Shown one piece after another: positions 1 through 35,068 of a stretch of 35,068 bases of DNA (position 1 is the stretch's first letter; every line of letters starts with the position of its first letter). The notes beneath the pieces are model-generated. The model made no database searches, was not told where the DNA came from, and saw only the letters and a list, made by a program, of their open reading frames with translations. Where the stretch lies: assembly GCA_043827405.1 (NCBI GenBank), contig JBDRPD010000042.1, forward strand, positions 1 through 35,068, given 5' to 3'. The position numbers and the translations under genes were made by a program. The stretch is from Elusimicrobiota bacterium. Its GTDB lineage: Bacteria; Elusimicrobiota; Elusimicrobia; UBA1565.

Positions 1-2
1 CG

Positions 3-3000
3 GGTCCCGGCGCGCCGCATCCCGACGGCGGCGCCGCCGGCGCCGACGCCGACGGCGGCGACGACCCGGGCGGCGGCGGCGGCGGCGGCATCGTCGCGGT
101 CAATGTTACGGGCTCGATTAGCACCACTCTCAGCGCCATGACGGCGGATGGCGGCGCTTCCGGCGGCGGGACCGCGCTTGCGGGTGCGGTCGGCGCGCTG
201 CCCGCGGGGCCGGGCTTGGTCGATGATATCGCGGTCGGCGTCATCGTTTCTACCGGGCTGGGGGCTTCGTCCATGACGGCGACTTTAACCTGGACGGCGC
301 CCGCAGCGGGCGCCGCCGGCGGCGAGAACGCATTCTACGACCTGCGCTACGACACCAATCCCATCCTGACCCAGGCGGACTACGACAATGCACCCAATTC
401 GGTACTGTTTGCCACCGCGGTAGTGGCCAGCGCCGCCGAGAGCGCCCAGATCGAGTTCTTGGATGCGGCGGCGACGCACTACTTCGCGGTGTCTATGATC
501 GACAACTTCGGCCTGAAGGGGGGGGTGTCCAATGCGGCGACGGCATTGGCCTATGTCACGAGCGTTATCGGCGGCATCAACTCCCGCGGCGTCGCCTGGG
601 GCGATTACGACGGCGACGGCGACCTTGATTTTATCGTCGCCAAGAACGGCGACGAGTATATCGGCAAGAATAACGGCGACGGCACCTTTTCGCCTTTTAC
701 CATCAGCGGTTCGGGAATGAATTCCCTGGCCGTCGCCTGGTGCGACGTGGATCGCGACGGGGACCTGGATGCCGTTCTCGCCAATGCCGGCAACGAATCG
801 ATCCTGCGCAATGACGGCGGCGATAATTTCACCACCGTTACGATCGCTGATACGGCGGATACCTCCAACGGCATCGCCTGCGGCGACTACGACAACGACG
901 GCGACATGGACCTGGTGGTCGGGAATACGACGCTCGAAGACTACGTGGCGACCAATAACGGCATCGGCGGTTTCTCGACGGCGCCGCTTACCGGAACGGC
1001 CGTGAATACGAAGTCGGTCGCCTGGGCCGACTACGATAACGACGGCGATCTGGATTTCGTCGCGGCCGCCAACCTCACCAACGATTATATCGCCAAGAAC
1101 AACGGCGATGGGACGTTTTCAACCTTTACCTTCACCGCCTACGTTGCGAACTCCGAAGGCATCGCCTGGGGCGACTACGACGGCGACGGCAAGCTCGACA
1201 TCGCGATTGCCAATAACGGCAATACCGCCGTCTACCATAATGACGGCGGCGACGCCTTTACCGAAATCCAGATCGCCGACAGCGGCGGCAACAGCCTGGG
1301 CATCGCCTGGGCCGATTACGACAACGACAACGACCTGGACCTGCTGGTCGCCAACAGCCTTACGGAGCAGTACATCCTCAGCAACAGCGACGGCGCCGGC
1401 ACCTTCGTCAAGGTCACGCTGACGGGCTTCCCCGGCACCACGTACGGCGTTTCCTGGGGCGACTATGACGATGACGGCGATCTCGACGCGGTCGTCGGCA
1501 ACGACAGTGCCACGGAAGATGATTGGGTGTACCGCAACGATCTTTCGGTCAGCCACAGCGCGCCCTCCGTTCCGGCCGGGCTGACGCAGTATTTCGACGA
1601 GTTCGGCGCGGCGTCCAGTTCCGGCGTGCTGCGCCTCGAATGGAACGAGGCAGCCGATACGGAGACCACGGATACCGACTTGCTGGAATACATCGTCCGG
1701 GTCGGCACCTCTGCTGAAAACGGCGAGATAATGCCTTATCCCGCGCGTTTCAGCCAGGGGGGCTACGGCGGAGCCGGCTTCCCTTACAGCACGCGCGGTT
1801 CGACGGTCACGGGCAAGCGCGGTCTGCGGCTGGTTCTGCCCAAGGAGACGACCGTCTACTGGGCGGTGGGGGCGGTGGACGCGGAATTCACCCGCAGCTC
1901 GACCAGCACGGAGCAGGTCGCCTGGCTGGCGGCGCCGGCCGCGATCTCCGACCTCGCCGCCGTCTACACCTCGACCGGCCTGGGGGCGTCGTCGATGACC
2001 GTGACCTTGACCTGGACGGCGCCGGGGGCCAACGGAGGCGTCGGCGCGCTGGCCGGCGGCGCCTTCGACCTGCGCTACTCCACCGTCGGGCCGATCATGG
2101 ACCTTATGAACTACTCCACGGTCTCTTACCAGGTCATGCTGTCGACCTCGGTCAGCCCCGGCGAGCCGCAGTCGCATACTGTCGAGTTTCTCAATGCCGC
2201 GGTCACCCATTACTTCGCGATCACCACCATCGACGAGTACGGCGTGCGCTCGGCGCTCTCCAACCCGACCACGGCGCTGAGCTATATGGTCGCGCTGGTC
2301 AGCCCGTACCAGGATTCGGGAGATATTGCCTGGGGGGACTATAACCGCGACGGCCGCCTGGACCTGGCTGCGGCCAACGACAACAAGCGCGCCGCGCTGT
2401 ATACGCAGAATGCCGACGGTTCGTTCACCGCGGATTCCGCCGGAACGGAAACTAAGATATCCTTCGCGCTGGCGTGGGGCGACTACGACAATGACGGAGA
2501 TCTCGATTTGGCGATGGCTAACAGCAGCGCCGGGGACGAATATGTCGTCAAGAATAATAATGGCGAGTTCGAGTGGGTTAGCTTGGACGGCTCGCTGGGC
2601 GACTCGCTAGGTATTGCCTGGGGAGACTACGACAACGACGGCGATCTCGACCTGGCGGTGGCCAACGACGGGCAGGATAACTATATCGCTTCCAATACCG
2701 CCGGGGCGTTTTCTACCTTTACCGTCACTAGCGACGGCGCCGGATCGACCGGCGTGTCCTGGGGCGACTTTAATAATGACGGCTATTTGGATTTCGCCTT
2801 CGCCAACTACGGCGGGGATGTGGTCGTGGGTGTTAACAACGGCGACGGGACGATCTCGACGGCGGCGATCGCGAGCAGCGGGGGCAATTCATACGGGCTC
2901 GCCTGGGGCGACTACGACGCCGACGGGTATCTTGATTTGGCGGTCGTCAACGATAACGAAAACGTCTACCTGCTGCATAACAACGGCGCGGGCGGCTTTG

Positions 3001-6000
3001 CCGCGAAAAGCGAGATTCCGAACACGGACGTCGCCGGCCGGGGCATTGTCTGGGGCGACGCCAACAATGACGGCAAGCTCGACCTGGCGATCGCTGTGGA
3101 GACCGATGACGAAGTCGTGCTCTTCGGCGACGGCGCCGGCGGTTTCACCAAAATCACCCTGGTCGGTACGGGGCACAGCTCAACAGCGGTGTCCTGGGGG
3201 GACGCCGACGGAGACGGCGACCTTGATCTCGCGGTCAGCAACGACACCGAGAGCGAGTTTGTCCTGCGCAACGATATTATCGCCGCCCATACGCCGCCGA
3301 CGCCGCCCGCGAGCGGCTTCTCGGCGCGCTACGAAGAGTTCTCGGAGTTTTCCAGCTCGGGGACGCTGACTTTAATGTGGGGCCATGGCGCCGACGCGGA
3401 GACCACGGATGTTGATCTTCTGGAATACTTTGTGCAGGTCGGGACCACGGTGGCGGGCAGCAGCACCACCATGCGTATCCCGGAGGCCTTCGGCGCTTCG
3501 GGCACAGGCTTCCTTTATAGCACCCGCGGCTCGACCGATCCGGCGCGCCGCGGCATCAAGCTGCGGATGCAGGCCGAGACCACCGCCTACTGGGCGGTGG
3601 TGCCGATGGACGCCGAGCTCATGCGGGGCGCCACATCGGCCGAGCAGACGACGCCGGTCGTGGCGCCGCGGCGGATCAGCGATCTGGCGGTGTCGGTAAC
3701 GATATCTACGGCCATCGGCGCCAGCTCGATGACGGCGCGCCTGTCGTGGACGGCGCCGGGCGATGACGGCGGCATCGGCGCCATCATGGCCGGCGAATAT
3801 GATATCCGCTACTCCTCGCACGCCGCTATCCTGACCAACGCCGACTTCATCAACGCCGCCGCGTCCTTCCGAATCGCGGTTGCCACTTCCGTGAATCCTG
3901 ACGCCCCGCAGACCTATGACATCCCCTTCCTGGATCGCGCAACGACGCATTACTTCGCGATAACAACCAAGGATGGTCTTGGGGTGCGTTCGGCGCTGTC
4001 GAATGCCGCCACGGCTTTCAGCTATATTCAGGAAGTTGTCGGTACCGCCGACGCCTCGTACAATGCGGCCTGGGCGGATATAGACGGCGACGGCGATCTG
4101 GATTTCGTGGTCGCCAACTACGCGGCCCTTAAGGTTAAGGCGGTCAATAACGGCGACGGCACCTTTACCCAATCGGCGATCGCCGGCACCGCCGGCTCCA
4201 ATACGCGCGGCCTGGCCTGGGGCGATATGGACAATGACGGCGACCTGGACGCGGTACTCGCCAACGACAGCGATCAGGCCCAGACGATTTTAGTCAACGA
4301 CGGCAACGGCAACTTCTCGGTTTATACCCTGGCCGACACCAACGGCTACTCTCAGGGTGTAGCGGTAGCGGACTTCGACAATGACGGCGATCTCGACTTC
4401 GTGACCTCCGAGAGCGCGCAGGACTATGTGGTCCTGCATACCAATCTCGGGGGGCTCTACTTTTCATCGGCGACGGTGGCGGGCGGCGGCACGGGGTCGC
4501 GCGGGGTGACGGCCGGCGACATGGACAACGACGGCGATATGGATATCGTCGTCGCCAATAATACCGGCGGCGCCAATACTATGGTGCTCAAGAATAACGG
4601 CGACGGGACCTTTAGCGAAACCGAGTTAACCGACACCGGCGGCTACTCTAACGGCATCGCGCTGGGCGACTACGACGGTGACGGCGACCTGGATATCGCC
4701 GTCGCCAACGCGGGCAGCGGCGATTCCGGAGAGGAGAACTATATCCTGCGCAACAACGGCGGGTTGAGCTTCACCAAGATCACGCTCGTCAACGACGTTC
4801 AGGTCAGCCATGGCGCGCTGTGGGGCGACGCCAACAACGACGGCCGGCTGGACGCCGCCTTCGTCAACGAGTTGGGGGAGGATGCCGCGGTGTGGCTCAG
4901 CCAGGGCGGCGATGTTTTCGCGCGGCATGCCCTCTATGGCACCGGCGGCAGCACTCATTCGCTGTCCTGGGGCGACTTCGATGATGACGGTGACCTGGAC
5001 TTACTGCTGGTAAGCGGCCCGGACACGGTGGGCTATATCGTGCGCAACGATACCTCTGCCGCCAATACGGCGCCGAGTGCGCCCTCCGGGCTGACGGCGA
5101 CTTTCTCTGAATATTCTCTATTCGCCGACTCCGGCGTGCTGACGCTTAAGTGGAGCGATGCGACCGATACGCAAACCTCGACCGCGGCCCTGCGCTATTA
5201 TGTGCGCATCGGCACCACAACGACGGGCAGCAGCACCACGCTTAAAATACCGCCGCGTTTCGGCTACGACGGCTACAGCGGCGGCGGACTGCTCTACAGT
5301 ACGCGGCTTAGCGGCCTGGAACGCGGCTTCAAGATCGAGATGCAGAAGGAGACGACGGTATACTGGTCGCTGATCACCGAAGACGGGGCGCTCGCCCGCA
5401 GCGGCGATTCCGGCGAGCAGGAAGTGGATCTCTCCATCCCGCGGGCGGTTACCGACCTAACGGCCGCCATCGACAACTCGGTCCAGAGCTCCTCGGTCGC
5501 GTGGGTGGCGCTGTCTTTTACCGCTCCCGGCGAGAATGGCAATAGCGGCAACCTGCAGGCCGGCGCGCTCTTCGACGTCCGCTGGAGCACGGTCGGCCCG
5601 ATCAGTAGTGACGCTGAATATGAAGGGACGACGTTTAAGTCCATCGTCAGTGCGGCGGGCGCGGTGCAGGGCTCGAACAGCGCCTGGGCCAGCGTCGCCG
5701 TGAGCGCCTCGTCGAAGACCTACTACTTCGCCATGACCACGCTGGACCAGTTCGGTGCCCGCTCCGTATTATCCAACTCCTCCAATGGGGTGTTTCCCAA
5801 GATCATGCGCGAGCGGGTCTACGACTTGGCCGAGACCAGCATCCTCCAGGATCAGACTACGGGTTTTTTGCGCATTGATGTGTGGACCGACGGAGTCGGG
5901 CAGATTGTCAAATGGGAGAAGCTGCGGGTTAAAAAGATCGGCTCGCTTCCGGACGGAGCGATCAAGCTGGTGGGGTTGTGGAATGACTTGGGTTCGGTAG

Positions 6001-9000
6001 CGAAGACCTTCGACGACAGCGACAGTAAGCGGACGGCAAACGCGGTCTTTACTTCGAGTGAGGTGGTCCTGACCTTCAGCACGCCACAGTCGATCGATCA
6101 GACGACGAGCACCTATTATCTCGGCGCCCAGTTCGATCCGGCTTTCCTGCCGGTTGACGGCGCCTCGATCGCTTTGGTGCTTGTCGGCGACGCCTTCGTT
6201 GTTACCCAAGGCGGTGTCGGCGCGGTCGACTTCCCGGCGCTGGAGCTCGACGGCGTGGATGACGGCGCGATCGCGCCGTACCATGCGACCCTGAACGTAG
6301 CCCCTGACCCGATCACGGTCGAGGCCTGGGTGCGCACCACCGACGGCGGCGCCGACCGCGTCATCGTCACCCGCGGCCGCACCTCGCCGGTCGGCGGCTA
6401 CCGCTTGTGGCTCAACGGCGACGGCTGCGGTTCCGGCGTGCCCACACTTTATATCGGCGTCGATAAGCTTTGCGCCAATGCTCAGGACGCCTCCGTGCGC
6501 ATCGATGACGGCTACTGGCACCATGTTGCGGCGGCCTTTGACAACTCGGCCGGCAAGACGATTTATATCGACGGTGTCACCGTCGCGGTGGGAAATACTG
6601 ACGGTGTGCTGGATTTGAGCGACGCCAGCGAAGGCGGTCTCGGTATCGGTCGCTCCAGCGCGACGCTCGGCGGGCTCGGCAATCCACTGGCCGGCCAGAT
6701 TGACGAGGTGCGAATTTCCAAGATTTCGAGCCGCTACGCCCGCGATATCGAGTTCATCCCCGCCCGGCGCTTTGCCGACGGCGATATTAATTCGGTGGCG
6801 CTGTATCACTTCGACGGCGAACTGGACCCGGCACTCCAGTTCAAAGATCGTTCCAATGCCGGCAGCAACACGCTGACGGTTGTGGGCGCCGTCGGCGGCT
6901 ATGGGCGCTCGACCGCCACCGCGGTTACGGACGCCGCCGACGTCTTCGTCGCCAGCGGGACCGATGTCGCGCCGGCGACAATGTTCGAGAACCAGAAGGA
7001 TATCGCCATGCTGCGGCTGATGCTGTGGACCGAGAATGATCATGTCACGCTCGACGAGTTTTTTATCACCCCTTTGGGCGACGGCTCGGCGGTTGAGAAT
7101 ATCAGCCTCTATCTCGACGACGGCGACGAAGTGTTCGATAAGTTCGCCGACACCAATCTGATTAGCGGCAAAGAGTTCACGAACAGCACCGCGACCTTCA
7201 ATCTCGCGGGCGCCGGCAAGGCGCAGCTTATCAATACTTCCACCAAGTCCTACTTCATCGTCTGGGACGTCGCGGGCGGTATTGACCTGGACGTAAACCT
7301 GGGCCTGGAGATCGCGGCAACCACGAACTTTACGCTGTCGGGTTCGACCGACGCGGGGCTGAATTTGGGCTACCCCATTCGCTCCGGTACGCCGATGATC
7401 GTGGGCGCCGAGGTCTTCGTGACGCCGGAGGCCGCCACCGGGACGTGGATCAACACCTCCTCGATCGTATTCCGGACCAATGGGGCGTTCAATCTGGGCA
7501 ATGTGCTCGAGTACCGCTATGTATGGAACCAGAATCCCGTCACGGCGGTGGCTTGGGGCGATTCTCCGTGGACCGTCGGTAAAGCGACCGCGACCGCGGG
7601 GACCGACGCCAATGACTGGTACTTCCATGTCCGCGCCTTCGCCTCCGGGCCGACCGCGGGCACCCAGGAGGACTTCGGCCCGTTCTACGTCGACACCGCT
7701 CTGCCGACGGGCGCGGGCTTCCTGTCCTATAATTCGACCGCCGGCGCCCTGGCCGAGACGCAGTTTTCGGACCTGGCGGCGGATGTAACCGCCGAGTACC
7801 AGGTGGAGGACGCGCTCTCCGGCCTCAACCTCGACGGCCCGGCGCCGGTGGCGCCGGACTCCGGGACGATCAGCCTATGGCACTTCGATGAGCAGTCGGG
7901 CATTACTTGGTATGACGCCGCGGGGCCTAACCGCAACGATCTAAGCATCGTCGCTGGCGGGATGACGCGCACTCATGGCCGCTTTGGGTCAGCGCTGCTT
8001 TTCGACGGAGTGTCGTACCTGCGGGCGGTTCCTCTGAAGATCGAACTGCCTATCGGCAATGTGGAGTTTTCGTTTGAGTCGTGGGTGTTCCCGCTGTCGA
8101 CTGATACGACGAGCGGCATCACTTCCTGGGGTACTCCGAGCCAGCCGCTGCGCATCGCCCTAGACTCCGGCCAACTGGCGATCAACTTCGGGGGTGGCTA
8201 TGTGGCGCGGGGGCCGGTATTGAGCACTGGGGTTTGGCAGCATATCGGATTAACCTACGATGGGAGCACTTGCCGCTACTACGTGGACGGAGCCGAAGTC
8301 GGCAGCAACGGCTGCGGGGCGAGAGAAACCGGTCTGGGGGAGCTCTACATCGGGGGAACCGATGCGGGAGAACTCTTCCAGGGCGCGTTGGACGAGATGC
8401 GCATCCTGGACGTTGCGCTCAGCGCTGGCGAGATATACAACGACTATTCACGCGGCGACCCTTATTTTGTCTCTTACTCGACCAATGCCGGCAGCTCCTG
8501 GCAGTTTATCGCCTCGACCGATACCGCGGCGGCGGCGCATATCGAGCTGAGCGGGGCGCATGGCGCCGCCGGCCCGGAGACGCTGAAGGTCTACGGCCTG
8601 GATCTTGTGCTCTCGACCAGCGCCCAGACCACCAATAAGGGGACCAACCAGGTGCGCTTCCACGCCGCCGACCGTGCGGCCAATGTCTTTGTTGCCGGAC
8701 CGTTCGCCGTCCTGGTCGACACCAACGCTCCGGTCGCGGTTTCCACGCCGGCGGTCCCGGTGAACGGTGCCTTCGTCAGCCCCGGCGGCACCGATCCGGA
8801 CGCTCACCCCGACTTCCACTGGATCGGCCCCGATCCTTATCTGGTCAGCGGCATGGCCGGTGAGTTTTTCCTCGAGGTCGTCCAGGATGACGACACCTTC
8901 GCGGCGCCGCTCATCCGCATCTCGACGCCGGCCGAGGTCAGCGACTACGGTCTGGACCGCACCTTCGGCTCCTACCTTTCCACCTTCACTTTAACAGAAA

Positions 9001-12000
9001 ACAGCACCTACTACTGGCGCGTACGTGCGCGCAGCGGCCTCGGCATCTACAGCCCGTGGAGCCAGACGTCAAGTTTTGTCACCGACACGACGACGCCGAC
9101 CGCCGCGGATTTCCGGGTATTCAACTCGACGGCGGGGGATTTTCTTGAGTCGCAGAACATCGACCTGCTGACGGGGGTGACGGTCCAGATCACGCTCAAC
9201 GACGCGGCGCGGGCGGGACTCGGCCATTTCGCGGAGTACCCGTCCACCACCGACGTTCTGGGATATTGGAGCTTCGACGAGGTGGGCGGCGCGAACCCCA
9301 TCGACTCCTCCGGCAACGGCAATAACGGTACCTTGTCCTGCGGTCAGTTGAATTGCTCATCGGCCACCTATGCCGCTGGCCGCTTTGGCGCCGGCATTAG
9401 CTGCAACGGTGATCAGAGGCAGGGCGTTCTCTTCCCCAACGCGGACTTCAACTTTCCCGCCAGCAGCACGTTTACGCTCGAAGCCTGGATATTTCCGGAA
9501 AAGATCGACAGCAACCGTACGCTCATCGCGATGGGGCATCCCGGCTACCCGGCGGGCCGCAACTATGTATTCGGCACCTCTAAAGTCGGCGATATTACCG
9601 CCCTGCAGTTCGTGGCAAATACTGAGGGTAAGACCAGCAGCGGTCGCTCCATCCTGCGGGATCGCTGGCAGCACGTGGCAGTGGTGGTGGAGAGTTCCCG
9701 GATGCTCTTCTACATCAATGGCGCTTTTGACAGCCTCGAGTTCATCCCGGGTGGCGTGACCGGCGGCGGGACCATGCCGTTATCGATCTGTACTGGTTTG
9801 AATGAGGCCGGCGCGTTCAGCAGCGGCTACTATGGCATGATCGATGAGGTGCGCGTGGTGGGGCACGCCTTGGACGCCGAGCAGATCGCGGCCGACTATA
9901 CGGCCACTGCGGCAGGCCGCTTCGCGGTCGAATACTCTACCACCGCCGGACAGGACTGGAATATCGTCGGCGCCACGTATGCCGTTCCCGGCTATCCCTA
10001 TCTGCGCATCAGCGGCGATGCCGGCAGTATGGGGCCGCAGACTCTCGAAGTCCGTCTGCTTGATCTTACCCATTCGACTTCGTCCGCCACCGGCAGCCAG
10101 GGCACCAACCAGGTCCGCTTCCATGTGCCCGATCGTGCGGGCAATACCCTGGTTACCTCCCCGTACGCCGTTATCGTCGATACCGTGGCCGCGGCCTCGG
10201 TCGCCACGCCGTTATTTCCGGCCGACGGCGCCTACAGCGGATCGCAGCCGAATTTCCGTTGGGCGGGGCCCAGCACGACGACGGTTGTCCAGATGGGGAC
10301 CGGCTCCGTCTACCTGCTGGAAGTGGATGACAATCCCGACTTCTTCACGCAGGAGATCTACATCTCGACGCCGGTGCTGACCCAGTCGACCAGCGTGGCC
10401 AACGTCAGCGGCCTGTATGTCTCGACTTACACGCTGACGCACAATACGACGTATTACTGGCGGGTGCGCAGCAGAAACGAGCTGGGGCTGCTGTCCCCGC
10501 CGCTGACGGTGTTTACTTTCGTGACCGACCTGTCGTCGCCGGTCTCCTCGGGATTTATCAGCTACAACTCCACCTACGGCGCCGTGGCCGAAGGAGTGGT
10601 CAACGACCTGTCGGCGGGCGTGACCGTGGAGCTGCTGCTGCAGGATTCGGTGCTGGCGGCGGAATCGGGGTTGTCGACTCAGCCCGTGGCGGGAGCCCGC
10701 ACTTTCGGCGTTATCTACACGACCCAGACCGGGCAGAACCCGGTCTTCTGGACCGACGGAGGCTGGGGGCCGTCGTTCAGCGATCCATCGGGAACGGCGG
10801 TCGAGGCACTGGCGCTCTACGGGGGTGCGCTCTATGCGGGCACGCGCGGCGGCGCCTCGGCGCCGGTTTATAAATATGCGGGAGGCGGCTGGACGCAAGC
10901 CGGCGCGGCGCTGACCGGCAGCGCGGTCAAGTGCTTTGCCGAGTTCAACGGCAAGCTTTATGCCGGCGTCGACGGCAACGGCCGGATCTACTCTTGGAAC
11001 GGCGGGTCCTGGACGCAGGAGTTTGATACGGGAAAGAGCCAGACCAACGCCCTGGCGGTCTACAACGGACGGCTCTACGCCGCGACCGGCGGCAGCGGAG
11101 AGATATGGGCTTATGATGCGGGAACCGGTAATTGGTTTCGAGTTTTTGCCGGATATGTGGAAAGCATGTCCCGCTGGATCGATCCTATTTACGCGCTGGA
11201 AGTTTATAACGGTAGTCTGTTTGCCGCCGGTCAGGGTGGGATTATTGTTTCCAGTGGAACGACATTTACCGTCTCTAATAAGGGAAATGTGGGGTGGCTG
11301 TCGCTCGAGGTCTACAATAATGATCTCTATGCGGGAAATAATTCGGGGGGGGAAATTTTTAAGTTCGATGGTGCGGCCTGGGGGGCGCTGCCGGATAAAA
11401 ACACCCCGGAGGCAAGTGTCGCGGCGTTGGGAATGCACGATGGCCGGCTCTATGCTGGGGCGAACGGGGCTTCCCCGGGCCGCATTTATGTCAAGGACGG
11501 CCGCGACTGGCTTCTGGTGCGGCAACTTGCGACCGGCGATGAAACACGAGCCTTCCAGCACTATAATGGCCGGCTTTACGCCGGCACCAAATTATCGGCC
11601 AACGGCGTGGTCTACGTTTCAACACCTCTGGCCACCTCGCTCACCGGCGACGAGGGAGCGACCTCGGTGCAGACCCTGCGCGCGGAGGGTCTGACTTTCA
11701 CGCAGTCAACGATCGCCAGCGACTGCTTGGGGAGCCGGCAGAACCCGGCGGTCAGCTGTGCGGCGACTAACCAGGTACGCTTCACCGCCATGGACCGCGC
11801 CGGCAATGTCGCGGCTGCCGGACCCTACGCGGTGTTGGTAGACGCCCTGCTCAGCCAGCCGACGGCGGCCTATCCCGCCGCTGGCGAATTCATAATGACG
11901 GATGTGCCGGCCCTGTTGTGGCAGGAGAGCCCGGTGCAGCCCAAGCATGAAATAGAGATCGACGATGATGTTGAAATGACTTCTCCGGAATATACTTTGA

Positions 12001-15000
12001 TCGTCGATAGTCCGGTTGACTTGAAGGGAATCGCCCAGGTGACGGTGGCCCTGACGGGCGGCCCGACATACTATTGGCATGCGCGTTCGTACAGCGCACT
12101 CGGCATCCCCTCGGCATATACTGCGCCGAACAACTTTATCATCGATCTGTTGCCGCCGGCGGTCAACGCCTTCCAACATATCAACTCGGCCGCGGGCGTG
12201 ATCACCGAGTCGCAGATAAACAACCTGGCCGCCGGCGTGACGGTGCAGCTAACGCTGCAGGACGCGACCGCCGGTTTGTTTATGAGCACCGCGACGGCGG
12301 TCGGCAACCATCAGACTCCCGCGGGCGGCTTCAGCGTTCTCTATTCGACCAATGCGGGCGCGAGCTGGCGTTCGCTGCGGCCGGCGGCCATGAGCCGCGA
12401 CGGCTCGCAGGAGGCTGTGCGCTCGTTGGCGGTATACAACGGCCAGCTCTATGCCGGTCAGGGTCTGGGGGCGGGTGACGGCGATGTCTTTGTAAACAAC
12501 GGGATTTCCTGGTCCGCCTCCCCCGCCGTGCCGAACCCGTCCTCTGTCGAGGTTATCCACGCCATGGCCGTATACAATGGGAACCTCTATGCCGGGCAGG
12601 GCGCCGACGCCGGCGACGGCGATGTGCTCAAGTACGACGGCTCGTGGAGCGTGAGCTATGACGGCGCGGCCGGCGATATCCGGGCGCTGGCGGTTTACAA
12701 CGGCAAGCTCTACGCCGGTCAGGGCGGTGCGGCGGCGGAAGACGGGGACATCCATGTCTATAACGGCGCAACCTGGAGCCTGTCGACGCCCACCGCCAGC
12801 TCCGAGATCCGCGCCTTGGCGGTCTACAAAGGCCAGCTCTATGCCGGCGGCGGTACTACCGGTATTCGTATATTCGATGGCTGGAGATGGACGGAAAATC
12901 CCGGCGCCACCACGGATCCCATCCTGGCCTTCGCCGTCTACAACGGCCGGCTCTATGCCGGCACCACCGGCGGCGACGTGCGCGTCTTCAACGGCAGCGC
13001 CTGGACCGCCAGCACCTCGACCGGCGCGGGATATGAGATATTGTCGCTGGCGGCCCATGGCGGCCGGCTCTATGCCGGCCGGGGCGGCGCCGCCGCGGGC
13101 GACGGCGATATTTACGCTTTCGACGGACAGAAGTGGACCTTGGCCTATGACGGCGCGGCCGGGGCTGTTTACGCCCTGGCGGCCTTTAACGGGAAGCTCT
13201 TCGCCGGCGAAGGCTCGGCGGCGGGGACCGACGGCGATATCCGGTCCTTCGCGCATTTGGGCGAACCGGCCATTACCGGTATCGAAGGCAGCGTTGATCC
13301 GGAGAATTTTACCGCCTATCTTGATCTGGTGAACTCAACCAATACCACGCAGTGCGGCGGCAGCGGGCCCTGCGGCGCCACCAACCAGGTGATCTTCAAT
13401 GCCGCCGACCGCGCCGGCAACGTCCTGTCGGCCGGTCCATACGCGGTGCTTGTGGATACCTCGGTGCCGCTGCCCATGATCGACACCTTGACGCCGCTGA
13501 CGACCCGGTCCATCTTTGTGACCGCCAATTCCAGTGACAACCTCTCCGGCATTAATGACTATGTGTTTGAGGCCTCCACGTCTTCGGATTTTTCGCCGCC
13601 GATTACGGATTCGGGCTTCGTGGCCATCGACTCCCATACCTTTACCGACCTCCTGGTTGCGACCACCTACTACTTCCGCGTCACCCTGCGCGACAACCTG
13701 CTCAATGTGTCGACGCCGTCGGTGGTCTCCGCCACCTCGACCTTCGGTACCGTATTCTACAGCAGCGCCGCGATTACGCCGGCCAGCGCGCTGCAGAGCG
13801 CGGTGGTGCCGATGCTGCGCCTGTATCTCAACACCCCCACCGGCACCTCGCGGCTGGATACGGTGCGGGTGACGCTGACGGGCAGCGCGGGGGATGCCGA
13901 CGTCAGCGAGGCGCAGATCTACCGCGACGTTGACGGCGACGGCGTCTTTGACGACGGCGCCGAGACCTTCCTGGCCGGCGCGGTGTTCACCAACGGTGTG
14001 AGCACCGTGGTGCTGGCCGGCAACGCGGAGGCGCTTGATGTCAAGGTCAGCACGGTATTTATCGCTTTCCAGATGAGCGACTTCGCCACGGTCAATAATA
14101 CCGTGGGTATGGACCTGGTGCTCCCCGGCGACATCGGCCTCAAGTTCCCGGACAATGCCGAGGGGCCGTTTCCGACCTCGGTGCCGCCCATCAGTATTAC
14201 CGACGGCGCCAACCGGGTGACCTTTAATGAAACCGGCTCTTATGCCGCGCAGAGCGCCGCGCCGTCGCAGAATGACGTGCTGACGCTGCGGCTCAACGCC
14301 ACCACCCCGCTGGGCTCCAGCATTATCGACGAGATTGTGGTGCATCTGACCGGCGACATGCCGGCCAATAAAATTACGCGGGTGGTGGTGTGGCGCGACG
14401 CCAACGGCAACAGCGTTTTTGAGCCCGCAACCGACGACAACCTGACCGATAATATTCAAACCTTCACGCAGAAGGGCACGGGGCTTGCCGTCTCCACGGT
14501 TACGCTGTCAGCGCCCCAGTCGTCGCGCACCGTGGTCCAGGGCGGCGGCGAAGTGTTCTTTGTGTCGGTGGATATCCCGTCGACGGCCGGGTCGGAGCAG
14601 GGCAAGGGCTTCCAGCTCGTGATCTCCACGCCGGCCGACATCCATCTCAGTAACCCGGCCGACTCGGCGGCTCTGACCGCCTATCCGATCACCGCCAGCA
14701 CGGTGACCATTCAGATCAACAACACCGTGACGGTATCGACCAGGAGCTGGGCGCCGGCCACGGTCGTTCAGGGCGGCCGCTTTGTGATTTTTGGCGCCAC
14801 CTTGACCGCGGACGCGGGGACGGCGGGAATCGATCAATTCACAGTGAACCTTAACGGCCTGGCCGCGGACTCGGATATCGAGGCTGTTGAGCTCTATAAG
14901 GACAAGACGGCGGACGGCAAGCCTTTCGTCAGCCCGGCGGCGGAAACCTTTCTGGGCTCTGCGACTTTCTCGGGCGGCGTCGCCGTGATCGGAATCTGGG

Positions 15001-18000
15001 ATCCCATCCTGGCCGGTCCGTTGGAGGTGGCCCAAAGCACGACCGTCGTGTTCCTTGCCTATAAGGTCGCGGCGGGTGCCAGTGCGGGGCGTACCGCGGG
15101 CGCCGTGATTACATCGGCCGGCGACATCTCGACGGTGGACCCCACTAGCTCGGTCCAGGGAGTGTTCCCGATTATCTCGCCGCTAACCCAGATCGTGGAG
15201 ACCATCAACACGCTCAAGATCCCGTCGTCGCCTCCGGTCAACCCGCCCAACGTCGATCAGGGAGAAAAGGACGTGAAGATGCTCAGCTTTGAACTGGTTT
15301 CCGACAACAACAATATTACCTGGTCGGGGCTGACCATCGAGCGCCTCGGCGACACCGTCGACGCCGACGTGAAAGCCATTCGGCTGTGGCGTGATACGGA
15401 CAAAAACGGCAACATCGATCCGGCCGTCGACGTGCAGCTCAACGGCACCATCAGCACCGATACCTTTACCGGCGGCGTCGCCACCATCGCCCTCGACGTT
15501 TCGACCGAGATCGCCCGCACGACCATGACCTTCATTATCACGTTGGATATCAGCCCCGACGCGGTGCCCGGCAGCTCCATCGCGGTCCGCATCGACACCA
15601 CCACGGCCTTCAGCATCAACGCGCCCAATATCGTCTCCAGCATGACGGCGGCCTTCCCCATAGACACCCCCAGCTATGTGCCGATTCAGCAGTTCGCTAA
15701 TACGATTACGGTCACGACCACCAGCATCGTGCCGTCGGGAGGCGCCCTGCCCGGGACGCAGAATGTGGGCATTATGCATCTCGTTCCCAATACCGACGTA
15801 TCAACGGCGAAATGGCTGGCGCTGCAGGTCGAGCGGCTGGGGAGTTCGGTCAACTCGGATATCGCCGCGGTGAAGATCTATTACGATAAAACGGGGCTGG
15901 GAACATGGAACTCATCGAACCTCGGCGCCTATGACCTGATCACCCCATCGACCCATACTTTCGGCGACCTGGGTCTTAACTCGGTGCGCGTGAGCATCAG
16001 CACGCCGCCGACCTTGGTGCGCTCCGACGTCAGCCAGAAGGGCTTTTTCCTCGTCGTCGATATCGCGGCGGGGGCGACCCCGGATAATACGATTATTGTG
16101 CGGGCGCAGAATGACAGCTGGTTCGAGGCCGACGGGCTCAACGAGTTCAGCAGCAGCACGGCGAAGTTTACGTCGCAGACCCTGACCATCGCCGCCCCGC
16201 CCCAGCAGATGTTCGTGGTGGCGAGCGATACGGCGCCCGCCTCTGTTACCCAGGGCGACACCTTTGTGCCGATGATGGAGCTCGAGCTGTGGATGACGAA
16301 CTATTCGGCGAAGTGGACCCGGCTCACGGTTCAGCGGGCGGGCACGGGCTCCGATGACGATATTTCGGCGGTGCGCATCTTCAACGACAGCGGCACGGTC
16401 GCCGGGGAGTGGGACGCTTCGGATACCGAGCTCGGCGCCGCGGTATTCAGCGGCGGCCAGGCGGTGCTGACCTTCGCCACGCAGACGATCCGTACCAGCA
16501 CCGCGATCTATCACCTGACCTACGATATCGATCCGGCGGCGCAGGGGACGAGCGTCGGCCTGGTGCTGGACAACTCGGGCCAGTTCGATCCGCTGTCCTC
16601 GCCGCATGTGACCTCGAACTACGGCTTCCCCTTCCAGTCCTCCGACAGCGCGATCGCGCGCACGGTTACGGGCATGAACGTCACCGGGTTTCCGGCGGCG
16701 CCGGGCTCGCTGCTCCAGGGCGCGACCAATCAGCCGATCATCGGCCTGATCCTGGATACCGACAATCTGGCGCTGCTCTTTTCTGCCGTGACGGTGAGGA
16801 GCTCGGGCACCGCGGCCGACAGCGATATCACGGCCGTCAACCTGTGGTATGACGCCGACCAGAACGGCAGCTTCAGCGCCGCGCTCGACGAGCAGCTTAC
16901 CGCCGGCTCCGAACGCTTCGTGGGCGGCGAGGCGACCTTGACCATCCTGCCTGGCAGCGAGAAGACGATTGATACGCTGGCAAAGACCTTCTTCGTGACC
17001 GTTGACGTGGCTGTTTTCGCCGACGACACCAAGAAATTCGGCGCGGTGGTGCTTTCGAGCGACGCCTTCACCGTCTCCAGCCCGAACTTCGTCGTCGACG
17101 CGAACTTCCCGGCGCCGCCCTTCCCGCCGAACTCGCCGCTGAAGAAGGTCGCCGAGGTGCTGACCGTTAGACCTGTCGACACGCTGCCCGCGGGCGGCGT
17201 CAATCAGAGCACGGCGGTGGCGGCGGTGATGCTCGCGGCCTTCGCCTCGCGCAATTCGATCGAGTGGACCAAGCTCTCCATTGAGCAGCGCGGGACACTC
17301 GACGTCTCATCGATTTCGGCCGTCAGCCTCTACCGCGCCGACGCCTCCGGCAACTTCAGCTCCGGCGCAGTCTTGATCGCGAGCACGGGGGCGTTCACCG
17401 GCAAGGTGGCCGAGCTGGTTATGACGTCCTCGGAGACGGTGACGACGTCGACGGGGACCTACTATGTGGTGCTCGCGATCGCCGCCGGCGCTCCCGTCGA
17501 TGGCACCGTCGCCCTGCGCATCGCCAGCGCGGGCTCGCTGACGGTGACGAAAAACGATACGGTTTCGTCCGCCAATATCACGCCGTTTGACACCGGCGCG
17601 ACCAAGATCCTCGACGTGAAGACGCCGACGCAGCCCCAGGTGACGCTCACCGACGGCTCCTTCAGCAGCAATTTCGAGCATCTGGAGTTTAACTGGAACT
17701 CCGAGGTCGGCAGCGGGGGCATTATCGGCGCCGAGTACGCGATTGGGACCTCGACCGGCGCCAACGACATCTACCCCGCCGATCCCGATCCCAATGTATT
17801 CGCGCCGCTTTCCGCCGGCGATACCACGAAGAAGGCCAGCGGTTTCGGCATGGTGTCCGGAACGACCTATTACGTATCCGTGCGGGTGCAGTCCATGGTC
17901 TCCGGCTCACCGACGGTATTTACCAGTCCGGTGGGGGTATCGGCGCCCATTCTGGTGGACTTTACCGTGCCGACCGCGCCCGCCCCCAATATCAGCGTCT

Positions 18001-18605
18001 CCGGGGGAACGCTGCTGTTTACCTGGAGCGGCATCGTCGCCGGCCCATCGGGGATCAAGGGCTATCTTATTGAGTACCGCACCGGCGAGGTGCCGGTGTG
18101 GAAGAATGTGAAGACCGGAGGCGGCGCCATTGCCCAATCGGTGAGCTCCATTCGCCCGGCGGTCGCCGTGGCGGACAAAGATGTCGTTACCGGCAACTCC
18201 TACCAGGCTACGGGTCTACCCAAGGGCACGCTGTACTTCCGGATGCGGGCCGTGACCGGCGCGGGGCAGGCGGGGCCGGCCAGCGATCCAAAGAAGCTGC
18301 TCGTCGGCGTGACGGGAACCGAGAGCATCAGCCAGGTCAGCAGTTATCCGAATCCCTTCGATTCCCGAAAGGAAAAAGCGACCATCCATTATTCGCTGGG
18401 CACCACGAGCGAAGTGTCCATTGAGATTTACAGTGTCTACGGACGGTTGGTGCGTTCGCTTAGCGGGACCGGCAATCCGGGCTCCAACGAGGTGGTCTGG
18501 GACGGCACCGACGACGGCGGCGCCAAGGTATCTATGGGCATCTACCTCGCCGTTGTCGAGGTCGGCGGCGAAAAGACCATCCTCAAGATCGGCGTCAAGC
18601 ATTAG
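3..18605 (+). CDS. Giant multidomain surface/adhesin-like protein (FG-GAP/VCBS propellers, FN3/Ig-like domains, LamG/ConA-like domains, beta-propellers, C-terminal FlgD-Ig/T9SS-like sorting domain); 5'-truncated
   Basis: The 6155-aa ORF 138..18605 stays open upstream to position 3 (GPGAPHPDGG...DDPGGGGGGGIVAVNV). There is no signal peptide or RBS at ATG138, so the true start lies outside the window. Motifs: (A/S)WGDYDNDGDLD FG-GAP repeats, LamG signatures (TVEAWV...WHHVA...YIDG...GQIDEVRI), YYWRVRA FN3/Ig motifs and a terminal YPNPF...WDG...GIYL...KIGVKH. Confidence 0.9.
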   Translation, partial: GPGAPHPDGGAAGADADGGDDPGGGGGGGIVAVNVTGSISTTLSAMTADGGASGGGTALAGAVGALPAGPGLVDDIAVGVIVSTGLGASSMTATLTWTAPAAGAAGGENAFYDLRYDTNPILTQADYDNAPNSVLFATAVVASAAESAQIEFLDAAATHYFAVSMIDNFGLKGGVSNAATALAYVTSVIGGINSRGVAWGDYDGDGDLDFIVAKNGDEYIGKNNGDGTFSPFTISGSGMNSLAVAWCDVDRDGDLDAVLANAGNESILRNDGGDNFTTVTIADTADTSNGIACGDYDNDGDMDLVVGNTTLEDYVATNNGIGGFSTAPLTGTAVNTKSVAWADYDNDGDLDFVAAANLTNDYIAKNNGDGTFSTFTFTAYVANSEGIAWGDYDGDGKLDIAIANNGNTAVYHNDGGDAFTEIQIADSGGNSLGIAWADYDNDNDLDLLVANSLTEQYILSNSDGAGTFVKVTLTGFPGTTYGVSWGDYDDDGDLDAVVGNDSATEDDWVYRNDLSVSHSAPSVPAGLTQYFDEFGAASSSGVLRLEWNEAADTETTDTDLLEYIVRVGTSAENGEIMPYPARFSQGGYGGAGFPYSTRGSTVTGKRGLRLVLPKETTVYWAVGAVDAEFTRSSTSTEQVAWLAAPAAISDLAAVYTSTGLGASSMTVTLTWTAPGANGGVGALAGGAFDLRYSTVGPIMDLMNYSTVSYQVMLSTSVSPGEPQSHTVEFLNAAVTHYFAITTIDEYGVRSALSNPTTALSYMVALVSPYQDSGDIAWGDYNRDGRLDLAAANDNKRAALYTQNADGSFTADSAGTETKISFALAWGDYDNDGDLDLAMANSSAGDEYVVKNNNGEFEWVSLDGSLGDSLGIAWGDYDNDGDLDLAVANDGQDNYIASNTAGAFSTFTVTSDGAGSTGVSWGDFNNDGYLDFAFANYGGDVVVGVNNGDGTISTAAIASSGGNSYGLAWGDYDADGYLDLAVVNDNENVYLLHNNGAGGFAAKSEIPNTDVAGRGIVWGDANNDGKLDLAIAVETDDEVVLFGDGAGGFTKITLVGTGHSSTAVSWGDADGDGDLDLAVSNDTESEFVLRNDIIAAHTPPTPPASGFSARYEEFSEFSSSGTLTLMWGHGADAETTDVDLLEYFVQVGTTVAGSSTTMRIPEAFGASGTGFLYSTRGSTDPARRGIKLRMQAETTAYWAVVPMDAELMRGATSAEQTTPVVAPRRISDLAVSVTISTAIGASSMTARLSWTAPGDDGGIGAIMAGEYDIRYSSHAAILTNADFINAAASFRIAVATSVNPDAPQTYDIPFLDRATTHYFAITTKDGLGVRSALSNAATAFSYIQEVVGTADASYNAAWADIDGDGDLDFVVANYAALKVKAVNNGDGTFTQSAIAGTAGSNTRGLAWGDMDNDGDLDAVLANDSDQAQTILVNDGNGNFSVYTLADTNGYSQGVAVADFDNDGDLDFVTSESAQDYVVLHTNLGGLYFSSATVAGGGTGSRGVTAGDMDNDGDMDIVVANNTGGANTMVLKNNGDGTFSETELTDTGGYSNGIALGDYDGDGDLDIAVANAGSGDSGEENYILRNNGGLSFTKITLVNDVQVSHGALWGDANNDGRLDAAFVNELGEDAAVWLSQGGDVFARHALYGTGGSTHSLSWGDFDDDGDLDLLLVSGPDTVGYIVRNDTSAANTAPSAPSGLTATFSEYSLFADSGVLTLKWSDATDTQTSTAALRYYVRIGTTTTGSSTTLKIPPRFGYDGYSGGGLLYSTRLSGLERGFKIEMQKETTVYWSLITEDGALARSGDSGEQEVDLSIPRAVTDLTAAIDNSVQSSSVAWVALSFTAPGENGNSGNLQAGALFDVRWSTVGPISSDAEYEGTTFKSIVSAAGAVQGSNSAWASVAVSASSKTYYFAMTTLDQFGARSVLSNSSNGVFPKIMRERVYDLAETSILQDQTTGFLRIDVWTDGVGQIVKWEKLRVKKIGSLPDGAIKLVGLWNDLGSVAKTFDDSDSKRTANAVFTSSEVVLTFSTPQSIDQTTSTYYLGAQFDPAFLPVDGASIALVLVGDAFVVTQGGVGAVDFPALELDGVDDGAIAPYHATLNVAPDPITVEAWVRTTDGGADRVIVTRGRTSPVGGYRLWLNGDGCGSGVPTLYIGVDKLCANAQDASVRIDDGYWHHVAAAFDNSAGKTIYIDGVTVAVGNTDGVLDLSDASEGGLGIGRSSATLGGLGNPLAGQIDEVRISKISSRYARDIEFIPARRFADGDINSVALYHFDGELDPALQFKDRSNAGSNTLTVVGAVGGYGRSTATAVTDAADVFVASGTDVAPATMFENQKDIAMLRLMLWTENDHVTLDEFFITPLGDGSAVENISLYLDDGDEVFDKFADTNLISGKEFTNSTATFNLAGAGKAQLINTSTKSYFIVWDVAGGIDLDVNLGLEIAATTNFTLSGSTDAGLNLGYPIRSGTPMIVGAEVFVTPEAATGTWINTSSIVFRTNGAFNLGNVLEYRYVWNQNPVTAVAWGDSPWTVGKATATAGTDANDWYFHVRAFASGPTAGTQEDFGPFYVDTALPTGAGFLSYNSTAGALAETQFSDLAADVTAEYQVEDALSGLNLDGPAPVAPDSGTISLWHFDEQSGITWYDAAGPNRNDLSIVAGGMTRTHGRFGSALLFDGVSYLRAVPLKIELPIGNVEFSFESWVFPLSTDTTSGITSWGTPSQPLRIALDSGQLAINFGGGYVARGPVLSTGVWQHIGLTYDGSTCRYYVDGAEVGSNGCGARETGLGELYIGGTDAGELFQGALDEMRILDVALSAGEIYNDYSRGDPYFVSYSTNAGSSWQFIASTDTAAAAHIELSGAHGAAGPETLKVYGLDLVLSTSAQTTNKGTNQVRFHAADRAANVFVAGPFAVLVDTNAPVAVSTPAVPVNGAFVSPGGTDPDAHPDFHWIGPDPYLVSGMAGEFFLEVVQDDDTFAAPLIRISTPAEVSDYGLDRTFGSYLSTFTLTENSTYYWRVRARSGLGIYSPWSQTSSFVTDTTTPTAADFRVFNSTAGDFLESQNIDLLTGVTVQITLNDAARAGLGHFAEYPSTTDVLGYWSFDEVGGANPIDSSGNGNNGTLSCGQLNCSSATYAAGRFGAGISCNGDQRQGVLFPNADFNFPASSTFTLEAWIFPEKIDSNRTLIAMGHPGYPAGRNYVFGTSKVGDITALQFVANTEGKTSSGRSILRDRWQHVAVVVESSRMLFYINGAFDSLEFIPGGVTGGGTMPLSICTGLNEAGAFSSGYYGMIDEVRVVGHALDAEQIAADYTATAAGRFAVEYSTTAGQDWNIVGATYAVPGYPYLRISGDAGSMGPQTLEVRLLDLTHSTSSATGSQGTNQVRFHVPDRAGNTLVTSPYAVIVDTVAAASVATPLFPADGAYSGSQPNFRWAGPSTTTVVQMGTGSVYLLEVDDNPDFFTQEIYISTPVLTQSTSVANVSGLYVSTYTLTHNTTYYWRVRSRNELGLLSPPLTVFTFVTDLSSPVSSGFISYNSTYGAVAEGVVNDLSAGVTVELLLQDSVLAAESGLSTQPVAGARTFGVIYTTQTGQNPVFWTDGGWGPSFSDPSGTAVEALALYGGALYAGTRGGASAPVYKYAGGGWTQAGAALTGSAVKCFAEFNGKLYAGVDGNGRIYSWNGGSWTQEFDTGKSQTNALAVYNGRLYAATGGSGEIWAYDAGTGNWFRVFAGYVESMSRWIDPIYALEVYNGSLFAAGQGGIIVSSGTTFTVSNKGNVGWLSLEVYNNDLYAGNNSGGEIFKFDGAAWGALPDKNTPEASVAALGMHDGRLYAGANGASPGRIYVKDGRDWLLVRQLATGDETRAFQHYNGRLYAGTKLSANGVVYVSTPLATSLTGDEGATSVQTLRAEGLTFTQSTIASDCLGSRQNPAVSCAATNQVRFTAMDRAGNVAAAGPYAVLVDALLSQPTAAYPAAGEFIMTDVPALLWQESPVQPKHEIEIDDDVEMTSPEYTLIVDSPVDLKGIAQVTVALTGGPTYYWHARSYSALGIPSAYTAPNNFIIDLLPPAVNAFQHINSAAGVITESQINNLAAGVTVQLTLQDATAGLFMSTATAVGNHQTPAGGFSVLYSTNAGASWRSLRPAAMSRDGSQEAVRSLAVYNGQLYAGQGLGAGDGDVFVNNGISWSASPAVPNPSSVEVIHAMAVYNGNLYAGQGADAGDGDVLKYDGSWSVSYDGAAGDIRALAVYNGKLYAGQGGAAAEDGDIHVYNGATWSLSTPTASSEIRALAVYKGQLYAGGGTTGIRIFDGWRWTENPGATTDPILAFAVYNGRLYAGTTGGDVRVFNGSAWTASTSTGAGYEILSLAAHGGRLYAGRGGAAAGDGDIYAFDGQKWTLAYDGAAGAVYALAAFNGKLFAGEGSAAGTDGDIRSFAHLGEPAITGIEGSVDPENFTAYLDLVNSTNTTQCGGSGPCGATNQVIFNAADRAGNVLSAGPYAVLVDTSVPLPMIDTLTPLTTRSIFVTANSSDNLSGINDYVFEASTSSDFSPPITDSGFVAIDSHTFTDLLVATTYYFRVTLRDNLLNVSTPSVVSATSTFGTVFYSSAAITPASALQSAVVPMLRLYLNTPTGTSRLDTVRVTLTGSAGDADVSEAQIYRDVDGDGVFDDGAETFLAGAVFTNGVSTVVLAGNAEALDVKVSTVFIAFQMSDFATVNNTVGMDLVLPGDIGLKFPDNAEGPFPTSVPPISITDGANRVTFNETGSYAAQSAAPSQNDVLTLRLNATTPLGSSIIDEIVVHLTGDMPANKITRVVVWRDANGNSVFEPATDDNLTDNIQTFTQKGTGLAVSTVTLSAPQSSRTVVQGGGEVFFVSVDIPSTAGSEQGKGFQLVISTPADIHLSNPADSAALTAYPITASTVTIQINNTVTVSTRSWAPATVVQGGRFVIFGATLTADAGTAGIDQFTVNLNGLAADSDIEAVELYKDKTADGKPFVSPAAETFLGSATFSGGVAVIGIWDPILAGPLEVAQSTTVVFLAYKVAAGASAGRTAGAVITSAGDISTVDPTSSVQGVFPIISPLTQIVETINTLKIPSSPPVNPPNVDQGEKDVKMLSFELVSDNNNITWSGLTIERLGDTVDADVKAIRLWRDTDKNGNIDPAVDVQLNGTISTDTFTGGVATIALDVSTEIARTTMTFIITLDISPDAVPGSSIAVRIDTTTAFSINAPNIVSSMTAAFPIDTPSYVPIQQFANTITVTTTSIVPSGGALPGTQNVGIMHLVPNTDVSTAKWLALQVERLGSSVNSDIAAVKIYYDKTGLGTWNSSNLGAYDLITPSTHTFGDLGLNSVRVSISTPPTLVRSDVSQKGFFLVVDIAAGATPDNTIIVRAQNDSWFEADGLNEFSSSTAKFTSQTLTIAAPPQQMFVVASDTAPASVTQGDTFVPMMELELWMTNYSAKWTRLTVQRAGTGSDDDISAVRIFNDSGTVAGEWDASDTELGAAVFSGGQAVLTFATQTIRTSTAIYHLTYDIDPAAQGTSVGLVLDNSGQFDPLSSPHVTSNYGFPFQSSDSAIARTVTGMNVTGFPAAPGSLLQGATNQPIIGLILDTDNLALLFSAVTVRSSGTAADSDITAVNLWYDADQNGSFSAALDEQLTAGSERFVGGEATLTILPGSEKTIDTLAKTFFVTVDVAVFADDTKKFGAVVLSSDAFTVSSPNFVVDANFPAPPFPPNSPLKKVAEVLTVRPVDTLPAGGVNQSTAVAAVMLAAFASRNSIEWTKLSIEQRGTLDVSSISAVSLYRADASGNFSSGAVLIASTGAFTGKVAELVMTSSETVTTSTGTYYVVLAIAAGAPVDGTVALRIASAGSLTVTKNDTVSSANITPFDTGATKILDVKTPTQPQVTLTDGSFSSNFEHLEFNWNSEVGSGGIIGAEYAIGTSTGANDIYPADPDPNVFAPLSAGDTTKKASGFGMVSGTTYYVSVRVQSMVSGSPTVFTSPVGVSAPILVDFTVPTAPAPNISVSGGTLLFTWSGIVAGPSGIKGYLIEYRTGEVPVWKNVKTGGGAIAQSVSSIRPAVAVADKDVVTGNSYQATGLPKGTLYFRMRAVTGAGQAGPASDPKKLLVGVTGTESISQVSSYPNPFDSRKEKATIHYSLGTTSEVSIEIYSVYGRLVRSLSGTGNPGSNEVVWDGTDDGGAKVSMGIYLAVVEVGGEKTILKIGVKH
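219..5790 (+). repeat. Three tandem ~575-590 aa units (FN3-like + FG-GAP propeller + FN3-like) plus a fourth FN3-like start, period ~1.7-1.8 kb
   Basis: Unit-start motif (V/I)xD(I/L)...SSM...L(T/S)WTAP recurs at ~219, ~1944, ~3675 and, more diverged, ~5448. Each of the first three is followed by about seven WGD(Y/F)DxDGDLD blades and a P..P..L...SG.L.L.W..A.D.(E/Q)T...Y.V.(V/I)GT...ETT.YW block. Confidence 0.85.
6230..9900 (+). other. Three LamG/concanavalin A-like lectin domains within the giant protein (~6230-6890, ~7870-8450, ~9260-9900)
   Basis: Each has (T/S)xE(A/S)W(V/I), W(H/Q)H(V/I), Y(I/V)(D/N)G and G.(I/L)DE(V/M)R(I/V) motifs, with an associated (Y/W)(H/S)FD motif. Confidence 0.8.
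10780..13260 (+). repeat. Two beta-propeller repeat arrays with ~40-47 aa blades (consensus ALAVYNGKLYAG...I..(Y/F)DG..W), ~10780-11620 and ~12390-13260
   Basis: Repeated ALALYGGALYAG, ALAVYNGRLYAA, SLAVYNGQLYAG, AMAVYNGNLYAG, ALAVYNGKLYAG, AFAVYNGRLYAG and ALAAFNGKLFAG in the translation. Confidence 0.8.
13750..17610 (+). repeat. Eight tandem ~155-165 aa beta-rich repeats with a DxDGxGxF-type loop (two more copies at ~5800 and ~6950)
   Basis: Recurrent pattern P..V.QG...ML.L.L...W..L.V.R.G...D.DI.AV.L(Y/W).D.(D/N)G.G.F...D..L...F.GG.A.L. Copies start near 13750, 14220, 14730, 15210, 15710, 16210, 16680 and 17160. Confidence 0.75.
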
Positions 18606-18694
18606 CGCCGTCTCCCGACCGATAAGCCTTATATTTTCACGTTAATTTTATGAGAAACTTCGGGATTTCTTCGTGTTTCCCCGCGCGCCGCCGC

Positions 18695-18700
18695 TACACT
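18695..18700 (+). promoter_or_regulatory. Possible sigma70-type -10 element (TACACT) for the sorting-domain/PorV/motor cluster
   Basis: TANNNT hexamer downstream of an AT-rich intergenic patch (18621-18672) and 5 nt before GTG18706. No clear -35 and no SD. Confidence 0.3.
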
Positions 18701-18705
18701 ATAGC

Positions 18706-19080
18706 GTGCGACGCCCATTGCTCATCATGGTCCTGGTCGTTCTGGTGGCTGTCCCGTGCGCTGTTTTCTCGACGGGAACCGGGCAGCTGACCCAGGTTTC
18801 CGCCTATCCCAATCCTTTCGACTCCCGCCAGGAAAAAACCAAGATCGCATATACCCTTTCCGAAGACCGGGGCGTCGCGGTGGATATTTACAGCGTCTAC
18901 GGCGCGCGGGTCTGGAATTGTTCTATCCCCCCGGCGGTACTCGGCGGCCGCCGGGGGGCGAATTATTTAACCTGGGACGGCCGCGGCAGCCGGGGCCGTA
19001 AAGTCGCCAAGGGCGTCTATCTCGCCGTCGTCCGGGCCGGCTCGGCCCGGACGGTCGTCAAGATCGGAGTGATCCATTGA
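18706..19080 (+). CDS. Small exported protein consisting of a signal peptide plus one FlgD-Ig/T9SS type-A-like sorting domain
   Basis: Signal-peptide-like MRRPLLIMVLVVLVAVPCAVFS (start GTG18706; alternatives GTG18673 and ATG18727), then QVSAYPNPFDSRQEK...DIYSVYG...WDG...GVYLAVV...KIGVIH, a clear paralog of the giant protein's C-terminus. Confidence 0.8.
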   Translation: MRRPLLIMVLVVLVAVPCAVFSTGTGQLTQVSAYPNPFDSRQEKTKIAYTLSEDRGVAVDIYSVYGARVWNCSIPPAVLGGRRGANYLTWDGRGSRGRKVAKGVYLAVVRAGSARTVVKIGVIH

Positions 19081-20645
19081 AGAGGCTGATCGCGCTGCTC
19101 CTTCTTCTCCCGTCCGCGGCGCTGGCCGGAGTCGCCGGCCGGCCGGGCGAGCGGAACACGGTCGGCGCCGGCGCTCGCGCGCGCGCGCTGGGCAGCGCGC
19201 ACACCGCGGTGGTCCAGGATGCGACGGCGCTCTACTATAACCCGGCGGGGCTGGGGCTTCTCCCCGGCCGTGAGGTGTCGGTTATGCGCGCGCAGCTCTT
19301 CGGCGACGCCACCTACGACTACGTCGCCTATGCGCAGAACAAGCGCAAGCGCGCCGGCGGCTGGGGCATTGAGCTTATTCGCCTGGGCGTTCAGGGGGCG
19401 GAGGGCCGCGATGAGTTCAATAATGCGAGCGGCGGCTTCGGCTATTCGGAAATGTCGCTCGGTTTCGCGCATGGCTACCGCGGCGTTTTCGATCCGAACC
19501 TGTCGGTCGGCTTCAAGCTGAAGATGCTGCAGCGCAGCATGGACGGCGCCTCCGACCGGATGCTGGGGATGGATCTCGGGGCGCAGTACGGGCCGCTGTT
19601 GGGCGACAAGCTCCTGCTCGGCTTGGTCGCGACCAATGCCGTGGGGATGACGCAGGGCGAGACCGACGATAAGCTCGGGCGCGTCGTCCGCGTCGGCGCC
19701 GCCTACAAGGTTATCGGCCCGCTGTCGATCGCGGCGGATATGTCATCGGAGGGGGAGTTCCGCATGGGTACCGAATATGCGTTCGGGATCACCTCCGTCC
19801 GGGTGGGTTTTGAGGACAAAAACCTGTCGTTCGGCGGCGGCCTGATGTTCCGCCGCAAATACATGTTTGATCTGGCGCTGGTGACCCACCCCACGCTCGG
19901 CATGTCGCAGCGCATGTCGATCGGCTATAAGTTCGGCAGCGCCGTTCCGCGGCCGGGGGAGGAGCGGACCCAGCGCCAGACGCGCTACGCCCAGGAATAC
20001 CTCAACAATGCCAAGACGGAGCTCAAGAAGAGCAACTATCTGCGGGCATCGAGGGATCTTGATACCGCGCTGGGCATCGACCCGCGCATCGAGAACGGGG
20101 AATGGACCGCGCAGGCCGTGCGGCTGCGCCGGCTGGTTAAGGAACTCGATCTCGCCGGGCACGAGGAGGACGTCGCCGAGCTGGCGCAGGAGAGCAAGGC
20201 GGCCAAGATCGCGCAGAGCGCGATCAGCGCGTATCTCGACGGCGAGGACGACCGGGCGATGCTTTATGCGCACGTGGCGCGCGGCTCGGCTCCGCGCAGC
20301 GCCGCCTACCGGCGCCTGCTGGAGGGGATGGCCAAGATCACGGACCGCAAGATCGAGCGCGACCAGATTATGCCCCCGGAACGGCTGGTGGCGCTCAAGA
20401 TGAAGCAGGGGATGGATGCGGTCTATGCCCGCCGCTTCGCGATCGCGACCGAGGTTTTGCGCGAGGCGCTGTGGCTTGATCCGACCAACGCGCTCGCCTA
20501 TACCCGGCTCGGTTCCGCGCTCTACGCCATGGGCGACCGGGTGCGGGCCCGCCAGGCCTGGCTGAAGGCGCTGGAGCTTGATCCCGCCAACGAGAACCTG
20601 CGCCGCTTCATGGCGCAGCAGCAGATCGAGACGGGCGGGCAATAA
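19077..20645 (+). CDS. PorV/PorQ-family (FadL-like) outer-membrane beta-barrel protein with C-terminal TPR domain
   Basis: Signal peptide MKRLIALLLLLPSAALA. PorV/FadL N-terminal signature GARARALGSAHTAVVQDATALYYNPAGL. Alternating beta-strands ending MSIGYKF (~19935), then TPR-like helices (ALWLDPTNALAYTRLGSALYAMGD...ALELDPAN). The TTG start overlaps the upstream TGA. Confidence 0.85.
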   Translation: MKRLIALLLLLPSAALAGVAGRPGERNTVGAGARARALGSAHTAVVQDATALYYNPAGLGLLPGREVSVMRAQLFGDATYDYVAYAQNKRKRAGGWGIELIRLGVQGAEGRDEFNNASGGFGYSEMSLGFAHGYRGVFDPNLSVGFKLKMLQRSMDGASDRMLGMDLGAQYGPLLGDKLLLGLVATNAVGMTQGETDDKLGRVVRVGAAYKVIGPLSIAADMSSEGEFRMGTEYAFGITSVRVGFEDKNLSFGGGLMFRRKYMFDLALVTHPTLGMSQRMSIGYKFGSAVPRPGEERTQRQTRYAQEYLNNAKTELKKSNYLRASRDLDTALGIDPRIENGEWTAQAVRLRRLVKELDLAGHEEDVAELAQESKAAKIAQSAISAYLDGEDDRAMLYAHVARGSAPRSAAYRRLLEGMAKITDRKIERDQIMPPERLVALKMKQGMDAVYARRFAIATEVLREALWLDPTNALAYTRLGSALYAMGDRVRARQAWLKALELDPANENLRRFMAQQQIETGGQ

Positions 20646-20690
20646 AATGGCAACGCGAATAGAGGAAAATATCGGTGCCGGGAGTGAGCG

Positions 20691-23174
20691 ATGGAGATCG
20701 TAATCTTCGTCCTCATTCCCGTGGTGTTTCTGGTGCTGGCGTCCAGCATGCTGGTGGTCAGCCAGGTGTCGAGCCTGTTTCAGACGACCCGGTATTCCAA
20801 GAAACGCCGGCTCGACCGCGAGAACATCGAGCGCAACCTGCTGAAGCTGGCGGTCGAGAAGGCGCGGGTGGCGCGGCGCAGCAAGCAGTTGGAGGGGTTG
20901 TCCAAGCGGCTGCAGGCAACCAATGTGGACCTGGATCGGCTTAACAGCATGAAAACAAAATTTCTTTCCATGGCGGTTCATGATATGCGCACCCCGCTGG
21001 CCTCGATTAAGGGCTTCGGCGAGATGCTCAGCCGCCAGCAGCTCGCGGGTACGCAGAAGAAATACGTCGACTACATCGTCCGCGGTACCGACCAGATCAA
21101 CCGCTTGATGGCCGATCTCACCGACCTCGCGGTTATTGAAGCCGGCAAGCTGAAGATGGAAAAGGTGCCATTCCAGCTTTCGGACCTGCTCCAGGACATC
21201 GTGCCGCCGATCCAGGTGATCGCGGAAAAAGCCGGCGTGGAATTTATACCGCCGGAAGATCCGAAGGAAGTAACCATTATCGGCGACAAGTTCCGTCTGG
21301 GCCAGGCGCTCAATAACTTTCTTAACAACGCCTGCAAGTTTACCCCCGCGGGAGGCCGGTTCGAGCTGATCATCAAGGCGATCGGCCGCACCGTCACCTT
21401 CGGCGTCAAGGATACGGGCCCCGGCATCGACCGCTCGGAGGTCGAGTTTGTTTTCGAGAAGTTCTACCAGTCGAAGTACACCAAAAAGGCGGACAAGAAG
21501 AAGGGCTGGGGGCTGGGGCTGTCGATCACCCAGGAGATAGTGCGCGCGCACTTCGGCGATATCGGCGTGGACTCGCCGGGCCTCGGAAAGGGGTCGACGT
21601 TCTGGTGCAGTATCCCGCTCAAGCCGCCGCGGCAGGCGCGGCTGCCGGTTGCGGTCGCGGCGCTGCTGCTGGCCCTGGGACTCGCGGCGGCGCCGCTGCG
21701 GGCGGCGGACCTCATGCCGCTTGAGGAGAAGGCGCGCTATGAGGCGGCGCTCGAGCAGAAGGCGGAGTCGGTGCTACTGCGTATTCTGGGGCCGAACCGG
21801 GCGCGGGTGGTGGTGAACGCGACTTTGGACTTTACCCGGACCGAGCGCTTCGACGTCAAAAGCGGCGGTGCGGAAGACCAAAACGCGGCGTCCTTGTACC
21901 TGTGGCAGAGCGTCGGCGCCGAGGGAGCGGGCCGCTCGCAGCTGCTGCCCGGCATCCCGTCGCCGGAGACGGTGCCGGCATTGACCGAATCCAAGTCCTA
22001 TGAGCGCTCCAACACCTTCCCCACGTCGTTTATCAAGAAGCTGGAGGTCACTATTATTTATGACGACAGCGTTCCCCTGGAAAGGATCGACGCTATCAAT
22101 AAAATTATTCCCGACGTCCTCAATATGGAAACAGGCCCGCCGCGCGAGGATATGCTGAGCTTCGCCCGGTCTCCTTTCCAGCCGGCCTGGAAAACGATCT
22201 GGTACACGCCGGAGTCGGCCAGCCTGCTGTTTAAGTACGGCATTATCAGCCTCATGACCCTGATCACCCTGCTGGTGGTGGCGGCCTGCTTCCTTAAGCT
22301 GGCCGATGCGATGGACTCCATGGCGCAGTCCCAGTCCAACCAGCTGAAGATGGATATCGGCGATGAGGGCGAGCCGATCGAGACCGACGCGGAAGGCGCC
22401 GAAAAGAAGGATGGGGAGGGCGATGGGCCGCCGCCGGAGAGTCAGATCATAATCAACGTCCACCTGAGCCAGGTCGACACCCTGCTTGAGATCCTGTCCC
22501 GCCAGGACCCGGAGAATATCGCGCTGATCGTCGCGCATCTCAAGCCGGAGGTCAAGAAGGCCTTCCTGCGGCGCCTGCCTCCCGAGATTTACAGCCGCGT
22601 GCTGATGAACCTCGGCAAGATCAAATTCATGGAGCCGGATACGGTCGCTACCGTAAAGGACGAGCTCGAGCGCCGCTTGGAAAGCGCGGTGGGAGGCCAC
22701 GGCAAGCTGCTGGAGATGATCGAGGATTCGGATTTGCGGTCCAAGAAAGAGCTGCTCCATCTGCTGGAGCAGCGTGAGCCGGAGCTGGCGAAGATCGTCC
22801 GCTCGCGGATCCTGCTGTTTGAGGATCTATTGAACCTCCTGCCTAAGGAGTGGTCGATCGTTCTTGGTTCGGTATCGCTCGAGGACTGGGGCGCCGCGCT
22901 CTACGACAGCGACGACGTGATGCGCGAGGCGGTGCAGGCGCAGATGCTGCCGAAGACCTGGAGCATTCTGTCGCAGATGATGGACGTCGCCAAATCAACC
23001 GCCGCCGCCGGCGACCAGGCGCGCGAGCGCATCGTGGAGACGGTGGCCCGGCTGGCCGCCGAGGCCCGCATCGGCAATCCCGGACTTCGCAAGGCGGCGC
23101 AAGCCGATGCGCTGGACGGCGTGGCGCCGCTTTTAGAGGAAGCGCTGGGGGAGAGTTCGGTCGAGACGGGATAA
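20691..23174 (+). CDS. Membrane fusion protein: sensor histidine kinase (HisKA + HATPase_c) + FliF C-terminal ring-like periplasmic domain + FliG middle/C-terminal-like domain
   Basis: GGAG RBS. N-terminal TM, H-box SMAVHDMRTPL (H97), N-box NFLNNACKFT, G1 DTGPGI, F-box FEKFYQ, G2 GWGLGLSI. Hydrophobic segment ~21640-21705. FliF-C-like LEQKAESVLLRILGPNRARVVVNATLDF...IKKLEVTIIYD...REDMLSFARSPF. TM at ~22220-22300. FliG-like QDPENIALIVAHL...VGG...EPELAKIVRSRILLFEDL. Confidence 0.8.
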   Translation: MEIVIFVLIPVVFLVLASSMLVVSQVSSLFQTTRYSKKRRLDRENIERNLLKLAVEKARVARRSKQLEGLSKRLQATNVDLDRLNSMKTKFLSMAVHDMRTPLASIKGFGEMLSRQQLAGTQKKYVDYIVRGTDQINRLMADLTDLAVIEAGKLKMEKVPFQLSDLLQDIVPPIQVIAEKAGVEFIPPEDPKEVTIIGDKFRLGQALNNFLNNACKFTPAGGRFELIIKAIGRTVTFGVKDTGPGIDRSEVEFVFEKFYQSKYTKKADKKKGWGLGLSITQEIVRAHFGDIGVDSPGLGKGSTFWCSIPLKPPRQARLPVAVAALLLALGLAAAPLRAADLMPLEEKARYEAALEQKAESVLLRILGPNRARVVVNATLDFTRTERFDVKSGGAEDQNAASLYLWQSVGAEGAGRSQLLPGIPSPETVPALTESKSYERSNTFPTSFIKKLEVTIIYDDSVPLERIDAINKIIPDVLNMETGPPREDMLSFARSPFQPAWKTIWYTPESASLLFKYGIISLMTLITLLVVAACFLKLADAMDSMAQSQSNQLKMDIGDEGEPIETDAEGAEKKDGEGDGPPPESQIIINVHLSQVDTLLEILSRQDPENIALIVAHLKPEVKKAFLRRLPPEIYSRVLMNLGKIKFMEPDTVATVKDELERRLESAVGGHGKLLEMIEDSDLRSKKELLHLLEQREPELAKIVRSRILLFEDLLNLLPKEWSIVLGSVSLEDWGAALYDSDDVMREAVQAQMLPKTWSILSQMMDVAKSTAAAGDQARERIVETVARLAAEARIGNPGLRKAAQADALDGVAPLLEEALGESSVETG

Positions 23175-23194
23175 GACAACCGGAGTAAGACAAC

Positions 23195-24364
23195 ATGGCT
23201 GACAAAGTAGATAGTCTTCTCGCCAGCTTGCGGGGCGAGGAGCCGGAACCCGAACTGGAACCACCCGTTGACGCGCCGCCCCCCATGGCGGAGGCCGCGG
23301 CGCAGGCGCCGGTGGCGGATCTGGGGCCCATTGAAGAGAAGATAGCGGCGCTGGAGGCGCAGATCGCGGCGCTGCAGGCGCCGCCGCCCCTGGAGGAGCC
23401 GCCGCCCTTAGAGGAGATGCCGCCGCCCCTGGAGGAGCCGCCGCCGGAACCGCCGGAGCCGCCGACCCAGCTGACGATGTTCCTGCAGACGCGCATGGAG
23501 CTCCTGGAGCGGAAGCTTGAGATGTCTCAGCGCGACGCGGTACGTGCCAATATGATCCTGCGCGAGCGTGAGGATGCCCAGCGCCGTGCGCAGAAGGAGG
23601 TGGAGGACTTGTTTCGCCGCATCCGCGAACAGCAGCGCTCCGCCAGCTTCGATCAGGAGCTGCGCCGGAACTATACCGCTTCGCAGGCGCGCGTTGAGGA
23701 GCTGCAGCAGCGCTTGGCGCTGGCGGAGCTGCGCATGGTGCCGGCGGAGGATGTATTGCGCAGCTTCGAGGGAGAGGAAGGGCGCGCTGAGCTTGAACGG
23801 CGTCTGCGCATACAGCTGGCGAAGGCGGAAGCGGGTACGGCTATAGGCAAAATCGAGCCGTCCCGTCCCGCCGAAGGCGGGACGACCCCGGCCGACAAAC
23901 CCCTGCCTCCTACCGAAAAAATGATCGCGGCGCCCATCGGCGGCGACATTGAATCCATTTCGGTGCTGCTGGGGCGCATCGCGGACTTGGAAGCCCGCCT
24001 GGAGGAATCCGCCGAAGAGCGGGAGAAGGAGCGGCAGGAGCGAAAGCGCTGGGAAGGGAATATGCTGGAGTCGCTCAAAAGCACGCGCCGTCAGTGGCAG
24101 AAGACCGGCGGTCCGGAGCTCCTGGTGGAGGCCGCGTTGGAGACTATGGTAGATTCTGTTAAGGAGCGGGATCGCCTACAGTTGGATATGGGCAAGCTGG
24201 TTATGATGCTCCAGGATGAGCCGCCGGACTCAAGGCGAACGCCGGCACTGCGGGCGCGGCTCGCCGAATATCAGAACAAGATGCGGGAGCTGCAAGAGAA
24301 GCTCGACAAGCAAACGGCGCTTATTGAGGCCTGGGTGAAGCGCAGCAAGGAAGCGGGGCAATGA
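23195..24364 (+). CDS. Hypothetical cytoplasmic coiled-coil protein with Pro/Glu-rich N-terminus
   Basis: 389-aa ORF with GGAG RBS at 23182-23185 and high-GC3 codons. Heptad-rich helical segments (IEEKIAALEAQIAALQ, LGRIADLEARLEE, LAEYQNKMRELQEKL). No TM or signal peptide. Its stop is 1 nt before motA. Confidence 0.75.
   Translation: MADKVDSLLASLRGEEPEPELEPPVDAPPPMAEAAAQAPVADLGPIEEKIAALEAQIAALQAPPPLEEPPPLEEMPPPLEEPPPEPPEPPTQLTMFLQTRMELLERKLEMSQRDAVRANMILREREDAQRRAQKEVEDLFRRIREQQRSASFDQELRRNYTASQARVEELQQRLALAELRMVPAEDVLRSFEGEEGRAELERRLRIQLAKAEAGTAIGKIEPSRPAEGGTTPADKPLPPTEKMIAAPIGGDIESISVLLGRIADLEARLEESAEEREKERQERKRWEGNMLESLKSTRRQWQKTGGPELLVEAALETMVDSVKERDRLQLDMGKLVMMLQDEPPDSRRTPALRARLAEYQNKMRELQEKLDKQTALIEAWVKRSKEAGQ
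23381..23464 (+). repeat. In-frame tandem repeat encoding PPPLEE x3 followed by PPPEPPEPP
   Basis: ccgccgcccctggaggag / ccgccgcccttagaggag / (atg)ccgccgcccctggaggag read directly from the sequence. Confidence 0.8.
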
Positions 24365-24365
24365 T

Positions 24366-25103
24366 ATGGATCCATCGACACTAATCGGCGCCGTCGGCTG
24401 CGTCACGCTTATTGTTCTCGGCGCGGCGACCGGGGAGCTCTCCAAGGTCTTTCTCAACTGGCACGGCATCATTATTGTTTTCGGCGGAACGATAAGCGCG
24501 TTGTTTATCAATACTCCGCTGATCTATATTCGTGAGCTGATGAGCATGTCGCTGTCGCTGTGGCGCCGGGGCAGCCATGAGAAGGTGGAGACCCTCATCC
24601 CGGAGATCACGCGCATCGCCGAGCAGGTGCAGACCGGCGGCCTGGGGGTGCTGCGCAATATCGACACCAAGGCGGCCGGAGGCTACCTGTCGTCCGCCGC
24701 TACCACCGCCCTGGAATACAATAATCCCGAGTTTGTACGCACCGTTCTGGAGAATGAGGTCAATGCCCAGGTCGACCGGGCCAACGAGGTCATCAATGTC
24801 GTTCGGACCGCGGGCGTCGTTGCGCCCATGTTCGGACTGATCGGGACCTTGGTCGGAATTATCAAGGTCTTGGCCAATATCGCCGACCCCAAAACCTCGA
24901 TGGCCTATATGGCGATCGCGATCACGTCGGCGTTTTACGGCATTCTGCTGGCCAATGTCTTCTGTATCCCGGTCGCGGGCAAGCTCCGGCTGCGTTTATG
25001 GGAGGAGCTCAAGATCAAGGCGATTGTGATCGAGGGCGTTATCGGCATGATGAAAGGGACCGTTCCGCTGGTCCTGGAGCGCAAGCTGCATTCCTTCAAG
25101 TAG
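24366..25103 (+). CDS. motA: MotA/PomA-family stator (ion-motor) A subunit
   Basis: 245 aa with 4 TMs. N-terminal MDPSTLIG, IVFGGT, APMFGLIGTLVGII and MAIAITSAFYGILLANVFCIPVAGKL all match PomA/MotA consensus motifs. Confidence 0.85.
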   Translation: MDPSTLIGAVGCVTLIVLGAATGELSKVFLNWHGIIIVFGGTISALFINTPLIYIRELMSMSLSLWRRGSHEKVETLIPEITRIAEQVQTGGLGVLRNIDTKAAGGYLSSAATTALEYNNPEFVRTVLENEVNAQVDRANEVINVVRTAGVVAPMFGLIGTLVGIIKVLANIADPKTSMAYMAIAITSAFYGILLANVFCIPVAGKLRLRLWEELKIKAIVIEGVIGMMKGTVPLVLERKLHSFK

Positions 25104-25105
25104 AC

Positions 25106-25804
25106 ATGGCTATCTATAAGTTCCGCAAGGACGAACTCGACAACGCGCTCAACAAGAACGCGATTTGGGCGATCGTCTACGGGGACATGATGAGCTATTT
25201 AATGATCTTGTTCCTGATGATGCTGTCCTACAGCATCAGCAAGGACATCGATCGCAAGTCGAAGACGTTCGAGGAAGCGCTCAATGAAGTGCAGGTGGTT
25301 TTCGGCGGCAAGATAGATAAAAAAGTGGCGGATCGCATCCAGGCGCGCGACAAAGAGTTCGTCTATATCGAGACCATGAAGCAGGGCGCGGAGGACGGGA
25401 AGTTCGGCGATGAGGCCTCGGTCATCGTCAGCGAGCTTAGCATTCAGCTGAACCTCGGCTCCGGAATTCTATTTGATTCGGGCGAGGCCACGCTTAAGCA
25501 GGATGCCCTGCCCAAGCTGGAAGTCGTCGCCAAGAACATGCTTAACGTTAAGAACGAGATCCGCGTCGAGGGGCATACCGATTCCGTGCCGATCGGCAAG
25601 CGCATGGGCTTCAAGTCCAACTGGGAGCTGTCGATGGCGCGCGCCTATTCCGTTATTCGGGCTCTGGAGGGCTTCGGCGTCGATCCCAAAAGGCTGTCCG
25701 GGGTCGGCTACGGCGAGCACCGCCCCGCCGGCGACAACAGCACCGCGGCGGGCCGGTCGCAGAACCGGCGTATCAGCATCGACCTGCTGCGCATCGGGCA
25801 GTAG
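25106..25804 (+). CDS. motB: MotB/PomB-family stator B subunit with OmpA-like peptidoglycan-binding domain
   Basis: Probable start ATG25106, 2 nt after the motA stop. WAIVYGDMMSYLMILF TM with the conserved Asp (D27). OmpA-C motifs ILFDSGEATL, VEGHTDS, SNWELSMARA, GYGEHRP and NRRISI. Confidence 0.88.
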   Translation: MAIYKFRKDELDNALNKNAIWAIVYGDMMSYLMILFLMMLSYSISKDIDRKSKTFEEALNEVQVVFGGKIDKKVADRIQARDKEFVYIETMKQGAEDGKFGDEASVIVSELSIQLNLGSGILFDSGEATLKQDALPKLEVVAKNMLNVKNEIRVEGHTDSVPIGKRMGFKSNWELSMARAYSVIRALEGFGVDPKRLSGVGYGEHRPAGDNSTAAGRSQNRRISIDLLRIGQ

Positions 25805-25818
25805 CGCCCCCTCTTTCC

Positions 25819-26811
25819 TTAATCCTTCCGGCGATCGATGAAGTGTTTGGAGCCGCCGAAGCTCTTGGCGTGCTTTTTGAGCTCCGCGCCGAGCTGGCTG
25901 ACCTGGGCATGTGAGGTGAGCGGCTTGAGGCTGTTGTGGCAGATGCCGATCGCGATTCCCAGTAACGGGTATTCCACGGTTTCACCCCGCCGGTCCTTGG
26001 CGATGATCTTGCCGCGTCGCGCGTCTTCTTCCTTATAGAAGGAAGGGACTATCCGATCATACTCCGAGATGATGACATCGGCCAAGAGTTCCATTTTATC
26101 GGGATTGGTGACTACGATGAAATCGTCGCCGCCGATATGGCCTATGAAATCCCCTTCCGCTCCGCGAGCATGCACGGTATCCAGGATAAGCTTGCCGGTC
26201 GTTTTTAGGACCTGGTCGCCGGCGGCAAAGCCGTAGACGTCGTTGTAGGCCTTGAAGTTGTTGAGGTCCAGGTAGAGGATGGCCAGGGGGCCGCCGCGGC
26301 TGATCCGCTCCGCGATCTTGTTCTGAATCGAGGCGTTGCCCGGCATCTTGGTCAGCGGATTGGCGTCGATGCTCTGCTTGGTGCGCTTAAGGATCATGCG
26401 GATGCGGGCCAGCAGCTCAATGAGGTTGACCGGCTTGGTGACGAAGTCGTCGGCGCCGAGCTCGAGTCCCTGCACCTTATTGTCCAAGTCGGCGGCGCCG
26501 GAGAGCAGGATAACCGGCAGGTGCTGGCTGAGCGGGTTTTCCTTGAGCGCCTGGCAGACCTCGAAGCCGTTTTTCATCGGCATCCAGAGGTCCAGGATGA
26601 CGAGATCGGGAGGGGATTCGAGCACAAAATCGAGAGCGTCCTGGCCGTTGGAGGCCGCCCGGACCTCGTAGCCTTCCATCTCGAGCGCGTCCTGCATCAG
26701 CGCCAGCAAGTCGTCCTGGTCATCGGCGACCACGATGCGGGCGCCCACGGACGGCTGGCCGGGGATGTCGGGCTTGCCGTCTTGCGCAAGGGGGGGATCG
26801 CTCTGTTCCAT
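25819..26811 (-). CDS. Response regulator with GGDEF-family (GGDDF) diguanylate cyclase domain
   Basis: REC motifs (VADDQ, DLVILDLWMP, GADDFVTKP), then DANPLTKMPGN, DLNNFKAYNDVYGFAAGD and HIGGDDF. Confidence 0.9.
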   Translation of the reverse strand: MEQSDPPLAQDGKPDIPGQPSVGARIVVADDQDDLLALMQDALEMEGYEVRAASNGQDALDFVLESPPDLVILDLWMPMKNGFEVCQALKENPLSQHLPVILLSGAADLDNKVQGLELGADDFVTKPVNLIELLARIRMILKRTKQSIDANPLTKMPGNASIQNKIAERISRGGPLAILYLDLNNFKAYNDVYGFAAGDQVLKTTGKLILDTVHARGAEGDFIGHIGGDDFIVVTNPDKMELLADVIISEYDRIVPSFYKEEDARRGKIIAKDRRGETVEYPLLGIAIGICHNSLKPLTSHAQVSQLGAELKKHAKSFGGSKHFIDRRKD

Positions 26812-26853
26812 CGCGTGCGTAAGGATACTTTATCGCGCGGCGGACCACAAGGA

Positions 26854-26869
26854 ATTGACCGGGGTCAAT
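26854..26869. promoter_or_regulatory. Palindromic operator-like site ATTGACC-GG-GGTCAAT (TTGAC-N4-GTCAA, CRP/FNR-family-like geometry)
   Basis: Perfect 7-bp inverted repeat in the 120-bp divergent intergenic region between the GGDEF gene and the atp operon. Confidence 0.45.
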
Positions 26870-26901
26870 GATTTCGATCAACAGTGGGATTCTTGGGCTT
26901 T

Positions 26902-26910
26902 TGTTAAAAT
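26902..26910 (+). promoter_or_regulatory. Extended -10 element TGnTAAAAT, candidate atp operon promoter
   Basis: TG-T-TAAAAT located 21 nt upstream of ATG26932. Confidence 0.45.
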
Positions 26911-26931
26911 CGCCCAAGACGTTGATCTTTG

Positions 26932-27162
26932 ATGGGTAAAATCCCCGCGGAGTCGCCAAAAAACAAGTCTGGCGCGAATCCCATGGCGCTCGCTTTTGGG
27001 CTTGGGTTCGAGCTGGTCCTGCCGGTGTTGGCGGGCGTCGTGGGCGGCCGGTGGGCGGATGGAAAGTTGGGGACGCAGCCCTGGCTGCTTCTCATAGGAA
27101 CTTTCGCTGGATTTTCGCTTGGGCTCTACCAACTTATCCGTAAAACGAGAATTTCTAAGTAA
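26932..27162 (+). CDS. atpZ: AtpZ/AtpI-family small membrane protein (first gene of atp operon)
   Basis: Two TMs with the family pattern LGFELVLPVLAGVVGGRWADGKLGTQPWLLLIG...G. It sits at the head of the atp operon. Confidence 0.8.
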   Translation: MGKIPAESPKNKSGANPMALAFGLGFELVLPVLAGVVGGRWADGKLGTQPWLLLIGTFAGFSLGLYQLIRKTRISK

Positions 27163-27511
27163 GACCGCCCGCAGCGCGTTGGAGGGCGCCGTGCTGGCTC
27201 TCGCCGCGGCGGTTTTGCTCCGGTGGAAGTTGGCGGAACATCTGGTCCGGCCGGCCTGGGTGGGTGTTTTCGCCGCGTGGGCGGTGTCCACGGCGAGCGT
27301 CGCGGCTTTGTTGGCGTTTCGCGGCCGCTCTTTTGAGTCGTTTCTGTGGGCGTTCGGCGGGGGAGTGCTTCTGCGGATGGCGGTGCTGGCCGGCATGATG
27401 GCCGTCGTCTGGGGCGAGCGCTACGAAGTTCAGGCGGCGCTGCTCGGCTCGTATGCGGCGGGAATTTTAGTTCTTTTAACGACGGAGTATAGGCAGCTCA
27501 GCGGGAAATAA
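27119..27511 (+). CDS. atpI: ATP synthase I-like 4-TM membrane protein (start uncertain: TTG27119, TTG27179 or GTG27191)
   Basis: Hydrophobic ORF with four TM-like segments and a GGVLLRM motif, ending 2 nt before atpB, which is the typical AtpI position. Confidence 0.6.
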   Translation: MGSTNLSVKREFLSKTARSALEGAVLALAAAVLLRWKLAEHLVRPAWVGVFAAWAVSTASVAALLAFRGRSFESFLWAFGGGVLLRMAVLAGMMAVVWGERYEVQAALLGSYAAGILVLLTTEYRQLSGK

Positions 27512-27513
27512 CC

Positions 27514-28302
27514 ATGGATATCGAATCGGCAATCGCGCATCATCTTCTGGATTCTCCGCCCATCGTCAAGCTTTTTTCGATCGGCGGCATCGAGTTCGCG
27601 CTCACCAAGCATCTGATCATTTTGTGGCTGGTGGGCGCGTTTCTGCTCGCGACCTTTACCTACGCCGGCCGGGGCACTTCCCGCTTCGCGCTGCTGCTGC
27701 GCATGGCGATCGAGGGCATCGTGCTCTATCTGCGCGACCAGGTTATCAACCCGATTCTCGGCCATGACGCGCACAAGTACCTGCATTATTTTCTGACGGT
27801 CTTCTTCTTTATCTTGTTTTGCAACCTCGCGGGCATGATTCCGAGCAGCGCGACGGTAACCGGCAATATCGCCGTGACCGGGGGGTTGGCGTTCTGCTCG
27901 TTCTGCCTGGTGATGATCGCGGGTCTGCGCGCGCAGGGCGGGGTCATCCCGTTCCTAAAGCACTTTATTCCCCTGGCCTCCGATTCTCATTGGTCGCTCA
28001 AGCTGGCGCTTGGGCCGCTGCTGTTCGTGCTGGAATTCGGCGGGCTGATGGTTAAGTGCGGGGTGCTCATGGTCCGGTTGTTCGCCAATATGATCGCCGG
28101 GCATATTGTGATTCTCGGCATTATGTCTTTGATTTTCATATTCGGCGCCGTCAGCCAATGGATGGGTATGGGCGCCGGGGTCTTTTCGGTGGCGCTGATC
28201 ACGTTTGTCAACTGTCTCGAGCTTTTGATCTGTCTGCTGCAGGCGTTCGTGTTTACGCTGTTGACGGCGGTCTTCGTCGGCAGCGTTATGCACGCGCATT
28301 AG
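27514..28302 (+). CDS. atpB: F0F1 ATP synthase subunit a
   Basis: ILFCNLAGMIP, TVTGNIAVT, conserved Arg in VRLFANMIAGH, LELLICLLQAFVFTLLTAVF. Confidence 0.96.
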   Translation: MDIESAIAHHLLDSPPIVKLFSIGGIEFALTKHLIILWLVGAFLLATFTYAGRGTSRFALLLRMAIEGIVLYLRDQVINPILGHDAHKYLHYFLTVFFFILFCNLAGMIPSSATVTGNIAVTGGLAFCSFCLVMIAGLRAQGGVIPFLKHFIPLASDSHWSLKLALGPLLFVLEFGGLMVKCGVLMVRLFANMIAGHIVILGIMSLIFIFGAVSQWMGMGAGVFSVALITFVNCLELLICLLQAFVFTLLTAVFVGSVMHAH

Positions 28303-28398
28303 ATTTCGTACACCGTCCAGCGGCGCTTCTGGACGAGGTCGCACCCGATCCGGCCCGGCGTACTCCGCGATCGGACCTAAACAACGGAGGACTTAACT

Positions 28399-28683
28399 AT
28401 GTGGCATCTAGCATTCGGTTATCTCGGCCTCGGCCTCGGTATCGGCCTGGCTCTCATCGCCGGCGGCTTCGGCATCGCTCGCCTGGCGAGCGCGGCGCTC
28501 GAAGGCGCGGCGCGTCAGCCGGAAGTGGTCGGTCCGCTGCAGACCATGATGATTATCCCGGCGGCCATGATCGAGGGCGCTGTCATCTTCGCGCTCGTCA
28601 TCTTCTTCCTGGCCGGCGGTGCGCTTAACAGCGGCGTTCCTGTGGCAGGCGGCTCTGCCCCCGCGGCGACCGCGAGCCACTAA
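28399..28683 (+). CDS. atpE: F0F1 ATP synthase subunit c (H+-type motif)
   Basis: GGAGG RBS at 28386-28390. Gly-rich helix, ARQPE loop and ion-binding Glu in AMIEGA. Confidence 0.96.
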   Translation: MWHLAFGYLGLGLGIGLALIAGGFGIARLASAALEGAARQPEVVGPLQTMMIIPAAMIEGAVIFALVIFFLAGGALNSGVPVAGGSAPAATASH

Positions 28684-28696
28684 GCTCGAAACATGA

Positions 28697-28730
28697 TCCA
28701 TTTCCGGCGGCGAAAGCCGCCGGAAGTGGA
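28697..28730 (+). other. 15-bp stem with GAAA tetraloop between atpE and atpF (no U-tract)
   Basis: tccatttccggcggc-GAAA-gccgccggaagtgga forms 14 Watson-Crick pairs plus one G-U. Confidence 0.75.
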
Positions 28731-28766
28731 CACAATTTGACGCATCCGTCGTTTGCGGAGGAACTT

Positions 28767-29276
28767 ATGCTGGACAAACTGCTGGACCCGCATGCGGGTC
28801 TGATGATATGGACCATTATCTCGTTTTTGGTCCTGGTGCTGCTGATGAAAGTGTTCGCCTGGGATGCGATTCTGGGCATTATCGAGGCCCGTGAAAAGGG
28901 GCTGCGCGACGAGCGCGAGAAGGCCGAAGAGGCTCGCGCCGGCGCGCAGCAGATTCAGCGGGAGCTCGAAGAGCGGCTGGCCAATGCGCAGGGCGAGGTG
29001 AAGGAGATTATCGCCCAGGCGAATAGGGACGGCGAGGTTGTGCGCACCCGGCTCAAGAGCGAGGCCGAAAAGGAGTCGAAGGGGCTGCTCGATAAGACCC
29101 GGGCGCAGCTGCAGGAAGAGAAGGACCGCCTCGTCGGCGAATTGCGCAGCGAGGTGGCGGCGCTGTCGGTGCTGGCCGCCGAGCGGCTGATCAAGAAAAG
29201 CGTCGACGAGGGAGTGCGCAAGAACGTATTGGACGGCTTCTACAAGGACCTCGAGAAGCCCGGGAAGATAAACTAA
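28767..29276 (+). CDS. atpF: F0F1 ATP synthase subunit b
   Basis: ATG28767 follows GGAGGA. LLDPHAGLMIWTIISFLVLVLLMKVFAW TM, then a charged coiled coil. Confidence 0.94.
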   Translation: MLDKLLDPHAGLMIWTIISFLVLVLLMKVFAWDAILGIIEAREKGLRDEREKAEEARAGAQQIQRELEERLANAQGEVKEIIAQANRDGEVVRTRLKSEAEKESKGLLDKTRAQLQEEKDRLVGELRSEVAALSVLAAERLIKKSVDEGVRKNVLDGFYKDLEKPGKIN

Positions 29277-29815
29277 TGCAGGCGTCGGATAGGGTCCTGG
29301 CCCGCCGTTACGCGAGGGCGCTGTATGAGAGCGCCGCCGAGAAGAAGAGTGAGCGTACGATCGCGCAGGATTTGGCTATCGTCGGCCGCAAGCTCTCGGA
29401 AAAGATGGCGGCGTATAATCATCCGCGGATTTCCGCCGCGGATAAGCGGTCGCTCCTGCGGCGCGATCTGGGCGACGCCGTATCCGCCCTGACGCTGCGC
29501 TTTCTCGGGCTTCTGATCGATAAAAAGCGTTTCGGCCTGCTGCCGCAGATTTCATTGGTGTACGGCGGGCTGTGCGACGAAGGCGAGGGGCTTGTGCATG
29601 CGGCGGTTCGCTCCGCGCATGATTTGTCGGACGCGGAGCGCAAGGAGCTGGCCGAGCGCATGGGCCGGCATATGGGCAAGGACATCGTTTTGGACGTCAA
29701 GGTGGACCCGGATCTGCTGGCGGGCGTTGTCGTCCGCATCGGGGACTGGGTGTTCGATGCGAGCCTTAAGGGTGAGCTCGCGAGGATGCGCGGACGCTTG
29801 TCGGCGCAGAACTAG
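29276..29815 (+). CDS. atpH: F0F1 ATP synthase subunit delta
   Basis: LARRYARALY, VRSAHDLS and VDPDLLAGVVVRIGDWVFDASLKGEL. TAATG overlap with atpF. Confidence 0.95.
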   Translation: MQASDRVLARRYARALYESAAEKKSERTIAQDLAIVGRKLSEKMAAYNHPRISAADKRSLLRRDLGDAVSALTLRFLGLLIDKKRFGLLPQISLVYGGLCDEGEGLVHAAVRSAHDLSDAERKELAERMGRHMGKDIVLDVKVDPDLLAGVVVRIGDWVFDASLKGELARMRGRLSAQN

Positions 29816-29830
29816 GAGAGGTTTAACGTC

Positions 29831-31345
29831 ATGGCGATTCGACCGGAAGAGATCACTGGAGTCATCAAGAAGCAGCTGGAAGAGTACCAGGAGTCGACCG
29901 ACATCAAGGAAGAGGGCTTTGTTCTGCAGGTCGGCGACGGCATCGCCCGCGTCTACGGGCTGGAAAACGCCATGGCCGGCGAGCTCCTCGAGCTGCCGCA
30001 CGACGTGTTCGGCATGGTGCTGAACCTGGAGACCGAGAACGTCGGCTGCGTGCTGCTCGGACCGGACCATAAAATTAAAGAAGGCGACCCGGTTAAGCGA
30101 ACCGGCCGCATTATGGACGTGCCGGTCGGGGAGGCGATGATCGGGCGCGTGGTCAACCCGCTCGGTCAGCCGATCGACGGCAAGGGGCCGATCAAGACGA
30201 CCCAGCGGCGTCCGATCGAAATGGTCGCTCCCGGCGTCATGATGCGCCAGCCCGTCACGGTGCCGCTGCAGACGGGGCTTAAGGCGATCGACGGCATGAT
30301 CCCGATCGGCCGCGGTCAGCGCGAGCTGATCATCGGCGACCGGCAGACCGGCAAGACGGCGGTCTGCATCGACACCATCATAAATCAGAAGAACGAAAAG
30401 AACCGGCCGATCTGCATCTATGTGGCGATGGGGCAGAAGCGCTCCACCGTCGCCAATGTCGTCAAGAACCTGGAGGAGCAGGGCGCGATGGAGTATACGA
30501 TCGTGGTCAGCGCCTCGGCCTCCGAGCCGGCGCCCCTGATCTACATCGCGCCTTATGCCGGCTGCGCGATGGGCGAGGAGCTGATGTGGGCGGGCAGGGA
30601 TGTGCTGGTGATGTACGACGATCTGTCCAAGCACGCGCAGGCGTACCGGCAGCTCTCGCTGCTGCTGCGGCGCCCCCCGGGCCGCGAGGCTTATCCGGGC
30701 GACGTCTTCTATCTCCACTCGCGGCTGCTTGAGCGCGCCTGCCGGCTGTCCGACAAGCACGGAGGCGGCTCGCTGACGGCGCTGCCTATTATCGAGACGC
30801 AGGCCGGCGACGTATCGGCCTTTATCCCGACCAACGTCATCTCGATCACCGACGGCCAGATCTATCTGGAGTCGGCGCTCTTCTTCTCCGGTATCCGTCC
30901 CGCGGTGAATGTCGGCTTGTCGGTCTCGCGCGTCGGCGGCGCGGCGCAGATTAAGACCATGAAGAAGGTCGCCGGCAAGCTGCGTCTTGATCTGGCGCAG
31001 TATAACGAGCTGGCGGCGTTCGCCCAATTCGGTTCGGATCTGGACAAGGCTTCGCAGGCGCAGCTGGCGCGCGGCAAGCGCATGGTCGAGCTGCTCAAGC
31101 AGCCGCAGTACCGGCCGATGCCCGTGGTGGAGCAGATCGTGTCCATCTACGCCGGTTCCAGCGGGCTGATGGACGACGTGCCGGTGGACGCGATCGGGAA
31201 GTTCGAGTCCGAGATGCTGGCTTTTATGAAGGATCAAAAGCCCGGATTGATGAAGGAAATTATCGACAAGAATAAGCTCGACGATGAGCTGGAGGCGAAA
31301 ATCAAAGGCGCCATCGAGGAGTTTAAGAAGGGGTTTAAAGCGTGA
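29831..31345 (+). CDS. atpA: F0F1 ATP synthase subunit alpha
   Basis: [11 protein letters not shown], Walker [33 protein letters not shown]. Confidence 0.99.
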
Positions 31346-31803
31346 GGACACCGTTTGCGCTGGCGTCCGGTCTGCTGGCCGCCGCCCTATGGGCGACGGC
31401 GGCGGCCGTCGCCGAACCGCCCCGGGGCGCGCCGCGGATGGAGCAGCTTAACCCGTCGCTCTCCGAGGCTCTTACGGCGATCAAGCAGCGCCCTCTGGAG
31501 GGCGCTTTCCTGTTTATCCCGGCCGCGGACTCGTCGGCGGCGATGGCGGCGTACCTGCTCAGAGATCATGCGACGCTCAAGCGCTTCGTCCGCAAGGCGG
31601 AAAAAGACATAAAGCGGGTCCGGGCGATTACCCGTTGGGACAAAATGGTCTGCCTGCATCTTGTCGCGATGGGCGTGGACAATGCGGGACCGGACGGCGG
31701 ACCTCGCCTTTCCCCGAAGTGGGTCGCGCGCGTTCAGGAGTTGACGCTGGCGCAGTCGGTGGCGTATCAGGATATGCTCATTAAGCGCGGAGGCGGGAAC
31801 TGA
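31342..31803 (+). CDS. Hypothetical exported protein
   Basis: GTGA overlap with the atpA stop. Signal-peptide-like [24 protein letters not shown]. Exactly fills the gap to the next gene. No recognisable domain. Confidence 0.65.
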
Positions 31804-31804
31804 C

Positions 31805-32737
31805 ATGCGGCGCGTTCTGGTGACGGGCGGAGCGGGCTTTATCGGTTCCAATCTGGCGCTTGAGCTTGAGCGCCGCGGCGTGCAGGTTGTGGTCTTGGAT
31901 GATTTTTCCGTCGGGCATTTCGCGAACCTGCGGGGCTTCGGCGGCGACGTCGTGGCGGCGGATATCGCCCGGCCCGAGCAGTGGGCGGGCCGGGTGGGCG
32001 CCGTCGACGCGATATTTCATCAAGCGGCGAATACCGACACGACCGTGACCGACCAGCGCCGGATGATGGAGGTTAATGTCGAGGGCTTCCGCAATATCGT
32101 CTCTTTCGCGCTGGAAACCGGCGTATCCCGCGTGGTCTATGCTTCCTCGGCCGGGGTTTACGGCGCGGGCTCATGCCCGATGCGGGAAACCGGGCCGCAG
32201 GAACCGATGAACGTATACGGATTTTCCAAGAAGGTTATGGAGCGTGTCGGGGCTTCGTTTCTCGGCGAGGAGCAGGCGCTTAAGCTTGTCGGCCTGCGCT
32301 ACTTCAACGTCTACGGCCCCGGGGAAAATCATAAGGGCAAGGTCGCCAGCATGATTTGGCAGCTTTACGGCCAAATGAAAGCGGGCAACCGGCCGCGGAT
32401 ATTCAAGCAGGGCGAGCAGTTCCGGGACCAGATTTACGTGAAGGATGTCGTCGCGGCGAACCTGAAAGCCGCCGCCGCCAAACTCAGCGGCGTCTACAAC
32501 GTCTGCACCGGCAAGCCGACGACGTTCAATAGAATTATTGAAGTGCTCAACGAGGTTATGGGGACCTCGCTCGAGCCGGAGTACTTTGACAACCCCTACT
32601 CGTTTTATCAAAACGAGACGGAAGGCGATCCCCGGGCGGCGCAAGAGGGGATCGGATTCACCGCCGAGTACTCGATCGAGGCCGGAATTAAAGACTATTT
32701 GGGAGGGAAGCCTGCGGCCGTCGCCGCGCAGGTTTGA
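31805..32737 (+). CDS. rfaD: ADP-L-glycero-D-manno-heptose 6-epimerase (extended SDR)
   Basis: VTGGAGFIGSNL, YASSAGVYG, catalytic YGFSK, and HldD-typical LRYFNVYGPGENHKGKVAS and FRDQIYVKDV. Confidence 0.85.
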   Translation: MRRVLVTGGAGFIGSNLALELERRGVQVVVLDDFSVGHFANLRGFGGDVVAADIARPEQWAGRVGAVDAIFHQAANTDTTVTDQRRMMEVNVEGFRNIVSFALETGVSRVVYASSAGVYGAGSCPMRETGPQEPMNVYGFSKKVMERVGASFLGEEQALKLVGLRYFNVYGPGENHKGKVASMIWQLYGQMKAGNRPRIFKQGEQFRDQIYVKDVVAANLKAAAAKLSGVYNVCTGKPTTFNRIIEVLNEVMGTSLEPEYFDNPYSFYQNETEGDPRAAQEGIGFTAEYSIEAGIKDYLGGKPAAVAAQV

Positions 32738-32743
32738 AACGCT

Positions 32744-33664
32744 ATGGCGTCTTTGAGAGAAATCCGCCGCAAGATACAATCCGTGAAGTCGACGCAGCAG
32801 ATTACGCGCGCCATGAAGATGGTGGCCGCCGCGCGCATGCGCAAGGCGCAGAACGCGATCCTGTCCTCCCGGCCGTTTGCCGCCAAGCTTGAGGAGACGG
32901 TGCGCGAGCTCGCCCTGCTGGAGGTTCAGGCGGACAAGCTCGCCGGGCGCGTCGTGCAGATTCACGAGTTTTTCGATGAGCCGAAAGCCGACGACAGCGC
33001 CTGCCTGGTGCTGGTAACGTCGGATAAGGGGCTGTGCGGCGCATTCAATACCGCCGTGCAGCGGGCGGCGCTCGCCTGGTTCCACCGCAACCAGGGCAAG
33101 AAGCTCTCGGTGGTTCTGGTCGGAAAGAAGGGGCGCGACCTCGTGCGCCGGCTGCACGACTTCCACCCGCACTGCCTCGAGGAATGCGTCGGCATTTTCC
33201 CGAAGGTGACCTTCGCCCACGCCGAGCTGATCGGCAAGCCGATTATCGACGGCTTTATGCGGGGAGATTTTGCGACGGTTACGATGATCTACAATGAGTT
33301 TAAATCGGTTGTCTCCCAGCGCGTCGTGCAGCCGCGGCTTCTGCCGATCGCCGCCCCCGAGCTGGCTGAAGACGAGGCCGGAAGCCCCGCGGCCGCGAAC
33401 CCGTACGGCTTCCATTTCGAGCCCGACCGGCAGACTCTGCTCGCGGGGCTGCTGCCGCGCTATATTAAGGCGCAGCTATTTCGGGTATTGCTGGAGTCCC
33501 AGGCCGCGGAGCTCGCGGCCCGAATGAACGCCATGGACTCCGCCACCAAGAATGCCGGCGAACTGCTGGAGACGCTGACGCTTAATATGAACCGTTCGCG
33601 GCAGGCGATCATTACGGGCGAGATCGCGGAGCTGGTGGGCGGCGCGGAGGCGCTGAAAGCGTAA
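32744..33664 (+). CDS. atpG: F0F1 ATP synthase subunit gamma
   Basis: MASLREIRRKIQSVKSTQQITRAMKMVAAA, SDKGLCGAFN, ARMNAMDSATKNA, RQAIITGEIAELVGGAEAL. Confidence 0.98.
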   Translation: MASLREIRRKIQSVKSTQQITRAMKMVAAARMRKAQNAILSSRPFAAKLEETVRELALLEVQADKLAGRVVQIHEFFDEPKADDSACLVLVTSDKGLCGAFNTAVQRAALAWFHRNQGKKLSVVLVGKKGRDLVRRLHDFHPHCLEECVGIFPKVTFAHAELIGKPIIDGFMRGDFATVTMIYNEFKSVVSQRVVQPRLLPIAAPELAEDEAGSPAAANPYGFHFEPDRQTLLAGLLPRYIKAQLFRVLLESQAAELAARMNAMDSATKNAGELLETLTLNMNRSRQAIITGEIAELVGGAEALKA

Positions 33665-33670
33665 GCGCGT

Positions 33671-35068
<1,398 letters not shown>

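Follow-up and report, generated by a model that had tools for sequence, protein, structure and literature searches.

In the flagellum, RBM2 of FliF houses the export gate, and the middle (M) and C-terminal (C) domains of FliG receive stator torque. The classic charge pairing joins MotA R90/E98 with FliG R281/D288/D289. RBM3 alone is described as building the S-ring and collar (PMC11739650), and the collar loops of FliF as binding the rod (10.64898/2025.12.04.692373). Engineered FliF-FliG fusions from Salmonella and Vibrio can build MS-rings and were reported to be functional in Salmonella (PMC11481574); these laboratory fusions are full-length and act inside a flagellum. SpoIIIAG, the ring protein of the Bacillus sporulation channel, combines an RBM3-type ring domain with a beta-collar, without RBM1/2, FliG or a stator.

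In the T9SS, energy is discussed as extracting the carrier-substrate complex, and adhesins as riding on their carriers (Discussion of PMC10994853). Type B CTD cargo genes are described as paired with their own SprF carrier (PMC12618676). Many motAB, flbD and fliG genes were reported in Elusimicrobiota without structural flagellar genes, and gliding or twitching was suggested (bioRxiv 10.1101/2022.07.08.499144); the accessible text of this preprint calls their role unclear and describes no FliF-FliG fusion, operon or link to PorV, CTD or SprA. It was the one report of motAB/fliG without flagella in the phylum returned by our literature search, in which the machine considered here was nowhere described.

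The analyzed window is 35,068 nucleotides of an Elusimicrobiota genome (contig JBDRPD010000042.1). Judging from its sequence, we give roughly even chances that a one-chain FliF-FliG rotor and MotAB form a dedicated ion-driven motor that grips the PorV-TPR class of carriers and moves a giant KIGVxH protein.

Gene organization and cargo

The giant cargo gene (3..18605, + strand) encodes at least 6,200 aa; its 5' end lies off the contig and its stop is at 18605. It is followed by six tightly spaced genes on the + strand, encoding a stand-alone sorting domain (CTD), PorV-TPR, an HK-FliF-FliG fusion, a Pro-rich charged protein, MotA and MotB. All six lie where the initial annotation had drawn this co-directional run. 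This gene order came up again across 65 related genomes, so the arrangement is not due to chance.

The giant protein carries FG-GAP repeats, LamG domains and a C-terminal sorting domain, and it ends in KIGVKH. This CTD passed the TIGR04183 cut-off narrowly (23.5 vs 23 bits) and scored 37 bits with FlgD_ig. The C-terminal part of the protein is related to the cargos at other motor loci. The stand-alone CTD (18706..19080, + strand; alternative starts at 18673 and 18727) has a signal-peptide-like N-terminus and ends in KIGVIH; it fell under the TIGR04183 cut-off and is 49% identical to the CTD of the giant protein. Comparable short CTD genes preceded PorV-TPR in 23/60 cases in relatives.

The PorV-TPR gene (19077..20645, + strand) has a TTG start that overlaps the 3' end of the stand-alone CTD gene, and it encodes a PorV-like outer-membrane barrel with a TPR module of about 200 aa. 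The barrel alone stayed below the NCBIfam PorV cut-off (67.6 vs 90), and its family profile matched F. johnsoniae PorV as the only hit in the PDB (E 3e-22). Unlike the carriers of the T9SS, this one bears a periplasmic TPR module, which is specific to motor loci.

The rotor protein

The fusion gene (20691..23174, + strand) encodes 827 aa. Its kinase part (20691..21707) comprises a TM segment, HisKA with an H-box and HATPase_c, its FliF part (21708..22304) RBM3, the beta-collar and TM2, and its FliG part (22305..23174) an acidic linker followed by the M and C domains. The HK-FliF-FliG reading proposed earlier was thus retained, and narrowed to these FliF and FliG segments.

FliG_M and FliG_C scored above their Pfam cut-offs, and FliF was undetected when the single 827-aa protein was searched against Pfam. 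However, a profile built from 100 sequences of this periplasmic region matched residues 240-471 of Salmonella FliF (E 3.4e-10), with the alignment beginning at residue 240, and 80/100 profile members matched YscJ_FliF_C at E<=0.1. TM1, RBM1 and RBM2 are absent; a signal peptide immediately ahead of RBM3 replaced them in all 100 full N-termini. The motif LPGxP is near-invariant in the collar loop. No FliG N domain was detected in the fusion, and the Gly linker (Gly195-equivalent) was present in 105/105 rotor proteins. The FliF and FliG segments are thus shared with the flagellar motor core, which lacks the natural single chain and the signal peptide. Compared with the engineered fusions, this one is natural, truncated and flagellum-free.

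The kinase part is membrane-anchored, has no sensor domain and is followed by an internal signal-peptide-like segment. An A-x-A-type site in this segment was retained in 26/28 kinase fusions, so kinase and rotor may separate after insertion. Kinase-rotor fusions recurred in many Elusimicrobiota homologues, and in some other loci a kinase gene adjoins the rotor gene. The largest rotor class (53/105) has no fused kinase.

Flagellar genes in the genome and phylum

The genome is 97.97% complete, and its named homologues place it in Elusimicrobiota. FlhA (FHIPEP) gave no match in it, and four controls were positive in the same search. With E. coli queries in phmmer, flhB, fliP and fliQ were not found and fliR gave one weak match (E 0.0013); FliM/FliN had no match at E 0.01, at single-sequence sensitivity. 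Genes for the rod, L/P rings, hook and filament (flgB-L, fliC, fliD, fliE) were not found in the genome. Its single flgD match was a cargo CTD and not a flagellar FlgD. No convincing candidate for CheA, CheW or MCP was found in the genome, which makes directed motility less likely. The flagellum-free setting, first noted in the window, therefore extended to the genome, in which no complete flagellar gene set was found.

The genome contains five full rotor fusions, four of which adjoin motAB; at the C52 copy, both motAB and PorV are missing from the neighborhood. Having several paralogous sets of rotor and stator in one genome is a further difference from the flagellar motor. Among 251 phylum genomes, FlhA was found in 6, FliG_C in 89 and the MotB plug in 98. 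The rotor was present in 85/251, only three of which had FlhA.

FlhA in six genomes and an 87-aa FliG fragment on C99 would suit the view that a lost flagellum left a decaying remnant whose link to export genes is accidental. We regard this as extremely improbable, and conservation largely refutes it: the reading frames are intact, five paralogues exist, the gene order is kept over 65 genomes, and a new signal peptide stands where TM1-RBM2 stood. Moreover, three genomes carry both the rotor and a true flagellum.

Stator and rotor-stator pairing

MotA (24366..25103, + strand), a MotA/PomA-type subunit, and MotB (25106..25804, + strand) were identified by Pfam and NCBIfam models, and they are of the flagellar type. 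In the MotB plug, the ion-binding Asp is part of WAIVYGD, and the protein also has an OmpA-like peptidoglycan-binding domain. In this MotA, Pro173 and Pro222 are conserved, Arg90 is replaced by Gln and Glu98 by Arg, and the torque helix of its FliG has altered charges, with Lys/Gln/Met at 281/288/289. The classic MotA-FliG charge complementarity is therefore missing from this copy, as an altered form of the flagellar pairs. FliG Arg281 was replaced in most classes (Gly in 75/105), and the largest class retained MotA Arg/Lys90 and FliG Glu288 (53/53). Such charge pairs are not essential in Vibrio (10.1101/2021.01.07.425829).

The rotor and MotA trees were concordant (rho 0.77, 67 pairs, 0/500 permutations), and the paralogues of this genome fell into separate clades in both. 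Among 102 rotor genes from 65 relatives, motA lay within 6 kb of 66 and was absent from that distance in 36, or in 27/88 where the full 6-kb flank exists. These many rotor genes without nearby motA, together with a match of the periplasmic profile to the RBM3-only ring of SpoIIIAG (E 6e-5), would agree with a static scaffold or hub of the SpoIIIAG or PorKN type, in which an RBM3 ring docks carriers and MotAB works by ion flow or local pulling without ring rotation. However, no full-length fusion has lost the torque-receiving M and C domains, and rotor and MotA diversify together; we consider a static hub quite unlikely.

A load or contact sensor was also considered, in which a mostly static ring and stator inform the kinase and c-di-GMP circuits when the giant adhesin is engaged. 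The sensor-less kinase fused to or adjoining the rotor, the c-di-GMP-I riboswitch upstream of the C49 rotor paralogue, the altered charges of this copy and the missing chemotaxis core point in this direction. Against it, the largest class keeps its charged residues without a fused kinase, FlbD is present with the C49 paralogue (another flagellar trait), and the cleavable-looking signal could part kinase from rotor. A sensor therefore appears unlikely.

T9SS-like parts

A SprA-like translocon, sought as a T9SS core component, was found in the genome as a 1,909-aa gene on C17 with partial TIGR04189 matches under the cut-off. Such proteins have about 1,750-1,900 aa here, compared to 2,403 for SprA, and a 21-sequence SprA-like profile matched SprA (E 4e-35). 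With this translocon, PorV-like barrels, CTDs and the pairing of cargo genes with carrier genes, the system resembles the Bacteroidota T9SS and gliding machinery; it differs in that the linked motor is flagellar-type. GldL/M/N and PorU (peptidase C25) gave no match in the genome, and no control gave a match either.

The initial annotation suggested that the motor may replace GldKLMN in energizing export or surface movement. The SprA-like translocon, the many CTD/PorV pairs, the undetected GldL/M/N and PorU and the specific linkage described below are in keeping with this. However, SprA-like genes were found in 219/251 phylum genomes, and two families had them in 71/73 and 50/79 genomes but FliG_C in 1/73 and 1/79. 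PorV was present in 64/64 genomes tested, and genomes without the rotor had as many as 19 matches. Since SprA-like and PorV genes persist in rotor-less lineages, the motor is not a general GldKLMN replacement. In this genome, a rotor gene follows just 3 of the 27 PorV-like loci, and three ExbB/TolQ-type motors encoded there could act instead. A phylum-wide general energizer is therefore very unlikely.

Linkage of motor, carrier and cargo

Within 4.5 kb upstream of the 102 rotor genes, PorV-TPR was found in 73 cases, and a TPR-module gene lay near 93. Across the 251 related genomes, 152 of which belong to two families, the TPR module was detected in 84/85 rotor genomes and 3/166 others with a profile built from rotor-linked loci. 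It was missing from the three genomes having only a true flagellum. The KIGVIH-stop tail occurred in 54/85 rotor genomes and 2/166 others. In this genome, a KIG tail stood ahead of PorV-TPR in 3/5 cases and of plain PorV in 0/18; in relatives, the values were 44/60 and 1/12. The linkage of PorV/CTD genes to the motor, and its co-occurrence with KIGVxH-type tails, were thus conserved and specific, and on these sequence patterns the motor is likely tied to one carrier/cargo class.

Proposed mechanism

In the proposed dedicated motor, the cargo would cross the inner membrane via Sec and the outer membrane via the SprA-like barrel, and its CTD would be bound by the PorV-TPR encoded beside it. RBM3 may assemble into an inner-membrane ring of S-ring and beta-collar, below which FliG M/C would lie, and peptidoglycan-anchored MotA5B2 would push FliG. 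The LPGxP loop would take the periplasmic TPR module as its binding partner in place of a rod; it belongs to a part of FliF that, in flagella, holds the rod by its loops. The loaded carrier could then be pulled off the translocon and the adhesin moved on the surface, which could serve attachment, retraction or a gliding-like motion. Every paralogous motor may have a cargo of its own, and the fused kinase may report or control the motor state. The motor is favored by the missing flagellar genes, the conserved linkage to carrier and cargo, the concordant rotor and MotA trees and the conserved MotB Asp, MotA prolines and FliG Gly linker. Speaking against it are the altered charges of this copy, the rotor genes with no motA nearby (the C52 copy among them), the missing chemotaxis core and the fact that no track or shaft protein was recognized.

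It is somewhat short of an even bet that these loci represent a new class of rotary machine, in which a T9SS-type carrier replaces the drive shaft and several motors per cell each turn or drag their own giant protein. If so, this would be a flagellum-free engine for surface motility or capture and the smallest natural flagellar-type motor, with three proteins and a carrier.

The remaining gene of the run (23195..24364, + strand) encodes a 389-aa Pro-rich charged, coiled-coil-like protein. It had no Pfam or NCBIfam match, and its orthologues were restricted to two same-family loci.

Gene organization of the proposed motor operon

The window (C42) is a complete contig of a 4.33 Mb genome with a completeness of 97.97% and a contamination of 0.48%. 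The giant cargo gene, whose 5' end is cut off, comprises at least 6,200 codons and is followed by six genes on the + strand with intergenic gaps of -4 to 45 bases. These genes encode, in order, a free-standing sorting domain, a PorV-like barrel bearing TPRs (PorV-TPR, 19077–20645; TPR module, 19998–20627), an 827-aa kinase-FliF-FliG fusion (20691–23174), a 389-aa protein, MotA, and MotB. The six co-directional, close-packed genes described in the initial annotation were therefore confirmed, and a chance neighbourhood was rejected as the explanation of the operon. The 389-aa coiled-coil protein had no match in the family search and no informative match in the atlas. Promoter and terminator scans remained at chance level, and the riboswitch search of the window gave no match.

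A response regulator with a GGDEF-like domain (25819–26811, - strand) is convergent with motB and could be a partner of the fused kinase. Elsewhere in the window, the F-type ATP synthase operon is split at two places: a 153-aa ORF without an assigned family, together with an NAD-dependent epimerase, separates atpA from atpG (31342–32737), and a gene with a PilZ domain separates atpG from atpD (33671–34033).

Domain composition of the rotor protein

The HisKA, HATPase_c, FliG_M, and FliG_C domains of the fusion protein exceeded the Pfam cut-offs with the single sequence. The FliF part was missed by the single-sequence Pfam search and was found by a profile of the window periplasmic part (21708–22304) aligned with 99 homologues. 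This profile matched residues 240–471 of Salmonella FliF (E 3.4e-10), as well as other FliFs and SpoIIIAG. YscJ_FliF_C was matched by 80 of the 100 alignment members at E ≤ 0.1, and the atlas search concurred. The matched range corresponds to RBM3, the beta-collar, and TM2. In flagella, TM1, RBM1, and RBM2 of FliF house the export gate. The signal peptide of the homologues lies immediately N-terminal to RBM3; therefore, these three parts are gone from the rotor. C-terminal of TM2, an acidic linker leads to FliG M and C, where the equivalent of Gly195 is conserved (105/105).

LPGxP was the best-conserved periplasmic motif, with an invariant proline in the alignment of periplasmic parts (100/100), and it aligns to GVPGA in the FliF collar segment. 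In flagella, loops of this segment bind the rod, according to the available part of 10.64898/2025.12.04.692373. LPGxP itself may be the binding loop. The TPR and FliF profiles were unrelated to each other.

In the window copy, the kinase is joined N-terminal of the former signal peptide (21640–21710), and at other loci it is a separate gene adjoining the rotor. An A-x-A-type site in the signal-peptide-like segment is kept by 26 of the 28 kinase-rotor fusions. Kinase and rotor may therefore be separated by cleavage at this point, possibly as a polyprotein processed by signal peptidase. A frameshift artefact was rejected as the origin of the fusion, which is conserved among many homologues.

Named fusion homologues were about 46–63% identical over the FliF part and were mostly labelled Elusimicrobiota, which was adopted as the phylum of the source genome. 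The named-genome scan gave just two Elusimicrobiota records, and two short contigs came from the scan of metagenomes. For ten distant homologues, the cluster look-up supplied a single organism label, which was that of an archaeal bin, on a contig of 4.9 kb. Looking for short proteins made of RBM3 alone gave no scoring match. The ESM Atlas contains clusters of 219–242-aa proteins with the FliF C-terminal domain only, whose few labelled members include Fidelibacterota; an unfused version elsewhere is possible.

Absence of a flagellum and rotor paralogues

FliG is known only as the torque receiver of the flagellum. FlhA had no match in the source genome, and four control genomes were positive. 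When 41 flagellar and chemotaxis proteins of E. coli were compared with all ORFs of the genome, convincing flagellar matches were limited to motA (four), motB, and fliG. The fliI and fliA matches in all likelihood reflect ATPases and sigma factors, and fliR, cheR, tar, and cheA gave weak matches only. The flagellum-free character proposed in the initial annotation thus held for the genome.

FliG_C occurred six times, as five full rotor fusions and an 87-aa fragment. The C49 and C54 contigs keep the window order of giant cargo, PorV-TPR, rotor, motA, and motB. C68 carries the rotor, motA, two motB genes, and a free TPR-module gene that faces a cargo locus of 7,851 aa. On C52, the rotor and a TPR gene occur with neither motAB nor PorV. 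The stand-alone fragment (L003, G000:C99:20211-20474) lies amid transposase- and integrase-like genes. The C49 operon is preceded by a c-di-GMP-I riboswitch (L001:2821-2897) and has an FlbD gene upstream of motA (L001:8950-9177); the window copy has no space for an FlbD-like gene ahead of motA.

Conservation of the operon across the phylum

Among 251 phylum genomes, of which 152 belong to two families and related ones do not count as independent, FliG_C was found in 89, the MotB plug in 98, and FlhA in 6. Four genomes were removed because their sole FliG_C match was in a 348–356-aa frame, leaving 85 rotor genomes. Three of these (G064, G240, and G121) also carry FlhA, showing that both systems can coexist. 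That the operon is a flagellar remnant was among the rejected readings and is highly improbable.

We selected 100 loci from 65 genomes among 150 listed matches of 219, excluding canonical-length FliG. In these loci, 73 of the 102 rotor genes had PorV-TPR within 4.5 kb upstream. A TPR-module gene lay close to 93 of them, motA lay within 6 kb of 66, and a CTD (C-terminal sorting domain) gene lay within 6 kb of 60; both PorV-TPR and motA accompanied 39. The PorV-FliF/G-motAB neighbourhood noted initially is therefore conserved. The TPR module was present in 84/85 rotor genomes versus 3/166 others, with scoring limited to 12 candidates in any genome. Because the profile was built on loci linked to the rotor, it is the negative side of this co-occurrence that is informative. 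It was not found in the three genomes with a true flagellum only.

The KIG tail followed the same division. In the source genome, it was on three of the five CTDs before PorV-TPR versus 0/18 before plain PorV, the barrel without the module; in the 100 selected loci, the counts were 44/60 versus 1/12. As a DNA pattern, the tail occurred in 54/85 rotor genomes versus 2/166 others (reversed control, 7 genomes), in agreement with the co-occurrence anticipated from the window. The tail marks the PorV-TPR carrier/cargo class. Furthermore, rotor and MotA distances were correlated (rho 0.77, 67 pairs, 0/500 permutations), and the paralogues of the source genome fell into separate clades in both trees.

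The system is real, conserved, and specific. Although partly built from flagellar parts, it is not a flagellum; although partly built from T9SS parts, it is not a canonical T9SS. We infer its function from gene context and homology. Full-text literature searches, which covered few subscription papers, found no description of the operon. The searched parts of 10.1101/765248, 10.1101/2023.11.21.568195, PMC12057145, and PMC11573180 did not mention FliG/MotA or PorV. In the available part of 10.1101/2022.07.08.499144, motAB, flbD, and fliG without flagella were noted in Elusimicrobiota, with their role left open.

Export genes with and without the motor

In Bacteroidota and their relatives, T9SS parts are known together with GldLM motors. 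In the source genome, a 1,909-aa SprA-like gene on contig C17 gave three partial SprA matches under the cut-off. SprA was missed by a single-sequence PDB search and recovered by a 21-homologue profile (F. johnsoniae SprA, E 4e-35), which answers for sprA the initial question of T9SS core genes. Searches for GldM, GldL, GldN, and peptidase C25 gave 0 matches, and the control genomes were also silent; therefore, absence is not established by this result. PorV was the sole PDB match of the window barrel family profile, and a FadL-type identity was rejected. The genome has 27 PorV-like loci, 23 of which immediately follow a CTD-bearing gene, a pattern of one cargo paired with one carrier. At G000:C23:19616-21972, PorV-TPR and a stand-alone CTD gene occur with no adjoining rotor, 470 bases from the contig end.

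SprA-like genes were found in 219/251 phylum genomes, including 71/73 and 50/79 in two rotor-less families that are probably gut-associated, judging from genome size and the literature. Each of the genomes picked by hand had PorV (64/64), and rotor-less ones reached as many as 19 matches. Therefore, T9SS-like export genes persist without this motor, and their power source in motor-less lineages comes into question. The source genome has three ExbB/TolQ-type motors, which may be alternative energisers of export. SprA-like and PorV genes persist in the motor-less families f4, f14, and f9. The initial proposal that ring and stator replace GldKLMN to power export was thus too broad: a universal energiser was rejected, and a general one is improbable given these rotor-less genomes. 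The motor belongs to a single carrier/cargo class.

Proposed mechanism and stator residues

In the T9SS, the carrier-substrate complex is pulled out of SprA using energy, and in gliding a track moves adhesins that sit on their carriers (available part of PMC10994853); cargo-specific carriers set the final cargo location (available part of PMC12618676). By analogy, MotAB would drive the rotor ring, the ring would engage PorV-TPR at its periplasmic TPR module, and in this way the KIG-tagged giant would be moved. We give this reading about an even chance. If true, the phylum-wide coupling of FliG to T9SS parts would give the flagellar engine a second role, would account for the giant proteins and the orphan motAB/fliG genes described from Elusimicrobiota, and would offer a natural minimal system, without RBM2, FliG N, and FliM/N, to test what a rotor needs.

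The ion-binding Asp of MotB is retained, and every aligned MotA sequence has Pro173 and Pro222. In the largest class, FliG Glu288 (53/53) and MotA Arg/Lys90 are kept and FliG Arg281 is lost. The class of the window has MotA Gln90/Arg98 and FliG Lys281, with no acid at 288/289. MotA-FliG charges are essential in E. coli and not in Vibrio, according to the available part of 10.1101/2021.01.07.425829. This residue pattern neither proves nor excludes torque. The altered charges leave room for a load sensor in the window copy, a reading that we consider unlikely for the system; a static hub is less likely still.

At two-motB loci, the second copy often has Asn for the ion-binding Asp (13/97 MotB sequences), as in L002 (G000:C54:23356-24695), L113, L116-L118, L126, L128, L136-L140, and L143. 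This suggests a stator that is asymmetric by design, in which an active B subunit is paired with a silent one.

Follow-up and report, generated by a model that had tools for sequence, protein, structure and literature searches.

An internal signal peptide probably separates a histidine kinase from the minimal FliF-FliG rotor subunit encoded in the same frame in Elusimicrobiota

Introduction

The locus described here raises the question of why a histidine kinase and a rotor subunit made of FliF and FliG parts are encoded in one reading frame, and whether the two remain joined after synthesis. The window, meaning the whole stretch of DNA that was analysed, comprises 35,068 nucleotides of an Elusimicrobiota bacterium (contig JBDRPD010000042.1). 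An earlier note, made from the letters alone, had read the gene product as a kinase fused to a rotor protein through three membrane segments (TM1, TM2, and TM3), and had suggested that the kinase might sense motor load or ring assembly, control the motor, or signal to a neighboring REC-GGDEF protein. Our literature search found no paper describing a kinase-rotor fusion. The accessible text of Uzun et al. (bioRxiv 2022.07.08.499144) reports that free-living Elusimicrobiota hold many motAB and fliG homologues without flagella, and leaves the reason open.

Results

Domains of the fused gene

The gene and its parts are as follows.

20691..23174, + strand: fused gene, 827 aa; membrane-anchored histidine kinase, predicted internal signal peptide, and FliF-RBM3/FliG rotor subunit
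20697..20780, + strand: TM1, aa 3-30, anchor of N-out orientation with a basic cluster after it (from sequence and homologue alignment)
20781..20948, + strand: cytoplasmic helical/coiled-coil linker, aa 31-86 (AF2 helix 2-114)
20949..21146, + strand: HisKA/DHp domain, aa 87-152 (Pfam E 7e-17, above cut-off)
21282..21623, + strand: HATPase_c domain, aa 198-311 (Pfam E 1e-22), with intact N, G1, F, and G2 boxes
21624..21704, + strand: probable internal Sec-type signal peptide ('TM2'), aa 312-338, with basic n-region, h-region, Pro, and Leu-Arg-Ala; predicted cut after Ala338
21705..22181, + strand: periplasmic FliF RBM3/beta-collar-like ring domain, aa 339-497 (profile, AlphaFold model, Foldseek)
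22227..22301, + strand: TM3, aa 513-537, counterpart of the second FliF helix (model, alignment)
22479..23072, + strand: FliG middle (597-666) and C-terminal (692-794) domains (Pfam, structure), with the Gly-Gly hinge

The 827 codons form a single uninterrupted frame, and the kinase and FliF/FliG domains read in it earlier were confirmed by Pfam, profile, and structure comparisons. In the kinase half, the phospho-accepting His97 is present in all 70 listed homologues that cover the site, with Asp at H+1 and Thr or Asn at H+4, and N209, D241, G243, F255, F258, G274, and G276 are each kept in 72/72 listed fused homologues. The HATPase_c fold matches HK853 and DivL, and the catalytic boxes are intact in 28/28 orthologous loci. 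By its domains and boxes the protein is a class I (HisKA) histidine kinase, with enzymatic activity predicted. Its sequence holds no sensor domain outside the membrane, as had been proposed, and a short link joins the ATPase domain to the 'TM2' segment.

In the rotor half, likeness to FliF is weak from the single sequence (Pfam YscJ_FliF_C at 363-390, E 0.027, under cut-off) and firm from profile and structure. A profile of 135 homologues matches Salmonella FliF 240-510 at E 2.4e-17, and the AlphaFold model of residues 339-803 (mean pLDDT 86) fits the FliF RBM3/collar structure 6scn with Z 14.2 and an rmsd of 1.4 Å over 95 residues. Pfam assigns FliG_M (597-666, E 6e-11) and FliG_C (692-794, E 3e-11), both above cut-off; the FliG part matches a PDB entry at E 5e-17, and the model fits FliG-C 1qc7 with Z 14.6 and an rmsd of 1.2 Å over 88 residues. 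Foldseek concurs in both cases, and the structural match that the earlier reading entailed was thereby found.

The rotor is a cut-down one. The N-terminal TM1, RBM1, and RBM2 of FliF are absent, the periplasmic part beginning at the RBM3 helix (FliF residue 230 onward), and this part has only about 160 residues. FliG_N has no Pfam match in the fused protein, where a disordered linker (pLDDT under 50) is found instead; residues 333-341 are likewise unstructured in the model, and TM3 runs on as a conserved cytoplasmic helix to about residue 552. A complex prediction of two copies of the N-terminal half of the kinase with the TM3-to-FliG part scored 0.00 (mark 0.32) and speaks neither for nor against an interaction.

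Conservation and origin of the junction

The junction is one open frame in 26/101 genomes of the order, split in 2, and cut by a contig end in 1. At least 72 fused homologous proteins occur among the 120 matches listed, at pairwise identities of 33-97% (median 45%); the fusion is thus retained by homologues. Contigs from two sequencing runs speak against an assembly error: one from run X1, possibly the source of this DNA itself, covers 19000-25900 with no gaps, and one from run X2, a different study, spans 21564-21939 with 11 substitutions and no gap. The stretch 21600-21720, where a stop or frameshift near 21620 would have undone the single frame, is accordingly open.

In quick trees, the second of which took 23 of 40 locus rows, the fused rotors form a single branch (SH-aLRT 96), inside which the split genus falls, and holding the fused rows together without that genus was rejected (p-AU 1.6e-45, 23 rows). 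In the split genes the rotor restarts via an overlapping stop/start with an ordinary short signal peptide. The fusion is best explained as read-through of two members of a conserved operon, arising once in the ancestor of the order; judged by sequence, it was lost secondarily in one genus, where the split restored an ordinary secreted rotor. In database protein P0134, a coiled-coil domain is fused at the same junction.

The order-wide retention of the fusion over deep divergence suggests that the link itself may matter, and counts against cleavage of the chain.

The 'TM2' segment

'TM2' sits where 19 stand-alone orthologues carry N-terminal signal peptides. It follows the Sec/SPI pattern (basic n-region, short h-region, small residues at -3 and -1), with means of 3.4 Lys/Arg and 0.08 Asp/Glu and a helix breaker in 65 of the 72 listed homologues. 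Its best 17-residue hydrophobicity is 0.07, as against 0.08 in the stand-alone signal peptides, -0.10 in TM1, and -0.18 in TM3, and mean column identity in the n- and h-regions is 0.41 versus 0.63 in the conserved TM1 and 0.69 in TM3 of the listed fused homologues. Within this variable linker the Ala338 column is invariant (72/72 listed fused homologues) and is the sole such column between Pro309 and Pro343, in an alignment of kindred sequences with gaps on both sides of it; three different Ala codons are used there in 21 loci. Position +1 is Gln in 65/72 and position -3 is Ala in 46/72, the rest at -3 being mostly Leu, Val, Ser, or Ile. The accessible part of a report on Bacteroidetes (PMC5837995) describes a Q-rule linking +1 Gln to glutaminyl cyclase; that enzyme (PF05096), a candidate reason for the +1 Gln here, was not found with the query used.

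The present protein departs from the family in having Ala at +1, unlike the common Gln, and a segment more TM-like than the mean (hydrophobicity -0.01, 19 uncharged residues). Cleavage was called by a simple sequence rule of modest specificity, distinct from a trained signal-peptide predictor: it fired on 72/72 listed fused segments, 28/29 PorV proteins, and 15/19 stand-alone signal peptides, and also on 36/72 TM3, 16/70 TM1, and 11/27 MotB controls. Signal peptidase I has three matches in the genome.

The earlier membrane scheme stands as to its three hydrophobic segments and their self-consistent topology; however, TM2 has the features of a signal peptide and not those of a permanent anchor. 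It is probably the ancestral Sec signal peptide of the rotor, with a conserved cleavage site, and still looks cleavable. With such a site preserved, kinase and rotor would probably be separated after synthesis, and the likeliest product is a polyprotein that signal peptidase cuts, rather than a kinase riding on the rotor.

Neighboring genes

The following genes surround the fused one.

3..18605, + strand: giant surface-type protein of more than 6155 aa, its frame running off the contig start; it carries FG-GAP repeats and, at the C-terminus, a FlgD-Ig/T9SS-sorting-like tail
18673..19080, + strand: small protein with the C-terminal tail domain of the giant protein behind a hydrophobic N-terminus
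19077..20645, + strand: PorV/PorQ-like outer-membrane barrel with C-terminal TPRs, under the NCBIfam cut-off
23195..24364, + strand: coiled-coil protein, conserved in the locus, no Pfam family
24366..25103, + strand: MotA/PomA-type stator subunit, with Gln89 and Arg97 where solved MotA structures have Arg and Glu
25106..25804, + strand: MotB-type stator subunit that has the channel Asp27, a plug, and a wall-binding domain of OmpA type
25819..26811, - strand: convergent REC and GGDEF-like protein (GGDDF), of uncertain relevance

The kinase lies directly 3' of the PorV-like gene in 28/29 orthologous loci, fused or not, the remaining locus being cut by a contig end. Of the 28 loci in which the kinase is seen, 13 have it as a separate gene, and in most of these unfused loci motA lies between kinase and rotor. 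MotA and MotB are present in 28/29 loci and the MotB channel Asp in 28/28. A C-terminal sorting-type tail is encoded upstream in only 17/29. The PorV_fam score is 67.6 bits against a cut-off of 90, and in the tail of the giant protein Por_Secre_tail is under and FlgD_ig above cut-off. The coiled-coil neighbor has no Pfam match and no atlas match of 0.9 or more. An orthologue of the REC-GGDEF gene is nearby in only 7/29 loci; these belong to a single family, and in each the gene accompanies the ATP synthase operon. The proposal that it is the cognate receiver is weakly supported and was downgraded. A different, HAMP-type kinase precedes a paralogous rotor in genome G360 and follows motB in the C54 locus of this genome. 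The G360 pair had appeared as a kinase-rotor match with one stop, and was set aside on finding that its rotor is a distant paralogue.

A rotor-stator set without a flagellum

This genome holds four loci with rotor, MotA, and MotB, and rotor homologues occur in 176/401 genomes of the phylum Elusimicrobiota. No RNA data set was listed as covering the window, and the single RNA run compared with it yielded no contig. Searches of the 97.97%-complete genome with six Pfam families gave no match for FlhA, FliP, rod, flagellin, FliM, or FliN; controls matched in 4/14 each. CheY-type control of a switch thus has no target. The SprA/Sov translocon also gave no match, though its control gave none either.

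Torque sites were mapped through an alignment to T. maritima FliG, with site numbers that we presume to be correct. The canonical pairing joins FliG Arg281 and Asp289 to MotA Glu98 and Arg90 (PMC7564593). The basic FliG site is Lys or Arg in 33/56 close rotors, whereas the acidic pair has Gln in 49/56, followed mostly by a hydrophobic residue; the canonical MotA Glu is found in 0/28 loci, and the Arg site is Gln or His in 14/15 fused loci. The canonical torque charges are not kept, and rotation is therefore unproven and predicted at most. The accessible text of PMC8786727 states that FliF RBM3 alone makes rings, and by homology the RBM3 domain of the fused protein may do so as well.

According to the accessible part of PMC10941966, engineered fusions of FliF and FliG owe the stability of their FliG ring to FliM and FliN. 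That neither has a match here counts against a rotor-ring machine.

Discussion

The fusion joins two operon partners: a membrane kinase that has no sensor domain, and a minimal rotor consisting of a signal peptide, RBM3/collar, one membrane helix, and FliG M and C domains. We propose that the rotor signal peptide stays functional within the chain and is likely cut by signal peptidase I after Ala338, which would free a normal rotor subunit while TM1 holds the kinase in the membrane; the fusion would thus ensure that the two are made 1:1 and inserted together, and would not tie them to each other for good. The freed subunits would quite probably form rings in the inner membrane and, with the MotA/MotB ion channel, a flagellum-free envelope machine, whose likeliest task may be to supply energy for handling giant surface proteins at the PorV-like barrel, be it for export, display, or surface movement. 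On balance, the kinase is plausibly the dedicated monitor of this machine, of the intramembrane-sensing type, reading machine state via TM1; it may sense motor load or assembly, as suggested earlier. Its signal would go to a response regulator whose gene mostly lies outside the locus, and gene expression would be a likelier output than direct switching. Taken whole, we hold this explanation (polyprotein, flagellum-free machine, dedicated kinase) to be moderately probable.

A chain that stays uncut, or is cut only on signal, would keep the old signal peptide as an anchor like the first helix of FliF, and each ring subunit would bear a kinase sensing assembly or load mechanically. Retention of the fusion in 26/28 decidable genomes of the order, the compatible topology, the 19 uncharged residues of the present segment, and the short ATPase link, which would couple both tightly, all fit such a chain. 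However, the invariant -1 Ala, the +1 Gln, and a variable, weakly hydrophobic h-region are the mark of selection for cleavage, the kinase is unfused in nearly half of the loci showing it, and one genus lost the fusion, so we regard this outcome as unlikely, though not far-fetched. Also improbable is a fusion that arose by accident through translational coupling and was tolerated because cleavage made it neutral, with a kinase that regulates the operon or surface protein and senses neither rotor nor stator. The constant neighbor of the kinase is indeed the PorV-like gene and not the rotor, motA intervenes in most unfused loci, another passenger was once fused at the same junction, and a HAMP-type kinase of a different kind adjoins the paralogous rotor or motB elsewhere; yet reversion of a neutral fusion should be seen in more than one genus, and a sensor-less kinase with a conserved TM1, kept in the operon in 28/29 loci, needs a membrane partner.

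Translation of the rotor mostly from a start codon inside the linker, with the full-length product minor, is very improbable. An in-frame ATG, GTG, or TTG does lie 16-31 codons before the site in 13/21 loci (six being ATG at 22-25), but none has a ribosome-binding site of four or more bases (0/21 loci), Met occurs in the n-region of only 20/72 listed homologues, and such a codon is missing from the present gene and from 7 others; this reading was rejected on the missing binding sites and start codons. An assembly or sequencing artefact in which a stop codon was lost has next to no likelihood: the contig is metagenome-derived and two relatives are split, but the gap-free X2 contig from another study, at least 72 fused homologues, and the 26 genomes with one open frame rule it out.

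The polyprotein explanation can be extended to a rotary envelope motor in which MotAB turns the one-chain ring for giant-protein export or movement via the PorV-like barrel, and cleavage serves as a checkpoint, the kinase switching only after export of its rotor subunit and release of that subunit into the ring. We consider this extended form doubtful.

Each part has counterparts in known systems. The Bradyrhizobium FbcH cytochrome b-c1 precursor is a polyprotein cut at an internal signal sequence, its linker ending in Ala-X-Ala. It likewise yields two membrane proteins from one chain with a signal-peptide-like linker between; here, in contrast, a signalling enzyme takes the upstream position, and cleavage is predicted only. 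BceS is an intramembrane-sensing histidine kinase. Like the present kinase it has little or no outside domain and sits beside a membrane machine that it possibly senses (BceAB-S structure 8g3a is among the fold matches), but here there is one N-terminal helix and not two, the partner would be a rotor-stator, and the cognate regulator is usually outside the operon. The SpoIIIAG ring of the sporulation channel also has a lone RBM3-type domain outside flagella (profile E 1.3e-4, Z 8.2), without FliG or stator, and the present domain is far nearer FliF (Z 14.2).

The flagellar rotor-stator core (FliF MS-ring, FliG, MotA5B2/PomA5B2) shares the RBM3/collar fold, the next membrane helix, FliG M and C with the Gly-Gly hinge, and MotA and MotB with the channel Asp, here adjoining the rotor gene. 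The present system differs in lacking FliF TM1, RBM1, RBM2, and FliG-N, with a signal peptide instead, in joining FliF and FliG parts in one chain, in having no match for FliM, FliN, export gate, rod, or filament, in not keeping the canonical MotA Arg/Glu and FliG acidic pair, and in the presence of several paralogous sets in one genome. Engineered or mutant FliF-FliG fusions of Salmonella and Vibrio (PDB 8z4d; PMC10941966) also form rings from one chain, with motility in Salmonella; as far as the accessible accounts go, these carry full FliF and are flagellar, whereas the present fusion is natural, minimal, and kinase-bearing. The type IX secretion and gliding machinery of Bacteroidota (PorV, sorting-tail cargo, GldLM), in the accessible sources, likewise sets a PorV-family barrel and giant tailed proteins alongside an ion-driven motor, but the motor here is of MotAB/FliG type and the PorV and tail matches are under curated cut-offs.

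The kinase and the cut-down rotor thus probably belong to an undescribed membrane machine of flagellar motor parts. The parts are all known and the machine is not, so that the novelty lies in the machine as a whole, with the kinase fusion as an order-specific variant. A minimal FliF-FliG rotor that occurs naturally, with stators of its own, in cells without flagella offers a testable model of the rotor-stator core acting alone, and bears on the origin or reuse of the flagellar motor. Such a machine would answer the question on motAB and fliG retention posed in the accessible text of Uzun et al. (bioRxiv 2022.07.08.499144), and the kinase fusion contributes two further features: a signalling arm dedicated to the machine and a likely case of a bacterial polyprotein that is cleaved at a signal peptide within the chain.

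Results

The fusion of a histidine kinase to a FliF-FliG rotor is real and conserved. As the earlier note had claimed, 20691-23174 forms a single uninterrupted frame, open over 827 codons, and a contig from run X2 (a study other than that of run X1) spans the junction with no gap. The proposed kinase and FliG domains scored above the Pfam cut-off (HisKA 87-152, HATPase_c 198-311, FliG_M 597-666, and FliG_C 692-794), and the FliF_C match was weak by Pfam. A profile of aa 339-803 (135 homologues) matched FliG at E 6e-67 and Salmonella FliF 240-510 at E 2.4e-17. The AlphaFold model of the same residues (pLDDT 86) also bore out the expected structural matches, to the FliF RBM3/collar (Z 14.2, rmsd 1.4 Å, 95 residues) and to FliG-C (Z 14.6, rmsd 1.2 Å), whereas PrgK, EscJ, and SpoIIIAG reached only Z 8.2-8.6, far below the FliF RBM3/collar. 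In the full-length model, the kinase half matched the folds of HK853 and DivL; fused and unfused kinases alike have kept their catalytic boxes.

Homologues retain the fusion: in 26 of 101 genomes of the order, the junction lies within a single open frame, whereas it is split in two of the same genus (G002 and G011) and interrupted by a contig end in one. The match in G360 proved to be a distant paralogue, and the remaining 71 genomes gave no match to the query used. Among the 120 protein matches listed, 72 are fused homologues spanning the junction, and the named ones are nearly all from Elusimicrobiota, with one partial record labelled NC10. Outside the order the orthologous rotor is unfused, usually in the gene order kinase-motA-rotor. 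Because the fused rotors form one branch in quick trees with the split genus nested within it, the fusion appears to have arisen once and to have undergone one fission afterwards; a tree excluding the split genus from the fused branch was rejected (p-AU 1.6e-45). Genome G022 carries an additional second copy that is split. Proteins P0164 and P0158 are shorter kinase-rotor fusions in which the collar insert appears reduced and the FliG C domain appears to be missing.

We compared 29 orthologous loci of 12-20 kb each, with one paralogous locus of 30 set aside. The kinase lies immediately 3' of a PorV-like/TPR gene in 28 of these loci, MotA and MotB were found in 28, and a sorting-type tail is encoded upstream in 17. 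Across the phylum, 176 of 401 genomes contain rotor homologues. The source genome holds four loci with rotor, MotA, and MotB (contigs C42, C49, C54, and C68), as well as a fifth gene bearing FliG, on C52. Locus L080 (G326:C46) has two rotor genes, in the order PorV-like, kinase, rotor, motA, rotor, motB.

Neighbouring features in the window and paralogous rotor loci in the source genome (G000)
3-18605: giant protein of >6155 aa with many FG-GAP repeats; frame open at the contig start, true start missing; a giant protein is also upstream at C49 and C54
18673-19080: small gene between the giant-protein and PorV-like genes, repeating the giant's C-terminal tail domain (49% identity); doubled in some relatives
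27119-35068: interrupted ATP synthase operon; atpA is separated from atpG by an unknown gene (153 aa) and one for an NAD-dependent epimerase, and a gene with a PilZ domain separates atpG from an atpD-like gene, which is cut off by the end of the contig
C49:7-16429: paralogous rotor locus
C54:9796-26784: paralogous rotor locus with two motB genes, terminating in a kinase and response regulator
C68:29257-33148: paralogous rotor locus with two motB genes
C52:14007-18256: paralogous rotor locus

Discussion

The second hydrophobic segment (aa 312-338) occupies the position of the N-terminal signal peptide of stand-alone orthologues, and the split genes begin anew with a short ordinary signal peptide. 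Across 72 fused proteins, the Ala338 column shows no variation, the +1 position is Gln in 65, the -3 position is mostly a small residue, and the n-region is basic with a poorly conserved h-region. The segment is as hydrophobic as 19 stand-alone signal peptides and less so than TM1 and TM3. The predicted cleavage site lacks structure in the model, so packing does not account for the invariance of Ala338. In P0134, a single Logan record, another passenger, a coiled-coil domain, is joined to the rotor via the same signal-peptide-like junction. If helix 31-86 is straight, the kinase core would stand about 8 nm off the membrane, whereas the link of about nine residues from kinase to second segment reaches about 3 nm; this geometry points weakly toward cleavage, and a kink in the helix would resolve the conflict. 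However, a simple cleavage rule is also positive on 23-50% of control helices, the invariant Ala338 column rests on a gapped alignment, and the segment of the source protein is more TM-like than the family average. On balance, cleavage at this segment is predicted as fairly probable from the sequences. Separate production of the rotor from an internal start is unlikely, as the linker of the source gene has no in-frame ATG, GTG, or TTG and no ribosome-binding site precedes the segment across 21 loci. The fused product is most likely a kinase-rotor polyprotein, with signal peptidase as the predicted cutting enzyme.

Since the kinase has a conserved TM1 and lacks an outside domain, it most likely senses some partner in the membrane. 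A REC-GGDEF orthologue is nearby in 7 of 29 loci, all of one family, at 1-7 kb from motB and always together with the ATP synthase operon. An OmpR-type regulator follows or lies near motB in 8 of 29 loci (e.g., L084:10677-11372); its receiver is degenerate, with no match to Pfam Response_reg, and its best match in the source genome is on C75 (29% identity). Both are candidate receivers only, and neither is established.

The MotB channel Asp is retained in all 28 loci. PMC7564593 gives the torque pairs as MotA Arg90/Glu98 with FliG Arg281/Asp289; unlike in the flagellum, these canonical charge pairs are not conserved here. The MotA Glu site holds Glu in 0/28 and Arg or Lys in 22/28, Gln or His occupies the Arg site in 14/15 fused loci versus Arg or Lys in 12/13 unfused loci, and the rotors have lost the FliG acidic pair. 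Either new contacts may have taken over, or the paralogue may perform less mechanical work and more sensing.

No description of the fusion or operon was found in the full-text literature searched, which covers few subscription papers; the fused gene is undescribed in those papers, and the JGI automatic name of some homologues already contains both kinase and FliG. According to Uzun et al. (bioRxiv 2022.07.08.499144), free-living Elusimicrobiota without flagella have many motAB and fliG homologues, whose role is called unclear. Flagellin, FlhA, FliP, rod/hook, FliM, and FliN gave no match in the source genome, which is 97.97% complete, and therefore the machine of the fused gene is not a flagellum. 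Most likely, the polyprotein belongs to a flagellum-free rotor-stator machine linked with a PorV-like barrel and giant surface proteins.
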